Part shown: positions 1-64,000 of the stretch, in pieces
How the letters are laid out: every line of letters starts with the position of its first letter
Numbering within the stretch: the first letter of the stretch is position 1
Assembly: GCA_038060895.1 (NCBI GenBank)
Contig: JBBTCT010000009.1
Location: forward strand, 240,082-304,081
DNA from: Planctomycetota bacterium
Lineage (GTDB): Bacteria > Planctomycetota > MHYJ01 > WSZJ01
Direction: 5' to 3'
Length of the DNA stretch: 64,000 nt
The notes under the pieces: model-generated
The model's input: only the letters and a program-made list of their open reading frames with translations
Database searches by the model: none
What the model was told of the DNA's origin: nothing
Position numbers and translations under genes: made by a program

Positions 1-570
1 CTTCCCGAGGACGGCGTGGCGACGCCGGTGGTGCCGGTGGGAAAGAGCTCTCCCGGTGCGAAGCGCTCCGAGGATCCGCCGACGTTTCTTCCCGGGCAGA
101 TCCAGCCGGGGGCGTTCCGCGACGCGGAGCCTGCGGCCGTTGCCCCGCCACCTGCGAAGCCGGTGGAGCGGAGGCGCGGCGCGTTTCATCACATGGACCT
201 GAACGTGTCAAACCTCGAGGACTCGCGTCTGTTTTATGCGCGGGTGCTGCCGCGATTCGGATTTGAGCGGGGAGAGACCGGGGCCGACGGTGTGACGTTC
301 ACCCACGGCGACTTTCACCTGACGCTTCGCCAGACGAAGGACCCGTGGCGGACGAACGGGTTTCACCGGAAGGGCGTGGGCGTGAACCATATCGCGTTCG
401 CGGCGCCGTCGAAGGAAGCGGTGGACGTGCTGAACGAGTGGCTGATGTGGGAGGGGATTGCGGTGCTGTACGGGGGGCCGATGGAAAAGGGGACCGCGGA
501 AGCGCCGAACTATGCGGTTTATTTTGAAGATCCGGATCGGCTGAAGCTGGAATACGTCTTTCGTCCCTGA
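1..570 (+). CDS. VOC/glyoxalase family protein with Pro-rich N-terminal extension (5'-truncated)
   Basis: Frame is open from base 1. Motifs FHHMDLNVSNLEDSRLFY, GVNHIAF and YAVYFEDPDRLKLEY are typical of VOC/glyoxalase proteins. Confidence 0.8.
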   Translation, partial: LPEDGVATPVVPVGKSSPGAKRSEDPPTFLPGQIQPGAFRDAEPAAVAPPPAKPVERRRGAFHHMDLNVSNLEDSRLFYARVLPRFGFERGETGADGVTFTHGDFHLTLRQTKDPWRTNGFHRKGVGVNHIAFAAPSKEAVDVLNEWLMWEGIAVLYGGPMEKGTAEAPNYAVYFEDPDRLKLEYVFRP

Positions 571-590
571 ACAGTGCGGATCCGCGCGAA

Positions 591-1964
591 TCAGGCCTGG
601 GGCGCACTCTTCCGGCTTTTCGCCCACATCAGAGCGACGCCTGCGAACAGGAAACCCCACATGACGGGCAGCCAGCCCATCGGGCGCTTGTCGGGGGTCA
701 ACGCGACGAGTTGAGCTTTCAGCTCCCTGGCATCGCGCTCGAACGAGGAGCGGACGCGCCGGCAATTCTCGGAGGAGACGCCGTGCGCGAGTGAGCCGAG
801 CTCGTGGATGCTCCCGTCGAGCGCGGCCAGCGCCTCGCACCCTTCGCCGAGGTCGTGTCCCCGCTTCTGCGCCTTGTCCAGGAGCTGGTGAAGTTCCCGG
901 AGGTCTTCGCGCGTCTTCGCGGAAATGTCCGAGATCTGGTTGCCGGCCTCCAGTTCCTTCGTCCCAGGCTCGTGGCACTTGCCGCAGGTCTTCGCCGCGA
1001 ACGGCGCTTCCGGCCTCCGCGCACCGTGTGCGCCGTGGCAGTGCTCGCAGTTTACCGGCGACGCCACGCCGCTCTGCGGGTCGGTCCAGGTCGCTTTGCC
1101 GTGCGGGCCCGCGGCGAGTTCCCGCGCCGGGCCCTCGTGGCAGCGCCCGCACAAGGCGCCCATCTCGTCGAAGCCCGGGACGCGCGCGAAGTGCGGACCG
1201 TGGCAAGCGGCGCACGAGGGAGCTCCGTCCTTGAGCGTCCGCGCGTGAGGCGAGCCGTCGAACTTCGCGACGAGCCCGTGGCTCAAGCCGTGGCTCTTCA
1301 TCACCTTCTCGTCGGAATGGCAGCGCCCGCACGTCGCGGATTGCCGCGTCACGTGGGTTTCGCTCGCGGGATTGGAAGAGCGAAGGGACTCATGCGCGTT
1401 GTGGCAATCGACGCAGGACGCCCCGTCTTCTTCCTTCTCTTCCAGCACGTTGTGCGCGTGCTTGCTTTTCGCGTACAGCGCCATCGCGTCCGCGCGCAGG
1501 CCGCTCCGCGCCATCTGCCCCGCGTCGCCGTGGCAGCGCGCGCAGGTTGCACCGACGTTCAGCTTCTTCGTCGGCGCATCTCCTTCGCCGCAGTCCACGA
1601 TCGAATGCGACGAAGGTGCGGCCGTCCGCGTGTGGCAGGAAGCACACGACGCCCCCGCCGGGTCTCCCTTCAGCATCCCCTCGATGTGCGGCGAGAGCTT
1701 CCACGCGTCCGTCGCCTTCTTGTGGCAGTCGCCGCACATCACGGCGAGCTGAAGCGGCTGCGGCCTGCCGATGAACTTCTTTGCCTCGGAATGCGACGCT
1801 TCCATTTCGGCGGCCGAAGGATCTCCGTTGTGGCAGTCGGCGCAGGAGAGCATGGGGTGGGCGGAATTCTCGACGGGCGCCTGCTGCGCGTCGTGGCATT
1901 CGATGCAGGTGTTCTGGGCATCGGCGGCGGCTGCGAGGAGAAGGAGAAGAAGGAGACGGTTCAT
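591..1964 (-). CDS. Membrane-anchored multiheme cytochrome c (11 CxxCH)
   Basis: ATG at 1964 overlaps the cytochrome b stop (ATGA). Signal peptide MNRLLLLLLLAAAADA, 11 CxxCH motifs counted, C-terminal TM helix WLPVMWGFLFAGVALMW. Confidence 0.9.
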   Translation of the reverse strand: MNRLLLLLLLAAAADAQNTCIECHDAQQAPVENSAHPMLSCADCHNGDPSAAEMEASHSEAKKFIGRPQPLQLAVMCGDCHKKATDAWKLSPHIEGMLKGDPAGASCASCHTRTAAPSSHSIVDCGEGDAPTKKLNVGATCARCHGDAGQMARSGLRADAMALYAKSKHAHNVLEEKEEDGASCVDCHNAHESLRSSNPASETHVTRQSATCGRCHSDEKVMKSHGLSHGLVAKFDGSPHARTLKDGAPSCAACHGPHFARVPGFDEMGALCGRCHEGPARELAAGPHGKATWTDPQSGVASPVNCEHCHGAHGARRPEAPFAAKTCGKCHEPGTKELEAGNQISDISAKTREDLRELHQLLDKAQKRGHDLGEGCEALAALDGSIHELGSLAHGVSSENCRRVRSSFERDARELKAQLVALTPDKRPMGWLPVMWGFLFAGVALMWAKSRKSAPQA

Positions 1965-3112
1965 TTCGGCCTCCCGTAGGTGTCGAGCTTCCACTCGCGT
2001 CCGAAGACCCTCTCGCGGTTGTCGGAGACCGCCCCGAGGAACGTGAGAGCGCTCCATACCAGCACGCCGGCCGCGAAAATCGCCAGCGCTCGCTTCCGGT
2101 TTGCGGGACGGCGCTCGGGGGAGCGATCGAGGAAGGGGAGGAGCGCGAACGCCACGACTGCGAGAATCGGGAGAATCTGGCCGACTGTCTCGCCCGGCAT
2201 GCCGAGCACGCGCCCAGGCCAGTACTTCAGGTACTGGAAAAGCGCGAGGAAGAACCACTCGGGGCGAAGGCCGTCCGGTGTCGCGCCGCCGGCTTTCGGT
2301 GCGGGACCCGCCGGAAACAGCGCGGAGACGGTGATCAGCACCCCCGCCGTGACCGTCGCGGCTGCGGCGGCGCGCAGGGCGAGATGCGGGATCCACGGCG
2401 CGCCGCCCTCACTGCAGGCCGTGTGGCCCTTTTCCTGCTCCTCGTCCGTGCGGACCGCGGGCGCGAGCCCGAGTCGCCGCACCAGCCGCAGGTGCATCCA
2501 GAGGAGCAGGGCGAGCAGGGCGGGGAGGACGACGACGTGGAGCGCATAGAAGCGCGTAAGGGTTGAGGCGCCGATTTCGTCGCCGCCGCGAAGAAGGCGC
2601 GCGACGAGGCCTCCGACGAGCGGCGCTTCTTCGGTATGGCCGAGGCGCACGGCGGTTCCCCAGCAGGCCTCGTTGGTCCACGGGAGAAGGTGTCCCGTGA
2701 CCGAGAAGCCGAGCACGACGAAGAGGGCGAGGGCCCCCGCGACCCAGGTCAGCTCCCGGGGGCGCTTGTGGCCTCCCGAAATAAAAACCTTGGCTGCGTG
2801 CAGAAGCGCGAGCCCGACCAGCGCGTGCGTTCCCCAGGCGTGCACGGAAAGCCAGAGCCACCCGAGCGGCACCGAGTCCCGGATCTGCGCCACGCTCGCG
2901 TGCGCCGCTTCCGGCGTCGCCCTGTAATGGAACGCCAGGACGATACCGCTGACGCATTCCATTCCGAGGACTGTCAGCGCCATCACCCCCAGCGTCGCGC
3001 CCCACCCGACGTTCGGCGGCTGCGGGCGCGTCGCGTCCGCCACCACGCGGTCGCGCGATTCGCGCCACCCGGTGCGCCGGTCGAGGCCGTCGAGGAATCC
3101 GCCCCAGCTCAA
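1961..3112 (-). CDS. Cytochrome b subunit of a bc-type complex
   Basis: TTG start overlaps the Rieske stop. Heme His pairs (VHAWGTHALVGLALLH; LHVVVLP...WMH), PRELTW, GHLLPW and a PEWF (PEWY-like) motif. Confidence 0.9.
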   Translation of the reverse strand: MSWGGFLDGLDRRTGWRESRDRVVADATRPQPPNVGWGATLGVMALTVLGMECVSGIVLAFHYRATPEAAHASVAQIRDSVPLGWLWLSVHAWGTHALVGLALLHAAKVFISGGHKRPRELTWVAGALALFVVLGFSVTGHLLPWTNEACWGTAVRLGHTEEAPLVGGLVARLLRGGDEIGASTLTRFYALHVVVLPALLALLLWMHLRLVRRLGLAPAVRTDEEQEKGHTACSEGGAPWIPHLALRAAAAATVTAGVLITVSALFPAGPAPKAGGATPDGLRPEWFFLALFQYLKYWPGRVLGMPGETVGQILPILAVVAFALLPFLDRSPERRPANRKRALAIFAAGVLVWSALTFLGAVSDNRERVFGREWKLDTYGRPK

Positions 3113-3522
3113 CCCGTCACCTCCCACGAATCGCCGGCGTCGATGACCGTGAAGCGGCGAAGGTCCGCGGGGGGCGGCCCGGAGAGGCGGCGCCCCTCCG
3201 GGTCGAAGGTCCCCTTGTGACACGGGCATAGAAAGCGCTTCTCGGCGTCTTCCCACCGAACGATGCAACGGGCGTGAGTGCAGACGAGGGAGAGCGCGAC
3301 GGCGCCCGAGCCGGACACGACCAGGACGAAGGGCGTGCCTCGCAGGGAACCAGCCGCGCGTCCGCCCGCCACGGCCGACTTGGGGATGCGCGTCGTCGAA
3401 GGGGGTTCTTCGCGGGGCCACAGCGCCGCGCCTGCTGCCGCGGCGCCGCCCACGGCCGCGGTCGCGGCCCACGCCCCAAGGGCGCGATTGAGGAAATCTC
3501 TTCGGCTGGTCGGCTCGTCCAT
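3109..3522 (-). CDS. Rieske 2Fe-2S protein (Tat-exported)
   Basis: SRRDFL twin-arginine motif; CTHARC and CPCHKG cluster ligands; GPPP. Confidence 0.92.
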   Translation of the reverse strand: MDEPTSRRDFLNRALGAWAATAAVGGAAAAGAALWPREEPPSTTRIPKSAVAGGRAAGSLRGTPFVLVVSGSGAVALSLVCTHARCIVRWEDAEKRFLCPCHKGTFDPEGRRLSGPPPADLRRFTVIDAGDSWEVTG

Positions 3523-3565
3523 CGGGTGACACGTTATCGCCGGCGGGCGGAACTCGCCACACGCG

Positions 3566-4825
3566 CTACTTCAGCCGGTAGATCCGCCCTTCCCACGGCT
3601 TCTCCCACGGCCATTCGGGCGGCATCACGACGCTCCATTCAAATTGCAGCCGTTCCTTCGGGATCGCGTCGAAGGACTCGTTTCCGCCCGGCGACGTCGC
3701 CCACGTCAGCGGCGTCCCGGCTGGCATCCGCTTCCATTGGTCGATCCGGATCCACTCGCTTCCCTCGATGCGCGCCACGGTCGAGTGATCGGTCATGACC
3801 CCGCGGACGTGCGCGAGTTTCTGCGCGCCCTTGAAGGAATTGGGGCGGTACCAGGCCGCGAAAAGGGCGCAGGCCGCGGCGACGGCGAGAATCGCGGGAC
3901 GGGCGAATCTGTGCAGGGATTCGAGCCCGAACGCCGCGCAGAGCGCGAGCGCCGGGATCATCGTCACGAGGTATCGCGGCATCCCGTACGAGCCGAGAAT
4001 CCCCGCCGTCCAGAGGATCGAATGGCCCGCGAGGACCGAAGCGCAGACGGCCACCGCGAGCGAGGGGGCGCGCCTCAATCCCGCCGCGGCAGGCTCGACC
4101 AGCACGCCCGCCGCGACCGGGAGCAGAGCGAAGAACGTCCACCAGTGACCGCTTCCGTAATGTGAATGTCCCCAAGGGTGAGGCTGCTGTGCGAAGAGAA
4201 ACCTCGCGTTCCCCGTCGCGGCCCAGCCGGCGAGGTGCCAGAGCAGCGGGGCGGCGGGCAGGCAGGCGAGACCGGCCCAGGAGCGCTTCTTGAGCAGGAA
4301 GGGCGTCCACGCGACCCAGAAAAAGATCGCGTCGAAGCGCGCTAGAAACGCGAAAGAAGCCGCCAACGCGGACCAGGCAAATTTCTCGCGCGACCAGAGG
4401 TAGAGGGCCGCGGCCAGGAAGAGCGCGCAGGATGTTTCGGTCAGGGCGGAGGTGACACCGCGCACCCAGAAGGGGGCGAGGCCGGCAAGCGCTACGGCGA
4501 CGAGCGTTTCGCGCTCCTTCGCGCCGAAGCGCAGCGCGGCGGCGCGGATCAGCGCGAGGGCCGCCGCGGCCAGCGCGGCCTGCACGAGCTTGACGCCGAC
4601 CGCGGCGCCGCCGAACAGGATCACGCCCGCCATGAGCGTGGTCAGCACCGGCTTGTGCCACGGGTCCAGCAGAAACGACGGGTTGTCCAGCGCCCATTTC
4701 GCGCCGAGGTACCGCGCGTCGCTGTCCGCTTCGCTCAGGTAATTGCCGGTTGCGAAGGCGAGCACCGCGTAGACCGAGAACGCGGCGGCGAAGACTGCGA
4801 GGTTCCGGGAAGATTCGACCTTCAC
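3566..4825 (-). CDS. Polytopic membrane protein, GT-C (ArnT/PMT-like) glycosyltransferase
   Basis: Many TM helices, acidic DS/D after TM1, 'LTETSCALF' and 'LARFD' motifs. The GTG start at 4825 is inferred. Confidence 0.6.
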   Translation of the reverse strand: MKVESSRNLAVFAAAFSVYAVLAFATGNYLSEADSDARYLGAKWALDNPSFLLDPWHKPVLTTLMAGVILFGGAAVGVKLVQAALAAAALALIRAAALRFGAKERETLVAVALAGLAPFWVRGVTSALTETSCALFLAAALYLWSREKFAWSALAASFAFLARFDAIFFWVAWTPFLLKKRSWAGLACLPAAPLLWHLAGWAATGNARFLFAQQPHPWGHSHYGSGHWWTFFALLPVAAGVLVEPAAAGLRRAPSLAVAVCASVLAGHSILWTAGILGSYGMPRYLVTMIPALALCAAFGLESLHRFARPAILAVAAACALFAAWYRPNSFKGAQKLAHVRGVMTDHSTVARIEGSEWIRIDQWKRMPAGTPLTWATSPGGNESFDAIPKERLQFEWSVVMPPEWPWEKPWEGRIYRLK

Positions 4826-5102
4826 GGGCGCGGATGGTATCCGCGCTTCGATTATTCGTCTCGCCGCTAGAGCGTGACAGCCGCCGCGGTGCCGGGGCCC
4901 CGCACGGCGTCTACTGCAAAAACCGTCCGGAAGCAATGCCGCTTCCCGCCACTCGATGATCTGCAGGTCGTCCACTTTCAGCGTGGTCTCGCCCGTGGGG
5001 GGGGATTGAGGGCGACATGAAAGAGCAGCATTCTGGCGGCCAGAGTATCGCGGGTCGCGAGGGATTGCGGGCCGGCGCAATCTCGGCTAGATTGAGGGGT
5101 TT

Positions 5103-6074
5103 ATGCCCTCGGAGATCGTCCTCGGCGTCGACGTCGGCGGAACGGCGATCAAGGCCGGAGCCGTGGACCGGCGGGGGCGGATTGTCGCGAAGCGTGAAGT
5201 TGCGACGCCTTCGGGCGGGCCGGCAAAGGTCGTGGCCCGCGTCGCTGAGGTCGTGAAAGAGCTGGAAGCGGAAGCCGGCCGGGCGCTGGCGGTCGGGATT
5301 GGATGGCCGACGCCGCTCGATCCCGTTCGTGGAGTGGTGCTTTTTGACAACAAGCTGGGAAGTGCCGGGGTCAATGTTGCTGCGCTCGTGGCGCAAGCAA
5401 CGAAGCGCCTGACGTGCATCGAGAACGACGCGAACGCCGCGGCCCTGGCGGAATACCTGTACGGCGCGGCGAAGGGCGCCGGTTCGGTCGTGCTGCTGAC
5501 GCTCGGGACGGGAGTCGGGGGCGGGATCGTTCTGGGCGGGGAGGTCTGGCACGGCCGTGACGGCGCGGCCGGGGAAGTCGGGCACGTGAAAGTTCATCCG
5601 GGCGGGCGGCGGTGCCTGTTCTGCGGCCGGCGCGGATGTCTCGAAGCGTATGCCGGAGCGCAGGCGATTCTCAAGCGGTACCGCGCTTCCGGAAAGAAGG
5701 CCGAAGGAATGAAAGACGTCGTCAACGCGGCTCGCCGCGGTGACCGTCTGGCCGTGACGATCGTGTCGGAGATGGCCGAAATGATCGGGATGGCGGTCGC
5801 GGATCTCGCGAACGTGCTCAATCCCGAGATCGTTGTGATTGGGGGAGGCGTTGCCCGGGCCGGAGACATCCTGTTCCGCCCGATTCGCGCCGCCGTCGCA
5901 AGAGAAGCACTTCCTAATGTTTCAAAAGGCCTTCGCATCGTGCCGGCGAAACTCGGCAACGACGCGGGCCTCCTCGGAGCCGCCGGATGCGCCTGGAAAA
6001 GATTCGGAACTTCTGCATCATCGCCCACATCGACCACGGCAAATCGACGCTCGCGGATCGCCTCCTCGAGCTGA
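5103..6074 (+). CDS. ROK family sugar kinase (glucokinase-like)
   Basis: GVDVGGT, ENDANAAALAE, GTGVGGG, GEVGH, CxxCGxxGCLE, GNDAGLLGAA. Confidence 0.93.
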   Translation: MPSEIVLGVDVGGTAIKAGAVDRRGRIVAKREVATPSGGPAKVVARVAEVVKELEAEAGRALAVGIGWPTPLDPVRGVVLFDNKLGSAGVNVAALVAQATKRLTCIENDANAAALAEYLYGAAKGAGSVVLLTLGTGVGGGIVLGGEVWHGRDGAAGEVGHVKVHPGGRRCLFCGRRGCLEAYAGAQAILKRYRASGKKAEGMKDVVNAARRGDRLAVTIVSEMAEMIGMAVADLANVLNPEIVVIGGGVARAGDILFRPIRAAVAREALPNVSKGLRIVPAKLGNDAGLLGAAGCAWKRFGTSASSPTSTTANRRSRIASSS

Positions 6075-7795
6075 CCGGCGCGGTCGCCATGCGGGACATG
6101 CAGGCGCAGCTTCTCGACTCGATGGACCTCGAGCGCGAGCGCGGCATCACGATCAAGGCGAAGTCCGTTGCGATGAAGTACGTGCTCGACGGGCAGACTT
6201 ACCTGCTCAACCTGATCGACACGCCCGGGCACGTGGACTTCACGTACGAGGTGAGCCGGTCGATGGCCGCATGTGAAGGCGCGATCATGCTGGTGGACGC
6301 GACGCAGGGGGTGCAGGCGCAGACGGTCGCAAACACGCTTCTCGCGCTCGAAGCGAACCTGGACATCGTGCCGGTGATCAACAAGGTCGATTCGCCGAAC
6401 GCCCAGATCGAGGAGACGATCCTCGAGATGACGAACTCGCTCGGCGTGCACGCCGAGGAGATCCTGCAGATCAGCGCGAAGACGGGCCGCGGCGTGGAAG
6501 AGCTGCTCGCGGAGGTCATCAAGCGCGTGGACGCGCCCGAGTCGGAGCCCGGGCGGCCGCTTCGCGCCCTCATCTTCGACTCCGTCTACGACAGCTACCG
6601 CGGCGTGATCATCCACGTCCGGCTGGAGGACGGCACGATCAAGGCCGGGCAGGAAATCATGCTGCTGTCGAACAAATCGATCCACAAGGTCGAGGAGGTC
6701 GGCGTCTTCACGCCGAAGCGCCTCGCGACGGGCGAGTTGAAGGCGGGGGAGGTCGGTTACATCATCGCGGGGCTGAAGCAGATCCGGGACGTGAAGGTCG
6801 GCGACACGCTGACGACGGAAGGCGACACGGTGGAGATGCTTCCCGGCTTCCGCGAGCCCAAGCCGATGGTGTTCTGCGGCATTTACCCGACGAACGACCA
6901 GGACTTCACGGAGCTGAAGAAGGCCCTGGAGAAGCTGTCGCTGAACGACTCGGGATTCACGTGGGAGCCGGAGACGTCGGAAGCGCTGGGATTCGGGTTC
7001 CGGTGCGGCTTCCTCGGGCTCCTGCACATGGAAATCGTGCAGCAGCGGCTCGAGCGCGACCAGGACGTGGACGTGATCCAGACGGCGCCGAACGTGACGT
7101 ACGAAGTGGTCCGGAGGGCGCGCGGGGGGAAACCGGAAACGATCCGGGTGGATAACCCGGCGAAGCTGCCGGACGAGGGGGAAATCGAGGAATTCCGCGA
7201 GCCGATCTGCCGCCTGAAGTTGATCTGCCCGACGGAGTCGATCGGGTCGTGCATGAAATTGTGCCTGGAGCGGCGCGGGAAGTTCGTGCAGCAGGAGTAT
7301 CTTTCGCCGATCAGGGTCATCCTCTCGTACGACATTCCGTTCGCGGAGATCATTTTCGATTTCTACGACAAGATGAAGTCGATCACGCGCGGCTACGGCA
7401 CGATGGACTACCAGATCCTCGGGTACGAGCCGGACAACCTTGTGCGTCTGCGCGTCCTCGTCGCGGCGGAGGAAGTCGACGCGCTTTCCATCGTCTGCCA
7501 CCGCGACCAGGCGGAGCACAAGGGGCGCCGGATGATCCAGATTCTCCGCAAGGAGATCCCCCGCCACCTGTTTGAGGTCGCCCTTCAGGCCGCCGTGGGC
7601 GGGCGGGTGATCGCGCGGGAGACGATCAAGTCGGTCGGCAAGAACGTCACGGCCAAGTGCTACGGCGGCGACATCAGCCGAAAGCGAAAGCTGCTGGAGA
7701 AGCAGAAGGAAGGCAAAAAGAAGATGAAGAACGTCGGAAGCGTCGAGATTCCGCAGAAGGCGTTCCTGGCCGTTCTGTCGGTGGACAAAGAATAG
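5987..7795 (+). CDS. lepA: Elongation factor 4 (LepA)
   Basis: IRNFCIIAHIDHGKSTLADR, LIDTPGHVDF, GFRCGFLGLLH, KCYGGDISRKRKLLEKQKEGKK. Confidence 0.99.
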   Translation: MRLEKIRNFCIIAHIDHGKSTLADRLLELTGAVAMRDMQAQLLDSMDLERERGITIKAKSVAMKYVLDGQTYLLNLIDTPGHVDFTYEVSRSMAACEGAIMLVDATQGVQAQTVANTLLALEANLDIVPVINKVDSPNAQIEETILEMTNSLGVHAEEILQISAKTGRGVEELLAEVIKRVDAPESEPGRPLRALIFDSVYDSYRGVIIHVRLEDGTIKAGQEIMLLSNKSIHKVEEVGVFTPKRLATGELKAGEVGYIIAGLKQIRDVKVGDTLTTEGDTVEMLPGFREPKPMVFCGIYPTNDQDFTELKKALEKLSLNDSGFTWEPETSEALGFGFRCGFLGLLHMEIVQQRLERDQDVDVIQTAPNVTYEVVRRARGGKPETIRVDNPAKLPDEGEIEEFREPICRLKLICPTESIGSCMKLCLERRGKFVQQEYLSPIRVILSYDIPFAEIIFDFYDKMKSITRGYGTMDYQILGYEPDNLVRLRVLVAAEEVDALSIVCHRDQAEHKGRRMIQILRKEIPRHLFEVALQAAVGGRVIARETIKSVGKNVTAKCYGGDISRKRKLLEKQKEGKKKMKNVGSVEIPQKAFLAVLSVDKE

Positions 7796-7840
7796 CCGTC
7801 CGCTTCGCCATCCGTCCGGAACTCACAATCGTTTAACACG

Positions 7841-9721
7841 GTGACGATGTACGCCAAAATCCAGGGCATTCGCGACCTCTGCGCGGGCAACCTCCTCCTG
7901 CGCTGGCTGACGGCGTTCGGCCTGGCCGCCACGTGCGTGGGGCTCGGGATCGTCTACGCACGGCTTCACGCGAGCGGGACGGGCGGCCCCGAAAACCTCC
8001 TGATCCTCGCGATGCTCGCCGGGCAGATCGTCGCCGCGCTGGCAATCGCGTTCGGGTCCCGCCTTGCATGGATCGTGGCCCAGTACTTCTGCGGCATCCA
8101 GGCGCTTTGGAACGTCGTGCAGTTTTTCCGCTCGCAGAACGCCAGCCCCGTCGAAGCGAATTTCGGCGACGCCCCCTTCCACGTCGCCTTCGCAGTCTGG
8201 TTCATTGCGCTCTGGATCATCACCTTCCTCGGGTTGCCCGCCGTGAAGACCGCCGACACACCGGAGGGCGCAGGACCCGAAGGAAACCCGGACTTCAGCC
8301 CCGGCGCCGTCGCGGCGCCTCGAAAGAAAGGCGCCGACCCGCTCGAGTGGACTCGCGACAACATCGAGGCCATCGCGGTAGCCTTCCTGATGGCACTCAT
8401 CATCCGGTGCTTCTGCATCGAGGTCTTCAAGATCCCAACCGGCTCGATGGAGCCCACGCTCTTCGGCGACACGAAAGCCGGCGAACCGCCCCCCGCCCAC
8501 ACTGGCGACCGCATCATGGTCGACAAGCTCGGGCTCATTCTTCACGGCGTGAAGCGTTACGACGTCTGCGTCTTCAAGTACCCGCTCGACCGCTCGCGCA
8601 ACTTCATCAAGCGCATCGTGGGCCTGCCCGAAGAGGATTTCCGCGTGGACCACGCGGACATCTGGACCAGGCCGCACTCGGGGGGCGACGGCAAATTCCA
8701 CCTTGCGCGCAAACCGGCCAGGGAGCAGGCGAGCATCTGGCTGCACGCCTGGCCCGGGGAGGATGTGTCGGCGGAGAAGTGCAAGAAGATGTGGGATGGC
8801 GCGCCCGCGGGATGTTACGCGGGCGGGGCGACGTTCGACACGGGGCCCGCGAACGGGGAAGCGGTGTTCCGGCTTCAGACGCCGGTGAAGGACTATTACC
8901 GCGGCAAGGGGACCAACGCCCGCGTCAACGACCTGGCGATACGCTTCAAGGCCACGATGGCGGCCGGTGCCGAGCTCTTCGTCACCAACGCGCGCAGCGA
9001 CGGTTACGGCCGGTTCACGACATCCCTTTCCGCCGACGGCACCGTCCGCTTCTCACATATGCCCGACGAAGGGGGGACCTTCGCGCCTCTTCCCGCCCCC
9101 ACTCCCGCCCCGGCGGGCGCCGTCGCGGCAGGAGCGGATGTGGAGATTGCGCAGTGGGACGGCGCCATCCGGGTCCGGGTGTCGGGACGCGAAGTCGCTT
9201 CGTGGGAATACGTCGATCTCCTCCCCGACAAGCTTCGGATGCCCGACGCGCCGGCGTTTCAGATGTCGTTCGGCTCGCGGGGCGGCGCGGTGAAGTTCCA
9301 GGGAGTGTGGATCGGAAGAGACATCCTGTACAACGAGGCGGGGCAGTCGAGCGGCGAGTCAGTGCTGACGGGCCAGGATCATCTCTCGATCCCGAAGGAC
9401 TCGTATTTCGCGATCGGCGACAACGTGTGCAACTCGAAGGACGGGCGGCTGTGGAAGGAACGGATCGTAAGACTGAAGAGCGGGCTGACGATCCACGGCG
9501 ACGGGGACTCCCCGGAAAACTACCCGCAGAACCGGACCGGAGAGACGATTGTCGAGAGATTCCGGGACCTCGAGGGCACCGATCATTTCTTCAAGCAGGA
9601 GGACGTCGAGGACGAAGGGGACCGGGACAAGCCCTGGCATCCGTTCGTGGCGAGGGAGGAACTGGTCGGCAAGGCGCTGGTGGTGTGGTACCCGTTTGCG
9701 CGGTTCAAGATGATTCGTTAG
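7841..9721 (+). CDS. lepB: Signal peptidase I (S26) with extra N-terminal TM domain and large insertion
   Basis: Catalytic Ser in FKIPTGSMEPTL, Lys in NFIKRIVG, box GDNxxNSKDGR; follows lepA. Confidence 0.9.
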   Translation: MTMYAKIQGIRDLCAGNLLLRWLTAFGLAATCVGLGIVYARLHASGTGGPENLLILAMLAGQIVAALAIAFGSRLAWIVAQYFCGIQALWNVVQFFRSQNASPVEANFGDAPFHVAFAVWFIALWIITFLGLPAVKTADTPEGAGPEGNPDFSPGAVAAPRKKGADPLEWTRDNIEAIAVAFLMALIIRCFCIEVFKIPTGSMEPTLFGDTKAGEPPPAHTGDRIMVDKLGLILHGVKRYDVCVFKYPLDRSRNFIKRIVGLPEEDFRVDHADIWTRPHSGGDGKFHLARKPAREQASIWLHAWPGEDVSAEKCKKMWDGAPAGCYAGGATFDTGPANGEAVFRLQTPVKDYYRGKGTNARVNDLAIRFKATMAAGAELFVTNARSDGYGRFTTSLSADGTVRFSHMPDEGGTFAPLPAPTPAPAGAVAAGADVEIAQWDGAIRVRVSGREVASWEYVDLLPDKLRMPDAPAFQMSFGSRGGAVKFQGVWIGRDILYNEAGQSSGESVLTGQDHLSIPKDSYFAIGDNVCNSKDGRLWKERIVRLKSGLTIHGDGDSPENYPQNRTGETIVERFRDLEGTDHFFKQEDVEDEGDRDKPWHPFVAREELVGKALVVWYPFARFKMIR

Positions 9722-9794
9722 GGGTTTCGGGTTCCGGAAGTTGAGTTCCGGGTTCCGGGTTCAGAGTTCCGGGTGGGGTTTGGAGTTTCCGGTT
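9722..9794. repeat. Degenerate heptamer tandem repeat (GGTTCCG/GAGTTCC-like)
   Basis: Run 'gggtttcgggttccggaagttgagttccgggttccgggttcagagttccggg' in the intergenic region. Confidence 0.55.
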
Positions 9795-9844
9795 ACTCGT
9801 TGACGGCGATCTTGTGCGGTCACGGCAAAAACTTGAGGCGCTTC

Positions 9845-10624
9845 ATGAAGATCACGTTGCTCGGCGTCCTGGCGATCCTGGCGTTCGCTCCCGGTGCGGA
9901 GGCCGAAGTGAAAACGAAGGCGGTGGAGTACAAGCACGGGGACGTCGTCCTGGAGGGGTGGATGGCGTGGGACGATGCGGCGAAGGAGAAGAGGCCCGGC
10001 GTGCTGGTCGTCCACGAATGGTGGGGGCACAACCCTTACGTCCGCAAACGCGCGGAGCAGCTCGCTGCGGAGGGCTACGTTGCTTTTGCGCTGGACATGT
10101 ATGGGAAAGGGGTGCTGGAGACGTCGATGGAAGGAGCGGGGAAGCGGGCGGGAGCGCTGAAGGGTGACCGCCGGCTGATGCGCGACCGGGCGCTGGCTGG
10201 GCTGGGGGTGCTGGCGAAGGACGAGCATGTGGACGCGAAGAAGCTTGCCGCGATCGGCTACTGCTTCGGCGGAACGGTGGCGCTGGAGCTGGCCCGGGAT
10301 GGGGTGGACCTGGCGGCGGCGGTGTCGTTTCACGGTGGGCTTGAGACATCGATGCCGGCGGAAAAGGGGAAGGTGAAGGCGAAAGTGCTGGTGTGCCACG
10401 GTGCGGACGACGGATTCGTGCCGGCGAAGGAGGTGGCGGGTTTTGAGGAAGAGATGCGCAGGGCGGGTGCGGACTGGCAGTTGGTGAAGTACAGCGGCGC
10501 GGTGCATTCCTTCACGAGTCCTGAGGCGGGGAACGATCCGGCGAAGGGGGTGGCGTACAACGAGGCCGCGGACAAGCGAAGCTGGCGTGCCATGAAGAGC
10601 CTGTTTGAGGAGGCGTTTCGATAG
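9845..10624 (+). CDS. Dienelactone hydrolase family protein with signal peptide
   Basis: VVHEWWG, nucleophile GYCFGG, HGADD, AVHSF; N-terminal signal peptide. Confidence 0.92.
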   Translation: MKITLLGVLAILAFAPGAEAEVKTKAVEYKHGDVVLEGWMAWDDAAKEKRPGVLVVHEWWGHNPYVRKRAEQLAAEGYVAFALDMYGKGVLETSMEGAGKRAGALKGDRRLMRDRALAGLGVLAKDEHVDAKKLAAIGYCFGGTVALELARDGVDLAAAVSFHGGLETSMPAEKGKVKAKVLVCHGADDGFVPAKEVAGFEEEMRRAGADWQLVKYSGAVHSFTSPEAGNDPAKGVAYNEAADKRSWRAMKSLFEEAFR

Positions 10625-10660
10625 TGGTGCAGGAGCCTCGGCGAACCACGGCTTTTCCCC

Positions 10661-10807
10661 GGGTTTTCAACATCTCGCCATGGGAAGACTCCCGGCTGTT
10701 GAATTCTTGTGAAAACAGCCATAAGTTGTTGTTACATAAATATTTGCAATATTTCAGTGAGGCGAGACGCCTTTCGGGGCTGCGAGGTTCTCCGAGGGTT
10801 TTCAACG
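10661..10807. promoter_or_regulatory. AT-rich intergenic region with DnaA-box-like 9-mers and an IHF-like site
   Basis: TTTTCAACA (10664), TGTGAAAAC (10708), direct repeat GGGTTTTCAAC (10661 and 10796), TAAGTTGTTGTTA (10722-10734). Confidence 0.35.
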
Positions 10808-10813
10808 CCTGAT

Positions 10814-11536
10814 ATGCCCCTCCTCACGGTACAGGATCTTGTCAAATCCTACGGCTCGCGCGCCGTCGTCAACGGCGTTTCCTTTCACATGGAACCGGGG
10901 GAGATCGTCGGCCTTCTCGGGCCAAACGGCGCCGGCAAAACCACAACGTTTCGAATGACCATCGGTATGATCACTCCGGATTCAGGGTCAGTCCTCTTCC
11001 GCGACCAGAACATCACGCGGCTCCCCGTCTACAGGCGCGCCCGCCGCGGAATCGGCTACCTCTCCCAGGAACAGTCCGTGTTCCAGCGCCTCACCGTGGA
11101 ACAGAACCTCCTCGCCATCCTCGAGACCCTTCCCCTGGCGCGCGCCGATCGCCTCGCCCGCGCGGACGCCCTCCTGAAAGAATTCGGCCTCGAGCATGTC
11201 CGGAAAAACCTGGGCGGCCTCTGTTCCGGCGGCGAAAAACGCCGGCTTGAAATCGCGAGGGCGCTCATTACCCAGCCGACTCTGCTCATGCTCGATGAGC
11301 CCTTCTCCGGCGTCGATCCCATCGCCGTGGAAGAGATCCAGAGGATCATCCGCCGGCTTCGCGAAAAAGGGATCGGAATCCTGCTCACGGATCACAACGT
11401 CCGCGAGACCCTCTCCGTCACGGACCGCGCGTATATCATCGCCGATGGCCAGATCCTCGCTCACGGCCCGGCGTCCGAACTTGTCGACAATCCAGCCGTG
11501 CGCAAGGCCTACCTCGGCGAATCGTTCCGCATGTAA
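10814..11536 (+). CDS. lptB: LPS export ABC ATPase LptB
   Basis: [59 protein letters not shown]. Confidence 0.95.
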
Positions 11537-11564
11537 GCCGTCCAGTCGTTAAAGTCTCACCCCG

Positions 11565-11969
11565 ATGAAACGCGACCCCCTCATCGCCATCGCCCTCGCC
11601 TGGCTCATCCCGGGACTGGGCCACCTCTTCCTCGGCCGCCCGCGGAAGGCCCTCTTCTTTTTCGCCACGCTGTCCCTCACCTACCTCCTCGGTTACGTCC
11701 TCGCAGACTTCCGCTTCGTCCGCTACGACGACAACCCGTTTTATTACGTCGGGCGTTTCGGAAGCGCGATGACGTGGCTGGCGACGTGGCTGATCCGGGA
11801 CAACGGTCCGCGCGGAATCTCCCCGATGGAGTTCTACGAGCCCGGTCTCCTCTACATGTGCTCGGCGGGCCTTCTCAACGTCGTTCTCGTGCTGAACCTG
11901 CTTTCACTGAAAGCAACTCCCGCTTCCTCGCCCCAGCAGGGCGATGCGCCGCCCGCCGCCGAAGCTTGA
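11565..11969 (+). CDS. Small membrane protein (DUF6677-like)
   Basis: LAWLIPGLGH...GLLN pattern and hydrophobic helices. Confidence 0.7.
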   Translation: MKRDPLIAIALAWLIPGLGHLFLGRPRKALFFFATLSLTYLLGYVLADFRFVRYDDNPFYYVGRFGSAMTWLATWLIRDNGPRGISPMEFYEPGLLYMCSAGLLNVVLVLNLLSLKATPASSPQQGDAPPAAEA

Positions 11970-12027
11970 CGGTCCTGCGACGCGGCCGCACAATTTCGCT
12001 CCAACGCGATTTCACGGAGACGCCGAG

Positions 12028-12135
12028 ATGCCGGGTGACCTGAAACTGTCCGTGACGGGCTGGGTTGCCGCAGCCCTCCTTACTGTCATCACATTCGTCA
12101 TCATGGGGCTGCTCGCCAGAGCTGATAGAAAGTAG
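12028..12135 (+). CDS. Putative 35-aa single-pass membrane peptide
   Basis: GGAG upstream of ATG; MPGDLKLSVTGWVAAALLTVITFVIMGLLARADRK fills the gap in the lptB-terC run. Confidence 0.5.
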   Translation: MPGDLKLSVTGWVAAALLTVITFVIMGLLARADRK

Positions 12136-12156
12136 CGCGCCCCGGCGCTGCGACCC

Positions 12157-13026
12157 GTGATCGCCACAATGCTCTCATGGTTCGCGTCGCACGGGATCGA
12201 ACTGACCGGGGAGAATCTGGCCGCCGTCGGATTGCTGGTGATCCTCGAAGCGATCCTGAGCGCCGACAACGCGATCGTCCTGGCGCTTCTCGCCTACGGG
12301 CTGCCGAAGGAAAGACAGAAGGTCGCGCTCAAGATCGGGATCTGGTGCGCGTTCATCTTCCGCCTCATCGCCGTCATCTTCCTGCTCGAACTCCTGAAAC
12401 ACTCCGGGACGAAGATCGCGGCCCTCGCTCTCGGCGGCTCCTACCTGGCATGGCTCCCCATCAAGCACTTCCGCGAGAAGGCGCGCGGCGGAATCAAGGT
12501 CGATGGCGAAGGTCCCGCCGTCGCCGCAGCCACGAGCCTCCTCGGAATGTCCCTGTTCTGGTCCACCGTCGCGCGCATCGAATTCACGGACATCGTCTTC
12601 TCGGTGGACTCCATCCTCGTCGCGATGGCTGCTTCCAAGGTGCCGTGGGTCATCATCACCGGCGGCATCCTCGGCATCATCGCGATGCGTTTCGTCGCGG
12701 GCGGATTCCTCAAGGTCATCGAACGCTTCCCGCGAGTGGTCGACGGCGCCTACATCATCGTCGGCGTGGCCGGGACAAAGATGCTCGTCGAACTGGCCCA
12801 CATGGGCATGACCGGGGGCAAACCGGATGAGCACTTTGAGAAGCTCCTGAAACTGGTCTCATTCGGCCTCATCCTGGTGATTTTCACCGGGAGTCTGCTG
12901 CTCGGGAGGAGCCGGCCGAGCGAGGAAGCGGACGATGTTCCCGAATCGGACCTCACCGGGAAGGCGGACGAGGCCGCAAATCCGCCGGAAAGCACGGCGG
13001 CGCCCGAAGCGCCGAAGCAGACCTAG
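12157..13026 (+). CDS. TerC family membrane protein
   Basis: LEAILSADNA, TDIVFSVDS, GGILGIIAMRF motifs. Confidence 0.92.
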   Translation: MIATMLSWFASHGIELTGENLAAVGLLVILEAILSADNAIVLALLAYGLPKERQKVALKIGIWCAFIFRLIAVIFLLELLKHSGTKIAALALGGSYLAWLPIKHFREKARGGIKVDGEGPAVAAATSLLGMSLFWSTVARIEFTDIVFSVDSILVAMAASKVPWVIITGGILGIIAMRFVAGGFLKVIERFPRVVDGAYIIVGVAGTKMLVELAHMGMTGGKPDEHFEKLLKLVSFGLILVIFTGSLLLGRSRPSEEADDVPESDLTGKADEAANPPESTAAPEAPKQT

Positions 13027-13214
13027 ACGAATCTCCCGACGAACCACACCAGCGCGCCGCCGCCCAGGATCGCCAGGCTCAGCAGCCCGAAGGTCTTGAA
13101 TCCCTTGCGCGCGATGTTCGCAGCGCCGTCTTCCTTCGCGGCCGTCATCACCAGCGAAGTGATGAGCGCGATGGGAAAGTACAGGAGAAGGTAGGAAAGC
13201 GGTTTCGGTCCCAC
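13023..13214 (-). CDS. Small two-TM hypothetical protein
   Basis: 63 aa with two hydrophobic helices; stop overlaps the terC stop. Confidence 0.6.
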   Translation of the reverse strand: MGPKPLSYLLLYFPIALITSLVMTAAKEDGAANIARKGFKTFGLLSLAILGGGALVWFVGRFV

Positions 13215-13306
13215 GGAAGGATGCTATAGCGCCTGAGCGACCGGCGCAACGCCGTGTTAGAATGCTCCTCACCGCCGGAAACCTCCGGCCCGATTGAGGT
13301 GAAAAA

Positions 13307-13852
13307 ATGTCCAACCAAAAGCGCTTCCTGATCGTTCTCGTCATCGCCGCCATCGCGGGCGGCGGGTATTACTTCTATTCGAAGGGGCTGAAGGCTAAGA
13401 CCGACGCGCAGCTTTTCGAGATGGTTGCCGGCGGCGGCTCGACGGCAAGCATGGCCGAGGCCGAGATTTCTCTTCGCGCCCGCGGCAGCACCGGCGCCGA
13501 CATTTTCCGCGCGCACCTGAAGGACGAGTCTCCCGCGAGCCGCAAGGCCGCGATCGGCGCGCTTGCGATCAAGAAGGACAAGGGGTCGGCGGATGCGCTG
13601 ATCGCGCTGCTGAACAACCCGAAGGAGGACGCGGAAGTGAAGGCCGCGGCGTGCACCGCGTTCGTGGACATCCGGGTGAAGGAAGCCGTGCCGGTGCTGA
13701 TGCAGATGCTGGAAGTGAAGAGCGAGGCGGTGCGGATCGCGGCGAGTTCGGCGCTTCGATCGATCACAGGGCAGAGTTATTCGAACAAGGAAACCGACAA
13801 GTGGAAGATCTGGTGGCAGGACAATTCGAAGACTTTTGAGGTCAAGGGGTAG
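13307..13852 (+). CDS. Membrane-anchored HEAT-repeat protein
   Basis: GAGG RBS, N-terminal TM, PBS/HEAT repeats (RKAAIGALA, VRIAASSALRSITG), WKIWW cap. Confidence 0.8.
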   Translation: MSNQKRFLIVLVIAAIAGGGYYFYSKGLKAKTDAQLFEMVAGGGSTASMAEAEISLRARGSTGADIFRAHLKDESPASRKAAIGALAIKKDKGSADALIALLNNPKEDAEVKAAACTAFVDIRVKEAVPVLMQMLEVKSEAVRIAASSALRSITGQSYSNKETDKWKIWWQDNSKTFEVKG

Positions 13853-13922
13853 CCGGCGGGTTGATGCATGGCCGGCATTGCAAGGCCACCCGAACGACGG
13901 CCCTGGTTCGTCGCTCAGGCCG

Positions 13923-14055
13923 TTCTGTGTGCCTCCGTTCCTCCGTGTTCTCCGTGTATGAAATTGTTTTTCAGTGACACCCGGAAGACGATCTTGGAGC
14001 CGGGAAGAAAGACGGCTTGAACACGGAATACACGGAGGAACGGAGAGACACGGAA
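13923..14055. repeat. Imperfect 35-bp inverted repeat made of 9-nt subrepeats (MITE/REP-like)
   Basis: Left arm ttctgtgtgcctccgttcctccgtgttctccgtgt (13923-13957) pairs with right arm acacggaatacacggaggaacggagagacacggaa (14021-14055). Confidence 0.8.
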
Positions 14056-14076
14056 TCTCTCCGGCGAGGGAGACCG

Positions 14077-14973
14077 TCAGGCCCTGGAACTCCGGCCATG
14101 CATCCCTGCCGAGTCCACCCACGCCCACGCGCCGGGTTCAGGGCGTCCGCCCCGCAGCGCAGTCGCGATGATCGCCGCGCTGTCCGCGAGCCGTGGCCCC
14201 GGCCGGTTGATGTAGGCGTTGCCGTCCACGGCGCAGATGCGGCCGGGAAGGCGTCGCGGAAGCCGCGCGAGAACCGCCATGGCGCGATCGAGTGAGAAGC
14301 CGCACGGCGCCACGATCGTCAGGTCCGGGCGCGCAGCGTCGATCGCTTCCCATGAAATCCGCTCCGTGCGTTCGGTGGGCGGCACGGCCGGGACGCCTCC
14401 TGCGATGGCGATCAGCTCGGCGAACCAGTTTCCGGCGGCCATGGGCGGATCGAGCCATTCGAGGCCGAGGACGCGGGGGGGCGGCGTCGTTCGGAGGCGC
14501 AGGCGCACGGCTTCGAGAGCCGCATCGAAGGCGGCGGCCATAGGCGCGGCGTTGCGGCCGAGCGCGCAGCCGACGCGGAAGAAGTCTCCGCGGACATCCG
14601 CCAGCGACATCGGCGACAGCGAAACGATCGCGACGTCACGTGCGAGCGCCTGTCTCGCAGCCGCTTCCACCTGCGACAGCGGCACGGCGCAGACCGCGCA
14701 CTGGTCCTGCGTCAGAATGACGTCCGGCTCCAGACGGGCCAGGAGCGCGACGTCGATCTCATAGATCGCAAGGCCGCGTTCGACCAGCGCCTTGACCGAA
14801 GCGTGGATCTCCGGCCCGGGGCGTGACGGGTCGAGGCGTGGACGGGAAACGACGGGGAGTGAAGCGGCCTCCGCGGGGAAGTCGCACTCGTGCGAGCGCC
14901 CGACCAGGTCGCTGCCGGCACCGAGCGCGAACGTAATTTCCGTCGCGGCGGGGAGAAGCGAGACGACTCTCAA
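14077..14973 (-). CDS. BtuF-like (cobalamin/Fe-siderophore) substrate-binding protein
   Basis: MRVVSLLPAATEI, VGRSHECDFP, ILTQDQCAVC, EWLDP, NRPGPRL. Confidence 0.85.
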   Translation of the reverse strand: MRVVSLLPAATEITFALGAGSDLVGRSHECDFPAEAASLPVVSRPRLDPSRPGPEIHASVKALVERGLAIYEIDVALLARLEPDVILTQDQCAVCAVPLSQVEAAARQALARDVAIVSLSPMSLADVRGDFFRVGCALGRNAAPMAAAFDAALEAVRLRLRTTPPPRVLGLEWLDPPMAAGNWFAELIAIAGGVPAVPPTERTERISWEAIDAARPDLTIVAPCGFSLDRAMAVLARLPRRLPGRICAVDGNAYINRPGPRLADSAAIIATALRGGRPEPGAWAWVDSAGMHGRSSRA

Positions 14974-16232
14974 CGTGAGTCCAGCGGAACGGTGACCTTC
15001 AATTCAACATCCTTGCCGTCCCGCAAAACGACGAGCGTGAACTCGGCCTTCTTCCTCAACTCCAGGAAATGCCGGATCGACTCCGGCTTTGCCATGGTGC
15101 GTTTGCCGGCCTTCCGGAGCACGTCCCCGACCTTCACCCCGGCCTTTTCCGCCGCGGAGCCGGGGGCGACCATCGTGACGGCGAGCTTGTCGTCCATCGA
15201 AACTCCCAGCCGCGGCGGCGGCAGCGCGTGGTCCTCTTTCGTCCACCAGATCCAGTCGGCGCCGGGCGCGAGCATGAAGTCAAAATTGTCGTCAGGCGTG
15301 CCGGAATCCCGCGCGTAGAGGACGCGGTACTTCCCCTTGAAGCGACGCTTGAGCCGGTCCGGAATTCCACGGCGATGCCTCACGTGCCCGCTTCCCGCAA
15401 TGACCAGCAATCGCCCGCCGTGCGCCTTCAGCCAGGCGGCGCCGCGGTCGGCCATCGTTTCGTCCCAGACGCAGAAGGCCTCGTAGAACGTGTCGATTCT
15501 CATGCCGGGATGATGCGGCATCGTCTCTTCGAAGTGCCGCCTGTGCTCGACGTCCGTGAGCACTATCTCGGCGGGAAGCAGCGCGCGCTCTTCGTCCGTC
15601 AGCGACTTCAGCCCGCCGCGGCCGACCTTGCGATTGATGTCCGGCGGAGCGTTCAGGGCGACGAGCGGGATCTTGTTTTCGCGGCAAAAAAGGAAGATGG
15701 GGCGGAAGAGGCGATACGGGAATCCCCAGGACTTGTACCAGTTCACGCCCTCCATGAATTCCCACTCGGAGAGCTCCCCGGCGTTCCACTTGTCGAGGAT
15801 CGGCTGAAGCGATTTCGGGAACATTTCGAGGCCGACGGCGAAATCGCCCTGATCGCCGGCGAGTTGCTTCACGGCTTCGAGCTCGAGTTCGTGGCCGCGG
15901 ACGTGGTCGTGAGTCTCGGCGAAGTGGACGACGGTGGCCTTGCGGAGGTCGGCCCAGAGCGCTTCGACGTCCGCGGTCTCACCGTTTTCGCGCATGAGGA
16001 CTTCCGGCTTGACGCGGCGGGTGGCCTCGCGGATGGAATCGACCGTGCCGGCGCGTTGAGCGGCGTCGAGCCGGCGGGCGTGGCCGATTTCGTGGAGGAT
16101 CAGGTCATGGAGTTCGCCCTTGAGGGAGTCGGCGTGGCCGCGGAAGAGGTCCTCGATGCGGCGGTCGAGGGCGTCTTCTGCGAAGGCGAGGGAGGAAAGG
16201 AGGGCGAGGACGGCAGGGAGGAGTGTTCGCAT
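14970..16232 (-). CDS. ChaN/PhuW family protein with C-terminal PDZ domain
   Basis: Signal peptide, AETHD, GLEMF, VALNAP, WDETMA, IAGSGHV; PDZ (RLGV...V.PGSAAEKAGV). Confidence 0.85.
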   Translation of the reverse strand: MRTLLPAVLALLSSLAFAEDALDRRIEDLFRGHADSLKGELHDLILHEIGHARRLDAAQRAGTVDSIREATRRVKPEVLMRENGETADVEALWADLRKATVVHFAETHDHVRGHELELEAVKQLAGDQGDFAVGLEMFPKSLQPILDKWNAGELSEWEFMEGVNWYKSWGFPYRLFRPIFLFCRENKIPLVALNAPPDINRKVGRGGLKSLTDEERALLPAEIVLTDVEHRRHFEETMPHHPGMRIDTFYEAFCVWDETMADRGAAWLKAHGGRLLVIAGSGHVRHRRGIPDRLKRRFKGKYRVLYARDSGTPDDNFDFMLAPGADWIWWTKEDHALPPPRLGVSMDDKLAVTMVAPGSAAEKAGVKVGDVLRKAGKRTMAKPESIRHFLELRKKAEFTLVVLRDGKDVELKVTVPLDSR

Positions 16233-16395
16233 GGGGTGAGGATAGTGCGGAGATGGCGGTTCTGGAAGTTGCGAACGATCCGATGGGGTAAATGGGATCG
16301 GGGGATATCGCAGATTTGTGTCGAGTTGGACTTGACTCCGGCGCCTGGATGCCTGATAATGTGAGTGAACGCTCACTCGCATCTCTGGAGCCTCC

Positions 16396-19300
16396 ATGAA
16401 CGCCCCCGCGCCCGCCGCAGCCCGCCAGCTCTTCCATTGCGAATTCTGCGATGCTCCCCTCCGCGACTTCATGGTCTTCTGCCCTCGCTGCAGCCTACGC
16501 CTCGACGCCGGACAGCTTGCTCTCCGACGCGCCAATGTCCTCCTCGGCGAAGCGGGTTCGTGGTGCAAGTCGGGGGACCTGCCCTCCGAGATCGCCGAGC
16601 GCATGCTCGACAAGTACCGGACCGAGTACGGCACCGCCATGACCGGGCTCATCGCTCGTTCGCCGAAGTTCCGGTCCGGCGCGGTTCCCGTTGCGAACGC
16701 GGTGGCGCCCGGGGCATCGACTCCGGCGGCAGCCGCTTCCGTCGTGCTTGCCCCGCCCGCCGCGGCGCCTGAACCGGTCGAGGTTCCGAAGCCGGCCGAA
16801 AACCCGCCCGGTTGGGTCACCATTCCCGTCGATCCCGCCCCTCCTGTGGCGGCGGCGCCGGTCGTCCTGTCCACCGAGCCCGAAGACATTCCGGCCGCCG
16901 CGCCCGTCGAGGTCGTTTCGATGGGCGCGGACGGCCGGCCACGATTTGCCGCACCGCGTCATTCCGCCGTACGCCCGCAGGAGCCGCAGGAAGACCTGCT
17001 GTTCGGCGTGCTGTCCGAACGCCACCTCAACGTGCTCGCGAGCGTCGGCATCTTCGCGGTGTTCGTCGCCGTCGTGCTTCTGGTCTACAAGGGGTGGGAA
17101 GGGTACGCCGCGGCATCCAAGGTCGGCATGATCGCCGCTGCCGCCGGTGCTTCGATGGGCCTCGGCGCCCTTCTGCGCTCGAAGACCGTTCTCAAGACGA
17201 CCGGGAACGCGCTGTTCGTGCTCGGCACGCTTTCGACGCCCATCGTCTTCGCCGCGGCCGCCTGGTACGACCTCTTCAGCATCTCCGACTCCGTGCTCGG
17301 CGTGGCCGGGGCCGCCTCGAGTGCCGCGCTCTACGCCTGGCTGGGCCGCAAAAAGGAATTCGCGTACTTCTCATGGCTGGCGTGCGCTTCGGTGATCGTC
17401 GGGCACGGGTTCCTGCTGGACCTCTGCGGCGTGACCGGCCACGACCTGGCACCCGGGTACGGGTTGCTCGGCGCGGCGCTGGCAGTCCTGGCGGCTCGGA
17501 CCCGGCGCAAGGAACTCGAAGTCTCCGCGGGCGCCGTGCTGATCGGTTCGATGATCGCGTGCGTGCCGCTGGTGATCTGGGGACAGTTGTCGCCCGGAAT
17601 CGGGCTGGTGGGCGCGCTGGCGATGTGCGGCGGGTTCGTCGCGATGTCCGCGATCCATCCTCTCTGGATGCACGGCGCGTGGCTCGCGGCCGGCGGCGCA
17701 TCGCTCGCAGCGTGCAGGGCCTCGCACGCGACCTGGCCGGCGTGGCCGGGAGGACTCGCGGTGGCCGGGGCGCTGTCGCTGGCGGGGGCGCTGAAGAAAC
17801 ACGTGCGCACGGAGCCGCTCGTCGCGGGGGGCGCGGCGCTGCTCCTCGTCGCCGGGATCATGTGCGGGATGGGCTACGGCTCGGCGAAGTTCCCGCTCGC
17901 GGACCAGGCCCTCCTGTTCTTCGCGATCGTTGCGACGCCGGCGCTTGCCGTGACGGCCTGGAAGCGAAACGAAGAGCCGTGGGCGCTCGTGTCGATGGTG
18001 CTTCCGGGGGCGGCGTTCTTTGCGATCCGCCGGCTGCTGGAGCTTCCGGTGGGATGGCTTCCCGTCGGGCTCGGCGCTTACGCCGCGGCGCTCTACGCAT
18101 TCGGCCGCGGCACGAACGTCTTCGCGCGCGCAGCGACGCCCGTCGCGATCTTCTCGCACGTCGTCGCCTTCCTGGTCTGCTGCTACCCCGGGGCCGCGGC
18201 GCTCTCGTTCCTCGACGCCGACGCGGCGCGCATGGCTCGCGCGATCCCGCATTTCTGGGGCGACTTCGCCTGGCGCGGTGCGTTCGCCATGCTGCTCCCG
18301 GGGCTCGCGATTCTCTTCGCCCGCGTCCGCCCAGATCCGCACTTCCTGTACGGGGCGCAGCCGTCCCTTCTCGCCGCGCTCGTGTTCTCCGCTCACGCTC
18401 TTCATCTGCCTGGAGAGTGGATGACCTCGCTCGTCGCGGGGGCTTCTCTAGCCGTCGTCCTGGCGACGGTCCGGCTCGAGGACGTCTTCCGCGGTCCGGT
18501 CCGGATCATGGGAGGCGTTGCCGCCGTCCCCGCCGCGATCGCCGGGTTCGTGTTCTGGGCACAGCCCGAAGGCGCGACCTCGCTCGCCGCCTCCGGCGCG
18601 CTCGCCGTCGCTCTCGGGCTCTTCACATCCGTCGAAATCCCGATCGCCCTCGGCGCCGCGCTGCTCGCGGCCTCCTGGGCCTCGACTTCGGAAATCATGT
18701 TCGTCGCTCCGCGCTTTCTAGCCGTCGGCGCCCTCGAGTTCGTCCCCGCAGCCGCGGCGTCGCTCGTCGTGCAGGATGCGAAGAAGCGGATCGCGGCGCT
18801 GGCCGGGGTCGGTCTGGTCTGCTCCGTTGAAGTCATGCGCATGCTCGCCCGCCCGGATTCGTGGAGCGCCCCGGGCGCCGCTCTGCCCGCCCTGACGCTT
18901 GGACTTCTCGCAGCGACGTCGCTCGCGCTCGGGTTCCGTGAGAAGAGCGCCGACGAACCCCAGGAGCCCGCAGCGTGGTCGGGAATCGGCGCACTGCTCG
19001 CCATGGCCGCTGGCGGGTTCGTGGTTCTCCAAATTGGAGTGGGAGCGGATTCCCGCGCCGCCGCGTGCGCCGTGATCCCTGCCGCGCTCGTGATCGCCGG
19101 CGCGCTCCGCCTGAAGAGCGCCCAGGGTCTCCCCTGGATCGCCCTCGGCTCGGCCGGCGTCCTCCTCTCCGTCGCCTGGTCGTTCAACAGCGGTTTCGCT
19201 TCCGCAGCGGCCGCGACCGCGGTCGCCGCCGTTCCCGCCATGCTCCTCGCCTTCACCGGCCCATCGAAGGAAATCGCCTCCGCCACCGGCGCCGGCCTCC

Positions 19301-20790
19301 TCAGCATCTCCGCCGGTTGCCTCGCCCACGCCGCCCACGTCCGCGCCCCCTGGCTCGCCCCTGCCTGCGCCCTCGTCCCCGTCGCCTTCGCCCTCGCCGG
19401 CCGCGCCCGCTTCGAATTCCCGCAGGGACGCCCCTGGCTCTTCACCGGCACAGCCGGCCTCGCTCTCGCCCTCATCCTCGGCGCCACCGGCTCCTCGCTC
19501 GAATTCGCAATCGTCGCCGCCATCGCCGCCGTCCCAGCCTTCGCCCTCTCCTGCTACGGCCCCGAACGCGAAGGCACCGCCGCCGCCTTCGCCGCCCTCG
19601 CGGCCGCCTCCGCCGCCGCCTTCGCTCACAACATGCACCTGCCCGCCGCCTGGATCCCTGTCGCCTGCGCGGCCGTCCCCGCTTCTCTCGTGGCCCTCGG
19701 CGCCTACGCCCATTTCCTCCCGCAGGGAAAACCCTGGGCCGCCACCTCCGCCGCCGCCCTCGCCATCGCCCTGAGCTACTCCCTCGTCCACGGCCCGCTC
19801 TCGTTTGCCGTCACCGCCCTCATCTGCGCCGGCGCGGCCGGAAGCGCCATCCGCTTCGCCCCCGCCACGCTGGCCGGAGTCGCCGCCCTCCTCTTCAACG
19901 CCAGCGTCACCGCCTTCCTCATCCACGCCGGCCTCGACGTCCGCGTCGCCGCGCCGCTCCTCGTGTCCCTCGCCTCCATGGAAGCGCTGGCCGCTTCGCT
20001 CGCCGGCTCGCGCACGGCGTCGCACTCGGTGTTCGCGGCCGCGGGCGCGCTCGCGTTCTCGGCGGTGGTCTGGGCCTTCGTGGGACCTCGTGGAGGCGAA
20101 GTCCACCTTCTCCCCGGAATGATCTCCCTCGGCATCGCGGCCGTCGCCGCTTCCGTCGCCGCGATAATCCGCCGGCAACCCTACCTCTGGGCCGTCACCG
20201 CCTGCGCCGGCGTCGCCGAGTTCTACCTCGCCCTCCGGCATTTCGACGTCACGACCCTCGAGGCTTACACCTTCCCGCCCGCGATCGCCCTCATCGCCTG
20301 GTCTCATTTCGCCACCCGCCGTACCGCCACCGTCGTCCCTGACGCGCCGCACGGGCCGGTCGTCGAAGCGGTGCTCAGCGACTGGGCGCGCCGGCAGGTC
20401 GCGACGCTTCATGAACAAATCGGCAGCGTCCGCCTTCTCGCGATCCTCGGCGCGCTCGTGCCGACGGTCTTCCTCGCCCTGCCGTCCTCCGAAGTCGCCC
20501 ACCTTCCGTACGCGCTCGGCGGAAGCGCCGCCGTGCTGGTGGCGGGCGTTCTCGCGCGCCGCAAAGCGGAAGCGGTCGCCGGGATTTGCGGGCTTGGCGG
20601 CCTGGTTGTCGTCAAGGCCATCGAGTGGATGGTGGAGCAGCAGCTCAGCGCGGCGTGGTGGATCCTGGTCGTCGGCGCGGCGCTGATCGGGTTCGTCGCG
20701 GTGTTCGAGGTCCGCAGGAGCTGGTACTTGAAAGGCAAGGGGGAGGCGGTGAGGAAGGTGGTTGAGGCTTACCTGGCGAAGTGGAGGTAG
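16396..20790 (+). CDS. Giant polytopic membrane protein (1464 aa) with N-terminal Zn ribbon; DUF2157/SCO7613-like
   Basis: CEFC...CPRC N-terminus, Pro/Ala linker, dozens of hydrophobic helices, 'LEAYTFPPA' near the C-terminus. Confidence 0.75.
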   Translation: MNAPAPAAARQLFHCEFCDAPLRDFMVFCPRCSLRLDAGQLALRRANVLLGEAGSWCKSGDLPSEIAERMLDKYRTEYGTAMTGLIARSPKFRSGAVPVANAVAPGASTPAAAASVVLAPPAAAPEPVEVPKPAENPPGWVTIPVDPAPPVAAAPVVLSTEPEDIPAAAPVEVVSMGADGRPRFAAPRHSAVRPQEPQEDLLFGVLSERHLNVLASVGIFAVFVAVVLLVYKGWEGYAAASKVGMIAAAAGASMGLGALLRSKTVLKTTGNALFVLGTLSTPIVFAAAAWYDLFSISDSVLGVAGAASSAALYAWLGRKKEFAYFSWLACASVIVGHGFLLDLCGVTGHDLAPGYGLLGAALAVLAARTRRKELEVSAGAVLIGSMIACVPLVIWGQLSPGIGLVGALAMCGGFVAMSAIHPLWMHGAWLAAGGASLAACRASHATWPAWPGGLAVAGALSLAGALKKHVRTEPLVAGGAALLLVAGIMCGMGYGSAKFPLADQALLFFAIVATPALAVTAWKRNEEPWALVSMVLPGAAFFAIRRLLELPVGWLPVGLGAYAAALYAFGRGTNVFARAATPVAIFSHVVAFLVCCYPGAAALSFLDADAARMARAIPHFWGDFAWRGAFAMLLPGLAILFARVRPDPHFLYGAQPSLLAALVFSAHALHLPGEWMTSLVAGASLAVVLATVRLEDVFRGPVRIMGGVAAVPAAIAGFVFWAQPEGATSLAASGALAVALGLFTSVEIPIALGAALLAASWASTSEIMFVAPRFLAVGALEFVPAAAASLVVQDAKKRIAALAGVGLVCSVEVMRMLARPDSWSAPGAALPALTLGLLAATSLALGFREKSADEPQEPAAWSGIGALLAMAAGGFVVLQIGVGADSRAAACAVIPAALVIAGALRLKSAQGLPWIALGSAGVLLSVAWSFNSGFASAAAATAVAAVPAMLLAFTGPSKEIASATGAGLLSISAGCLAHAAHVRAPWLAPACALVPVAFALAGRARFEFPQGRPWLFTGTAGLALALILGATGSSLEFAIVAAIAAVPAFALSCYGPEREGTAAAFAALAAASAAAFAHNMHLPAAWIPVACAAVPASLVALGAYAHFLPQGKPWAATSAAALAIALSYSLVHGPLSFAVTALICAGAAGSAIRFAPATLAGVAALLFNASVTAFLIHAGLDVRVAAPLLVSLASMEALAASLAGSRTASHSVFAAAGALAFSAVVWAFVGPRGGEVHLLPGMISLGIAAVAASVAAIIRRQPYLWAVTACAGVAEFYLALRHFDVTTLEAYTFPPAIALIAWSHFATRRTATVVPDAPHGPVVEAVLSDWARRQVATLHEQIGSVRLLAILGALVPTVFLALPSSEVAHLPYALGGSAAVLVAGVLARRKAEAVAGICGLGGLVVVKAIEWMVEQQLSAAWWILVVGAALIGFVAVFEVRRSWYLKGKGEAVRKVVEAYLAKWR

Positions 20791-20923
20791 AGCCGCGTTG
20801 CGAGTTTTGAGCGGGGAGGGGTGAGTAGGGGGTACTGGGTAGGAGGTAGGAAGAACATTCGATCGCGGGCGGATTCCCCGTGAAGCGGCTGCGGACTTCG
20901 GCATCGGATTGTTGAGGTGCGGC

Positions 20924-21844
20924 ATGACACTGAAGAGACGGCTTTGGGCGCCGGGCGCCATCGCGGTCGGGGCGATTTCCGCGATGGGCGCTTACGTGCA
21001 CTACAAATTCTCCCGCCCGGTCGGCAGCGGCCCCGCGGGTCCCTCCGTCGCGCGCGCGCCGTTTGAGAAACCGTGGTCCGCGCGGCCCGCGCTTCTCCTC
21101 GGCCTCGGCGACAGCGTGACGGCCGGATTCGGGTCAACGCGCGGGCATTCGTACTTCGACAGGCTGTACCAGAACCCGGCGGACGAGTGGGACGACATGA
21201 AGGGACTCTGCCTGCGAGCGGCGCTTCCTGGATTGACGGCTTCCAATCTCTCCCTGAGCGGCTCGACGTCGCTCGAACACATCGAGACGATCCGCGGCAT
21301 GAAGGCCGCGGCGCCGGACGTGCTCGGGATCGTCGTGATCACGACGGGCGGCAACGACGTCATTCACAATTACGGCCGGACGCCACCGCGCGAGGGGGCG
21401 ATGTACGGCGCTTCCTGGGAGCAGGCGCAACCCTGGATCGCGGCGTTCGAATCGCGCCTGGACGAAATGCTGATCGCGCTTCGCAAAAAATTCCCGGGAG
21501 GTTGCCACGTTTTCGTTGCGAACATCTACGACCCGACGGACGGGGAAGGGGACATTGCGAACGCGGGGCTTCCGGCGTGGAGCGATGGAATGAAGGTGCT
21601 GACGGCGTACAACGAGACGATCGCGCGAGTCGTGAAGCGGCACGACCACGCGCACCTGGTGGACATGCGCGGCGTGATGCTCGGCCACGGGATTCACTGC
21701 AGGCAGTCATGGGGGAAGCATTACGACGCGGGGGATCCGCACTACTGGTACTACTCGAATCTCGAGGACCCGAACGACAGGGGGTATGACGCGATCAGGA
21801 GGGTTTTCCTGTCGGCGGTGGCCGAAGTTATGGCCGGGAATTAG
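20924..21844 (+). CDS. SGNH/GDSL hydrolase
   Basis: LGDSVTAG, SG, TGGND; the DxxH equivalent reads EDPNDRGY (His replaced by Asp). Confidence 0.85.
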   Translation: MTLKRRLWAPGAIAVGAISAMGAYVHYKFSRPVGSGPAGPSVARAPFEKPWSARPALLLGLGDSVTAGFGSTRGHSYFDRLYQNPADEWDDMKGLCLRAALPGLTASNLSLSGSTSLEHIETIRGMKAAAPDVLGIVVITTGGNDVIHNYGRTPPREGAMYGASWEQAQPWIAAFESRLDEMLIALRKKFPGGCHVFVANIYDPTDGEGDIANAGLPAWSDGMKVLTAYNETIARVVKRHDHAHLVDMRGVMLGHGIHCRQSWGKHYDAGDPHYWYYSNLEDPNDRGYDAIRRVFLSAVAEVMAGN

Positions 21845-21862
21845 TCTGGTAGAATCCGGTGG

Positions 21863-23134
21863 ATGCTGCGGGCCGCTCTCATTGCCAGCCTTTCCGTGCT
21901 CAGTGCGCTCGTCGCGCGCGCCGAGAGCGCCATTCCTTCCGGCTTCGTCAAGGTCGAGAAGAACGGCGCCGTCCAGATTCACATGGCCAACGCCAAATGG
22001 ACGTCCAAGACGGAGTTCATGATCAAATTCAACGACCTGCAGAAATCGCTCAACGAGTTCTGGAAAGCGGACGTGGAATCTCTGAGCGCCGGGTCCAATT
22101 CGCGCTTCGAGGAGCGTGCGATTCCCAGGGTGGACCTCGTGATCTTCGACAACGAGGCGGATCACGATGACTTCATGATGAAGAACGGCGCGCCCGACGA
22201 TTCGCGCCCCGGTGCGCCGTCCGACACGGTCTACCTGATGCTCATCGACGGGAAAGTCAAGGGAGCCGGCTGGGAAGTTCTCGCGCGGCGGCTATCGAGG
22301 GCGTACGCGTGGCACGGCCTGTACTTCGGCCCTCCGCCCTGGCTCGATCGCGGCATGGCGGAGTACTTCGCTTTCGCGAACAAAGCGGTGAAACCGGCCG
22401 AATCGGAAGCGTATCTCGCAATGGTGGAGCGGTTGCACGAAGTGCAGACGCGCGGCGCGGAGAAACCGCTGGCCGACACGCTTTCCAACGCTGGCGAGAA
22501 CTGGACACGCGAGGATACCGACAACGCGTGGTGTCTCTGCCACGTGCTGATGACCGAGTGCAAGAACCTGGCGGTCGACCTGTGGGCGATTCTCAGCACG
22601 CAGCAGGGCTGCGCGTACGACCGGCGCGACGGCGTCATCAGTGACTCCCGGCGGCTTGTGAAGTACCAGCTCGAACGCGCGTTCGGCGGGACGGAGCCGC
22701 TTCAGGCCGGCTGGGACTGGCACCGCGACCAGGTGATCAAGGGCGGGGCGGGAATGGCGAGGCTGAAGAAGGCGCCTGGGTCGGTGCGGGACGCCACGGC
22801 GTTCATGGTCATCAGTTTTTCGGCTGTGGTGAAGTCGGCGAACTCGACGAGTCTGGAGACGGGCGGATTTTTCGCGTACAGCGGTCCCTGGCCCGGACCG
22901 ATCACGGTGACGGCGGCGCTCGCCGACAAATCGAAGTCCTTCGGCGGGGAAACGGAAATCGCCGGTGATCGATCGGACAAGCAGGGGACTCCGGCGAAAT
23001 GGAAAGAGAAGCGGATACCGGTGCCGGTGAGCTGGTGGAATGCGTTTCTTCGAGTGACGGTGAGGTGGGAAGTGGATGGCGGTGGGGTCTACCAGTTCTC
23101 CAGTGTGCGGGAGGTTTCGATCCCGAACCGGTAG
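21863..23134 (+). CDS. Secreted protein, degenerate gluzincin/DUF1570-like
   Basis: Signal peptide; PPWLDRGMAEYF resembles PxWLxEGxAEYF but HExxH is absent. Confidence 0.55.
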   Translation: MLRAALIASLSVLSALVARAESAIPSGFVKVEKNGAVQIHMANAKWTSKTEFMIKFNDLQKSLNEFWKADVESLSAGSNSRFEERAIPRVDLVIFDNEADHDDFMMKNGAPDDSRPGAPSDTVYLMLIDGKVKGAGWEVLARRLSRAYAWHGLYFGPPPWLDRGMAEYFAFANKAVKPAESEAYLAMVERLHEVQTRGAEKPLADTLSNAGENWTREDTDNAWCLCHVLMTECKNLAVDLWAILSTQQGCAYDRRDGVISDSRRLVKYQLERAFGGTEPLQAGWDWHRDQVIKGGAGMARLKKAPGSVRDATAFMVISFSAVVKSANSTSLETGGFFAYSGPWPGPITVTAALADKSKSFGGETEIAGDRSDKQGTPAKWKEKRIPVPVSWWNAFLRVTVRWEVDGGGVYQFSSVREVSIPNR

Positions 23135-23370
23135 TAAGGAGGTCGGGGCGGTTCGTGCCTTTGAAAAGGGGAAATGTAAGGTCGGGTGAACGTTCCCTCG
23201 ATGGGTAGACATAAGTAATTACATGCCATTGTGTTGCGTCATGATCCAGCGCTGCTTTCAGCGTTTTTAAGTAAGCCGCGCTGAACAATGGATCGACTGA
23301 CATGTGCCTATCACAGCCACAAACCCATTGATGCCAATACTTTGTGTCCGTGATCACCGCGTTGTCACAG

Positions 23371-23387
23371 GGGCACACCCTTTGCTT
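23371..23387 (+). promoter_or_regulatory. Candidate sigma54 (-24/-12) promoter
   Basis: GGGCACACCCTTTGCTT = GG-N10-GC with GGCAC and TTGC, about 50 nt upstream of the first FHA-CAP gene in an AT-richer spacer. Confidence 0.55.
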
Positions 23388-23437
23388 CCTCTGCCCCTCG
23401 CTCGTCCCTCTTTCCTCATCCTCACCGGAGACTCTTC

Positions 23438-26400
23438 ATGGTTCACCTGCTCGTGCGATTCGAAGGCGCCGAAGAGAAGTTCTCTTTCTCGCAGGACGTC
23501 ATCACACTGGGACGAGTCGCTTCCAACACGATCCAGGTCAAGGACGTCAAGGCCAGCCGCACTCACTGCGAGATCCGCAGAACGGATGCGGGCTGGAAAC
23601 TTGTGGACCTCGAGTCGTCGAACGGGACGACGGTCAACGGCACGAAGGTGAACACCCACGCTCTGGTCCCCGGCGACGTCCTGTCGATCGGCGCTTTCGA
23701 AATGGTTTTCGAGCCCGCCGAGGCCAGTGCCGTCAAGGTTCCTGAAAAGAAGCACGAGGAGCCGATTGAAAAGACCGTCGTGGACAAAGCTCCGTCCAAG
23801 GCTCATCCCCATCTTCATCACGCTGGCGCGGCATCGGAAGCCCCTGCGATGGCGGTTTCCGAGGCCGCTGCCAAGCGTCGTCTCACCTCAATCCTCGTCA
23901 AGAGCGGCGTCGCCGCCGCGGTCCTCATCGCGGGCGTCATCGCGCTGAACTCGATGCGCGGCGAGTGGGCCCGCCGGGACGCCCAGGAAGCCGCCTATAA
24001 TTCCGCGATCAAGCTCGCCGATGCCGGCGAACTCTCCGACGCCGTGACACGGCTCGAATCCTTCGTCAGCAGCAGGCCCGATTCCGATCTCGCGAAGAAA
24101 GCGTCCGCCAAACTGGGCGAGCTGAAAGGCGTCATCGCGAAGCGGACCGAAGAATCCGCCCGCCGGTTTGAAAAAGTCGTCGCAGAACTCCTGGCCCGCC
24201 AGCACGCCACCAGCGCCGCCGTCCGCTTCGACAGCGCGCGATCGCAGGTCGACGCCTACCTCTCGAGCGGCGATTTCTCCGCCGCCGTCGACGAGGCCAA
24301 GCGCTTCATGATGGATTACACCGAAGGCGAGTCGCACGACCGCATGGCGTCCCTGCTCAAGAAGGCCCTCGGCCTGGCCGCGACGGCCTGGGACGACCTG
24401 GAAGCCGAAGCCAACGCCCTCGTCAAGGCGGAGAGATACGCCGAGGCGACGGCCCTTCTCGCCGACGCGCAGGACCGCTTTGCGGGAACGCGCTACGGTT
24501 ACGAGGTCGCTTCCAAGGTCCGCGCCATCGGCCGCCTGTCGGGCGTGACCGCGGCCTACGCTTCCGGCGCCCCCGAAATGTCGGCCCAGGCGCAGGAATC
24601 GATGCTGGCCGTGTCGGACCTGGTGAAGGCGCGGCAGTACGCAGCGGCGCTGAAGGCGTACGACAAAGTGGTCGGCGCGATGGCAGAGAAGGAGCGCGCG
24701 GCCTTTGCGGCGCGGCGCGAGGACATCGCGCGCGAAGCCGGCATTTTCGGGAAGCTTCTCGCAGCGATCAACGACGGCGGCATGAAGGACTACGCGATCG
24801 ACCTCGGCGGCTCCGTGACCGGCCACCTGTCGCAGGCCTCGGACCTCGGCGTCACGATCGAGTTCAAGGACCAGACAGGGAAGGGCGGGACGACCGGACG
24901 CAAGTGGGTGCAGGTCCCGGGCGCCGAAATGCTGGCTTACTTCCGGCAGCTGAAGATGGACGCGATGGAACTGCTCGGGCTGGCGGCCTTCTGCTACGAC
25001 AACCGGCTGCCGCAGGACGGCGCGGACATCCTCAACGACCTCATCAAGGAGCAGGGCTCGATGCAGTCGCCGGCCTACCAGTTCATCGCCCGCGTCCGGT
25101 CCATGGGCGTGCCGAGCGACGGCTTCGTCTTCTTCGAGCGCGGCTGGTACACCCACACGGAATACCTGTACGCGAAGCTGGATTACAAGGCGAAGAAGGC
25201 CGCGACGATGATCGGGAAAATCGACGCGAAGCTCGCGGACCAGGGATATGCGATCTACCAGGAGCTGAAGGGCGACTCCACCCTCGAAGCGGAGTTCATG
25301 GCGAAGGCGACCGGGTACTTCCTGACGGCGCTTCAGGAGAAGCGCCAGGGGATCATGAACGGCCTGAAAAACTCTCAGAACATTGCGAATTTCAAGGCGC
25401 TTCAGGAACTCAAGAAAGAGCTGAACAAGCGCCGGGCCGCGGCGATCGCGATCATCTACGACAAGACGATTTATCCGGACGAGAACCACGGGATTGAAGG
25501 GCAGCCGAAGGTGGACGACGCGGTGGCGCTGGTGAGGGAGCTGTGGGACAAGCCGCTGGCGGTCGTGGCGCGGCTGGACGACGGCGTCCGGGTGCTGGTC
25601 GAGGCCGGCGAGAAGACGAACGCGTGGCTGAAGGAGATGGGGGAAGCGGGGGACGAGGCGGCGATGGAGGAGTACGAGCTGCTGCTGGGGCACGTCAACG
25701 AGACGCTGAACCTGAAGAACGTGTGCCTGGACAAGACGGAGCAGAAGCTGCGCGACTACAACAAGCGGGTTGCCGCCTACAACAAGACCGGCGGCGAGAC
25801 GCAGATGGTGGGCGTGGAGATCGAGTGCGCGAAGATCACGAACGAATACCGCGAGATGATGGGCCGTGCCTACCTGGAACTGGACGACATGCTCGGGAAG
25901 TGCGCGAAAAAGCACAGCCAGGAGATGATTGATCTCGCGTATTTCGCGCACGAGTCGCCGACGGCCCGGCTCCGGACGCCGGGCGACCGTGCGAAGGTAG
26001 AAGGGTATTTGGGGGGCGTGGGCGAAAACATCGCGATGGGTTACGGCGACGCGCGGTCGGCCTTCATGGGCTGGTACAACTCGAGCGGCCACCATCGCAA
26101 CATGCTTTCGGACAGCTGGAACCACATCGGCCTCGGCGCCATCGGCTCGATGTGGACGGAGAACCTCGGTCGCGGCACGAGTCATCTCGGCAGCAAGGCC
26201 GACGACGGCAAAGCTTCTGCGGGCGGGCCGAAACCGAAGAATCCGGTGCGCGCAGGCGTCGATGGACTGCCGACGCGCGGCGAGAAGGAGAAGGGCGCCA
26301 GCAACAAGCCGGCGGCCGGTGGCGACAAGTCCGCGGGAAAGGACCAGCCGGAGAGCCCGCACAAACAGCCTGACGGCAAATGCACGGGCACGACGCCGTA

Positions 26401-26470
26401 TGATGGGGGCATCGGGAACCAGGAAGGTGACGGGAAGAAGAAGGATGCCGGGTCCGAAGAAAAGAAATAG
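23438..26470 (+). CDS. FHA - TM - helical/TPR-like - CAP(SCP) domain protein, paralogue 1
   Basis: FHA motifs LGR, SRTH, DLESSNGT; one TM; CAP motifs HSQEM, YFAH, GENIA, WYNSSGHHRNML. Confidence 0.88.
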   Translation: MVHLLVRFEGAEEKFSFSQDVITLGRVASNTIQVKDVKASRTHCEIRRTDAGWKLVDLESSNGTTVNGTKVNTHALVPGDVLSIGAFEMVFEPAEASAVKVPEKKHEEPIEKTVVDKAPSKAHPHLHHAGAASEAPAMAVSEAAAKRRLTSILVKSGVAAAVLIAGVIALNSMRGEWARRDAQEAAYNSAIKLADAGELSDAVTRLESFVSSRPDSDLAKKASAKLGELKGVIAKRTEESARRFEKVVAELLARQHATSAAVRFDSARSQVDAYLSSGDFSAAVDEAKRFMMDYTEGESHDRMASLLKKALGLAATAWDDLEAEANALVKAERYAEATALLADAQDRFAGTRYGYEVASKVRAIGRLSGVTAAYASGAPEMSAQAQESMLAVSDLVKARQYAAALKAYDKVVGAMAEKERAAFAARREDIAREAGIFGKLLAAINDGGMKDYAIDLGGSVTGHLSQASDLGVTIEFKDQTGKGGTTGRKWVQVPGAEMLAYFRQLKMDAMELLGLAAFCYDNRLPQDGADILNDLIKEQGSMQSPAYQFIARVRSMGVPSDGFVFFERGWYTHTEYLYAKLDYKAKKAATMIGKIDAKLADQGYAIYQELKGDSTLEAEFMAKATGYFLTALQEKRQGIMNGLKNSQNIANFKALQELKKELNKRRAAAIAIIYDKTIYPDENHGIEGQPKVDDAVALVRELWDKPLAVVARLDDGVRVLVEAGEKTNAWLKEMGEAGDEAAMEEYELLLGHVNETLNLKNVCLDKTEQKLRDYNKRVAAYNKTGGETQMVGVEIECAKITNEYREMMGRAYLELDDMLGKCAKKHSQEMIDLAYFAHESPTARLRTPGDRAKVEGYLGGVGENIAMGYGDARSAFMGWYNSSGHHRNMLSDSWNHIGLGAIGSMWTENLGRGTSHLGSKADDGKASAGGPKPKNPVRAGVDGLPTRGEKEKGASNKPAAGGDKSAGKDQPESPHKQPDGKCTGTTPYDGGIGNQEGDGKKKDAGSEEKK

Positions 26471-26515
26471 CCAGGGCCGCGTTACGGCCCTAAAGACAAC
26501 CTTGAGGGAAATACC

Positions 26516-29419
26516 ATGAAGCTGGCGATTCGCGTGAACGGGCAGGTCCACGTTTTTGAAACCGATCAGCCTGCCGTGACGTTCGGGCGCTCCCCGGATT
26601 GCGCGATCCAGGTCGGCGACCAGGCCGCAAGCCGGCTTCACTGCCGGCTGGAATCGACGCCGGAGGGGTGGAAGCTTGTCGATCTCGAATCCTCAAACGG
26701 GACGTCGGTTAACGGCCAGCTCACCAACAGCCGCCTCCTCAGGGATGGCGACGTGATCTCGATCGGCGCCTTCTCCGCCGTTTTGAACCCGGCCGCCGTA
26801 ACGCCCGTCGCCGATCCCGTTCGACCACTGCCCGCAGGTCCGGTCGCGCAGGTCGCCCGCGTCGATCACGCCCAGCGGGTCGTGTCTTCCGGCGCTCGCC
26901 GCGAAAAGGACGGAGCGCGCGGCCTGGTCGTCTCAGGCCTGCTCGCGGCTTCGCTCCTCTTCGGAGGCGTCTGGGCCGTCAATCACTTCTATGGCGGCAA
27001 CAACACCGCGGAACAGCGCGCCACGCTCGAAAAGGCATCGCAGCTCGCGTCCAGGGGCGAGCTGGACTCGGCCGAAAAGGCGCTGATCGAACTCCTCAGC
27101 CACCCCGTCGGCTCGGACATCCATAAGGACGCCAAAAAGGCGCTCGCGGACATCCAGGGCAGAATCGCCACGCGCGACGCGAAGGCGAAGCAGGCCGCCG
27201 AGGCCGCCGAGTACGCCGCGGCTTCGACGAAGCGCGCCTCCGATCTCCAGGCCGAATTCGACAAGGCCACGGCCGACGCCGACGCTCTCGTCGTGCAGGA
27301 GGCGTACGGTCCGGCGCTCGACATCTGGAAGCGGTTCAACGCGGACAACCCCGGTTCGGCGCTGTCTGCGAAGGCGGACGCCCGTCTCGCCGAGGTGATG
27401 AAGTCGGTCCAGGATGCCTGGGACGTCCTTGAGAATCGCGCCAACAGTCTTGTGAAGATGGAGGAAACGTCCGCCGCCGCGGCCCTCGTCGGGTCGTCAA
27501 TCGAGAAGTTCCAGGGCACGCGCTTCCAGTTCTCCGCGCAGGACAAACTCGCCGCCCTGAACCGCCTTGCGGGGCTGGGCACCGATGTTGCCGGGACCGG
27601 CTCCAAGCTTTCCTCCAGGACCCAGGACTCCCTTCTCACCGTGCTCGACCTCGTCAAGGCCCGCCGTTACGCGCAGGCCCTTCGCGAAATCGACGGCGTG
27701 CTGTCGGGCGCCGCCGCGGCCGAGAAGGCGAGCCTGGAAGCGCAGCGTGCGGAGATCGCTTCGCAGGCCGCCCTGTTCGGCAAGCTGGTGGACGCCGTGA
27801 ACGGCGGCTGGTTCAAGAGCCGCCCGCTCCAGCTGGCCAACGACATGAGCGCATACCTCGTGACCGCGACCGAGGACACCCTCTCGATCGACTTCCGCGA
27901 CGAGGCAGGCAAGGGCGGGACGACTTCGAAGCGCTGGCACCAGGTCGAGGCCGAAGACATGGTCGGCTACTTCCGGTCGCTGGACCTCAGCTCCGCCGAC
28001 CAGCTCTCGCTCGCCGCCTTCTGCTACAGCAACGCGATGAATTTCACCGCCGCCGAAGTGCTTTACGCCCTGATCCGCAAAGATGCTTCCCGCCAGGCCG
28101 CCGCCTTTGAGCTCGTGGCGCGCCAGCGCGGGATCGCCGTGCCGCAGAACGGATTCCAGTGGTACGAGGGCGGGTTCTACACGCAGGAAGAACTGAAGTT
28201 CGCGAAGCTCGAAGTGGACGCCAAGAAAGGCGCCCAGCTCGTGGCGCAGTCGGATCCGAAGAAGGCCGCTGAGGGGTACGCGCTGTACCAGCGGGTGATG
28301 GCGGACCCGTCCGGCTCGGCCGACCAGAAGGCCCGGGTGAAGGCCCAGTACATGAGCGCCGTCAAGACCCGGAAGGCGGCCCTGCTGAAGAAGCTCCAGG
28401 ATCCGACGGGCGTCGCCAGCGCGATTGCGATGCGCGAGGTGAAGAAGGAGCTGAATGAGCGGCGAGAGGAAGCTCTTCGCCTGATTTTCGACAAGGGGAC
28501 CTATTCGGACGAAGACAAGGGCCGGTCCGGGCAGTCGAAGGTGAATTCGGCGGTCGCGGCCGTCAAGGAGTTGTGGGACAACCCGATGCCGTGGGCCTCG
28601 AAGTCGGTCAAGTCGATCGCGGACCTGGTGAGCGGCGTCGAGCAGTCCAACGAGTGGCTGCGCAGCATGGGCGCCCCGGCGTCCGAGACCGATCCGTCCG
28701 CCGTCTCGTCGGCGTTGTCGGCCGCGGGAGCCGCTATGAATCTGCGCGAGTTCTGCATGACGGCCACGGAACGCATGCTTCTCGATCGTCACAAGGCCGT
28801 GACCGCGTACAACGACGGGCTCAGCGGATTCGAACTTCCGGAAAAGGCCTGCATCCGGGCGATCAACGACTATCGCTTCATGATGGGCCGCGCGGATCTC
28901 GAAGCGCAGGTGCAGCTGGGGACCGCGGCCCGGCAGCACGCTTCCAATATGCACGAAGCCAAGTACTTCTCGCACGAGGGGCCGTTGGCGAGTCGCAAGT
29001 CGCCCGCGGACCGCGCGCGCTACGCCGGTTATCCGGGCGGCGTGATCGGAGAGAACATCGCACAGGGCGTCGAGAGCGCCGGTTCGGTCTTCGAGGCCTG
29101 GTACAACTGGAGCACCTATCACCGGAACATGCTCAGCGACCTCTACACGCAGGTCGGCGCCGGCAAGTCCTGGACGCTCTGGACGGTTGACTTCGGCCGC
29201 GGCGGGTCCGCGATGGGCGCGACGGTAGCGGGCAAGGGCAAGGGCGGTTCCAAGGGGGGCAACCGCGATGGCGGCGGCGCTTCGGGCACCTCCGGCACTT
29301 CGGGCGGCTCCTCGAGCCGTGGCGGAACCAGCGGAAGCAGTGGCGGAATGACAGGTGGAACGAGGGGTGGAGTCGCAGGCGGAGTTGCAGGTGGTTCAAC
29401 CGGCGGCGGAGGATGCTGA
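26516..29419 (+). CDS. FHA - TM - helical - CAP domain protein, paralogue 2 (Gly-rich tail)
   Basis: FGR, SRLH, DLESSNGT; TM; HASNM, YFSH, GENIA, WYNWSTYHRNML; G/S/T tail ending in Cys. Confidence 0.88.
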   Translation: MKLAIRVNGQVHVFETDQPAVTFGRSPDCAIQVGDQAASRLHCRLESTPEGWKLVDLESSNGTSVNGQLTNSRLLRDGDVISIGAFSAVLNPAAVTPVADPVRPLPAGPVAQVARVDHAQRVVSSGARREKDGARGLVVSGLLAASLLFGGVWAVNHFYGGNNTAEQRATLEKASQLASRGELDSAEKALIELLSHPVGSDIHKDAKKALADIQGRIATRDAKAKQAAEAAEYAAASTKRASDLQAEFDKATADADALVVQEAYGPALDIWKRFNADNPGSALSAKADARLAEVMKSVQDAWDVLENRANSLVKMEETSAAAALVGSSIEKFQGTRFQFSAQDKLAALNRLAGLGTDVAGTGSKLSSRTQDSLLTVLDLVKARRYAQALREIDGVLSGAAAAEKASLEAQRAEIASQAALFGKLVDAVNGGWFKSRPLQLANDMSAYLVTATEDTLSIDFRDEAGKGGTTSKRWHQVEAEDMVGYFRSLDLSSADQLSLAAFCYSNAMNFTAAEVLYALIRKDASRQAAAFELVARQRGIAVPQNGFQWYEGGFYTQEELKFAKLEVDAKKGAQLVAQSDPKKAAEGYALYQRVMADPSGSADQKARVKAQYMSAVKTRKAALLKKLQDPTGVASAIAMREVKKELNERREEALRLIFDKGTYSDEDKGRSGQSKVNSAVAAVKELWDNPMPWASKSVKSIADLVSGVEQSNEWLRSMGAPASETDPSAVSSALSAAGAAMNLREFCMTATERMLLDRHKAVTAYNDGLSGFELPEKACIRAINDYRFMMGRADLEAQVQLGTAARQHASNMHEAKYFSHEGPLASRKSPADRARYAGYPGGVIGENIAQGVESAGSVFEAWYNWSTYHRNMLSDLYTQVGAGKSWTLWTVDFGRGGSAMGATVAGKGKGGSKGGNRDGGGASGTSGTSGGSSSRGGTSGSSGGMTGGTRGGVAGGVAGGSTGGGGC

Positions 29420-29480
29420 GGGCAGTAACACCCCGCCGGCAGTTGCCGGCAACGGAACGCACGAGACCGAAACTTAACTG

Positions 29481-29518
29481 GCGCACCCCGGAGGCGGAAG
29501 ACGCCTCCGGGGTTGCGC
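29481..29518 (+). other. Stable intergenic hairpin
   Basis: gcgca-ccccggaggcg gaaga cgcctccgggg-t-tgcgc with no U-tract. Confidence 0.6.
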
Positions 29519-29545
29519 TTCAAGAAAAGCGGAGAAAGCCACGTC

Positions 29546-32263
29546 ATGATTCGCCTTCTCATCCGGACGGGTGGGCAGAGCCGCGAGCTCTCCTTCGACG
29601 GGGCCGTCGTCAACTTCGGAAGCGGCGCGGAGTGCAAGGTCTGCGTGGACGATCCTCAGGCCGATGCGGAGCAGTGCCGCATTGAAAAGGTCCCCAACGG
29701 CTGGAAGCTCGTTGACCTCGAATCCACGAACGGCACGTCCGTGAACGGTGCCGTCGTGAACGCCCGCCTGCTCAAGGACGGCGACGTTATCCGCATCGGG
29801 GAGTTCGAGGCCGTGTTCAACCCGGGCGGCGCCTCCAGGACAGGCAAGCCGTCGCGCGCCGCGGCCCGCGCGGGAGCCGACGCCATGTTCTGGATCAAGA
29901 CCGGCGGCGTCGCGGCCGCTGTCCTGATCGCCACGGTCGTCGGCATCAAGGTTTTCGTCGGCGACGACAAGGCCGCCGCCCAGCGCGATTCCCTGAAGGC
30001 CGCACAGCAGACGGCCGGTAACGGCGACCTTGAGGCTGCCGAAGCGGCCATCAACGCGCTCCTTTCGGCGCCCATCGACCCGGGCGTCCAGCGTGATGCA
30101 AAGAAATCGCTCGACGACGTGCGCGCGAAGATCGCCTCCCGCAATGAAAGGGAACAAAGGGAACTGGAAGCGGCGATTGCGGCCGAGGAGGCCCGGCGGC
30201 GCGCAGACGAATTCCGGGTTCTGTTTGACGAGGCGACGACCGAGTCCGACCGCCTCGTCGTGCAGGAGAATTTCGGCGAGGCTCTGAACGTCTGGAAGAG
30301 CTTCGCGCGGGAAACGACGGACGCGGAATTCGCTTCAAAAATCGACGGACGCACGAAGGAAGTGCTGAAGGCTTCGCAGGACGCGTGGGATGCGCTGGAG
30401 ACGCGCGCGAACAGTCTGGTGAAAATGGAGGAGTATCCCCAGGCGGCGCTGGCGGTGGCGGCGGCCATCGAGAGATTCCAGGGAACGCGTTTCCGCTACC
30501 GCGCCCAGGAGAAGCTCGAGGGGATCCGCCGCCTGATGGGTGTGACGTCGGCGTACGTCGCCGGCGGCGCGAGCCTTACCGCCGGGGCGCAGGACTCCCT
30601 GCTCGCGATCGACGACCTCGTCAAGGCTCGCCGGTACGGGCAGGCGCTTCGCCAGATCGACGGCCTCCTCTCCTCGGTCACCGCCGACCATTCGGCGGCG
30701 CTTCGGGCCCAGCGCGCAGAAATCGCCGCGCAGGGAGAGTTGTTCGGAAAACTGGTGGCTGCCGTGAACAACGGCTGGTTCACGTCGCACCCGATCGAGC
30801 TCGGAAACGGAACCAGGGCCATCCTGGCGAAGGCGAACGACGAGGTTCTCGACGTCGAGTTCAAGGACGAGGAAGGGAAGGGCGGGACGTCTTCGCGGAA
30901 GTGGCCGCAGGTGGATGCGGAGGACATGCTCGGGTACTTCCGCGCGATCGAACTCGGGCCTGAGGACACGATCGCGCTGGCGGCGTTCTGCTACAGCAAC
31001 GGGCTCACCTTCGCTGGCGCGGAAATTCTGAGCGCAGCGATCGCTTCGGACCCCTTGAAGAAGCCGGCCGCGTTCGAGCTCGTCGCGCGCCACCGCGGCA
31101 TCCCGATTCCCGACGGCGGATTCGTCTGGTACGAGGGCGGCTGGTACACCAGCGAAGAACTGAAGTTCGCGAAGCTCGACCTGGACGTGAAGAAGGCGGC
31201 CCTGCTGCTCGGGAACATCGACGCGAAGAAGGCGGCGGAGGGGATGGCTCTGTACCGCCGCGCGACGAGCGACCCGTCGGCAGGGACCGAAGTGAAGTCG
31301 AAAGCGGTGACGCTCTGCGTCGGCGCCCTCAAGACGCGCCGGACGGCGATCCTGCGGAGGCTGCAGGACAGCCGGGGGCTCGTGAATCCCGCGGTGATGA
31401 CTGCGCTCAAGAAGGACCTGATCAAGCGTCGCCAGGCGGCCATCAAGGTCATCTTCGACGTGAAGATTTACCCCGAAGAGAATCACGGAATCGTCGGGCA
31501 ACCGACCGTGGACGCCGCCGTTGGAAAGGTTCGTGAGCTCTGGGACAACCCGCTTCAGGTGGTTTCGAAAGCAAATCCCGCGATTGAAAACATGATCGCC
31601 GCGAGCCAGCAGACGGACGACTGGCTGCGAGAGCTCGGCGCTTCCGCGACCGAAGCGGAGAAGGCCCTCGTGGCCAAGCTGCTGCTTCAGGTGAACGACG
31701 CGCTCAGCCTGAAGAACTACTGCATCAGCGGAAACGAGCGCTCCCAGCTCGAGAAATTCCGGGCCATCATGTCGTACAACGACCGCCATCTCGGCTTCGA
31801 CTCGCGCGAGAAGGACTGCATCCGGGCCACCAATGAGTACCGCTTCATGCTGGGAATCCAGGCCGTGGAAGCGCAGGACCAGCTGGGCCGCGCGGCGCGT
31901 AAGCACAGCGTGGAGATGGAGAAGCTCGGGTACTTCGCGCACGTCGGGCCGACGAAGGGCCTTGCGACGCCTGGCGAGCGGTGCGCAGCGGAAGGGTATG
32001 GCGGCGGCGGGGCCGAGAACATCGCCATGGGGAACGTCGAGGGAGAGCCGACGTTCCTGCAGTGGTACAACTCGAGCGGCCACCATCGCAACATGCTGGG
32101 CGGCCACACGCAGATCGGCATCGGCCGTTCGAACAACTACTGGACCGAGAACTTCGGCTCCAGCGGACCCTCGATGAAGGACAAGACCTCCGACGCGGGC
32201 GTCAAAGGTGCAAGTGTCGCGGGCGGTTCGACGGGCGGAGTGACCTGCGAAGACGGAAGGTAA
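29546..32263 (+). CDS. FHA(degenerate) - TM - helical - CAP domain protein, paralogue 3
   Basis: GGAG RBS; FGS and DAEQ replace GR and SxxH, DLESTNGT kept; HSVEM, YFAH, AENIA, WYNSSGHHRNML. Confidence 0.88.
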   Translation: MIRLLIRTGGQSRELSFDGAVVNFGSGAECKVCVDDPQADAEQCRIEKVPNGWKLVDLESTNGTSVNGAVVNARLLKDGDVIRIGEFEAVFNPGGASRTGKPSRAAARAGADAMFWIKTGGVAAAVLIATVVGIKVFVGDDKAAAQRDSLKAAQQTAGNGDLEAAEAAINALLSAPIDPGVQRDAKKSLDDVRAKIASRNEREQRELEAAIAAEEARRRADEFRVLFDEATTESDRLVVQENFGEALNVWKSFARETTDAEFASKIDGRTKEVLKASQDAWDALETRANSLVKMEEYPQAALAVAAAIERFQGTRFRYRAQEKLEGIRRLMGVTSAYVAGGASLTAGAQDSLLAIDDLVKARRYGQALRQIDGLLSSVTADHSAALRAQRAEIAAQGELFGKLVAAVNNGWFTSHPIELGNGTRAILAKANDEVLDVEFKDEEGKGGTSSRKWPQVDAEDMLGYFRAIELGPEDTIALAAFCYSNGLTFAGAEILSAAIASDPLKKPAAFELVARHRGIPIPDGGFVWYEGGWYTSEELKFAKLDLDVKKAALLLGNIDAKKAAEGMALYRRATSDPSAGTEVKSKAVTLCVGALKTRRTAILRRLQDSRGLVNPAVMTALKKDLIKRRQAAIKVIFDVKIYPEENHGIVGQPTVDAAVGKVRELWDNPLQVVSKANPAIENMIAASQQTDDWLRELGASATEAEKALVAKLLLQVNDALSLKNYCISGNERSQLEKFRAIMSYNDRHLGFDSREKDCIRATNEYRFMLGIQAVEAQDQLGRAARKHSVEMEKLGYFAHVGPTKGLATPGERCAAEGYGGGGAENIAMGNVEGEPTFLQWYNSSGHHRNMLGGHTQIGIGRSNNYWTENFGSSGPSMKDKTSDAGVKGASVAGGSTGGVTCEDGR

Positions 32264-32387
32264 AGTAAAAGTTCGGTAGAAGACGCTTGATTTCACCCCC
32301 GGGCGGGGTTCACAATAGCGCAGGGCGATTCGCAGCCGGCCACTACGGACGGCCCGAATACGCTGCAAAAAAAAGGGAGTGCGGCGC

Positions 32388-34034
32388 ATGACCAAGCAGA
32401 GGCTCTTCCTCGGGGCGCTGGGCCTCGTCCTGGCCCTCGCGATCCCGCTCGCGGCCGGGCCGTCCGGCGCCGAGTGGGACCAGATGAAGAAGGACTTCTA
32501 TCGCGACTTCGCCAACGCCGACATGGGCGTGAAGAAGTCCGCGCTGGAGCGCATCGCCGCGGTCAACACCGCCGATGCCGGCAAACTCCTGATCTCCGTG
32601 TACGGCGCGATCAAGCGCGACACGGACGCCCAGGAAAAGAAGATCCAGGTGGAAATCGACGACCTGGAGAACACGCTGAAGTCGTTGCGCAAGAATCCCT
32701 CCGCTCTTTCCGCGGGCGAGCAGGACCGGAAAGCGAAGCTGGAAGCGCAAGTGAAGGTGCAATCCGATGCCATCCAGAAGATCAAGAACGAGTCGAAAAA
32801 CCTGCTGGACACGATTGCCGGAGCAATCGGGAAGTTCACCGATCCGGCAGCGGTCGCCGAACTGCGGGCCCTGGTCATCAACAAGAACTCGGACTGGGCC
32901 GACCGGTACGCGGTTCTGTCCGGCCTCATCTCCGCCAAGTCGTCCGGCGTCGGCTCGATCTGCCTCGAAGCCGCGAAGGATTCGGACCCTCGGGTTCGCA
33001 TCCTCGCCCTCGATGCTCTTCTGAACCTGGACGAATGCAAGGCCGCCGAGTCGCTCTTCGTGACGGCCATCGAAGACCCCGCTCAGTGGCAGATCCGCCT
33101 CTGCGGCGTGTCGGGTGCCGAGAAGCTCCGCAGCAAGAACGGCATCGCCGCGATGATCCGCCAGCTCAAGAAGGAAGACGGTCGCCTTCGTGACGACATC
33201 TCCGGCGCGCTGAAGCGCATGATCGGGATGGATTTCGGCTACAACGCGCTGTCGTGGGAAGAGTGGTGGAAGACGAACGGCGACAAGTGGGACGGTAAGC
33301 CGATCGGCGGTGGCGCGACTGCAGGGAAGACTGAAAAGTCCCCCGGCGGCGCTCCGGGTGGAACCACGACCGAACCGCCGACGTTCTTCGGCCTCAAGAT
33401 CACTTCCAAGAAAATCGTCTTCGTCCTCGACGTCTCCGGCTCGATGCTCGACCCGAGCGCTCCGCCGGAAGGCGCTGACAAGCCGCCGCCGGTGGTCTCA
33501 GGCGGCGGGAACGGCCCGGCGCCGGCCCCGTGGGAGCCTGGCCTGAAGGGCGCGAAAATCGATGTCCTGAAGTACGAGTTCGAGAAGACGATGAACAAGC
33601 TGGAAGTCAAGACGACGTTCAACATCATCGTCTTCAGCGACAACCCGCTTCAGTGGAAGGACAAGATGCAGACGGCGACGCCGCCGATCAAGGCCGAGGC
33701 GATCGACTTCGTGAAGAAGCAGGCCGCCGCCGGCTCGACGAATACGGGCGACTCGCTCGAGAAGGCGTTCGAGCTCGCGGGGAACGGGTTGCACGACAAG
33801 TCATACGCCGCGCTCGTGGACACGATCTACCTCATGTCCGACGGGATGCCGTGCGCCGGCAAGTGGCCGACCCCGGACGAAGTCATCAAAAAGGTGCGGG
33901 AGTGGAACGTCCTCTCGAAGGTCATCATCAACACCGTCGGCATGGGCGACAAGGCCCTTGGCCCCGGCAACTTCAACGGGCAGTTCCTGCAGTCGCTTTC
34001 GCAGATGACGGGCGGGATTTTCGTGAAGCGGTAG
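32388..34034 (+). CDS. Secreted HEAT-repeat + von Willebrand A domain protein
   Basis: Signal peptide, coiled coil, HEAT repeats, WEEWW; PTFFG then MIDAS residues DVSGS, T (GSTNTG) and D (MSDGMP). Confidence 0.88.
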   Translation: MTKQRLFLGALGLVLALAIPLAAGPSGAEWDQMKKDFYRDFANADMGVKKSALERIAAVNTADAGKLLISVYGAIKRDTDAQEKKIQVEIDDLENTLKSLRKNPSALSAGEQDRKAKLEAQVKVQSDAIQKIKNESKNLLDTIAGAIGKFTDPAAVAELRALVINKNSDWADRYAVLSGLISAKSSGVGSICLEAAKDSDPRVRILALDALLNLDECKAAESLFVTAIEDPAQWQIRLCGVSGAEKLRSKNGIAAMIRQLKKEDGRLRDDISGALKRMIGMDFGYNALSWEEWWKTNGDKWDGKPIGGGATAGKTEKSPGGAPGGTTTEPPTFFGLKITSKKIVFVLDVSGSMLDPSAPPEGADKPPPVVSGGGNGPAPAPWEPGLKGAKIDVLKYEFEKTMNKLEVKTTFNIIVFSDNPLQWKDKMQTATPPIKAEAIDFVKKQAAAGSTNTGDSLEKAFELAGNGLHDKSYAALVDTIYLMSDGMPCAGKWPTPDEVIKKVREWNVLSKVIINTVGMGDKALGPGNFNGQFLQSLSQMTGGIFVKR

Positions 34035-34054
34035 TCTTGTACCCGGCAACACTG

Positions 34055-34089
34055 GGACCGGCCGCCTGCGAGGGCGGCCGGTTCTTTTT
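34055..34089 (+). terminator. Rho-independent terminator
   Basis: ggaccggccgcc-loop-ggcggccggttc followed by TTTTT. Confidence 0.75.
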
Positions 34090-34151
34090 CCGGGCGCGGA
34101 TCACCGCCCCGGGTATCTTGATGTCCCCGGCACTGGGAGCTTGTCTTCACC

Positions 34152-35684
34152 GTGAGTGACGCTGCCAAGCAGGTCAAGATCTCGCCCGACACCGTCGAGG
34201 GGTACACCCTTCAGCAGCCCCTTGGACAGGGCTCTACCGGCTCCGTATTCAAGGCGAAGCGGACGTCCGACGGAGCGATGTTCGCGATCAAGCTGATTTT
34301 CCCTGCGCTCTCGAAGAAATCCGACTTCAACGCCAAGTTCGTCCGCCTCGCGCAGATCGGCGGCAAGGTCGATCACCCGAACATCGTCAGGACGATCGCT
34401 TCAGGCATCTCCAACGGATTCCATTTCGTCGTCATGGAGCACGTCGAGGGCAAGACGCTCGAGAGCGTGCTTTCGCGCGGCGCGATGGACGAACAGCGCG
34501 CCCTCCAGATCGTCCTGTCGGTGGCCCGGGCGCTGAAGCACGCGCAGGATGCCGGCGTGGTGCACCGTGACGTCAAGCCCGCGAACATCCTGTTGCCGCG
34601 AGGCGGGGAAGCGAAGCTGGCGGACCTCGGGCTCGCCATCATGGCGACGAATCCGAAGCTGGTCGGGGGCGCGACAGGGACGCCGCACTACATGTCCCCG
34701 GAGGCTGCCCGCAGCGACGCCAATATCGACGTTCGCTCCGACATCTACAACCTCGGCGCCACGCTTCATCACATGCTCACGGGCCAGACACTGTTCACCT
34801 TCAACAACATCGCCGAGATCGTGGCCGGGCATCTCTCCGAGCAGCCCAAGGCCGCGAACAAGGTCAATGCGACCGTTTCGAAGGGTGCCTCGAAGCTCGT
34901 CCAGCGCATGACGGAGAAAAAAGCGCAGGACCGCCCCTGGCCTGCCGACGTGATCGGGTTCGCCGAGGCCCTCCTGCGCGGCGACAAGCCCTTCGAGTCG
35001 GTCGGCGGGCGTCCATCGCGAGCCAAGTCGCAGGAAGCCGAACCCCGGATTTCCAAGGATTCCCCGACGCCCGCGATGCCTCCACCCGCACTTCAGATAC
35101 CTCTTCCGAACCGCGTGAGCAACCCATACGAAGAGACGATTTCGACGCCGATGCCTTCGAGCGGGAAAGGGGCGCCCGGCCGCTCCCCGGCACCGCATCC
35201 TTCGCCCTATCCGCCGGCGCCGCCGGTGGCGCCGCCAGCGGCTCCAGGGCCGCCGCCCGGTCATCGGCACCCGAATACGGCCTATCCGACGCCTCCGGCG
35301 CAGCAGCCCGGGCAGGGGCCGCCGTCGTGGCCGCCGCAGCCCGCGCCGCCCCCGGGCCGCGCTCCGTCGGGTTATCCTTCGCCCTATCCCCCCGCGGCGC
35401 CCTATCCGCCGCCGTACCCGCCCCAGGGCTACCCGCCTCCTCCGTACGGGTATCCGCCGCAGGCGCCGCCGCCACAGGGCTACCCACCGCAGGGGTATCC
35501 CCCGCAAGGCTACCCGCCCCAGGGGTATCCGCCGCAGGGCTACCCGCCCCCTGCCGCCCCACCCGGCACGCCGGCGCAACCGCCACCCTCCCAGCCGCCC
35601 GCACCGCCGGCAGCGAAGCCTCCGAAAAAGGGGCCGCCCAAGGGAAAGCGGCATATCGGGCGGCGATGGGGCGACCTGATTTAG
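34152..35684 (+). CDS. Hanks-type Ser/Thr protein kinase, soluble, with Pro/Tyr/Gln-rich tail
   Basis: LGQGSTG, AIK, HRDVKPANIL, DLG, GTPHYMSPE, SDIYNLG; no TM seen; GYPPQ repeats. Confidence 0.93.
   Translation: MSDAAKQVKISPDTVEGYTLQQPLGQGSTGSVFKAKRTSDGAMFAIKLIFPALSKKSDFNAKFVRLAQIGGKVDHPNIVRTIASGISNGFHFVVMEHVEGKTLESVLSRGAMDEQRALQIVLSVARALKHAQDAGVVHRDVKPANILLPRGGEAKLADLGLAIMATNPKLVGGATGTPHYMSPEAARSDANIDVRSDIYNLGATLHHMLTGQTLFTFNNIAEIVAGHLSEQPKAANKVNATVSKGASKLVQRMTEKKAQDRPWPADVIGFAEALLRGDKPFESVGGRPSRAKSQEAEPRISKDSPTPAMPPPALQIPLPNRVSNPYEETISTPMPSSGKGAPGRSPAPHPSPYPPAPPVAPPAAPGPPPGHRHPNTAYPTPPAQQPGQGPPSWPPQPAPPPGRAPSGYPSPYPPAAPYPPPYPPQGYPPPPYGYPPQAPPPQGYPPQGYPPQGYPPQGYPPQGYPPPAAPPGTPAQPPPSQPPAPPAAKPPKKGPPKGKRHIGRRWGDLI
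35472..35549 (+). repeat. 15-nt coding tandem repeat (PQGYP x5)
   Basis: Synonymously diverged repeats ccacagggctaccca/ccgcaggggtatccc/... inside the kinase tail. Confidence 0.85.
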
Positions 35685-35704
35685 GGCGAACGGGCGAGCG
35701 TCAG

Positions 35705-35738
35705 AAAAAACGGCCTTCCGAAACTCGGAGGCCGTTTT
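35705..35738. terminator. Bidirectional terminator
   Basis: aaaaaacggccttccg aaact cggaggccgtttt between convergent genes. Confidence 0.8.
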
Positions 35739-35764
35739 GTCGTTTGCCCGCCTGCCCGCCCTCC

Positions 35765-37900
35765 CTACTTAGCGTCGAACGAATGCGCGAAGGGCTTGTA
35801 CTCCGCAACCGTGTCCGCTTCGACCTTCGCCTTTTTCAGCACTTCGATCACGGCACGCTGGGCCTGCGTGTCGGCATTCAGGTCCACCAGGAATTCACGC
35901 TTCCGGTCGTCCGCGACCCGTTTGCGGACGAGCTGCCGCACCAGCTGGGCGATTTCTGCCGCCTCCGCCTTTGATTTCAGCGTCGAGATAAGGCCCGGGA
36001 AGAGCGGGTAGGCACTCGGGTCCGCCACCGTCTCGTCCGCGAGCCTGGTAAACAGGTCCTTGTTCTCGTCGTAGTTCGCGGTGAGGTAGTCCTCCAGCTT
36101 TCCCGAATCCAGAATCTTCGCGAATTCAAATTCCTTCCAGAGATCCCGCTCCGGCAGCTTCACCATGATTTCCGGGATGACTCCGCCCTCGGCCTTCTCA
36201 TCAACCTTGCCGTAACGGTCGCGCTCGATGTGGATCGACCGTCCGCTGGGAAGGTAGTACTTCGCGAACGTGTACTTGAAGGCCGTGTTCTTGTCCGTCT
36301 TCAGCCCCTGGATCCGCTGCACGGAGCCTTTGCCGTAGCTGCGCTCGCCGAGCGTGACGGAGATTTCGAAATCCTGAAGCGCGCCCGACATGATTTCCGC
36401 CGCGCTCGCGCTTCCCTCGTTGATCAGCACCGCAACCGGCAGGTTGAACGAGTCTTCACCCGTGCTCTTGAGCTCGTCGAGGATTTTCCCGTCGCGGTCC
36501 TTCGTCGTGCAGATGACTTTCCCTGCGGGGACAAAGCGGTCCACCATTTTCACGACTTCGCCGAGCAGACCGCCGGGGTTGTTCCGGAGATCGATGATGA
36601 GCGCGATGGCGCCGTCCTTGGTGAGCTGGTCCATCGCCGCGCGCATTTCAGTGTTGGTGTCGCCGCCGAAGGAATTGATCTGGATGAAGCCGACCTTGCC
36701 CGGAAGCATCTCGGAGGGAGCGGTGCGGATCGTGATCTGCTCGCGGCCCAGCGTGAACTCGCGGGGCTCGGCCCATCCGCGGCGGACCACCTTGAAGCGG
36801 ACGTTCGTCCCCGGCTCGCCCTTGAGGCGCGACACGCAGTCTTCCAGCGGCAGCTTGTACGTCGATTTCCCCTCGATCTCGACGATGCGGTCGAGCGAAC
36901 GCAGCCCGGCACGGTAGGCCGGCCCGCTGTACACCGGCCGTTCGATCGTGAGCCAGTCGTCCCGGCCCGAAACGTGGGCTCCGACTCCTCCGTACTTCTT
37001 GTTGATCCCCTCCGTCAGCTCCCTGAGGTCCTTCTCGCTCAGGTACACGCTGTACGGGTCCAGAGTTTCCGCAATCCCGCGAGCAGCGCCCTCGATCAGC
37101 GCCTTCCTGTCCGCCTTCGTCTTGTCGACGTAGCTTCCCTCGATGAGCTTGATCATCTCGTCGAGAAGCGCGTACTCGCCTCCGCCGGCCGCGGGGCCCA
37201 CGACCTTGCGAGCGACGCTGTCAACCAGCTCCTTGTGCTTGATGTGCAGGCGGGCCAGCGCTCCCTTTTCACCCGGCTCCGAGGCCATCTGCTTCAGGAT
37301 CGGAAGAGCTGAATCGAAGTCCTCGAGATCCGCGAGCGCGAGCGCCGCTTCCTTGCGAACCTCCCCATCTTTCGCCTTCAGGAGCTTTTTCAGTTCGTCG
37401 AAGGCGCGGATGCTGTTCGAGATGCGGAAGAGCGCGCGGGAGAGGGCGATGATGAACCGCTGGTCGTCTGCGTTGTCGATCGCTTCGTCGATGACGCTCC
37501 CGATTTCCTTGCGGTCGCCGATGTTCGTGTCGGTGCGCGTCAGGTCGGCGAGGAGATCCGCCGAAGTCCGCCGGACGTCCTTCTCTTTTTCGCCGAGGAG
37601 CGACACGAGCGCCGCCACGGCTTCTTTCTTCTCTCCGCAGCGGTACAGCGCCTTGGCCACGCCCATGCGGACTTTCGCTTCCGGCGCTTTCAACGCCTCG
37701 GTCAACGGACCGACGGCCTCCGGCCCGAGCTGCTCCATCTCAGAAACCAGCCGCCAGAACTCGTGGCCTTTCGCCGACGGCAGCTGGTCCACCCTCGACT
37801 TGACTTCCTCGGCGGTGTCCGCGGAGGCGTTCCCGGCAAAGACGACCAGGAGGGCCGAAAGGGCGACGGACGAGAGCAGACATGCGCGCAACCTGGTCAT
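35765..37900 (-). CDS. ctpA: C-terminal processing protease (S41A, PDZ) with N-terminal HEAT repeats
   Basis: LDPYS, PDZ, IIDLRNNPGG, SASAAEI (catalytic Ser), SYGKGSVQ (Lys); signal peptide and HEAT repeats. Confidence 0.9.
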   Translation of the reverse strand: MTRLRACLLSSVALSALLVVFAGNASADTAEEVKSRVDQLPSAKGHEFWRLVSEMEQLGPEAVGPLTEALKAPEAKVRMGVAKALYRCGEKKEAVAALVSLLGEKEKDVRRTSADLLADLTRTDTNIGDRKEIGSVIDEAIDNADDQRFIIALSRALFRISNSIRAFDELKKLLKAKDGEVRKEAALALADLEDFDSALPILKQMASEPGEKGALARLHIKHKELVDSVARKVVGPAAGGGEYALLDEMIKLIEGSYVDKTKADRKALIEGAARGIAETLDPYSVYLSEKDLRELTEGINKKYGGVGAHVSGRDDWLTIERPVYSGPAYRAGLRSLDRIVEIEGKSTYKLPLEDCVSRLKGEPGTNVRFKVVRRGWAEPREFTLGREQITIRTAPSEMLPGKVGFIQINSFGGDTNTEMRAAMDQLTKDGAIALIIDLRNNPGGLLGEVVKMVDRFVPAGKVICTTKDRDGKILDELKSTGEDSFNLPVAVLINEGSASAAEIMSGALQDFEISVTLGERSYGKGSVQRIQGLKTDKNTAFKYTFAKYYLPSGRSIHIERDRYGKVDEKAEGGVIPEIMVKLPERDLWKEFEFAKILDSGKLEDYLTANYDENKDLFTRLADETVADPSAYPLFPGLISTLKSKAEAAEIAQLVRQLVRKRVADDRKREFLVDLNADTQAQRAVIEVLKKAKVEADTVAEYKPFAHSFDAK

Positions 37901-38094
37901 GAGATCTCCTGAAGTCCCCCGGGGTGTCTGAAGGCGGGAAAGGCGTCGTTCGCCGGGAAAGTATACGGGAAGAAGGGCGGTGCCGTGAGGTTCGGAGGGT
38001 GGCCCTATTCGACGGGGAAGGCCCTTTTGACGCCGCGGACGTCCCGTTGGTTCCCCGGCTTGTCGGGGCGTCGCGCCGCGGCTACCTTGGACGC

Positions 38095-38958
38095 GTGCGC
38101 AAGATCCTCGTCCTGCTGGAGATGATCAAGATCCAGCACTCGCTGTTCGCGCTGCCGTTCGCGGCGGCGGCGGCGATCGTCGCGGCGGAAGGGAAGTGGC
38201 TGCCGCGGGAGTACGGGCTGATCCTGGCGGCGATGGTGACGGCGCGGGCGGCGGCGATGGCGTTCAACCGCTGGGCGGATGCCGGGATCGACGCGGAGAA
38301 TCCGCGGACGGTGGGGCGGGCGATCCCGAAAGGAGACGTCTCGCGCGGGGGGGCGATGCTCTTTACGGTCGTCTGTTCCGCCGCGTTCATCGGGTCCGCG
38401 GCGCTGCTGAACCGGCTGACGCTGATGCTCTCGCCGGTCGCGCTCGTCATCATCCTGTTCTACAGCTTCACGAAACGATTCACGGCCCTGTGCCACTTCT
38501 TCCTCGGACTCTCCCTCGCCATCGCCCCGGTCGGCGCGTGGCTGGCGATCCGGCCCGGGTGGGATCCGCTTCCGTGGCTTCTCGGAGCGGGCGTGCTGCT
38601 CTGGACTTCCGGTTTCGACATTCTGTACGCGTGCATGGATGTGGAGTTCGACAGGCGGAAGGGACTCCATTCCGTTCCCGTGGCGCTCGGGGTGCCGGGG
38701 GCGCTCCGTGTTGCGGCGGTGCTGCACGCGCTGACTCTCGTTGCGTTTGCGGCGCCGATTTTCGTGTGCGGTTTCGGCGCCTGGTATGGCGTGGGTCTGG
38801 GCGCGATCGCCCTGCTTCTCGCGTACGAGCACCTCATCGTGCGCCCCGACGACCTCGCCCGCGTGAATCGGGCGTTCTTCCACGTCAATGCGGTGGTCAG
38901 CTTCGGGATGATGGCGGCGGTGCTGGCGGACTACTTCGTCCGCGGCTCGCGCCTGTAG
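38095..38958 (+). CDS. UbiA-family prenyltransferase (MqnP-like)
   Basis: MIKIQHSLFALPF, NRWADAGIDAENPRT, YSFTKRF, FDILYACMD, VNRAFFHVN. Confidence 0.88.
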   Translation: MRKILVLLEMIKIQHSLFALPFAAAAAIVAAEGKWLPREYGLILAAMVTARAAAMAFNRWADAGIDAENPRTVGRAIPKGDVSRGGAMLFTVVCSAAFIGSAALLNRLTLMLSPVALVIILFYSFTKRFTALCHFFLGLSLAIAPVGAWLAIRPGWDPLPWLLGAGVLLWTSGFDILYACMDVEFDRRKGLHSVPVALGVPGALRVAAVLHALTLVAFAAPIFVCGFGAWYGVGLGAIALLLAYEHLIVRPDDLARVNRAFFHVNAVVSFGMMAAVLADYFVRGSRL

Positions 38959-39143
38959 ACGATCTTGACGACCTTTCCGTCGGCGTCGAGCAGGGCCATT
39001 TCGAGGTCGGGGATGCGGGAGTACTGGGTGCGGAGGAAGGCGGCGACCTTGCCCTTGATGAGCTGCGTCGAACAGTCGAGGGCTTCCGCGAGGTCGAAGA
39101 ACCAGGTGCGGTGAAGGATGTGGGACGTGAGGCGGATGCGCAT
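38931..39143 (-). CDS. Small hypothetical protein (70 aa)
   Basis: GGGGGA upstream of ATG; plausible protein-like sequence. Confidence 0.5.
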   Translation of the reverse strand: MRIRLTSHILHRTWFFDLAEALDCSTQLIKGKVAAFLRTQYSRIPDLEMALLDADGKVVKIVYRREPRTK

Positions 39144-39297
39144 GTCGTTCCCCCCGAGGCGTGAGCCGGAGCGTACCATATGATTTGAAAGCATTTCAAG
39201 CGCTTAATGATATTGCTGCATTTGAGCGATTCGGTCGGAGCGGCGCGGTCCCCGGCCGCCTGTTCCCAACGGGCAGGACAGGGCTTACCCTTCGCCC

Positions 39298-41772
39298 ATG
39301 CCCGGCCTTTCCAAGCCCGAACTTCTCTCGCCCGCCGGCGACTTCGACTGCCTCAAGGCCGCCGTCGAAAACGGCGCCGACGCCGTCTACTTCGGCCTCG
39401 CCAGGTTCAGCGCCCGCGCCCGGGCCCACAACTTCGCCGTCGAGGACCTCCCCGGCACCATTCGCTTCCTCCACGAACGCGGCGTCCGCGGTTACGTCGC
39501 TTTCAACACGCTCATTTTCAGCGGCGAGTTGCCGGAGGCCGAGGAGATGCTCCGGGCGATCGCAGCCGCAGGCGCCGACGCCGTCATCGTGCAGGACATC
39601 GGGGTCGCGCGACTCGCGCGCGAGATTTCACCCACGCTCGAGATCCACGCCTCGACCCAGATGACCGTGACGTCCGCCGAGTCGCTCCGCTTCGCCCAGT
39701 CCGCCGGCGCCAGCCGCGCCATCCTCGCCCGCGAACTGTCCGTGGACGACATCGCGAAGATCCGCGCTTCCTGCGACCTCCCCGTCGAGGTCTTCGTGCA
39801 CGGCGCCCTCTGCGTCGCCTACTCCGGGCAGTGCCTCACCAGCGAGGCCCTCGGCGGCCGCTCCGCCAACCGCGGCGCCTGCGCCCAGGCGTGCCGCCTC
39901 CCGTACGACCTCGTCGTGGACGGGGAAGTCCACGGCGGCGACGACGTGAAGTACCTCATTTCGCCGCAGGATCTGGCCGCCTACGAGGTCCTTCCGCGCC
40001 TCGTCGAAATCGGCGTCGCCTCACTCAAGATCGAAGGCCGCCTCAAGACCCCCGAATACGTCGCCAACGTCACCCGTTTCTACCGCGAACAGATCGACAA
40101 GGTCTGCGCCGGCCTTCCGGCGACGCCGTCACGCGAGCGCGTGCGCGAGCTCGAGCTGTCGTTCTCGCGCGGATTCTCAAACGGATTCCTGGCCGGCACC
40201 AATCACCAGGAACTGGTCCGGGGGCGTTCGCCGAAGAAGCGCGGGATTTTTCTGGGGACGGTGGAAGCGGTCTCGCGGGGGCGAGTGAAGCTGCTGACGG
40301 CCGCACCGGTGAAGCCCGGCGACGGCATCGTTTTCGACCAGGGGCATCCGGAGCAAGAGGAGACGGGCGGCCGGGTGTACGAGGTCTTTGTCGAGGGGCG
40401 CAAGGCCGGTGAAGTCCAGGGCGGGCGTCTCGAGTTGGCGTTTGCGCGCGGGCTCGACCTCTCGCCGGTGAGGACGGGGGACCGCGTCTGGAAAACGGAT
40501 GATCCGGCGTTGGCGAAGAAGTGGGCGGAGACGTGGCAGGGGGAGGCTCCGAAGCGGCACTCGCCGGTCGATATTTTTATTTCGGGGCGGACAGGCGAGC
40601 CGCTTGCGACTGTGATGAGAGACGAGGCCGGACACGAAGCTTCGGCCCGCACCCCGTGCCCCCTGGAACCCGCGCTGAAGCGCCCGCTGGACGAGGCCAC
40701 GCTCAGGGCGCAGCTGGGGCGCCTCGGTGGGACTTCGTTCGAATTGAGATCGATTGAGAACCGCCTCGAAGGCCCGGTCATCGTCCCGCTCTCCGCGCTC
40801 AATGCACTCCGCCGCGACCTGGTCGAGCGGCTGGAGGCGCTTCGGAGGGACTCGGTTCGCCACACGCTCGCCGCCGCGCCGGTTCTGCCGCGTCTGCGCG
40901 CCTCGATCCCGCGAGAGGGGGGAACCGGCGCCCTCGAACTCTCCACACTCGCGAGGACGCAGGAACAGTCCGCCGCCCTTGCTCCCCTGGGGGGCCGGCT
41001 CACGCTGGACTACGAAGACCCTGCGAAATACCTGGAGGCGGTCCCGCGCCTCCGCGTCGCCGGCGCTTCTATCTGGCTCGCGACACCGCGCATCCAGAAA
41101 CCGGGAGAGGAGATCCGCGTCTTCGGCAACATCCTGAAAGCGGCGCCGGACGGAGTGCTTGCGCGCAATCCGGGAGCGATCGACTGGTTCCAGAAGCAGG
41201 CGCCCGGCCTGCCGCTCGCGGCCGACTTTTCGCTTAACTGCGCGAATGAGCTGACGGCGGACGCGCTCATGAAACTTGGCCTCGAGTTCCTCACCCCCGC
41301 CTATGACTGCGACTTCACCCAGCTCTCCGACCTGGCCCGGGCCGTCCCGCCCCGGTGGCTCGAGGCGGTGATCCACCAGCACATGCCGATGTTCCACAAC
41401 GAGCACTGCGTCTTCGCCGCCCGCCTTTCGAACGGCCGCGACTGGACCGAATGCGGCCGCCCGTGCGATACGCACAAGGTCGCGCTTCGCGATCGCGTCG
41501 GATACGAACACCCCGTCAAGGCCGACGTCGGCTGCCGCAACACGGTCTTCAACGCCGTTCCCCAGTCGGCGGGCGAATTCCTCGCGGACATGCGGCAGCT
41601 CGGGTTTTCGAAATTCCGGGTCGAGTTCCTGGAGGAAGGCGCCATGGAAGCGCTCTCGATCCGGGCAGCGTATCTCGAAGCGCTCGAAGGCCGCGCCGAC
41701 GGCGCCGCGCTCTGGCGCCGTTTCAATTCTTCGCGTCACTTCGGCGTGACGCGCGGCCCGCTGGGGATGTAG
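39298..41772 (+). CDS. Peptidase U32 / DUF3656 protein (RlhA-like Fe-S RNA hydroxylase)
   Basis: PELLSPAG, GADAVYFG, HASTQ, HGALCVAYSGQC...NRGACAQACR, SLKIEGRLK; second U32-like domain. Confidence 0.9.
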   Translation: MPGLSKPELLSPAGDFDCLKAAVENGADAVYFGLARFSARARAHNFAVEDLPGTIRFLHERGVRGYVAFNTLIFSGELPEAEEMLRAIAAAGADAVIVQDIGVARLAREISPTLEIHASTQMTVTSAESLRFAQSAGASRAILARELSVDDIAKIRASCDLPVEVFVHGALCVAYSGQCLTSEALGGRSANRGACAQACRLPYDLVVDGEVHGGDDVKYLISPQDLAAYEVLPRLVEIGVASLKIEGRLKTPEYVANVTRFYREQIDKVCAGLPATPSRERVRELELSFSRGFSNGFLAGTNHQELVRGRSPKKRGIFLGTVEAVSRGRVKLLTAAPVKPGDGIVFDQGHPEQEETGGRVYEVFVEGRKAGEVQGGRLELAFARGLDLSPVRTGDRVWKTDDPALAKKWAETWQGEAPKRHSPVDIFISGRTGEPLATVMRDEAGHEASARTPCPLEPALKRPLDEATLRAQLGRLGGTSFELRSIENRLEGPVIVPLSALNALRRDLVERLEALRRDSVRHTLAAAPVLPRLRASIPREGGTGALELSTLARTQEQSAALAPLGGRLTLDYEDPAKYLEAVPRLRVAGASIWLATPRIQKPGEEIRVFGNILKAAPDGVLARNPGAIDWFQKQAPGLPLAADFSLNCANELTADALMKLGLEFLTPAYDCDFTQLSDLARAVPPRWLEAVIHQHMPMFHNEHCVFAARLSNGRDWTECGRPCDTHKVALRDRVGYEHPVKADVGCRNTVFNAVPQSAGEFLADMRQLGFSKFRVEFLEEGAMEALSIRAAYLEALEGRADGAALWRRFNSSRHFGVTRGPLGM

Positions 41773-41775
41773 GCG

Positions 41776-41806
41776 AAAAAAAAACCGCGGGGCTCGGGCC
41801 CCGCGG
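41776..41806 (-). terminator. Rho-independent terminator (minus strand)
   Basis: A9 followed by ccgcggggc-tcgg-gccccgcgg. Confidence 0.75.
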
Positions 41807-41829
41807 CTGTTGTTCCGGACGTTTGACGA

Positions 41830-43620
41830 CTACTTCTTCGCCGGCTCTTCCTCGGACTGGTAGACCTGGACCTGGACCTTGTGGACCGTGAGTTTCGCGC
41901 CTCCTGCGACACGGAACGAGAACCCGCCCTGCTTCGATCCCGACGGTGCGCAGCGTCCCGGATTCCCCGTGAATTTCATTTCCTTCCCGATGCGGAACTT
42001 GCCGCCGAAGACCATGAAGTCCACCGTGATCTTCTCGCCCGGCTTGATCGCGCCGTTCGACATCATCAGCTTGATGTCGTGCTGCACCGCGGGCGTCGCC
42101 CCCTCGCCCTGGGCTTGCCGCTGGAAAATCACGAACCCCTCTTCCCCGGCGGTGAATTCGAGCCTGAGCGTGAAATCCTGCCACGAAACCGGCTTGTTGA
42201 GCAGCAGGAACTCCACCTCCGCCGTGTTGTTCTGGACGTTCAGCCCGTCCGCTCCCACAGCGACCGTCAGGCCGAACTCCTTGAAGTCCGTAAACGCGAT
42301 GTCCTCCCAGGCGAACTTGGCCAGATACACCGGGTCGTCGTATCGCTTTGCAACCGCGTCCTCGGCGTCCTTCTGAAGCGTCCCCGCGTCCTGGGCGGAG
42401 AACACCTCGGGCGGAAGCGCGGCGGAAATCGTCGACGCAATGACGTAACAACCGGCAATCAGGATCCAGTCCTGGGGCGTCGCGGCCTTCGCCGTCTCCC
42501 CCGCGGCTTTCGCCGCTTTCAGGACCGTCAGCAAACGGTCCTGGTATTCCTTCTGCTCGTCCAGAACCCATTCGACCGACTTGACGAGTGACATTGCCTT
42601 CTTCGCCCTCCGGAGGCCCTCGTCCGTCCCTTCCACCGTCGCCAGGGCGCCAGCGATCCCGCTCAATTCCTCAAGGGCCATCTTCTTCAGTTTGTGGTGC
42701 TCTTTCCGGCGATTGACGAGCTTCGTGAACTCTTCCAGGTCCGCCTGGAACTTCGGATCCTTGGCGGCGACTTCCTCGAATTTTTTGAGAGCTTCGTCAA
42801 TGGCCTCGAAATCCTTCGGCTTCTCACGAAGCAACCGGTCCAGCTCCTTCTGCCGCTGCTTGCAGATCTCCGCGTTCTCCTTGTAGGCCTTGTTTTCCCT
42901 GCCGCGCTTGATGATCACGGTGAAGAACAGGCCTCCGGCGATGGCGAAAAAGATCCCGCCCACGACGGCCCACATCATCAACGTCGATTTCGACATCGGC
43001 GCCACGCCGGCGCTTCCGTCCTTGAATCCAATCTTCTTGCGCAGCGATCCGCTCGCGCCGGCCTCGTCTTCGGGTGGAGGCGCGGACTTCCGGATTCTGC
43101 TGGAAGCGGGCCCACCTCCGGGCTTGCCGTGGCGGCCGGACGCGGGGCCCCCGCGTGCGGGGGTGCGCCCGGGGGGCGGAGCTTCATCTTCCGCCGAGTC
43201 CTCGTCCAGAAGCGGCTGCTGTGGGGGCGGGACGGCGACTTTGCGGGACGCGGGCGCCGGAACAGGCTTCATCTTCGTTGAACTCGGAGGCGGGGCAGAC
43301 TTCAGGCCCGGGACGGCGCCGCTCGCGGGCGAGCGCTGCGCGACCGCGGCCGGGGCCCGATGCGCGCCGCTGCTCGGGGGAGCCTTCAGGACACCGCTGG
43401 CCGGCGCCCGATGCGCCCCGCTGGCTGGCGCGGGCTTCAGCGCGACAGCGGAACCACGCGATGAAGCGGGTGCTCCCGATCCTGCGGGAGATCCCGCCTT
43501 CGCGGCTCGCGCGTCGGCCACGCAGGTCGGGCAGTACCAGAACTCGCCGCGCTGAAGCGCGCGGCCCTTCTGAACGTCGGCCGGCGAGATCTCGGCTCCG
43601 CAGCGACGGCACTCGGACAT
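41830..43620 (-). CDS. Single-pass membrane protein with N-terminal Zn finger and disordered linker
   Basis: CRRC...CPTC, Pro/Ala/Ser-rich linker, TM (MMWAVVGGIFFAIAGGLFFTVII), helical then beta-rich C-terminal domain. Confidence 0.75.
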   Translation of the reverse strand: MSECRRCGAEISPADVQKGRALQRGEFWYCPTCVADARAAKAGSPAGSGAPASSRGSAVALKPAPASGAHRAPASGVLKAPPSSGAHRAPAAVAQRSPASGAVPGLKSAPPPSSTKMKPVPAPASRKVAVPPPQQPLLDEDSAEDEAPPPGRTPARGGPASGRHGKPGGGPASSRIRKSAPPPEDEAGASGSLRKKIGFKDGSAGVAPMSKSTLMMWAVVGGIFFAIAGGLFFTVIIKRGRENKAYKENAEICKQRQKELDRLLREKPKDFEAIDEALKKFEEVAAKDPKFQADLEEFTKLVNRRKEHHKLKKMALEELSGIAGALATVEGTDEGLRRAKKAMSLVKSVEWVLDEQKEYQDRLLTVLKAAKAAGETAKAATPQDWILIAGCYVIASTISAALPPEVFSAQDAGTLQKDAEDAVAKRYDDPVYLAKFAWEDIAFTDFKEFGLTVAVGADGLNVQNNTAEVEFLLLNKPVSWQDFTLRLEFTAGEEGFVIFQRQAQGEGATPAVQHDIKLMMSNGAIKPGEKITVDFMVFGGKFRIGKEMKFTGNPGRCAPSGSKQGGFSFRVAGGAKLTVHKVQVQVYQSEEEPAKK

Positions 43621-43751
43621 GTTGAAGCTCCTGGAGGCCGGGGAGGATGGACTCATCCACGCGACGACCCCCGGGACGGCGCGCGACAGCCCATTATATG
43701 ACCGTGTTGAGGCGGAATCTGCAACGAATGCGTATGTCTGCCTGTGCGATG

Positions 43752-44582
43752 TCAGTAGGCAGTTGTTGCGTCCAGCAGGCCTTTCCATTTCGCTTTCCGC
43801 TCGCCGACGGCCCATCCGTAGAAACCCATCGCGATGCTCAGCGCGCAGAAAGCACCCAGGATGCCGAGGATCAGCGCGGTCGAGTAGCCGGAGAGCACGC
43901 TTCCGAATTTCAGCCCGAGAGAACGGCGGACCAGTTCCAGCCACCAGGTCACGGGACTGGCGTAGGTGACAGGGCGCATCCAGAGAGGGAGGATGTCCAC
44001 AGGGAAGATCGCCGCGGAGCAGAGCAGGAAGACGCCGCCGATGGACTCGGTCATGAAGTGTCCGTGGCGGGCAAAATGGAGCGAGGCTCCGGCGAGGGCG
44101 AGGCCGAGGAACAGGAGGAGCGTGACACCCAGGACGAGCGTGGCGGTGAGAAGGAGCGGGTGGAATTCGGGCGGGCGGAGGCCGAGAACGAAGGCGCCGA
44201 AGGCCGCGAGCGCGACGGCGCCGAAGAGCGACTGGGCGGCGCGTGCGAGCGCGTGGCCGGAGAGGTAGGGAATGGCGCTTCCCGGCGCGAGGTAGACGTA
44301 CTTGAGCATCTGGTACCGCTCGCGGTCCTCCAGGATCGCCCAGGAAGTTCCGCCGAGGACGGCGGGGACGATCTGGAATGCCGCGAGCGAGTACCAGGCA
44401 GGGAGCAGGTACCCGGGAGGGCGGCCTGCGACGGTTGCCATGAGCCAGATGAGCATGGCGCCGGCCAGGGGGCGGGTGAGGGAGTAGGCGAGGTAGACGG
44501 GAGGACTCGTCCAGTTCGCCTCCTTTTTCCAGGCCAGCGAATATCCGGTTGAGATTTTTTTCAGCGTGGTGGCTATTGCCAT
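43752..44582 (-). CDS. ABC-2 type permease
   Basis: Six-TM pattern, EDRE, IFPVDILP, SPVTWWLELVR. Confidence 0.85.
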   Translation of the reverse strand: MAIATTLKKISTGYSLAWKKEANWTSPPVYLAYSLTRPLAGAMLIWLMATVAGRPPGYLLPAWYSLAAFQIVPAVLGGTSWAILEDRERYQMLKYVYLAPGSAIPYLSGHALARAAQSLFGAVALAAFGAFVLGLRPPEFHPLLLTATLVLGVTLLLFLGLALAGASLHFARHGHFMTESIGGVFLLCSAAIFPVDILPLWMRPVTYASPVTWWLELVRRSLGLKFGSVLSGYSTALILGILGAFCALSIAMGFYGWAVGERKAKWKGLLDATTAY

Positions 44583-45382
44583 TTCAGGGTCAGCTTTCCG
44601 TCGCGCTTGGCGCGGTCCTCCATCAGGCGGAGCATGCGTCTCGCAAGCAGGAAAAACAGCACGGCGAGGGCGGCCAGGGCGCCCGCTTCGACACCGACCG
44701 GGAGGAAGCCCGCCTTCGAGCCGAGCGCGGTCTGGCGGATGGCGTCCATGCCCAGGGCGAGCGGGAACGCCGACGCGATGGCGGCGACGGTGAACCCGAG
44801 ATTGGCGATGGGGAAGTAGAAGCCGGAGAGAAGGTAGACGGGTTCCTGGGCGACCTCGACCCAGCGCTGGGCGCCGCGGCCGAAGAGCAGAAAGAGGGAG
44901 GCGAGCATCATGCCCAGGCCGTAGAGCGCGGTCATGGAGAGGAGGAAGATTCCGAAAGCGGCGGCGAGTCCGCCGATTTCGAAATGAACGCGGAAGACCG
45001 CGATGCCGAGGATGAGGATGACGATGGAGCGCATGGCGGTGCCCATCATCCCGCCGACGGCCATCCCGAGGAGGATCGACATGCGGGAGATCGGGGCCAT
45101 CATGTAGATGTCGAGGTTGCCCATGTCCTTTTCCCAGAAGAACTGGGCGGCCATCCCCCACAGGACGTTGAGCCAGAACGCGGTCATCACGCCGCCGAGG
45201 ATCACGTACGACTCGTATTCCGGGGGAGCGCCGAGCGCGCGGTAAACGAGCACGTACCCGGCCGTCGTCATCGCAGGCAGTAATGTCTCAAAGAAGACCC
45301 ACGACAATTCGCGGTTCGCAGCGACGACGCGGATCCAGGCGCGGGCGCTCGCCGCCCGCAGGTTGTTCGCCAGCGAACTCAC
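44573..45382 (-). CDS. ABC-2 type permease
   Basis: WEKDMGNL, LSGFYFP, PLALGMDAIR; GTG start overlaps the ATPase stop. Confidence 0.85.
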   Translation of the reverse strand: MSSLANNLRAASARAWIRVVAANRELSWVFFETLLPAMTTAGYVLVYRALGAPPEYESYVILGGVMTAFWLNVLWGMAAQFFWEKDMGNLDIYMMAPISRMSILLGMAVGGMMGTAMRSIVILILGIAVFRVHFEIGGLAAAFGIFLLSMTALYGLGMMLASLFLLFGRGAQRWVEVAQEPVYLLSGFYFPIANLGFTVAAIASAFPLALGMDAIRQTALGSKAGFLPVGVEAGALAALAVLFFLLARRMLRLMEDRAKRDGKLTLKWQ

Positions 45383-46386
45383 TCGGCGCTCTTTTCCGCT
45401 TCGGCAATCGACTGCCCGGCGATTTTGACGAAAACGTCCTCGAGGGTGACCTCGTGCTTGGAGAGATTCACGATCTTCCCGCCGAGGGCCGCCATGCGGG
45501 AAAGGGCGCCCGTGAGGGCCGCGTCGTCGGGGAGCGTGAAGCGAACCGTGGTGCGCCCCGCGGCCACGTCCGAATCGAGACGGGAGACTTTCATGTCCGC
45601 GTCCTGTTTCAGCCGTTCGGCCTGGCCGTCCAGTCCGGAAAGCGTCACTTCGAACACGGCGTCCCCGCGGTGCGCCGCAATCAGGTTCAGCGGCGTGTCG
45701 CACGCGCGGATCCGCCCCTGGTAAATAATCGCGACCCGGTCGCAGAGCTCCTGCGCTTCCGCAAGATAGTGCGTCGTCAGGAGAATCGTTCTCGTCCGGT
45801 CCTCGGCCATCCAGTCGCGGATGAAGCCGCGTGCCTGTCGCGCGATGTGCGCGTCGAGCCCCAGCGTCGGCTCGTCGAGAAACAGCACCGACGGCCCGGT
45901 CATAAACCCGCGGATCAGGTTCATTTTCTGCCGCATCCCCGTGGACAACCGGTTGATCTTCGTCCCCGCGTCCTGTGCCAGCCCGTACTGGTCGAGCATC
46001 CGGTCGATGCGGGACAGCGCTTCCTTTGTCGTCAACCCGTAGAGCTGCGAAAACACCCACAGCTGCTCGCGAATCGTCAGGAGCCCGTATCCGCTCGGCT
46101 CGCCGCCGCTCACCATGTTGATTTTCTCACGCACCCGCTCGCAGTCTTTCACGATGTCGAGGCCGCAGACTTCGGCGACGCCTGAGGTCGGAAACAGAAG
46201 CGTGCAGAGGATCTTGATCAGTGTCGTCTTCCCGGCTCCGTTCGGCCCCAGCAGACCGAACAGCTCGCCGGATTGCACTTCGAGATTCACCCCGTCCACG
46301 GCGCGGAACTCGACCGCGGGCGCGCCGCGCTTCGGCGATTTGCGGTAGAGGCGGGTGAGGTCTCGGGTTCGAATGGAGGGGGGCAT
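45379..46386 (-). CDS. ABC transporter ATP-binding protein (DrrA-like)
   Basis: [35 protein letters not shown]. Confidence 0.93.
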   Translation of the reverse strand: MPPSIRTRDLTRLYRKSPKRGAPAVEFRAVDGVNLEVQSGELFGLLGPNGAGKTTLIKILCTLLFPTSGVAEVCGLDIVKDCERVREKINMVSGGEPSGYGLLTIREQLWVFSQLYGLTTKEALSRIDRMLDQYGLAQDAGTKINRLSTGMRQKMNLIRGFMTGPSVLFLDEPTLGLDAHIARQARGFIRDWMAEDRTRTILLTTHYLAEAQELCDRVAIIYQGRIRACDTPLNLIAAHRGDAVFEVTLSGLDGQAERLKQDADMKVSRLDSDVAAGRTTVRFTLPDDAALTGALSRMAALGGKIVNLSKHEVTLEDVFVKIAGQSIAEAEKSAE

Positions 46387-46577
46387 GAAGGCGGCGGATT
46401 GTAAGGCAGCCGGGAGGATTGAGGGTTGTGTGTTGAGGAGCGGGGCAGTCTGGAGTGGGGGCATGGATCCGGATTGATCGCCTGTGGCCCGCAACAGGTT
46501 CGGGGAATCCTGCGGGCTCACGCGAATCTTCCCGCTGCCGTATACAATGGGCGAACTCATTCCACGGAGCCTCCACC

Positions 46578-47354
46578 ATGTCCAAGGGCCTCACCGCCGT
46601 CTCCCTCGTCGTCTCCGCCGGCGCCGTGGCCGGCGTCGTGTTCGCCTCGGCGCAGATGTCACGAGTCGCCGGGTCGCTTGAGAAGGTCGAGGCGCGGCTC
46701 CTGGCGCTCGAAAAAAACCCGTCGACCTCCACTCCCGGGGAATCCCGCGACGCAGAAGGCGGTTCCGGCGGCACGGACGCGCCGCGGTCCGCCGCGTCGA
46801 TCGAGACGCTGGGAGAGGCCATCCTCGAAGTAAGGAAACTGCGCGAAGATGTCGCGATCCTCCAGGATCGCGACCTGGCTCCCGGACAGAAGAACCCGGC
46901 CGCAGGCGACCCCGCTGAAGGAGCGATTTCCCGGGACGAAATCGCAATGCGGAAAGTCGTAGAGGACGTTCTCGCCGCGCGCGAAAAAGAACGCGTCGAA
47001 GCGGACAAGAAGCGCTCCGCGGATTGGGCAAAGGCGCGGCTCGATCGGACTATCAACGACCTGGCCGAACGGCTGCAGCTGTCTTCGACCCAGAAGGAGG
47101 AAGTCGCGAAAATTCTCACGGCCGCTTCAGCCCAACAGCAGGAACTCTGGGCGAATCGCAAGGAAGGCGAGAATCCCTGGGAGAAAATGCAGGCGATCCG
47201 CAAGGAACAGGATGCAGCCGTCAAGCCGCTTCTCACCGGCGAGCAGCAGGTCAAATACGAGGAATACATGAAGGTCGCCGGCGGCCCGAGGAGCTTCTCT
47301 TCAGGTGACGGAGGCGGTGTGTTCGTCCAGCCCGGGGGCGGGCAGCCCCGGTAG
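46578..47354 (+). CDS. Membrane-anchored coiled-coil hypothetical protein (LTxxQ motifs)
   Basis: N-terminal hydrophobic helix; LSSTQ and LTGEQ motifs. Confidence 0.65.
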   Translation: MSKGLTAVSLVVSAGAVAGVVFASAQMSRVAGSLEKVEARLLALEKNPSTSTPGESRDAEGGSGGTDAPRSAASIETLGEAILEVRKLREDVAILQDRDLAPGQKNPAAGDPAEGAISRDEIAMRKVVEDVLAAREKERVEADKKRSADWAKARLDRTINDLAERLQLSSTQKEEVAKILTAASAQQQELWANRKEGENPWEKMQAIRKEQDAAVKPLLTGEQQVKYEEYMKVAGGPRSFSSGDGGGVFVQPGGGQPR

Positions 47355-47372
47355 GGAGCCCGTCATCCACCG

Positions 47373-47400
47373 GCCCGCGCTTCCCGCGCGGGCTTTTTTT
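47373..47400 (+). terminator. Rho-independent terminator
   Basis: gcccgcgc-ttccc-gcgcgggc followed by T7. Confidence 0.85.
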
Positions 47401-47418
47401 ATCTCCGCTTTGCAGGTT

Positions 47419-47437
47419 CTTAATAGTTCCTTAACAG
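47419..47437 (+). promoter_or_regulatory. Candidate Pho box
   Basis: Direct repeats CTTAATAG and CTTAACAG at 11-bp period, 50 nt upstream of pstS. Confidence 0.6.
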
Positions 47438-47487
47438 TCGCGTCCTAACTTCCGTGAAACTTTCTGCAAAGAGAAGGGGAAGACGCG

Positions 47488-48288
47488 ATGAGAACGCTGG
47501 CTCTTGCGGTGTGCGCCGTGGCGGGGATCGTCGGAAGTTGCGGATGTGGCGGACGGACCAGCACGAACCACCTGACGATTGCGGGCTCGACGGCATTCAC
47601 TCCCGTCGCGCAGAAACTGGCGGACGCGTTCAAGGCGAAGCACGCCGGCGTGACGATCGACATCCACTCGGTGGGCTCGATGGTCGGCATCAAGAACGTG
47701 AACGACGGCGCCTGCGACGTGGGAATGGCCGATCTTGCCGATCTGCCCGCCGAAGCCAAAGGGCTCAAGTCCTTCACGGTTTCCCGCGACGGCATCGCCG
47801 TGGTAGTCAATCCGGCGAATCCGGTCTCCGGGCTGGGCATGGACCAGATCGCGAAGATCTTCGACGGGTCGATCACCAACTGGAAAGACGTTGGCGGCGC
47901 AGACAAGTCGATTACGGTCATCTGCCGCGAAGAGAGCAGCGGTTCGCGGAAGACGTTTGACGCTATCGTGAAGGTGAAGGGAAAGGTCACCAAGACCGCC
48001 CAATTTCAGAACTCGAACGGCGCCTGCCGGACGGCGGTCGCGAGCGATCCGAACGCCATTTCCTACGTCACGATGGTCCAGGTCGATGCCTCCGTAAAAT
48101 CGCTCGCGATCGACAAGGTCGCGGCGACCATCGACAGCGTGCGCGAGGGAAAGTACACGATCGCCGCAACGGACTTCCTGCTGACGAAAGGGGAGCCCAC
48201 CGGGCTGGCGAAGGAGTTCATTGATTTCACGCTGAGCGATGAGGGGCAGAAGCTGATCAGGGAATCGGGATTGATCCCTGTGAAATGA
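47488..48288 (+). CDS. pstS: Phosphate ABC transporter substrate-binding protein
   Basis: IAGSTA, GSMVG, DGIAVVVN, REESSGSR; lipoprotein-like N-terminus; operon context. Confidence 0.93.
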   Translation: MRTLALAVCAVAGIVGSCGCGGRTSTNHLTIAGSTAFTPVAQKLADAFKAKHAGVTIDIHSVGSMVGIKNVNDGACDVGMADLADLPAEAKGLKSFTVSRDGIAVVVNPANPVSGLGMDQIAKIFDGSITNWKDVGGADKSITVICREESSGSRKTFDAIVKVKGKVTKTAQFQNSNGACRTAVASDPNAISYVTMVQVDASVKSLAIDKVAATIDSVREGKYTIAATDFLLTKGEPTGLAKEFIDFTLSDEGQKLIRESGLIPVK

Positions 48289-49142
48289 AGCGGGAAGAAG
48301 CCATCCGGCTGACCCTGCTGGGGTTGGCCATGTCGGCGGTGACCGCGCTGGCGGTGATCACGACATTCATCCTGAAGGAAGGGCTTCCCGTGATTTTCCG
48401 CCACGGGCCGGCCTCGTTCCTTTTCGGGTCGGACTGGAGTCCGTCCGCCGAGCCGCCCGTCTTTGGCGTGTTTGCCATGATCGCGGGGACATTTGCCGTG
48501 ACGTTCGGCGCGCTGGGGATCGGGGTTCCCGTTGGGCTGGGCTCCGCAATCTTCCTCTCGGAATTCGCACCGCGCCGGGTCGCTACGATTCTCAAACCCG
48601 CCCTCGAGCTCCTCGCGGGCATTCCCAGCGTCGTCTTCGGGTTTATGGGAATGCTCGTGCTCCTCCCGTTCATCCGGACTCATGTCGGAGGCCAGGGCGC
48701 CTCCGTTCTCGCCGGCTCCACCATCCTGGGCATCATGATCCTCCCGACCGTCATTTCAATCTCGATGGACGCCCTGCGATCCGTTCCTCGCAGCTACCGG
48801 GAAGGTTCCTTCGCCCTGGGCGCGACGGGGTGGCAGACGACCTGGAAGGTCACGCTTCCCGCCGCCCGACCAGGTCTCGTGGCCGCCGTCATTCTCGGAA
48901 TGGGGCGCGCAGTCGGCGAAACCATGGCCGTCATCATGGTGACGGGCAACACGGTCCAGATGCCGAAGTCCTTCCTCGCCCCGGTTCGGACCCTGACCTC
49001 GAACATCGCGCTGGAAATGTCGTACGCCGACGGGGAGCACCGCGAGGCTCTGTTCGCAACCGGCGTCATCCTCTTTGCCATCATCATGGCCCTCAATACC
49101 ATCGCTAACTCCGTCGGCAGGCTGGGGAGGAAGCGCTCGTGA
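48285..49142 (+). CDS. pstC: Phosphate ABC permease
   Basis: ELLAGIPSVVFG, RAVGETMAV, ALFATG. Confidence 0.95.
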   Translation: MKREEAIRLTLLGLAMSAVTALAVITTFILKEGLPVIFRHGPASFLFGSDWSPSAEPPVFGVFAMIAGTFAVTFGALGIGVPVGLGSAIFLSEFAPRRVATILKPALELLAGIPSVVFGFMGMLVLLPFIRTHVGGQGASVLAGSTILGIMILPTVISISMDALRSVPRSYREGSFALGATGWQTTWKVTLPAARPGLVAAVILGMGRAVGETMAVIMVTGNTVQMPKSFLAPVRTLTSNIALEMSYADGEHREALFATGVILFAIIMALNTIANSVGRLGRKRS

Positions 49143-49987
49143 GAGTTCCCCCGAAAGTGGTTCACGTATCGATGCTCGGAGTCCTGTGGACTGTGACGCT
49201 CGCGGCCGTTTTTACGCTCGTCGGGATTGTGGGATGGGTTCTCTGGCACGGACTGCCCGATGTCACGCCGCAATTCCTGTTCTCCATGCCGGCGGAGTCC
49301 GGCGCCGAGGGCGGCATCCTGTCCGTCATCGCCGGGACACTCTTCATCATCGTCGGCGCAGTCCTCGTGGCCACGCCCCTGGGCGTCGGGACGGCGATCT
49401 ACCTCGTCGAGTACACCCGCGAGAACTGGGTGACTCGCGTTATCCGCTACGGCGCCGACTGCCTCGCAGGCATCCCGTCGATCATCTTCGGGCTCTTCGG
49501 GTACGTCTTCTTCGTCATCACGCTCGGCCTCCGCTGGTCCATCCTCTCGGGCGCGCTCACCTTGGCCTTGATGTCCCTCCCGACGATCATCCGGACGGCC
49601 GAAGTCGCCCTTCGCGCCGTGCCCCAGGGGTATCGCGAAGTTTCCTACGCCCTCGGGGCAACCCGCTGGCAGATGGTCCTCCGGGTCGTCCTTCCCGGAG
49701 CGCTCCCGGGAATCGTCACCGGCATCGTCCTGGCCCTGGGAAGGTCCATGTCCGAAACCGCGGCCGTCATCTTCACCGCCGGAACCGTCCTCCCTGACCG
49801 CATCCCGACTTCCACGGGGGACTCCGTCCGCACCCTCGCCGTCCACTTTTACCTCCTCGCCACCGAGGGAACGGCCGGCTCACAGCCCAAGGCCTTCGCG
49901 ACAGCCGCCATCCTCGTTCTCGCCATCCTCGTCATCAACGTCTCCGCCTATACCGCCATGCACCGCTTCCTCGCAAGGTACCGTTGA
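49139..49987 (+). CDS. pstA: Phosphate ABC permease
   Basis: AIYLVEY, LAGIPSIIFGLFG, RSMSETAAV. Confidence 0.95.
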   Translation: MRVPPKVVHVSMLGVLWTVTLAAVFTLVGIVGWVLWHGLPDVTPQFLFSMPAESGAEGGILSVIAGTLFIIVGAVLVATPLGVGTAIYLVEYTRENWVTRVIRYGADCLAGIPSIIFGLFGYVFFVITLGLRWSILSGALTLALMSLPTIIRTAEVALRAVPQGYREVSYALGATRWQMVLRVVLPGALPGIVTGIVLALGRSMSETAAVIFTAGTVLPDRIPTSTGDSVRTLAVHFYLLATEGTAGSQPKAFATAAILVLAILVINVSAYTAMHRFLARYR

Positions 49988-50739
49988 TCCCTCTCCTCGA
50001 AGCACGCGGATTTGGCGTCTCCCTCGGAGGTGCCTCCGTACTCCGGAATGTCGATCTCGCCATGAATCCCAACGAGATCCTCTCGATCATCGGGCCGGCG
50101 GGAAGCGGCAAGACGACCTTCCTGCGTTGCATCAACCGGCTGAGCGACCTGGTGCCAGAAACCCGCGTCGTGGGAAATCTGTCCTTCGAGGGACGGGACG
50201 TTTTCGCACCAGGGACAGACGTCGCCGCCCTGCGCCGCCGCGCCGGAATGGTGTTCGCAGTTCCGAACCCGCTTCCCAGGTCCATTTACGAGAACATCGC
50301 CTTCGGCCCGAGACTGACGGGATTGCGGTCCCGCGACGTCCTCGATGAAATCGTCGAGCGCACCCTGCGCGCGTCGGTGCTGTGGGACGAAGTCAAAGAC
50401 CGGCTGCATACCTCTGGGACGAAACTCTCGGGCGGCCAGCAGCAGCGCCTCTGCCTGGCGCGGACGCTGGCCCTGGGACCGCAGGTGCTTCTCCTCGACG
50501 AGCCGTGCTCGGGACTCGATCCGATATCGACTGCGAAAATCGAGGAAGCGCTTCAGGACCTGAAAAAAACGCTGACCGTCGTGCTCGTGACGAACAACGT
50601 GAAGCAGGCGGCGCGATCGAGCGACCGCACCGCGTTCTTCCTGATGGGAGAAATGGTCGAGATCGGCGTGACGGGGGAGCTGTTTACCCACCCGCGGGAC
50701 AAGCGGACGAACGACTACATCTCGGGGAGGTTCGGGTAA
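49984..50739 (+). CDS. pstB: Phosphate ABC ATPase (copy 1, degenerate Q- and H-loop)
   Basis: GPAGSGKTT, LSGGQQQR, DEPCSGLDP, DYISGRFG. Confidence 0.92.
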   Translation: MIPLLEARGFGVSLGGASVLRNVDLAMNPNEILSIIGPAGSGKTTFLRCINRLSDLVPETRVVGNLSFEGRDVFAPGTDVAALRRRAGMVFAVPNPLPRSIYENIAFGPRLTGLRSRDVLDEIVERTLRASVLWDEVKDRLHTSGTKLSGGQQQRLCLARTLALGPQVLLLDEPCSGLDPISTAKIEEALQDLKKTLTVVLVTNNVKQAARSSDRTAFFLMGEMVEIGVTGELFTHPRDKRTNDYISGRFG

Positions 50740-51485
50740 TGCTGGAGGCCCGTAACCTGAAGCTCTGGTACGGCGACTTCATGGCGCTCAATGGCGTCTC
50801 CATGTCCATCATTCCCAACGCCATCACGGCCATCATCGGTCCGTCCGGCTGCGGCAAGTCGACGCTGCTGCGCTGTTTCAACCGCATGAACGACCTGGTG
50901 GAGGGCTCGCGGACCGAGGGCGAAATCCTCTTCGAGGGCAAGAACATCTATGAGCGCCGCTTCGACATGACGGAGCTTCGGAAGCGCGTCGGAATGGTGT
51001 TCCAGCGCCCGAACCCGTTTCCGCTCACCGTTTTCGACAACGTCGCCTACGGCCCGCGCATCCACGGCCTTGCCACCGGCGACGCGCTCCGGGAAACCGT
51101 CAAGAAGGCGCTCCAGTCGACGCTTCTCTGGGACGAACTCGGCGACAAGCTCGAAGCCCCGGCGCTGTCGCTTTCCGCGGAGCAGCAGCAGCGGCTCTGC
51201 ATCTCCCGGCTGGTCGCTGTCGAGCCCGATGTCCTCCTGATGGACGAGCCGTGTTCGGCGCTGGATCCGATGGCGACGCAGAACATCGAGGAACTGATGC
51301 TAGAATTGAAGAAGCGATTCACGATCGTGATCGTCACCCACAATATGCAACAGGCCGCCCGCGTCAGTGACTTCACCGGGTTCATGCTCCTGGGGGACCT
51401 TGTCGAGTTCGGCGAGACGCAGCAGGTGTTTACGGCGCCTCGCCAGCGGAAGACGGAGGAGTACATCACCGGGAGGTACGGCTAG
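50739..51485 (+). CDS. pstB: Phosphate ABC ATPase (copy 2, degenerate signature motif)
   Basis: ATG overlaps the previous TAA; GPSGCGKST, MVFQRPNPF, VTHNMQQA, EYITGRYG. Confidence 0.95.
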   Translation: MLEARNLKLWYGDFMALNGVSMSIIPNAITAIIGPSGCGKSTLLRCFNRMNDLVEGSRTEGEILFEGKNIYERRFDMTELRKRVGMVFQRPNPFPLTVFDNVAYGPRIHGLATGDALRETVKKALQSTLLWDELGDKLEAPALSLSAEQQQRLCISRLVAVEPDVLLMDEPCSALDPMATQNIEELMLELKKRFTIVIVTHNMQQAARVSDFTGFMLLGDLVEFGETQQVFTAPRQRKTEEYITGRYG

Positions 51486-51487
51486 AG

Positions 51488-52165
51488 ATGAAGCGGCACT
51501 TCGACGAAGAGCTGGCGCAGGTCAAGGAGCGGCTTCTCCGCATGGGGGCCAATGCTGAGAAGATGATCCATCTTTCCGCGAAGGACCTGCTGGCGCGGAC
51601 GGAATCGGACCGGGCGGAGCTGGAGCGGCTCGAGAAGGACGTCAACAGCCTGGAGATGGAAATCGACGACCGGGTCGTCAAGCTGATCGCGCTCCGTCAG
51701 CCGATGGCCACGGACCTGCGCTTCCTGATGATGGCCAGCCGCATCGCGGGCGAGCTGGAGCGGATTGCGGACCAGTCGATCAACATCATCGAGACGACGC
51801 ACTGGTACCTGTCCGGTCCACCGTTGAAGCCGATCATGGATCTGCCGCTGATGGCGGAGATCGTGCAGGAGATGCTGCGGGACTGCCTGGACGCATTTGT
51901 GAGGCAGGACGTGGGGGCGGCGAAGCGGGTGCTGGAGAGCGACGACAAGGTGGACACGTGCAAGAAGCGGATCTTCGACGAGATGATCGCGACGATGGAG
52001 GGCGATCCTCAGACGGTCAGGCGCGGGGTGTGCATCGTGCTGATTTCGCGGAACCTGGAACGGATCGGGGACCACGCGACGAATATTGCGGAAGAAGTCA
52101 TCTACATGGTGGAGGCGCGGGACGTGCGCCACCACCACGGGGAAGAATCGAAGCCAGGGGAATGA
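51488..52165 (+). CDS. phoU: Phosphate signalling protein PhoU
   Basis: QPMATDLR, ERIADQS, ERIGDHATNIAEEVIY. Confidence 0.96.
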   Translation: MKRHFDEELAQVKERLLRMGANAEKMIHLSAKDLLARTESDRAELERLEKDVNSLEMEIDDRVVKLIALRQPMATDLRFLMMASRIAGELERIADQSINIIETTHWYLSGPPLKPIMDLPLMAEIVQEMLRDCLDAFVRQDVGAAKRVLESDDKVDTCKKRIFDEMIATMEGDPQTVRRGVCIVLISRNLERIGDHATNIAEEVIYMVEARDVRHHHGEESKPGE

Positions 52166-52181
52166 AAGGACGGGATGGAGT

Positions 52182-52871
52182 TTGGCGAAAATACTGGTGA
52201 TCGACGACGAAGCAGACCTCGTCACGCTCGTGAAGTTCAACCTCGAAAGGGAGGGCTGGAAGGTCAGGTCCGCAGCGGACGGCGCGTCCGGGCTCGATGC
52301 GGCGAAGCGGGATCTGCCGGACCTGATCCTGCTGGACCTCATGTTGCCCGGAATGGACGGGCTGGAGGTCTGCAAACGGCTTCGTTCGGAGCCGCGGACG
52401 GCGCGCATTCCTGTGATCATGCTCACCGCGAAGGGCGGGGAGTCGGACCGCGTGGTCGGGCTGGAGATGGGCGCCGATGACTACGTCGCGAAACCTTTCA
52501 GCCCACGGGAACTCGTTGCGCGCGTCAAGGCGGTGCTCCGCCGGGCTTCCGGCCCCGCGGAGGGAGAAGACGCGGCAGGGGTTTCCCATGGTGACCTTCA
52601 GCTGGACCCGGGACGGCACGAAGTCCTCGTAAAAGGAAAGCCGGTCACGCTGACCGCCACGGAATTCCGGCTGCTGCATACCCTCCTCAAGCGGCCCGGG
52701 CAGGTCTTTTCGAGAGACCGGCTCATCGACGGCGCCATCGGCGAGGACGCCCACGTCGTCGACCGCACGATCGACGTGCACGTCACCGCGCTTCGCAAGA
52801 AACTCGGAAAGTCCGGCGCCATGATCGAGACGGTCCGTGGCGTCGGCTACCGCGTGAAAGACGAGGGATAG
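52182..52871 (+). CDS. phoB: OmpR/PhoB family response regulator
   Basis: GGAG plus TTG start; ILVIDDE, DLMLP, GADDYVAKPF, RTIDVH, TVRGVGY. Confidence 0.92.
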   Translation: MAKILVIDDEADLVTLVKFNLEREGWKVRSAADGASGLDAAKRDLPDLILLDLMLPGMDGLEVCKRLRSEPRTARIPVIMLTAKGGESDRVVGLEMGADDYVAKPFSPRELVARVKAVLRRASGPAEGEDAAGVSHGDLQLDPGRHEVLVKGKPVTLTATEFRLLHTLLKRPGQVFSRDRLIDGAIGEDAHVVDRTIDVHVTALRKKLGKSGAMIETVRGVGYRVKDEG

Positions 52872-52877
52872 GCTCGC

Positions 52878-54590
52878 ATGCTCACCGACCCCGCGTTCCG
52901 GCGCACCTTTCTTACGGCCGCGCTGCTCTCAGGGGTCGGTATGGCGGCGATAGCGGGAACCCTCTGCTGGCAGCAGGAAACGGCACACGAAATCCTCGTG
53001 CGGTCGAAGATGGCGCACGAGGCCGTGCTCGTTTCCGTGCATTGCTCTACTCGTTTCTTGCCGGCTCAGCCGCGCTTGCTCGAGGCCGAACTCGGCCCCC
53101 TCGCCCGCTCGCTGGGCGCCCGCATCGACGTCTACGACCCGTCGAACGGCAGCGTTCTGGCCTCGGGAGACGCGGGAAGCGGCGTCACGGCGTTCAAGTC
53201 TTCGCCGGCCGGCGGAGATTTTCGCGGCCCGGACGGCGCGGGGCGGGAAGTGGTCTCGGCGACGTTCGGCCCGGTCCCGTTGAACCGGGGCCGGGGGATT
53301 GAAGTGCGGGTCACGCGCCTCGCGGAGGTGGTCGACGCGCCGCTTCGAGAGTCTCAACGCCGGATCGCAGGCGCAGCCGCGGCAGCCTGGATCGCATCTC
53401 TCGCCATTTTCTTCATGGCGTTCTCTTCCATCCACGCGCGCGCAGCTTCGCTCCGGCTCGCGCTCAACGAACCCAAGGCAATCCTCCCGCCAGACCTCGG
53501 CGGCGTCCTCGGCGACATCGCCCGACGGACCGCGGGGCTTCTAGAGGAGTCCCGCGACGTCCAGAAGGACCGAAGCGCGATCCGGACCGAGGCAGACGCG
53601 ATCCTGGGCGGCATGACGGAAGGCGTCATTGCCGTCGACCGCGAGGGGCGCCTGAGGATCGTGAACGCGGCCGCGGCAGAGATCCTGGGGCTGGGCGGGG
53701 GCACGACGCTGGGCCAGCCGATCGGCGGCGTGGTGCGCTTCGAGGGGATCGCCGAAGCCGCCGCCAGGGCCGCGGGCGGGGCAGAACGGACCATCCGGGT
53801 CGACATTCCGGGGCCGCCACCGCGCGTGCTCGAGGTCCATGCGGAGCCGATTCCACAGGCCGGCGGAGCGGTGCTGGTGCTTCGCGATGTTTCGGAGGAA
53901 GCGAAGTACGCGGACATGCGCCGCGATTTCGTCGCGGCGGCATCGCACGAACTTCGGACTCCGATCGCCGTCATCCGGGCCGCCGCGGAAACCCTTCAGG
54001 ACGGCGCGTTGGAGCAGCCGGCACAGGCGAAGCAATTCCTCGACTCGATTCACCGGCACGCGCTGTCGATGGAAGCCCTGATCAAGGACCTGCTCGACCT
54101 GGGCAAGCTCGAGTCGCGCCCGGACCTGACGCTGCGCCCGACCGACGTCGCGCAGGTGCTGGACCGCGCGGTCGCGCTTCATGAGCCGGAGGCGAAGAAG
54201 CGCCGCCACGAAATCAAGGTTGCTGCGGCGGACACCCTTCCGCGCCTCATCGCCGATGCATCCCTCCTGGAGCGGGCCTTCTCGAACATTGTGGAAAACG
54301 CGGTCCGGTACACGCCGGACGAAGGGAAGATCTCTATCCGCGTGACGGCTGAGGGCGACAAGGTGCGGGTCGAGATTGAGGACACGGGGGCCGGAATCCC
54401 GGAGAAGGAACTCAAGAGGATCTTCGAGAGGTTCTATCGCGTCGACCGTTCGCGCTCACGGGAGCAGGGCGGCACCGGTCTCGGGCTCGCGATCGTGAAG
54501 CACGTTGTTCAGCTGCACAAAGGCGAGGTGTGGGCTGAGAGTGGGGCGGGGAAGGGAGCGAAATTCATCGTGGTACTGCCCGGGATCTAA
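52878..54590 (+). CDS. phoR: PhoR-like sensor histidine kinase (PAS, HisKA, HATPase)
   Basis: Two TMs, PAS, SHELRTP, ENAVRY, FERFYRVDRSRSREQGGTGLGL. Confidence 0.92.
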   Translation: MLTDPAFRRTFLTAALLSGVGMAAIAGTLCWQQETAHEILVRSKMAHEAVLVSVHCSTRFLPAQPRLLEAELGPLARSLGARIDVYDPSNGSVLASGDAGSGVTAFKSSPAGGDFRGPDGAGREVVSATFGPVPLNRGRGIEVRVTRLAEVVDAPLRESQRRIAGAAAAAWIASLAIFFMAFSSIHARAASLRLALNEPKAILPPDLGGVLGDIARRTAGLLEESRDVQKDRSAIRTEADAILGGMTEGVIAVDREGRLRIVNAAAAEILGLGGGTTLGQPIGGVVRFEGIAEAAARAAGGAERTIRVDIPGPPPRVLEVHAEPIPQAGGAVLVLRDVSEEAKYADMRRDFVAAASHELRTPIAVIRAAAETLQDGALEQPAQAKQFLDSIHRHALSMEALIKDLLDLGKLESRPDLTLRPTDVAQVLDRAVALHEPEAKKRRHEIKVAAADTLPRLIADASLLERAFSNIVENAVRYTPDEGKISIRVTAEGDKVRVEIEDTGAGIPEKELKRIFERFYRVDRSRSREQGGTGLGLAIVKHVVQLHKGEVWAESGAGKGAKFIVVLPGI

Positions 54591-54707
54591 CAAACGGCGC
54601 TTCCGGGATTCTCCCTGGTCGCCATCGCTGGGGCCTTTTTCTTCCGACCAGAGCCCTCCTGGGTTCATCCTCTGTCCTGCGGTTTCTGATGCAGGACATG
54701 TCCGGAT

Positions 54708-55937
54708 CTACCAGCCGTAGTCCCCGATGCTCGCCGGGACCATCCGGTCCGTCGGCGTATCAGGCGCGAGCTGAATCGCGTAGCCCATCGGCGCGGGATC
54801 GAAGTCGTTGTTCCGGAAGTTGTAGCGTGTGCCGCCCCAGCGGGTGCCGGTGCTGGTGAGGTCGAGTGAAATGAAGCGGCGGCCCTGGAGGCTCCAGACG
54901 CCGCGGCCGAGGATGGTGCCGCGGTAACCGCGCTCCTGATCTTTTTCTCCGGTGTCGTCGGCGGCCCAGCGGCCCTTGTGGACCAGTTCAACCGGGCCTT
55001 CGTAGCGGACGGTGACCCTGTCTCCCTTGACGGACTCGATCGTGGCCTTGAGTGACGCCTGCTTCACGGCCTCATCGGGAAAAGCGTTCGTCTGGCCGCG
55101 GACGTTATCGACGAAGTGGCACCGCACGAGCCGCCGGACCAGCGCCTCCGGAACCTCGCGGTAAGCGCCTTTCGAAGTGGACTCCGGCATCCATGACGTC
55201 ATCTCGTCCTTGAGGAACCACGCGTAGTCGATGTTCCATGCGGGATCGCGCCAGTCGCCGAATTTCTTTTCGCGCGGGAGGTCGCGGGAGTACACGCGCA
55301 ACGCCATTCCGTCCCCAGGGTAGCGGTCCTCCCAGCGGCCCTTGATTTCCTCCGGTTTCTCCTTCAGGAGGCGCCGGTCCTTCGGCAGGTCTTCCCAGGC
55401 CTTCAGCGCTTCCTTGAGCATCCGTTCCACGGCGTCGGCACTCGTCGAGTTCACGCTTGCCAGGAACTCGCCGGACGGCGCCAGCGCGTAGATGCCTTGC
55501 CGCGTCGCGTCCATCGGGTTGCCGGCGTAGTGGCCTTTCTCGGAGACGAGACGGAAGTGTTTACCCGCGGGGCCCTGGTTGCGGTGAAGGGTGTGGACTT
55601 CGTCGGTCGCGGGGATGAACGATTTCATCAGTTCCTGGACATCGGGTTCCGCCCAGACGGACCGCCGGGCGCGGACGCCGTTGTTTCAGGTGCAGGCGAG
55701 CGGGTGCCCGTTCATCGTCCAGAGGAGAACGGGCCGGCCGGCCTTGTTTCCGTCGAGCACCGCGGTCCAATAAGAGGTGCGCCACGGGATGGCGCGCCAC
55801 TTCTCTTCGTCGGGCTTCGGGAGAATCGTCTCCCGCATTGCGGCGAGGTTCTTTTCCGTCAGGACGGGATCGGCTGGCTGCGCGGACGCCTGCAGGCCTG
55901 CGAGGAGGAGAAGAGCGGCGGCGTGAGGGCGCATCAT
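54708..55937 (-). CDS. Candidate secreted thioredoxin-like selenoprotein (C-T-U; UGA at 55686-55688 read as Sec)
   Basis: Two tracked ORFs are in one frame, separated only by TGA; the joined sequence reads MNGHPLACT-U-NNGVRARRSVW. Signal peptide; hairpin just downstream of UGA. Confidence 0.75.
55648..55675 (-). other. Candidate bacterial SECIS element
   Basis: UCCG-C-GCCCGG-CGGUCCGU-CUGGGC-GGA hairpin starting 11 nt after UGA, with G-containing apical region about 22-29 nt downstream. Confidence 0.55.
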
Positions 55938-56079
55938 GTCCCGGCATCTTAACCGGGCACACTGAAGGACGTACCGCGGGATCAAACGTTTCAGGCATCC
56001 GGTGGTCGACGGGCCGTTACGCGGGTCGCGCGGTTCGGTTACGATGATTGCGGTCCGGGGGGACCGGAGAACCCACTTC

Positions 56080-57483
56080 ATGCGCCAGCTTGCCGCATTT
56101 TTCTGCCTGATGGCCGCCGCGGCCGCCGCGGAAACCCCGTACCGCGACCTCCGCCGGCCGCCGATTCAGCGCCCCTACAAGTCGCTCGTCATTGAATGGA
56201 TTTCGCAGGAGCCGAAGAACAGTGTTTCGAAGGACGGCGATTCCAGCGGACCTTCGGAAGGGCAGTCGCTTTCCTACACCGCGCACCTGCGGAATCTGGG
56301 TTCCGTGAACACGGAGCCGGTGATGGTGCGGTGGTTCGTGGATGGCCTTCAGAAGTCCACCGGGACGATCCCCGGGATCGGGGCGGGCCAGCGTTCGACC
56401 GCGACCTTTGCGTGGACGGCGGCCGAGGGCCGGCACTGGATCCAGTGCGAGCTGCTCGGGCACGAGGAGTGGCTGACGATCGCCAGCGACGGGCTGACGG
56501 TGAAGGTGCTCGTCGAAAAAAAAACATTGGAGAAGTACGAGGACGAATTCGGCTCGTTCGCGCGCCGCTTCCAGGATTCATTCTCGGGCCTCCACGCCTC
56601 GTGGTCGGCCGTCCGCGACGCCCGGTTCGCTCCTGAAGGGATCGACGAGCGCCTCCGGATCGACGACGTCGCCGTCTACGAACGCGGCGGCAAGGATGCC
56701 GAGGTCCCGAAGGAATTCTGGGATCACCCCGACTTCGACCTCGAGATCGCCTGCGACCAGGGAGGCCCGATCGCCGGCTTCTACATCCCGGGTTACTCGA
56801 TCGGCCACAACTACTCCGGGAACCCCGGCCACGAATCCCTCTTCTCAGACTGGGGCGAGAACTGCCTCTGGCACGAGATCGGACATTTCCGCGGCGTGCA
56901 GGACTTCTACATCTTCCCGACGAAAGAGGGCGACGTCGGCAAGCTCGACGCCGCCGGGAACCCCCTGGAACTCCTCACCCTGCGCCCGGAATTCGCCGAC
57001 GACACCATGAACTCGCCGTACAAGCCGACCCGCTGGAACGAGTACTCGACGGCGGTGATTCGCATGAAGCGCGGCATTTCGCGCGTCGGGCGATGCGAGG
57101 ATCCGGCCAACACCTTCGGGCACATGTGGCGCCACGTCCCGGCGGCGGTGGAAATCCAGGTCATCGGGGAGGAAGGCAGGCCGGTGAAGTACGCCGAAGT
57201 CGAGGTTTACCGGCCGGTGCTCGGAGAAGATGGACGTGCCCGGGTCGCGAAAGACGCGAAGCCCCTGTACGAGGGAGCGGTCGATGACCAGGGACACTTC
57301 ATACTCGGCGACGATCCTTTCGGGAAGCGCAAGGCCGAGGCAAATCGCGCGCCCTGGGTGCTGATCCTGATCCGGAGAGAAGGAGTGATTCGCGGGCGGT
57401 ACCTGACCCTCATGGACATGAACCTGGCGTACTGGAAAGACCAGAAAGAGAAGGCCATTTTCCAGGTCGTCTGGAACAAGTGA
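56080..57483 (+). CDS. Secreted CARDB-like domain + zinc metallopeptidase
   Basis: Signal peptide; HLRNLG...VRWFVDG...FAW Ig-like motif; LWHEIGHFRGVQD zincin motif. Confidence 0.75.
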   Translation: MRQLAAFFCLMAAAAAAETPYRDLRRPPIQRPYKSLVIEWISQEPKNSVSKDGDSSGPSEGQSLSYTAHLRNLGSVNTEPVMVRWFVDGLQKSTGTIPGIGAGQRSTATFAWTAAEGRHWIQCELLGHEEWLTIASDGLTVKVLVEKKTLEKYEDEFGSFARRFQDSFSGLHASWSAVRDARFAPEGIDERLRIDDVAVYERGGKDAEVPKEFWDHPDFDLEIACDQGGPIAGFYIPGYSIGHNYSGNPGHESLFSDWGENCLWHEIGHFRGVQDFYIFPTKEGDVGKLDAAGNPLELLTLRPEFADDTMNSPYKPTRWNEYSTAVIRMKRGISRVGRCEDPANTFGHMWRHVPAAVEIQVIGEEGRPVKYAEVEVYRPVLGEDGRARVAKDAKPLYEGAVDDQGHFILGDDPFGKRKAEANRAPWVLILIRREGVIRGRYLTLMDMNLAYWKDQKEKAIFQVVWNK

Positions 57484-57530
57484 CAATCTGTCGAGAGAGC
57501 CGAATGAATCGCGGGAAGCGGGGTGGGGGA

Positions 57531-58583
57531 GTGGGACAGTTGACGGCGAAACGGGCGGACCAGAAGACGCTTAAGGTCTTCGCGCCCGGCCGCGTCAACC
57601 TGATCGGCGAGCACGTCGATTACTCGGGCGGCCCGGTCCTCCCGTTTCCTCTTCCCGGGCTCGGGACGACCATCTCGGGAAGGCGTTCGCCTGAGCTGCG
57701 GGCGACCAGCGACGCGTGCAGCGGCGCGGTGCGGCTTCACGCAGCGCAGCGCGGGCGCGGCTGGGGGTTGTACCTTTCCGCCGCATGGGACGCGCTTCGC
57801 GTCAAGTGCCCCGGAGTGGGAGGCTGGACGGGCGCGGTCTCCAGCAACCTGCCGATCGGCGCCGGACTCTCCTCGTCGGCGTCTCTCCTGGTCGCCGCGC
57901 TCCAGCTCTGGAACCGGTTGTACTCGCTTCGACTGGGCCCTCCCGACATCGCACACCTCGCCTGGCTCGCAGAAACGCGCGGCGTCGGGAAGCCCGTCGG
58001 GCCCATGGACCCCTACGCCATCGCCCTCGGCCGCGCCGGCTCCGCCCTGCTCTTCGATTGCGCTTCCCTGAACGGCCGCCACGTGCCGCTCCCGCCCGCC
58101 TACGCGGTGGTCTTTCATTCGGGGATTTCCCGGGCGCTTGCGGGGAGCCAGTACGGGAAGCGGCGGGCGCAGTGCGAGGCCGCGGCGAAGTCGCTCGGCG
58201 TGCGCCGGCTCGCGCAGGCCCGGGAAGAGGACTTGTGGCGGCTGAAGGGCGCGGAGCATAAACGCGCGAAACATGTGGTCGGCGAGTGCAGCCGCGTGCA
58301 CTCCGCGGCGCGATTGATGAAACGGGGCGAAACACGGTTTCTCGGGAATCTCCTGATCACGTCCCACGAGTCGCTTCGCACGGACCACGAGGTTTCTCTT
58401 CCCGCCGTCGATCGCCAGGTTCTGGAAGCGCGCGCCGCGGGTGCTCTGGGCGCGCGCATGGTCGGAGGCGGTTTCGGCGGAGCGATCCTCGCGATTTTCG
58501 AAAAGGGGGATCCACGCGGTCCACGCTTCGCCCGCTGCCAGCGCCGGGTCCTCTGGTCTGGGGACTGGCGCGCAAAGACCTAA
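57531..58583 (+). CDS. galK: Galactokinase (GHMP family)
   Basis: PGRVNLIGEHVDY, PIGAGLSSSAS, SHESLR, GARMVGGGFGG. Start is uncertain (57504 is an alternative). Confidence 0.88.
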   Translation: MGQLTAKRADQKTLKVFAPGRVNLIGEHVDYSGGPVLPFPLPGLGTTISGRRSPELRATSDACSGAVRLHAAQRGRGWGLYLSAAWDALRVKCPGVGGWTGAVSSNLPIGAGLSSSASLLVAALQLWNRLYSLRLGPPDIAHLAWLAETRGVGKPVGPMDPYAIALGRAGSALLFDCASLNGRHVPLPPAYAVVFHSGISRALAGSQYGKRRAQCEAAAKSLGVRRLAQAREEDLWRLKGAEHKRAKHVVGECSRVHSAARLMKRGETRFLGNLLITSHESLRTDHEVSLPAVDRQVLEARAAGALGARMVGGGFGGAILAIFEKGDPRGPRFARCQRRVLWSGDWRAKT

Positions 58584-58627
58584 GGGAAGGAAGCCCGCGG
58601 CTCCCGGCCCTTCCGGGATCGGACGGG

Positions 58628-59026
58628 CTACCGTCCCGAGATGCCCAGGACATTTCCTTCAGGGTCCGCGAACGAAGCGCACCGGATGTCGTCACAGACT
58701 GCCTCGGCCTGGCGGACGATTTTGACCCCGCGGGAGACCAGGGCGTTGACGGTGTCATCCACGTTGCCGACGTTGAAAGAGATGCCGGTGTCGCGCGGCT
58801 TCGCGTCGTCGGAATGATGGAGCGCGAAGGTCGCGCCCTCGGTCTTGAACTCGCTCCAGCAGTCGCTCTCGTACGAGCAGGGCAGGCCGATCGTGTCGCG
58901 GTAGAAAGCGACGGCCTTCTTCATGTTCTTCACGAACACCATCACGTGTCCGATTCTGCGAGGCAGGAACGATTCCGCGGCGGGGGCGGACTTCCGGGCT
59001 GTCTTCTTCGCTGCTTTCGCGGGCAT
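58628..59026 (-). CDS. VOC/glyoxalase family protein
   Basis: IGHVMVFVKNMKKAVAFY, ISFNV, FADPEGNVL. Confidence 0.88.
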   Translation of the reverse strand: MPAKAAKKTARKSAPAAESFLPRRIGHVMVFVKNMKKAVAFYRDTIGLPCSYESDCWSEFKTEGATFALHHSDDAKPRDTGISFNVGNVDDTVNALVSRGVKIVRQAEAVCDDIRCASFADPEGNVLGISGR

Positions 59027-59146
59027 GAGCGGCACCTCTTCTTGTGGGTGGACGAAGGCTAGAAATTGCCGCGGAGGCCTGTCAATGGAGAACCGGCCTG
59101 CCACGGCGGTAGACGCCCCCTCGACCTCGGCTTAGCATCGCCCAGC

Positions 59147-60589
59147 ATGCCCGACCCCGCATCCGCTTCGGCCGACCTCGCCCGACTCCGCATCGCACGC
59201 GACGACGACGACTCGCGAAGCGGATCTGCGTTCGCGCGCATGGCGATGATCGGAGTGGCCGCGCTGGTCCTCGCCGTAGGGGGATGGGTCGCCTGGGACC
59301 GGCTGCTCCGCCCGCTTCCCGTCGTCGGCGTCTTCCGCGTCCCCGCCACAGCCGCTTCCGCTTCAAAGACGCTCGATGCCAGCGGTTACCTCGTGCCCCA
59401 GCGCCGTGCGGAGGTCGCGACCAAGGTTGCGGGCGTCGTGGCGCGCGTGCTGGTCGATGAAGGCGACACGGTTGCGGAGGGACAGGCGCTCGCCGAACTC
59501 AACGGAGACGCCGAAAAAGCGCGACTCGACGAAGCGGAGGTCGGGGTGCGCGAAGCGAAGGCGCTGCAGGTTTCGGCCTGGAAGGGAATGGACGAGGCGA
59601 AGGCGCAGGTGGAGGCCTCGAAGCGGGCGGTTGAGGAGGCGGCGGCCGGAAAGCCCGCGGCGGCGGAAGCCCTGGAGGAAGCGGCCGCGAAGCGCGAGGA
59701 AGCGAGGCGGGATTTCGAGCGAAAGAAGAAGCTATTTGAGACGAAGGACATCGGCGAGGGCGAGTTCGAAACGGCCGAGGCGGCGTGGAAGTCGGCGGAC
59801 GCACGATGGCGCGGGGCGGAGGCGAACCTCGTGATGGCGGACGCGCGGCTGAAGCAGGCCTCCGCGAACGTCGCCACGGCCGAATCCGGCGTGGAGAGAA
59901 TGAAGGCCGCGGCGGAAGGGGCGGATGCCCGGGCCTCGGCGGCGGAGTCGCGCGTGAAGCAGGCGAAAATCGCGGTGGACGACATGGTCATCCGGTCGCC
60001 GATCGCGGGACGTGTGACGGCGCGAAAGATCCACCCGGGCGAGGCGGCGTCTCCGGCGGGGATCACGACGGGGACTCGCGGCGGGGCGCTCTTCACCGTG
60101 GCGGACTTTTCGACGCTTGAGGCGGAGGTGGACGTCAACGAGTCGCGGCTGTCGGAACTGCGACAGGGGCAACCTGCGCGGATTGCGGTCGATGCCGTCC
60201 CTTCAAAGAGGTACCGCGGCGAGCTGCGGCAGATCGTGCCGACCGCGGATCGGCAGCGGGCGGTCGTCAAGGTCCGCGTGAAGCTCATCGATCCGGACGC
60301 GGCGCTGCTCCCGGAAATGGGGCTACGCGTGACCTTTGTCGAAAACGCCTCTGTTTCCCTCGAGACCCCCGCGCCGCAGATCCCGCGCGAGGCCGTCGTC
60401 CGGGTGGACGGCAAGACCGTCGTGTGGATCGTCGCGGACGGCAAGGCGGCGAGGCGCGACGTGGAGCTTGGGGAAGAAAAGAACGGAAAAGTCGACGTGA
60501 AGAGCGGTTTGTCCGGCGGCGACCTCGTGGTGGTCGCCAATAGAGTTCCGATGTCCGAGGGCCTCAAGGTCAAGGCGGAGGAGAAATGA
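59147..60589 (+). CDS. Efflux membrane-fusion (MacA-like) protein
   Basis: TM, ASGY, VxVDEGD, long alpha-hairpin, IRSPIAG, LLPEM. Confidence 0.9.
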   Translation: MPDPASASADLARLRIARDDDDSRSGSAFARMAMIGVAALVLAVGGWVAWDRLLRPLPVVGVFRVPATAASASKTLDASGYLVPQRRAEVATKVAGVVARVLVDEGDTVAEGQALAELNGDAEKARLDEAEVGVREAKALQVSAWKGMDEAKAQVEASKRAVEEAAAGKPAAAEALEEAAAKREEARRDFERKKKLFETKDIGEGEFETAEAAWKSADARWRGAEANLVMADARLKQASANVATAESGVERMKAAAEGADARASAAESRVKQAKIAVDDMVIRSPIAGRVTARKIHPGEAASPAGITTGTRGGALFTVADFSTLEAEVDVNESRLSELRQGQPARIAVDAVPSKRYRGELRQIVPTADRQRAVVKVRVKLIDPDAALLPEMGLRVTFVENASVSLETPAPQIPREAVVRVDGKTVVWIVADGKAARRDVELGEEKNGKVDVKSGLSGGDLVVVANRVPMSEGLKVKAEEK

Positions 60590-61272
60590 GCGACGTCCTC
60601 GTCGAGGTGGCCGAAGTCACGAAGGACTACCGGCGCGACAAGCAGTCGATCCGGGTGCTGGAAGCGCTGTCGCTGACGATTCCGCGGGGCGATTTCCTGG
60701 CGCTGATGGGACCGAGCGGTTCGGGGAAGACGACCCTCCTCAATCTCATCGCCGGCATCGACCAGCCCACCGCAGGGAGAATCACGGTCGACGGCAAGGT
60801 CATCACCGGGCTCGGCGAAGGCGCATTGGCGAAGTGGCGGTCGCGGACCACCGGCTTCATCTTTCAGCTCTACAACCTCATTCCGGTGCTCACGGCCTAC
60901 GAAAACGTCGAGTTGCCGCTTCTCCTCACGAACCTCTCGCGCAGCGAGCGGCGCCAGCACGTGATGCAGGCGCTCGACATCGTCGGGCTGACCGATCGCG
61001 AAAAGCACTTCCCGCGCCAGCTGTCCGGCGGTCAGGAACAGCGCGTGTCCATCGCCCGGGCCATCGTGGTGGACCCGCTGCTGCTCCTTGCGGACGAACC
61101 GACGGGCGACCTGGATGCGAAATCGGCGGAGGAAGTGCTGACGCTTCTCCAGCGGCTGAACAGGGAATTCAAGAAGACCATCGTCATGGTCACGCACGAC
61201 CCGAAGGCGGCGGCGAGGGCGACCAGGATCCTGCACCTCGAAAAAGGACAACTCGTGGAGAACGCAGCGTAA
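60586..61272 (+). CDS. ABC ATPase (MacB/LolD-like)
   Basis: GPSGSGKTT, LSGGQEQR, ADEPTGDLD, VTHD. Confidence 0.95.
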   Translation: MSDVLVEVAEVTKDYRRDKQSIRVLEALSLTIPRGDFLALMGPSGSGKTTLLNLIAGIDQPTAGRITVDGKVITGLGEGALAKWRSRTTGFIFQLYNLIPVLTAYENVELPLLLTNLSRSERRQHVMQALDIVGLTDREKHFPRQLSGGQEQRVSIARAIVVDPLLLLADEPTGDLDAKSAEEVLTLLQRLNREFKKTIVMVTHDPKAAARATRILHLEKGQLVENAA

Positions 61273-62423
61273 TGCTCCGGCTCATCTGGAAGAACGCGTG
61301 GCGCAGCAAGCGCAGGACCGTGCTCACGGTGCTGTCGGTCGCGGTGTCGCTGTTCCTTCTCTGCACCATGCTCTGCTACCTCTCCTCGGGCGACACGCAG
61401 CTCGAAAACGCCGGCGCTTCGATGCGCGTCGTGACGCGCCACCAGACGTCGCTGACGTTCTTTCTTCCCGAGGCGTACACGCAGAAAATTGCAAACGTGC
61501 CGCACGTGACGACGGTGCAGGGGTGCGTGTGGTGGGGAGGCCAGGTGGAAGGGAAGGAAATGAGCCTCTTCATGAGCACGATCGCCGCGGACCTTGAGCC
61601 TACGGAGGCCATGTGGGACGACTATAAATTCGAGCCGGGCGTGATCGACAAGATGCGCGGTGAGGTTCGCGGGGCGGTGATCGCCAGGCGCCTGCTGGCG
61701 CGGTGCCAGGAGCAGTGCGGCGACAGCTGGCAGATCGGCAAGACGGTGACCATCAAGTCGCCGATCTTCAAGCACACAATCGACCTTGTGCTGCTGGGGA
61801 CGTGCGAAGGGCCCGACGAGAGCATTCTGATCTTCCGGAGGGACTACCTGGAGAAGGTAAGGGACAACCCGGGGCAGATCGGCTATTTCTGGGCCAGGGT
61901 CGACAAGGCCGAGAACATCCCTGGCGTGTGCCGTGACGTCGACGCGCTTTTTGCCAATTCTGAAAACGAGACGAAAACGGAAACCGAGAAGGCGTTCATG
62001 CAGAGCTTCATGTCGATGATGGGGAACATCCAGGACCTCGTGCGGAACATCGGCCTGGCAATCGTCATGATGATCCTCATGGTCGCGGCCAACACCATGG
62101 CGATGGTCGCGCGCGAACGCACGACGGAACACGCGGTCATGCGCTGCCTCGGGTTCACCCGCGGCCGCATCGCGATGCTCTTCGTCTCGGAAAGCGTCCT
62201 GATCAGCCTGCTCGGCGCCGTCGTCGGAGTCGGTGGCGCCATCCTTCTCTGGAGGCCGGGCAAATTCGACCTCGGCGGCATGGCGCCCTTCTTCCAGATG
62301 ACCCCGGGCACCACGCTCATCGGCCTCCTCGTCGCCCTCGGCGTCGGGCTGGTCGCAGGCGCCGCACCGGCGATCGCCGCGGCGCGTCGAAGCGTCGTCG
62401 ACGGCCTGAGGAGGGTTGACTAG
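61272..62423 (+). CDS. ABC permease (MacB/FtsX-like)
   Basis: KNAWRSKRRT, NTMAMVARERT, C-terminal TMs. Confidence 0.9.
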   Translation: MLRLIWKNAWRSKRRTVLTVLSVAVSLFLLCTMLCYLSSGDTQLENAGASMRVVTRHQTSLTFFLPEAYTQKIANVPHVTTVQGCVWWGGQVEGKEMSLFMSTIAADLEPTEAMWDDYKFEPGVIDKMRGEVRGAVIARRLLARCQEQCGDSWQIGKTVTIKSPIFKHTIDLVLLGTCEGPDESILIFRRDYLEKVRDNPGQIGYFWARVDKAENIPGVCRDVDALFANSENETKTETEKAFMQSFMSMMGNIQDLVRNIGLAIVMMILMVAANTMAMVARERTTEHAVMRCLGFTRGRIAMLFVSESVLISLLGAVVGVGGAILLWRPGKFDLGGMAPFFQMTPGTTLIGLLVALGVGLVAGAAPAIAAARRSVVDGLRRVD

Positions 62424-63584
62424 GTGGGACTGATCCTCAAATACAACTTCCGAAACCTGTTCGTCCGTCGCGTCTCCACGCTCATGACGCTCGCCGGCGT
62501 CGCCATGGTCGTCGCCGTGTTCCTCGTGCTCATGGCCCTCGCCCAGGGCATCCTCTCCATCGGCGAGTCGACCGGGGATCCGCTCCAGGTCATCGTGCTC
62601 CAGAAAGGCACCAACGCGGAAACCTCCAGCGGGATTTCCGACGCGGCCGCGGACCAGGCCGAGAACGTCACGCTCCTTCCCCGCGACACGCAGGGACCCA
62701 TCGTTTCCCGCGACCTGTTCGTGGTCATCATGCTTCCGCGTCCCGACGGCGGCGCCCCCGCCAACCTGGTCGTCCGCGGCGTCACCGGCCGGGCGTTCGA
62801 TATCCGGCCGGAAGTGAAAGTCGACGGAGGGAAGCGGCCGCAGGGGAGCGACATCGTCGTCGCGCGACCGCTGGCGAAGCGATTCGCGCATCTGAACGTC
62901 GGCGACAAAGTGCATTTCGGGAAGCGCGACTGGAACGTGATCGCGCATTTCGACGCCGATGGACAGGCGTGGGAATCGGAAATCTGGGCCGACCTGCCCG
63001 AGATCCAGGCGGATGCCCACCGCGGAAGCACGGTCAGTTCTCTCTACGTCCGGCTGTCGCGGCCGGAAGACCTGGCCACGCTGAACGCCGAACTGGAAAA
63101 GTCGTCGGAGACGAAAGGACTTAAGGCTACGACGGTGCGCGAGTATTTCGCGGGACAGACGGGCACCGCGGGAATGCTCAAGGTCGTCGGCAGCGTCATC
63201 ACCTTTCTCCTCTCCCTCGGCGCAGGCCTCGGCGCGATGAACACCATGTACGCCGCCATCGGCAACCGCTCCCGCGAAATCGGCACTCTTCGCGCCCTTG
63301 GCTTCGGGCGCAGGACGATCCTGGTGTCCTTCCTCTTCGAGTCATCGCTCATCGGTCTCGCCGGCGGCGTCCTCGGCTGCCTCATAGCTCTTCCCGTCAA
63401 CGGCCTTCAGACCGGCACCATGAACTGGGTGTCGTTCACGGAGACCGCGTTCAGTTTCAGGATCACGCCCGGGATGCTTCTCATCGGTCTCGCGATCGGC
63501 GGCTTTGTCGGCGCCGTCGGCGGTTTCCTGCCGGCGCTCGCGGCCGCGCGCAGGCCGATCCTGGACAGTTTGAGGGCTCACTAG
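62424..63584 (+). CDS. ABC permease (MacB/FtsX-like)
   Basis: YNFRNL, ESEIWAD, NTMYAAI..RSREIGTLRALGF. Confidence 0.9.
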   Translation: MGLILKYNFRNLFVRRVSTLMTLAGVAMVVAVFLVLMALAQGILSIGESTGDPLQVIVLQKGTNAETSSGISDAAADQAENVTLLPRDTQGPIVSRDLFVVIMLPRPDGGAPANLVVRGVTGRAFDIRPEVKVDGGKRPQGSDIVVARPLAKRFAHLNVGDKVHFGKRDWNVIAHFDADGQAWESEIWADLPEIQADAHRGSTVSSLYVRLSRPEDLATLNAELEKSSETKGLKATTVREYFAGQTGTAGMLKVVGSVITFLLSLGAGLGAMNTMYAAIGNRSREIGTLRALGFGRRTILVSFLFESSLIGLAGGVLGCLIALPVNGLQTGTMNWVSFTETAFSFRITPGMLLIGLAIGGFVGAVGGFLPALAAARRPILDSLRAH

Positions 63585-63589
63585 GGGTG

Positions 63590-64000
63590 ATGCGCGATTG
63601 CGTCATCATTGGCGGAGGCCCGGCCGGAAGCGCCGCCGCGACGGTCCTGGGCCGCGCCGGGCGGAGCGTCCTGGTTCTCGAAGCCGCCCGCTTCCCGCGC
63701 TTCCATGTCGGCGAGTCCATCGTCCCGGCGACGACAGGCCTCTGGAAGTCGATCGGGCTCTGGGAAAAGCTCCAGTCCACCGCCTTCGCCCGCAAAGGCG
63801 GCGCAGATTTCCTGATCGCGGACGGCTCGAAGGAAGAGAAATTCTGGTTCGCGCGCTACCTGGACGAGAGGTTTCATCGCGTCCTCCAGGTGGACCGTTC
63901 GCAGTTCGATACGATCGCGCTGGAGCACGCGCGCGCGAGCGGCGCGGAGGTGCTGGAGGGATGCCGGGTGACGGACGTCGCATTCCTGGAGCCCGGATTC
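63590..64000 (+). CDS. FAD-dependent oxidoreductase, halogenase/geranylgeranyl-reductase-like (3'-truncated)
   Basis: Read directly from DNA (absent from the ORF track): MRDCVIIGGGPAGS...LEAARFPRFHVGES...QVDRSQFD. Confidence 0.85.
   Translation, partial: MRDCVIIGGGPAGSAAATVLGRAGRSVLVLEAARFPRFHVGESIVPATTGLWKSIGLWEKLQSTAFARKGGADFLIADGSKEEKFWFARYLDERFHRVLQVDRSQFDTIALEHARASGAEVLEGCRVTDVAFLEPGF

Follow-up and report, generated by a model that had tools for sequence, protein, structure and literature searches.

The 64,000-nt window analyzed here (the whole stretch of DNA, forward strand, positions 240,082–304,081 of contig JBBTCT010000009.1, assembly GCA_038060895.1) comes from a Planctomycetota bacterium and contains five consecutive plus-strand open reading frames: FC1, FC2, FC3, HEAT–vWA, and kinase (Table 1). 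The FC genes encode three tandem FHA–CAP paralogs, and they are followed by genes specifying a HEAT-repeat and vWA protein, predicted to be secreted, and a soluble Hanks-type kinase. The region marked in an earlier note on this DNA begins at 23371, which is not a gene start; the FC1 ATG sits at 23438. For FC3, the ATG start agrees with the N-termini of FC1 and FC2. Convergent with the kinase gene is a gene encoding a HEAT-PDZ-S41 C-terminal processing peptidase, found in the same position in loci L002, L003, L007, L008, and L010 and not found near any distant FC locus. We regard the peptidase as a syntenic neighbor whose place in the FHA–CAP system is uncertain. Housekeeping genes, including those for LepA, signal peptidase, cytochrome b, and Pst/PhoU, flank the cluster.

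Table 1. Features of the FC locus, in window coordinates
Feature	Position	Strand	Remarks
FC1, FHA–TM–stalk–head–CAP paralog 1	23438..26470	+	1010 aa
FC1 FHA	23501..23692	+	
FC1 EKTVVD motif	23768..23785	+	aa 111–116, including Thr113; predicted disordered cytoplasmic linker
FC1 TM helix (predicted)	23891..23947	+	
FC1 CAP	25838..26140	+	
FC1 Cys-containing peptide	26357..26407	+	disordered tail, predicted periplasmic
FC2, paralog 2	26516..29419	+	967 aa
FC2 FHA	26576..26767	+	
FC2 TM helix (predicted)	26924..26980	+	
FC2 head	27818..28840	+	
FC2 CAP	28856..29164	+	
FC3, paralog 3	29546..32263	+	905 aa from ATG; 916 aa from in-frame upstream TTG 29513
FC3 FHA (degenerate)	29612..29800	+	
FC3 TM helix (predicted)	29903..29959	+	
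FC3 CAP	31823..32137	+	
TTGATT-18-CACAAT	32287..32316		promoter-like sequence
HEAT–vWA, predicted secreted	32388..34034	+	548 aa from ATG; 551 aa from GTG 32379
HEAT repeats	32883..33062	+	
vWA	33414..34019	+	
MIDAS DVSGS	33429..33443	+	
Terminator-like hairpin	34055..34090	+	GC-rich stem, then T-run; between HEAT–vWA and kinase genes
Soluble Hanks-type kinase	34152..35684	+	510 aa
Kinase domain	34203..34943	+	
Kinase Leu66	34347..34349	+	alphaC-Glu position
Kinase IGRRWGDLI	35655..35681	+	C-terminal
HEAT-PDZ-S41 peptidase	35765..37900	-	convergent with kinase gene

The domains named in the earlier note (FHA, CAP, HEAT, vWA, and Pkinase) all hold in Pfam scans. Specifically, all three FC proteins possess an FHA domain above the curated cut-offs (E 2.5e-13 to 2.7e-17) and a YkwD-type CAP domain (PF00188, E 3e-9 to 1e-12). 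By alignment, FC1 is 37% identical to FC2 and 40% identical to FC3, while FC2 and FC3 share 45–46% identity. The previously listed sequence blocks GKGGT..(R/K)(K/R)W.QV, LAAFCY.N, and GF.(W/F)(Y/F)E.G(W/F)YT..E are likewise all present in the paralog alignment. Each protein has one hydrophobic helix, as judged by a Kyte–Doolittle scan rather than by a dedicated topology predictor, so a topology with the FHA domain inside and the CAP domain outside is plausible. The AF2 model of FC2 (mean pLDDT 87.2) consists of the FHA domain (residues 1–90), a disordered linker, a transmembrane helix (139–157), a helical stalk (164–429), a head, the CAP domain (774–908), and a disordered tail. In FC1, the tail carries a Cys-containing peptide, P(D/E)G(K/P)C.G..P(Y/F), that is kept in 8 of 8 orthologs.

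Structure comparison of the FC2 model places its FHA fold near GarA and OdhI (TM 0.76–0.89, 32–35% identity), and the NCBIfam OdhI and FhaB models match the FC FHA domains. Thus, by both fold and sequence, the closest FHA domains are those of GarA/OdhI and of the mycobacterial FhaA/FipA–PknB module. GarA and OdhI are, however, small soluble metabolic regulators, whereas the FC proteins are membrane proteins of ~900–1,000 aa with predicted periplasmic domains. The FC2 CAP fold resembles Bacillus anthracis 4ifa and Borrelia BB0689 4d53 (TM 0.80), and 4ifa also matches the FC CAP domain by sequence (E 7.4e-6). No PDB match was found for the head domain.

The FC family is not rare: a threshold of E ≤ 1e-30 captures 1,182 representative clusters, and, among the matches listed, all named members come from uncultured Planctomycetota genomes. 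The family is uncharacterized, and a full-text literature search found no paper on the FHA–TM–CAP architecture, in keeping with the earlier claim of novelty. In all 8 close genomes, the last FC gene is immediately followed by the HEAT–vWA gene (the L002 copy was detected by tblastn only). Of 15 distant loci, 7 also have it adjoining FC (L012, L013, L014, L016, L020, L021, and L028) and 8 do not (L011, L015, L018, L019, L024, L025, L027, and L041). Across 45 loci, all 15 strong matches to the HEAT–vWA profile (E ≤ 2.6e-18) adjoin an FC or CAP gene. The adjacency is present on both sides of the FC tree's midpoint root. The FC and HEAT–vWA pair is the conserved core.

The description of the HEAT–vWA protein (HEAT_2 E 1.3e-6, VWA_3 E 3.2e-8) as a secreted MIDAS protein stands. 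All 13 homologs compared retain the MIDAS elements D-x-(S/T)-x-S, T, and D. A Kyte–Doolittle scan and alignment reveal a signal-like hydrophobic N-terminus that is conserved in homologs, and no lipobox cysteine was found there. A CAP/vWA assembly, also proposed earlier, is weakly supported by co-folding of FC2 435–908 (head–CAP) with HEAT–vWA 25–548: the median score of 0.57 is a pass, but one of the three runs (0.57, 0.61, and 0.00) scored 0.00. The best score among three controls was 0.00, between-run contact agreement was at least 0%, and partner pLDDT was at least 77. Of 80 solved complexes, 58 passed the mark, as did 2 of 110 mismatched pairs, and passes at or below 0.60 comprise only 7 of the 80 solved complexes along with both passing mismatched pairs, counts that apply only roughly because the alignments for FC2 and HEAT–vWA were self-made.

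The phosphothreonine-contacting residues GR, SRxH, and NG align in FC1, FC2, and distant homologs, which argues for real phosphothreonine reading. In FC3, alignment indicates that these phosphate contacts are lost: all 5 orthologs having the N-terminus carry GS/GT in place of GR and D(A/E/P)E(Q/H) in place of SRxH. The second FC copy in the two-copy genomes L005 and L010 retains them. FHA domains prefer pT-x-x-D, and in GarA and OdhI the phospho-acceptor Thr resides in a flexible segment beside the protein's own FHA domain. FC1 Thr113 may be analogous. The motif EKTVV(D/E) occurs in 8 of 8 FC1 orthologs, though the linker around it varies, making Thr113 a candidate phospho-acceptor and FHA docking site. 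EKTVVD is restricted to FC1 of the close clade, and no shared linker motif was seen across four distant FC sequences (L011–L014).

We tentatively put forward, as the best explanation and with a probability a little short of even, a bitopic scaffold with a periplasmic vWA partner that is controlled from the inside by phosphothreonine. Specifically, the FC proteins would be inner-membrane scaffolds whose N-terminal FHA domain reads phosphothreonine marks on the cytoplasmic side and whose periplasmic part comprises a helical stalk of ~270 residues, a family-specific head, and the YkwD-type CAP domain. The CAP domain may bind an envelope polymer, and the secreted HEAT–vWA protein would dock on the head or CAP domain via its MIDAS site or HEAT repeats. 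In the close clade, two duplications would have produced three specialized copies: FC1, with a competent FHA domain and a TxxD-type motif in its juxtamembrane linker; FC2, with a competent FHA domain; and FC3, with the phosphate contacts lost. Inside-out control would be the most likely logic. A Ser/Thr kinase, in the close clade probably the adjacent soluble one, would phosphorylate the FC1 linker; the FHA domain of FC1 or FC2 would bind the phosphorylated linker in trans; and FC clustering would alter engagement of the envelope by the periplasmic CAP/vWA part.

The suggested polymer binding draws on DalA (RSP_1200), a divisome-associated CAP-type lipoprotein of Rhodobacterales that is reported to bind peptidoglycan non-covalently (PMC10470522). 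A literature search found no bacterial CAP domain besides that of DalA that offers a functional precedent in the envelope. Like DalA, the FC proteins carry a CAP/YkwD-type domain that is predicted to face the periplasm. DalA, however, is an outer-membrane lipoprotein (a 169-position model) with no FHA domain, transmembrane helix, stalk, or head, and the FC CAP domains score 16–45 bits against that model, far under the cut-off of 200. A second comparison is with type VI secretion, in which Pseudomonas aeruginosa PpkA carries a vWA domain. In the PpkA–Fha–TssL/PppA pathway, as reported, a Hanks kinase phosphorylates a threonine of a membrane component, an FHA protein recognizes the mark, and envelope-complex assembly is triggered (PMC3953482, PMC3224232). 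The FC cluster differs in having its FHA domain on the membrane protein, a separate secreted vWA protein, and a soluble kinase. Moreover, Pfam scans reveal no type VI secretion or PP2C phosphatase genes among the open reading frames of the window.

The earlier view of the locus as a single phospho-signaling system is borne out for its domains and for the FC/HEAT–vWA linkage, which extends beyond close relatives, but the kinase link is weaker. The enzyme itself is as described, a soluble Hanks kinase on the same strand (Pkinase E 7e-47; no hydrophobic segment by Kyte–Doolittle scan), with a Pro-rich tail and a conserved C-terminal IGRRWGDLI. An unlikely, albeit sizable, alternative is that FC and HEAT–vWA form an envelope module beside which the kinase is merely a syntenic neighbor; the FHA domains would then read the marks of other kinases, of which Planctomycetota have many, or bind a partner without phosphate. 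Limited to the close clade, the orthologous kinase lies 3′ of HEAT–vWA in all 8 genomes of that clade. None of the 12 distant FC loci has it alongside; the kinases that do occur there are of other types (TPR- or WD40-fused) and in other positions. The S41, UbiA, and U32 genes are likewise kept beside the cluster in the close clade only, as plain synteny predicts. Where a terminator had been placed at 34055 there is indeed a terminator-like hairpin (-29.8 kcal/mol, z -3.5), though a pattern scan missed it; it has an equivalent with a T-run in 8 of 8 orthologous loci, splitting the kinase gene from the other four. Furthermore, Leu or Val replaces the alphaC glutamate in 8 of 8 kinase orthologs, so the activity of the kinase may be low or unusually regulated, or the protein may be a pseudokinase. 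Against mere synteny, kinase adjacency persists down to 50–60% FC identity (L005 and L010) even where the number of FC copies differs, 4 of 12 distant FC loci have a kinase no more than 5 kb away (a raw count), and tblastn with the kinase as query finds no other kinase in the 64 kb. The possible promoter noted upstream of the last two genes, TTGATT-18-CACAAT, is present as a sequence, but it matches 8 of 12 consensus positions and is not among the sites of a promoter scan of the cluster region, which returned 0.

Signaling could instead run from the outside in, which we consider improbable. The CAP/head region, with HEAT–vWA as co-receptor, would detect an envelope or external ligand, FC oligomerization would shift, and the FHA domain would, as output, either recruit a cytoplasmic phosphoprotein or let it go. 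The architecture and linkage data apply equally to this possibility, and sequence alone gives no signaling direction. The residues invariant in 88 homologs (R650, R787, H808, H820, R833, E846, N847, W862, R870, and G881) concentrate in the predicted periplasmic head and CAP domains, which is compatible with a conserved ligand site, and in L011 a response-regulator gene follows FC. However, no conserved output protein was found beside FC, and because the conserved cytoplasmic TxxD motif lies on FC1 itself, it is easier to reconcile with FC being regulated than with FC doing the signaling.

We rate as very improbable a role for FC as a structural subunit within a larger trans-envelope machine (for motility, secretion, or tethering), in which the FHA fold would serve as a scaffold contact that reads no phosphothreonine. 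GltG of the Myxococcus xanthus Agl–Glt machine is described as having a cytoplasmic N-terminal FHA domain, one transmembrane helix, and a long extension that reaches partners in the periplasm (PMC11761067), a layout that FC would share; the machine also uses a MIDAS-type vWA adhesin, CglB (PMC9946355). Yet GltG ends in a TonB-CTD-like domain rather than a head and CAP domain and works with an AglRQS motor, CglB is an outer-membrane lipoprotein, whereas HEAT–vWA has no lipobox cysteine in its N-terminus, and the GltG model matches FC weakly (25–47 bits against a cut-off of 650). The type III secretion inner-membrane ring proteins YscD/PrgH/EscD also combine a cytoplasmic FHA fold, a single transmembrane helix, and a periplasmic domain. 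The Yop-YscD_cpl model exceeds its cut-off on FC (36–50 bits versus 33.2), the type III secretion FHA structure 4d9v is among the FC2 fold matches, and a polytopic membrane protein of 1,464 aa is encoded upstream of the cluster in the close clade. FC nonetheless lacks periplasmic ring-building domains, FC1 and FC2 retain the phosphothreonine-binding residues, and type III secretion genes are absent from the window. Pfam scans of the window and of the distant-locus neighbors found no motor (MotA/TolQ-like), secretin, ATPase, or other machine genes. Finally, a vWA-centered conflict or defense system (a vWA–MoxR ternary system or vWA–kinase–phosphatase triad), in which vWA, FHA, and kinase domains recur (PMC7159879), is disfavored to the point of being barely credible: the kinase matches PADLOC kinase models, but only generic ones; FC1, FC2, and HEAT–vWA have no PADLOC match and FC3 has one marginal match (HEC-01B, E 1.3e-4); MoxR AAA+, PP2C, and effector domains are all absent from the window by Pfam; the N-terminus of the vWA protein is signal-like; and the order and content of the cluster, in its housekeeping surroundings, are stable across genomes.

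Should the FC proteins act as phosphothreonine-controlled scaffolds with a periplasmic vWA partner, the FHA–CAP family may connect protein phosphorylation with the cell envelope.

Five co-directional ORFs occupy the + strand of the window at 23.4-35.7 kb (see the table). The first three encode paralogues, here called FC1, FC2 and FC3, each with an FHA domain (E 2.5e-13 to 2.7e-17, Pfam) and a CAP domain (E 3e-9 to 1e-12, Pfam). FC2 and FC3 are, respectively, 37% and 40% identical to FC1, and 45-46% identical to one another. By Pfam, the fourth product, HEAT-vWA, comprises HEAT_2 and VWA_3, and the fifth is a Pkinase (7e-47). Kyte-Doolittle hydropathy, from which alone we infer the membrane topology of the FC proteins, places a single hydrophobic helix in each (FC1 152-170, FC2 137-155, FC3 120-138), gives HEAT-vWA a signal-like N-terminus, and finds no hydrophobic helix in the kinase. 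ORFs, Pfam domains and hydropathy thus bear out the gene and domain set described in the earlier note, and the conserved sequence blocks that it cited are present in the FC alignment.

Features of the FC region and its flanks (window coordinates)
Feature	Position	Strand	Remarks
1,464-aa protein, dozens of hydrophobic segments	16396-20790	+	only match a SCO7613 C-terminal domain model, below cut-off
423-aa ORF, signal-like N-terminus, no family match	21863-23134	+	between GDSL lipase gene and FC1
FC1	23438-26470	+	1010 aa; ORF
FC2	26516-29419	+	967 aa; ORF
FC3	29546-32263	+	905 aa if started at the ATG in line with the other N-termini; in-frame TTG at 29513
HEAT-vWA	32388-34034	+	548 aa; GTG at 32379
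Kinase	34152-35684	+	510 aa; ORF
HEAT-PDZ-S41 C-terminal processing peptidase	35765-37900	-	convergent with kinase; kept in L002, L003, L007, L008, L010

The family to which the three paralogues belong, FC, is large. A word-based search returned 25 proteins. Of these, 21 are clearly related, and each either bears a Planctomycetota MAG label or has no name. An exhaustive profile search returned 1,182 FC representative clusters at E<=1e-30, with lengths mostly of 850-1,100 aa among the best 150 of the 1,182. We dropped a reading of FC as a tiny family: the 25 matches reflect the sensitivity limit of the word search. Homologous loci, 45 in all (cited below by L numbers), were taken from species-representative genomes, and 44 are titled Planctomycetota, Planctomycetia, Planctomycetales or Brocadiia MAGs; the remaining one, L044, matches over 60 FHA residues only. 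Ten representative homologues were looked up, and no cultured host was identified; only three have names, and these are generic (one YkwD/FHA name from JGI, and "FHA domain-containing protein [Planctomycetota bacterium]" twice). So far, the FC family has been seen only in uncultured Planctomycetota. Openly accessible full-text literature, that on bacterial CAP proteins included, yielded no paper on the FHA-CAP architecture.

The evidence that FC and HEAT-vWA belong together comes from gene neighbourhoods. Grouped by genome, the loci define a close clade of eight: the window, L001+L008, L002, L003, L004+L006, L005, L009+L007 and L010. The order FC genes, HEAT-vWA, kinase is retained in all eight, with three FC copies in six genomes and two in L005 and L010. 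Among 15 distant loci (25-34% identity to FC1), HEAT-vWA directly adjoins FC in seven (L012, L013, L014, L016, L020, L021 and L028, the last with two copies) and does not in eight (L011, L015, L018, L019, L024, L025, L027, L041); L029 and L040, which end in the second FC gene, were left out of this score. All 15 strong HEAT-vWA profile matches in the 45 loci adjoin an FC or CAP gene, and the adjacency recurs on either side of the main split in the FC tree (quick IQ-TREE, midpoint root). Its presence in 8/8 close genomes, 7/15 distant loci and both branches argues that FC and HEAT-vWA form the conserved core, which some lineages have lost or relocated.

Elsewhere in the window the gene content is that of ordinary chromosome (LepA, signal peptidase, cytochrome b, Pst/PhoU, a histidine kinase, a MacB/HlyD pump), and Pfam scans of its ORFs reveal no PP2C, MoxR, secretion or motor genes. 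On the downstream side, the genes for the HEAT-PDZ-S41 peptidase, UbiA and U32, and on the upstream side that for the 1,464-aa membrane protein, are conserved only in the close clade, which fits plain synteny. Specifically, the 1,464-aa protein gene also lies upstream of FC1 in L002-L005 and L009 and is absent from distant loci. The 423-aa ORF looks like a lineage-specific insertion, because it has no tblastn match in any fetched locus and FC1 directly follows the GDSL gene in L002, L003 and L009. The HEAT region of the S41 peptidase shows no specific similarity to that of HEAT-vWA (BLASTP best E 0.25), and a docking module shared by the two was dropped.

The paralogues have a traceable history. 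FC1 orthologues form one clade, sister to the one that unites FC2 and FC3; the second copies of L010 and L005 diverge ahead of the split between FC2 and FC3 (SH-aLRT 91-100). Thus, the close clade saw two duplications in succession. Most distant relatives have a single copy; L018, L029 and L040 have tandem copies of independent origin. The FHA domains score 50.7-63.4 bits against PF00498 (cut-off 20.7), and the FHA beta-sandwich of the FC2 model matches GarA/OdhI FHA structures at TM 0.76-0.89 and 32-35% identity (Foldseek). FHA domains contact phosphate through Gly-Arg, Ser-x-x-His and Asn-Gly. These residues are retained in FC1 and FC2, their orthologues, and distant homologues, and are still found in the second FC copy of two-copy genomes. 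FC3 has GS/GT and D(A/E/P)E(Q/H) instead, in all five FC3 orthologues having the N-terminus. The ability to read pThr would thus have been lost from FC3 following the second duplication.

A candidate target for the two presumably competent FHA domains lies in FC1 itself. The motif EKTVV(D/E) (aa 111-116 of FC1 in the window) is retained in 8/8 FC1 orthologues amid a variable cytoplasmic linker. Threonine with an acidic residue at +3 is a classic FHA target, which makes Thr113 a candidate phospho-site. In four distant FC linkers (L011-L014), no shared phospho-motif is visible. At the opposite end of the proteins, the FC1 tail keeps a Cys-containing peptide in 8/8 orthologues, and the FC2 and FC3 tails keep GGSTGG close to the C-terminus. 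Given disordered periplasmic tails with conserved terminal motifs, the FC proteins could be substrates of the neighbouring tail-specific S41 protease.

The presumptive writer of the phosphorylation, the linked kinase, is a less constant companion. Its orthologues are confined to the close clade (that of L010 was missed by tblastn and recovered by Pfam and blastp). A kinase lies within 5 kb of FC in 4/12 distant loci; these kinases, fused to TPR or WD40 or unrelated in other ways, occupy varying positions. The cluster-linked kinase scores 160.4 bits against PF00069 (cut-off 31.7), and its alignment to PknB reveals the catalytic Lys (AIK), HRD and DLG. In Hanks-type kinases, a glutamate of the alphaC helix pairs with the catalytic lysine. 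Here, Leu66 (window 34347-34349) aligns with that Glu in PknB "rrEaq"; Leu or Val occupies the position in 8/8 cluster-linked orthologues, and Glu in 6/6 other kinases from the loci. From these alignments, the cluster-linked kinase may be weak, unusually regulated or a pseudo-kinase. In all six complete orthologues, it ends in a basic peptide, KGKR(Q/H)IGRRWGD(L/I)(I/L) (window 35655-35681), after a long Pro-rich low-complexity tail. This conserved peptide is probably a docking or membrane-binding motif.

The earlier note had suggested that the last two genes can be transcribed separately. For the kinase, the loci agree: a GC hairpin with a T-run lies between the HEAT-vWA and kinase genes, with an equivalent in 8/8 loci, so the kinase is probably a separate or attenuated transcription unit. 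The sigma70 promoter offered in the same connection fared less well. The string is present; it matches the consensus at 8/12 positions and fails the scan, which no promoter-like site passed, and we set it aside as weak. A motif, (G)TATCTT...GG(C/T)ACTGGGAG, recurs 3' of the hairpin and 5' of the kinase start codon (window 34090-34150 and the equivalent regions in L003, L006, L007 and L008), and may be the kinase's own promoter and ribosome-binding site. Set against the 8/8 retention of gene order in the close clade, the narrow range of the kinase and its probably separate unit bear on the foremost alternative, that the kinase is a mere neighbour of FC/HEAT-vWA. We regard this alternative as somewhat unlikely.

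Close-clade genomes also harbor a second family (L031-L035, L038; none in the window) of 725-1,036-aa proteins without the CAP part. Their N-terminal FHA domains are 39-49% identical to that of FC1, with matches at about 10001-10330, or 2881-3156 and 7685-7960, of the loci. In L031, L033 and L038, a kinase gene lies ~6 kb downstream of the second-family gene.

With 88 homologues as input, AlphaFold2 gave a confident model of FC2 (mean pLDDT 87.2), from which the periplasmic portion of FC is predicted. From N- to C-terminus, the FHA sandwich covers 1-90, a disordered linker 97-142 and the TM helix 139-157; a stalk made up of helices only (164-429) leads to a mixed head (~435-770), which contains the conserved sequence blocks, and the CAP domain (774-908) precedes a disordered Gly/Ser-rich tail. 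The CAP domains score 38.2-49.4 bits against PF00188 (cut-off 21.1), and the alpha-beta-alpha fold is matched by the bacterial SCP structures 4ifa, 4d53 (TM 0.80) and 4h0a (Foldseek), 4ifa also by sequence (E 7.4e-6). At 51-64 bits against a TIGR02909 cut-off of 171, the FC CAP domains are, judged by profile score, akin to that YkwD subfamily but outside it. The head is more singular. Modelled alone, FC2 435-775 reaches pLDDT 88.8, with no fold match in the PDB at E<=0.001, nothing significant in the PDB by sequence (best a xylanase, E 0.0028) and scores of only 0.76-0.78, under lead level, in the protein atlas. The FC head remains a family-specific domain of a fold class without PDB match.

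Over the 88 homologues, the invariant residues are R650, R787, H808, H820, R833, E846, N847, W862, R870 and G881, all in the head or CAP domain. The His/Glu cavity of CAP is conserved: H808, H820, E846 and N847 do not vary and H869 hardly does, and the cavity residues map onto the canonical CAP tetrad. The pattern of conservation points to a periplasmic ligand or partner site. Six loci (L017, L022, L023, L026, L030, L039) encode 380-490-aa proteins that match only FC residues ~590-905, that is, the pre-CAP helices plus CAP, and lack FHA and stalk; thus, the pre-CAP and CAP module also stands alone. In L026, a HEAT-vWA-like gene is directly upstream of the gene for the short protein.

HEAT-vWA is itself well conserved. 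Its MIDAS residues (D-x-S-x-S, Thr, Asp) are kept in 13/13 homologues, two with D-x-T-x-S, as is the signal-like N-terminus. The HEAT part resembles PBS-HEAT/alphaRep repeats, and the vWA part matches ITIH and alpha2-delta vWA domains. Co-folding of FC2 435-908 with HEAT-vWA 25-548 gave scores of 0.57, 0.61 and 0.00 (median 0.57; best of 3 controls, 0.00), with contact agreement between runs of at least 0% and partner pLDDT of at least 77. In calibration, the mark was reached by 58/80 solved complexes and 2/110 mismatches; at <=0.60, it was reached by only 7/80 solved complexes and by both passing mismatches, and these counts hold only roughly here, as we used our own alignments. The co-fold lends weak support to the pairing, a small increment over the linkage evidence.

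The function that we assign to the FC system, inferentially throughout, is phosphorylation-controlled engagement of the envelope by FC and HEAT-vWA, directed inside-out; we hold this model tentatively, at a little short of an even chance. The FC proteins would act as scaffolds in the inner membrane; on the periplasmic side, their head/CAP region and HEAT-vWA would jointly engage the envelope. Their clustering would be controlled by cytoplasmic Thr phosphorylation, most likely at the candidate site Thr113 of FC1, and read by the FHA domains of FC1 and FC2. In the close clade, the writer would most likely be the adjacent kinase. Alternatively, signalling could run outside-in, a reading that the invariant periplasmic residues favour and the conserved cytoplasmic EKTVV(D/E) of FC1 speaks against; we consider it unlikely.

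Envelope complexes are known targets of FHA/Hanks-kinase signalling in T6SS, mycobacterial wall synthesis and gliding motility. In its logic, the T6SS threonine phosphorylation pathway resembles the model proposed for FC. That pathway has a membrane kinase, PP2C and core genes nearby; the FC-linked kinase lacks a hydrophobic helix, and Pfam scans of the window ORFs contain no T6SS or PP2C families. Another possibility is that FC serves as one subunit in a larger GltG- or YscD-like machine. In architecture FC resembles GltG, which joins FHA and TM to a periplasmic extension and belongs to a machine that includes a vWA adhesin. Against GltG (NF033760, Agl-Glt), FC scores 25-47 bits (cut-off 650), over the FHA region only; unlike GltG, FC ends in a CAP domain, and the window has no MotA/TolQ-type matches. 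We judge such a machine very unlikely. The chance that the cluster is a conflict system is close to negligible: vWA-MoxR ternary systems, as defined in PMC7159879, have an AAA+/MoxR component for which the window holds no match, the vWA protein has no PADLOC match, and a defence role was rejected when PADLOC yielded only generic kinase matches and one marginal FC3 match.

For the CAP domain, DalA offers a comparison: it is a CAP-type lipoprotein that binds peptidoglycan (PMC10470522). DalA is an outer-membrane lipoprotein, whereas FC has an internal TM helix, an N-terminal FHA domain and no lipoprotein signal, and the FC CAP domains score 16-45 bits against NF052539 (cut-off 200). Peptidoglycan as the envelope ligand of FC is suggested by this analogy, DalA being the sole hint. 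Beyond its individual domains, the FC system is outside every known family and system with which it was compared. What is known is FHA/kinase control of an envelope complex; what is new is the FHA-TM-CAP protein with its HEAT-vWA partner.

We know of no description of a bacterial protein in which a periplasmic CAP domain is combined with an FHA reader, and, to our knowledge, bacterial CAP domains have almost no assigned function. The uncharacterised FC family, with at least 1,182 representative clusters, is real, large and conserved. Its three paralogues here lend themselves to dissection: one carries the candidate phospho-site, two have presumably competent FHA readers and one a presumably dead reader, with a MIDAS protein as partner. 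If the inside-out model is true, it would provide a bacterial role for CAP domains and show how cytoplasmic phosphorylation is relayed through the inner membrane in the absence of a membrane-bound kinase.

A more specific proposal, and quite an unlikely one, is that the FC paralogues and HEAT-vWA constitute a bacterial integrin-like, inside-out adhesion or tethering device. Phosphorylation of the FC1-linker Thr, read by the FC1/FC2 FHA domains, would cluster a heteromeric stalk, and clustering would make the periplasmic MIDAS-vWA/CAP head bind or release peptidoglycan or another layer of the envelope. The role of FC3, whose FHA domain is presumably dead, would be that of a non-responsive spacer or regulator, and the conserved motifs of the C-terminal tails might be trimmed by the tail-specific S41 protease encoded next door. 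Planctomycetota have an unusual envelope and very many kinases. Were the tethering proposal true, they would gain a kinase-controlled coupling of inner membrane to wall.

Follow-up and report, generated by a model that had tools for sequence, protein, structure and literature searches.

Positions 54708-55937 on the minus strand of the window (the whole 64-kb stretch of DNA analysed here) very probably hold one genuine selenocysteine (Sec)-encoding gene, whose product is predicted from sequence comparison and structural models to contain a thioredoxin fold. The two open reading frames (ORFs) that a mechanical gene call places in this region are one conserved frame, and the sole break in it is a UGA shared by the whole family. 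The coordinates of all features are collected in Table 1.

One reading frame across a family-conserved UGA

The ORFs 55686..56081 and 54708..55628 lie in the same minus-strand frame. The first ends in GHPLACT followed by TGA at 55686-55688, and beyond this codon the frame continues through NNGVRARRSVWAEPDVQEL to the ATG at 55626-55628 that opens the second. The distance from TGA to ATG is 57 nt, so that minus-strand translation bears out the earlier note's description of two ORFs separated by one TGA plus 19 sense codons. When translation is begun at the ATG at 55935-55937 with TGA read as U, the product is 409 residues long and carries Sec at position 84 (U84), also as had been described; its N-terminus reads MMRPHAAALLLLAGLQASAQP, and it contains IPW...GRPVLLWTMNGHPLACT-U-NNGVRAR and KSFIPATD. 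A tblastn search with this readthrough protein aligned 55937..54711 of the window as a single segment. The 5′ part of the upstream ORF (55938-56081) is probably untranslated.

Table 1. Positions of the gene and its predicted elements in the window
Feature	Position	Strand	Remarks
Putative complete selenoprotein CDS	54708..55937	-	409 codons; start ATG 55935-55937; TAG stop 54708-54710
In-frame TGA, U84	55686..55688	-	last residue before helix 85-93 (AlphaFold2); TGA column in 80/80 loci
Cys82 codon, Cys of the C-T-U motif	55692..55694	-	candidate resolving residue; -2 Cys in 79/80 loci
Upstream ORF, mechanical call	55686..56081	-	its stop is the Sec codon; 5′ part 55938-56081
Downstream ORF, mechanical call, 306 aa	54708..55628	-	artefactual truncation; start falls within thioredoxin domain
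SECIS-like stem-loop within the CDS	55643..55680	-	nt 9-46 after the U of UGA; core stem 55648-55675
Signal-peptide-like N-terminus, residues 1-19 MMRPHAAALLLLAGLQASA, then QP	55881..55937	-	read from sequence
Predicted N-terminal thioredoxin-fold domain, ~residues 30-190	55368..55850	-	AlphaFold2 and Foldseek
Predicted C-terminal beta-rich domain, ~residues 205-409	54711..55325	-	AlphaFold2 models

All 80 related loci from other genomes share the one-gene architecture of the window gene, with a single in-frame TGA at the identical alignment column and conserved residues on both sides of it. As labelled in the records, 63 of these loci come from Planctomycetota, 13 from Armatimonadota, one from Verrucomicrobiota and one from a metagenome-assembled genome (MAG) labelled Pseudomonadota, and two have no phylum label. 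The sequence around the TGA follows NGH[PA]x[AG]C[TV]-U-NNG[VIL], with an M-N-G-H-P motif before the UGA and an invariant N-N-G after it; Cys at -2 and His at -6 are each present in 79 of the 80. Residue conservation peaks at positions 61-100, around U84, and Cys82 is at least 95% conserved among 76 Sec forms. The invariant residues include N85, N86, R91 and T145-R146-Q147, together with the C-domain arginines R218, R269, R366 and R375.

The earlier note had proposed a search for homologues with TGA or Cys at this column, and the search returned both. Among the 11 full-length homologues that lack the TGA, six have Cys at the U column (three of them as C-x-C), while the other five have A, R, S, D and D. 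Its reading of one gene split at a Sec-type UGA is thereby upheld. Because these five homologues, and likewise P0123 (D), have a residue other than Cys at the U column, the fold can exist without the redox residue. When the C-T-C form P0190 served as the query for a further homologue search, it matched nothing but itself. A quickly built tree compares 29 Sec forms with 10 non-Sec forms; 21 of its 36 inner branches are open, and Sec versus Cys ancestry is not readable from it.

Between the window gene and locus L001, the 60 codons upstream of the TGA differ by 22 synonymous and 4 non-synonymous changes, and the 19 codons from the TGA to the next ATG by 5 synonymous and 1 non-synonymous change. 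Judged by these counts, purifying selection acts on both sides of the TGA. Near-identical sequence with the same TGA also occurs in independent assemblies (P0003 on three contigs; P0264). One close relative, L004, carries a frameshift further downstream.

These observations bear on the possibility that the TGA is a true stop, so that a secreted peptide of 83 aa and a protein of 306 aa are made independently, or that the locus is a pseudogene or an assembly error. We consider this extremely improbable. The public annotations seen do call both pieces "hypothetical protein", and L004 has its downstream frameshift. However, the TGA falls between strand 70-75 and helix 85-93 of what is predicted to be one thioredoxin domain (pLDDT 93.6), the 19 codons past it are among the gene's most conserved, the same TGA recurs at every locus across four named phyla as well as in the independent assemblies, and full-length homologues without a stop exist. 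The true-stop reading is thus largely refuted.

The reading of a single Sec-encoding gene also agrees with the way in which the family appears in the public records examined, where the gene is split into "hypothetical proteins" of ~82 aa and ~320 aa. A scan of 185,579 species genomes gave at least 270 matches, and 1713 cluster representatives were matched at E<=1e-3. Among the 120 matches listed (of 173 at E<=1e-3), 119 span at most 79% of the query and begin just past the TGA; likewise, 139 of the best 150 cluster representatives begin at query residue 88 or later. Gene callers in the relatives start at codon 88, a few codons past the TGA, and the N-terminal fragments in public records, 78-91 aa long, run from the signal peptide to HPLACT. 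Since UGA is taken as a stop, annotation errors are systematic among selenoprotein genes.

The RNA element downstream of the UGA and its decoding

The candidate SECIS was assessed by per-sequence folding, synonymous-recoding controls and synonymous-site heterozygosity. In the window, a GC-rich hairpin with a minimum free energy (MFE) of -19.7 kcal/mol has its core at nt 14-41 after the U of UGA; the hairpin therefore starts 10-11 nt past the UGA, where the earlier note had placed it (11 nt). Its apical loop, GUC, occupies nt 27-29 (55660-55662), 23 nt after the UGA. The published constraints for bacterial SECIS elements are an apical loop of 3-9 nt with G in its first two positions, an upper stem of at least 4 bp, a distance of 16-37 nt from the UGA and an MFE <= -7.5 kcal/mol (PMC13188914, Fig. 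2 legend). The window hairpin (loop GUC, spacing 23 nt) lies within these limits, as do 70 of 81 sequences, which have a G- or GU-first apical loop; the pass rates of the controls are 257/1215 (21%) for random in-frame sites and 1429/4860 (29%) for synonymous recodings. In 60 of the 70 passing sequences, the loop lies 22-23 nt from the UGA.

Synonymous variation is suppressed in the same segment. A single codon is used at A90 (45 sequences), and likewise at R92 (52 sequences), so that the ratio of observed to expected synonymous heterozygosity is 0.00 at both; at V94 it is 0.10. Of 376 segments of 13 codons, only 3 are under constraint as strong as that on codons 85-97. By this measure, the stem of the hairpin is fixed at its synonymous sites. 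The family mean MFE is -12.67 kcal/mol, versus -10.46 kcal/mol for synonymous recodings. By itself, the window hairpin does not exceed dinucleotide shuffles in stability (z -0.71 and -0.53), nor synonymous recodings of its own sequence (z about 0), and 47% of these recodings also satisfy the SECIS model; the support for an RNA element derives from the family and not from the window sequence alone. RNAalifold found no consensus structure in 81 aligned post-UGA segments. A 6-bp helix named by hand shows 84% pairing and a covariation score of 0.104 against a shuffled mean of 0.089, a value reached by 35 of 500 shuffles; the scarcity of covariation is explained by Trp, Val and Arg codons, which restrict variation in the arms. 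A search of Rfam at E<=10 yielded no family match, only two chance sRNA matches. With most of the family passing the folding constraints and its stem frozen at synonymous sites, the SECIS anticipated by the earlier note just 3′ of the UGA finds support.

A different question is whether the UGA is decoded as something other than Sec, either because a near-cognate or suppressor tRNA reads through it, inserting Trp, Cys, Gly or Arg, or through a lineage-wide reassignment. Neither selA, selB, selD nor tRNA-Sec was found within the 64-kb window, nor tRNA-Sec in loci L001-L060, and UGA-to-Trp reassignment is described for some bacterial phyla, including Verrucomicrobiota (PMC13462651). Nevertheless, TGA serves as the normal stop of 8 of the 25 Pfam-supported genes in the window and of 34 of 78 genes of the selenoprotein family, and because of this UGA is not reassigned. 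Moreover, the homologues without TGA favour Cys at this column, not Trp or Gly, and the structured element with its frozen synonymous sites sits at SECIS distance. The relatives L037, L072 and L075 come from Gemmataceae and Isosphaeraceae, whose cultured members Gemmata obscuriglobus and Isosphaera pallida are listed with selA, selB, selC and selD in PMC4807772. Non-Sec decoding is, in our judgement, highly improbable, and insertion of Sec remains the preferred reading of the UGA.

Other TGA-split candidates were sought as well, as a sign of the Sec trait. Within the window, 7 of 112 passed a GC3 filter, and the only credible one is the gene at 54708..55937; the best of the others was rejected as antisense to a phoU-like gene. 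None of 23 candidates in the flanks of the related loci matched a known selenoprotein family, and the look-alike candidates in L033 and L078 were rejected as not homologous.

Predicted structure and chemistry of the protein

The N-terminus of the window protein resembles a signal peptide and contains neither a twin-arginine motif nor a lipobox Cys. By a crude hydrophobicity rule, a start codon followed by a hydrophobic stretch is present in 65 of 78 loci, and the public N-terminal fragments have signal-peptide-like beginnings as well; both observations favour the exported protein that had been proposed. AlphaFold2 gives residues 1-20 a pLDDT of 55-60.

The model as a whole has high scores (mean pLDDT 93.6, pTM 0.90). 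In the thioredoxin domain, three leading helices are followed by E70-75, H85-93, E108-113, H123-132, E148-152, E158-162 and H167-183, a beta-alpha-beta-alpha-beta-beta-alpha topology; an initial secondary-structure assignment by Chou-Fasman and periodicity was unreliable and was replaced by this model. U84 is predicted to lie just before helix 85-93, the first active-site helix, with the Cys two residues earlier in the loop. Foldseek matched the domain to AGR2, AGR3, ERp19, DsbD-gamma, DsbH and 3f9u (prob 0.93-1.00, TMt 0.51-0.66). A prob of 1.00 was obtained for AGR2, 3f9u, the DsbH domain, AGR3 and ERp19, with rmsd 3.7-6.7 Å and E from 2.1e-3 to 1e-2, so that no E-value was <=1e-3; TMt is 0.59-0.66 for single-domain targets and 0.14-0.17 for the 600-residue 7tkv chains. 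Topology and matches together argue for the thioredoxin-like fold that the earlier note had surmised.

At the sequence level, the window protein has no match to PF13899 (Thioredoxin_7) at E<=1 and falls below the curated threshold. Weak matches to this family occur in 7 of 39 members (best E 0.0054), and no member reaches a convincing Pfam score. Searches of PDB-chain sequences with the family profile and with the N-domain yielded chance matches only (E>=0.16). The C-x-x-C motif (or U/C-x-x-C/U/S) is absent from the N-terminus of helix 1, where C82-T83-U84 stands instead; the non-canonical CxU site is therefore as first described, with its -2 Cys nearly universal among the loci.

The C-terminal domain is modelled as long antiparallel strands (pLDDT 94.7) and carries the conserved motifs SRDLPR, WNxDxAWF, VDNVRGQT and GTRWGGTxYNxRxDD. 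It has no Pfam name and no named ESM Atlas cluster, and an ESM Atlas search with the table-11 downstream ORF returned unnamed clusters only. The best Foldseek match is LmcA (7shw_B; E 1.2e-2, prob 0.54, TMq 0.28), a lipid-related periplasmic protein, followed by lipocalin and beta-barrel proteins. With the C-domain alone, nothing exceeded TM 0.32, and no PDB match is convincing. The confident model without a solved match is in keeping with the ~200-aa beta-rich C-terminal domain of unknown function that had been postulated.

A working mechanism can be put forward from these elements. SelB with Sec-tRNA(Sec) would recognise the hairpin (G- or GU-first apical loop, 23 nt after the UGA) and insert selenocysteine at position 84; the Sec translocon would then export the protein, which would lose its signal peptide. 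Activated by its place at the N-terminus of the helix, U84 would act as the nucleophile, and C82 and U84 would cycle between a selenol/thiol pair and a C82-S-Se-U84 selenenylsulfide. The protein would thus be a periplasmic oxidoreductase, of thiol-disulfide or of peroxide/oxyanion type, in which the conserved Arg-rich C-terminal beta domain may bind a substrate or partner, being kept even in relatives without the redox residues. To the C82/U84 redox cycle we assign about an even chance.

Alternatively, the protein may be a selenoprotein but not a thiol-disulfide oxidoreductase. H78...C82-x-U84 might bind Cu, Hg, As, Se or Te in the manner of a Sco-like protein or metallochaperone, or U84 might be peroxidatic, as in GPx- or Prx-like enzymes, together with the invariant Q147, N163 or N85, and W181, and with the Arg-rich C-domain holding an anionic or lipidic substrate. 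This is unlikely in our view, yet several features are compatible with it. The -6 His is as well conserved as the -2 Cys, and N85, N86, R91, T145-R146-Q147 and many C-domain arginines are invariant. Several catalogued selenoproteins are metal-binding or peroxidases (PMC13188914, Table 1). The yeast GPx-like protein Hyr1 (3cmi) appears low in the Foldseek list (prob 0.38), and the C-domain's weak leading matches are LmcA and then the lipocalin and beta-barrel proteins. Conversely, none of 39 members matches a GPx, Prx, Sco or heavy-metal family of Pfam or NCBIfam at E<=10, the mapping of residues to functions is tentative, and the gene neighbourhood has no metal or peroxide theme.

BLAST clustering of 433 flanking ORFs found nothing common beyond close relatives; the two largest clusters were rejected as antisense ORFs over the selenoprotein gene itself. 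Pfam scans of 139 nearest-neighbour ORFs revealed no recurring theme and no sel genes, and no conserved neighbour or operon partner that would hint at a substrate was found.

The family among known selenoproteins

The 2026 catalogue of prokaryotic selenoproteins has 119 family entries (PMC13188914, Table 1), and BSepDB has 111. None of them could be matched to the window protein in a comparison that covered the families defined by Pfam or NCBIfam models. The protein has no NCBIfam match at E<=1 and none to any relevant family of Pfam. Marginal thioredoxin-like NCBIfam matches occur in other members (NF041382 in 4/39, best E 0.021; NF041199 in 1/39, E 0.12). The catalogued C-x-U families compared were NF041203, NF041198, NF041072 and PF13192, the last of which matched neither the window protein nor any of the 39 members.

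It is conceivable, at somewhat less than an even chance, that the window protein is the founding example of an uncatalogued family dominated by Sec rather than Cys: an exported enzyme in which a Thioredoxin_7-like scaffold bearing a Cys-x-Sec centre is joined to a second, beta domain without a solved relative, common in Planctomycetota and Armatimonadota and often present as two paralogues per genome. To our knowledge, these largely environmental phyla are barely represented in selenoproteome surveys. If the proposal holds, periplasmic selenium-dependent chemistry would be standard in their cell-envelope biology, the substrate could be a specific disulfide, peroxide or oxyanion held by the Arg-rich beta domain, and those redox-dead relatives that are fused to Ser/Thr kinases would be sensors derived from this same ligand-binding module. 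Recognising the family would correct split annotations, add an entry to the selenoproteome catalogue and flag Planctomycetota and Armatimonadota genomes as Sec users. It would also offer a compact, well-conserved SECIS for these phyla, and its unusual C-x-U active site and unassigned beta domain would be targets for biochemistry and structure determination. Because the understanding of Sec insertion is unchanged, the family extends what is known and is no surprise in principle.

Bacterial SECIS elements, of which that of E. coli fdhF is an example, provide a first comparison. As in the consensus of the bSECISearch model (PMC13188914, section 5), the family has a stem-loop immediately 3′ of the UGA and inside the ORF, an apical loop of 3-5 nt with G or GG and then U at 22-23 nt from the UGA, and a hairpin MFE below -7.5 kcal/mol. 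Unlike the consensus, it has a family-specific sequence, GCC-NGN-CGG-UCN-GUC-UGG, and in several members (e.g. L009, L010, L017, L022 and L070) the hairpin is shifted or different from the common one.

With the catalogued thioredoxin-like selenoproteins, the window protein shares the predicted thioredoxin-type fold, Sec in a redox motif and gene calls truncated at the UGA, and Sec.1 is a precedent for C-x-U in a thioredoxin-like protein; it differs in its length, in its combination of signal peptide and two-domain architecture, and in its UNNG motif. The modelled topology with leading helices is common to DsbD gamma (1vrs, 2fwe, 1uc7), DsbH (2ju5, 7tkv), a Bacteroides exported cytochrome c biogenesis-related domain (3f9u) and the eukaryotic AGR2, AGR3 and ERp19 (9i3u, 3ph9, 1sen). 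In Thioredoxin_7-type domains, too, the active-site residue stands at the start of the helix that follows strand 1, and these domains are likewise exported or periplasmic/ER-located. In contrast to them, the window protein has C-x-U instead of C-x-x-C, a long active-site loop between strand 1 and the helix (MNGHPLACTU), and a C-terminal beta domain of ~200 residues without a solved counterpart.

A single gene interrupted by a conserved TGA

The minus-strand ORF 55686..56081 closes with WTMNGHPLACT and a TGA at 55686-55688, after which 19 sense codons (NNGVRARRSVWAEPDVQEL) in the same frame lead to the ATG that opens ORF 54708..55628. Readthrough from the ATG at 55935-55937, with TGA as selenocysteine (U), yields a 409-aa protein with the N-terminus MMRPHAAALLLLAGLQASAQP and the selenocysteine (Sec) at residue 84 (U84). 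All elements of this split gene described in an earlier note, which had proposed a hidden, exported, thioredoxin-like selenoprotein, were found where it placed them.

A word-indexed search with the readthrough protein returned 173 relatives at E≤1e-3. Among the 120 listed of these, the match spans no more than 79% of the query in 119, many start at codon 88, four codons past the TGA, and a single one (P0023, 408 aa) is full-length. An exhaustive HMMER search gave 1713 cluster representatives at E≤1e-3 (259 at E≤1e-30); judged by their best-scoring stretch, 139 of the best 150 begin at query residue 88 or beyond and 11 before residue 85. The short public proteins that match the N-terminus are pieces of 78-91 aa, and all eight that were retrieved terminate precisely at the Sec-codon TGA. 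The public names seen for family members are all "hypothetical protein".

Across 185,579 species genomes, a scan located 270 family loci, and the 80 best were taken for TGA and motif counts. Following the match frame upstream, exactly one TGA is present, in the identical alignment column, in 80/80 loci, within the motif NGH[PA]x[AG]C[TV]-U-NNG[VIL]. N+1, N+2 and G+3 are present in all 80, His at -6 in 79, and Cys at -2 likewise in 79, as expected of the non-canonical C-x-U site that had been proposed. By record title, these loci belong to Planctomycetota (63), Armatimonadota (13), Verrucomicrobiota (1), a Glaciecola-labelled MAG (1) and unnamed bacteria (2). Comparison of the window with L001, a locus from another genome, shows 22 synonymous against 4 non-synonymous changes across the 60 codons that precede the TGA; for the 19 codons that follow it, the counts are 5 and 1. 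The column-fixed TGA, selection on both sides of it and the fragments ending there exclude, for practical purposes, an error of sequencing, a pseudogene and a pair of independent genes. A reassigned genetic code was also rejected: TGA is the terminal stop of 8/25 Pfam-supported window genes and of 34/78 genes of the family itself, and is therefore an ordinary stop in both genome and family.

In the comparison that the earlier note called for, Cys occurs in the TGA column in 6/11 full-length homologues without TGA (S-T-C twice, Q-A-C, C-T-C, C-N-C twice). These are Sec/Cys pairs in the sense of the criterion used in the selenoprotein field (PMC13188914 section 6). The other five carry A, R, S, D or D, and the kinase-Kelch fusion P0123 also has D; redox-inactive derivatives therefore exist. 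The feature in the window is real, its earlier interpretation is supported, and the locus is very probably a genuine Sec-encoding single gene.

It should also be noted that some MAGs hold two diverged paralogues, each with the TGA (L001+L010, L004+L006, L011+L026, L014+L030); the 64-kb window has only one copy. L004, a 92%-identical relative, has a frameshift about 167 codons past the Sec codon, the protein resuming in the +1 frame; either the assembly of that MAG is wrong here or its copy is a pseudogene. The 91-aa N-terminal fragment P0273 reads ...MNGHPCGET before its stop, which points to a sublineage with C-x-x-x-U spacing. L066, on a 7.4-kb contig of the Glaciecola-labelled MAG, is the sole gammaproteobacterial record in the 80 loci and clusters with the Planctomycetota sequence L048 in a quick tree; a mis-binned short contig seems likelier than transfer.

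A SECIS-like hairpin after the UGA

The GC-rich hairpin pointed out in the earlier note spans nt 9-46 after the U of the UGA (core nt 14-41, apical loop GUC at nt 27-29). Published constraints on bacterial SECIS elements are a loop of 3-9 nt with a G within its first two positions, an upper stem of at least 4 bp, a location 16-37 nt from the UGA and an MFE ≤ -7.5 kcal/mol (PMC13188914 section 5, Fig. 2 legend). Scored on the MFE fold of nt 4-60, 70/81 sequences conform, the window among them, versus 257/1215 random in-frame positions from the same genes and 1429/4860 synonymous recodings of the same peptides. Of the 70 conforming sequences, 60 have a UGA-to-loop spacing of 22-23 nt, and most apical loops read GUC or GGUC(N).

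Observed/expected synonymous heterozygosity is 0.00 at A90 (one codon in 45 sequences) and R92 (one codon in 52), 0.08 at N85 and 0.10 at V94, and near 1 at R91, G87 and V88; only 3/376 13-codon windows equal the constraint on codons 85-97. In the family alignment, the fixed codons GCC, CGG and GTC form the hairpin stem. Loci with a different local peptide (for example L009, L010, L017, L022, L070) have different hairpins at about the same place.

The case for a SECIS 3' of the UGA, as previously claimed, is strong at the family level. It rests on the family because the window hairpin, although it forms and conforms to the constraints, is by itself indistinguishable from shuffles and from its own recodings; moreover, RNAalifold found no consensus structure, covariation in the fixed 6-bp helix is weak, and Rfam has no match.

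Predicted fold, export and chemistry

The AlphaFold2 model, built on a 39-sequence alignment (mean pLDDT 93.6, pTM 0.90), opens with a signal peptide, modelled at low confidence, and three helices, followed by E70-75, loop 76-84, H85-93, E108-113, H123-132, E148-152, E158-162 and H167-183. In this model the N-terminal domain has thioredoxin topology, with U84 directly preceding the first active-site helix and C82, the Cys of the C-T-U motif, in the loop before it. Foldseek against the PDB matched AGR2, 3f9u (a Bacteroides exported cytochrome c biogenesis-related domain), DsbH-domain proteins, AGR3, ERp19 and DsbD-gamma. The domain-sized top targets have prob 1.00, TMt 0.59-0.66 and E 2.1e-3 to about 1e-2, consistent with the thioredoxin-like fold first suggested; none reached E 1e-3. 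Sequence matches are marginal (Thioredoxin_7 in 7/39 members, best E 0.0054; NF041382 in 4/39; NF041199 in 1/39), and Pfam/NCBIfam searches with the window protein itself returned nothing relevant.

Residues 205-409 form long antiparallel strands (pLDDT 94.7 modelled separately), in agreement with the proposed beta-rich C-terminal domain of about 200 aa. Its best Foldseek match is LmcA 7shw_B (E 1.2e-2, prob 0.54, TMq 0.28); with every TM ≤0.32, the PDB holds no convincing solved relative. Conservation is highest at positions 61-100, around U84, and the invariant polar residues include N76, N85, N86, R91, T145-R146-Q147, R218, D219, N235, D237, R269, D277, R366 and R375. By a crude rule, 65/78 loci have a signal-peptide-like N-terminus, which supports the predicted export.

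We propose that Sec would be inserted at U84 by a SelB-dependent route and the protein exported via the Sec translocon. U84, activated by the helix dipole, would act as a nucleophile and form a selenenylsulfide with C82, and the C-domain, which is kept in redox-dead paralogues and fusions, may be a module binding a substrate or partner. We give this specific redox mechanism an even chance; a metal- or metalloid-binding role and a peroxidatic role are both live alternatives. Gene neighbourhoods of the family are not conserved and give no functional hint.

Several fusions were observed. P0123 (1541 aa) joins a Ser/Thr kinase and Kelch repeats to the two-domain module, with G-T-G-D replacing C-T-U; the module is fused to a PQQ/BamB-like propeller in P0125 (720 aa) and to a SecDF P1-head-like domain in P0223 (738 aa). 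At L051, a PQQ_2 gene lies directly downstream of the family gene.

Genomic surroundings and relation to catalogued selenoproteins

The gene is convergent with a pstS...pstB-phoU-response regulator-histidine kinase cluster, while a galactokinase and a secreted CARDB/HExxH protein are encoded divergently from it. Opposite the pst-pho cluster, the long ORF 51482-52426 on the minus strand is an antisense artefact. Only about 60-140 nt separate the gene from its CARDB neighbour, and this synteny is apparently confined to the closest relatives. Elsewhere in the window, the cytochrome and Rieske pair suggests an extracytoplasmic electron-transfer module.

Features of the window
Feature	Position	Strand	Remark
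Multihaem c-type cytochrome (MtrC/NrfB-like domains)	594-3522	-	adjoins Rieske protein
Three tandem paralogues, about 920-1010 aa	23438-32260	+	N-terminal FHA, C-terminal CAP (cysteine-rich secretory protein) domain
VWA/HEAT protein	32379-34031		after FHA/CAP paralogues
Ser/Thr kinase	34152-35681		after VWA/HEAT protein
pst-pho cluster	47488-54590	+	converges on selenoprotein gene
PstS-like binding protein	47488-48285	+	
PstB-like ATPase	50382-51482	+	
PhoU-like ORF	about 51490-52150	+	
Response regulator	about 52200-52871	+	
PAS histidine kinase	52878-54590	+	
Selenoprotein gene	54708-55937	-	
Divergent neighbour	56002-57483	+	signal peptide, CARDB domain, HEIGH (HExxH) zinc-protease-like motif

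No Sec-machinery genes or tRNAs lie within the 64-kb window, and neither it nor the regions flanking the 80 loci yielded another credible UGA-split gene. Among cultured Planctomycetes, selA, selB, selC and selD are reported in Gemmata obscuriglobus and Isosphaera pallida (PMC4807772, with Table S8); MAGs of the Gemmataceae and Isosphaeraceae carry family members (L037, L072, L075).

A 2026 review gives a domain id for each of the 119 selenoprotein families or subfamilies that it lists (PMC13188914 Table 1). Its C-x-U entries (NF041203, NF041198, NF041072, PF13192) have no model match to the present protein, nor do its other Pfam- or NCBIfam-defined families. Our literature search turned up no report of such a family; excerpts on BSepDB and deep-Sep do not mention Planctomycetes, and Table S9 of PMC4807772 lists, without sequence, one "hypothetical" selenoprotein candidate in a planctomycete that may or may not belong here. 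ESM Atlas neighbours are unnamed. Set apart from the catalogue entries defined by Pfam or NCBIfam, the family is new, or at least uncatalogued and unannotated. It falls within a known kind, the bacterial thioredoxin-fold selenoproteins with intragenic SECIS, from which it is distinguished by its C-x-U centre, strong Sec dominance, predicted export and unassigned beta domain.
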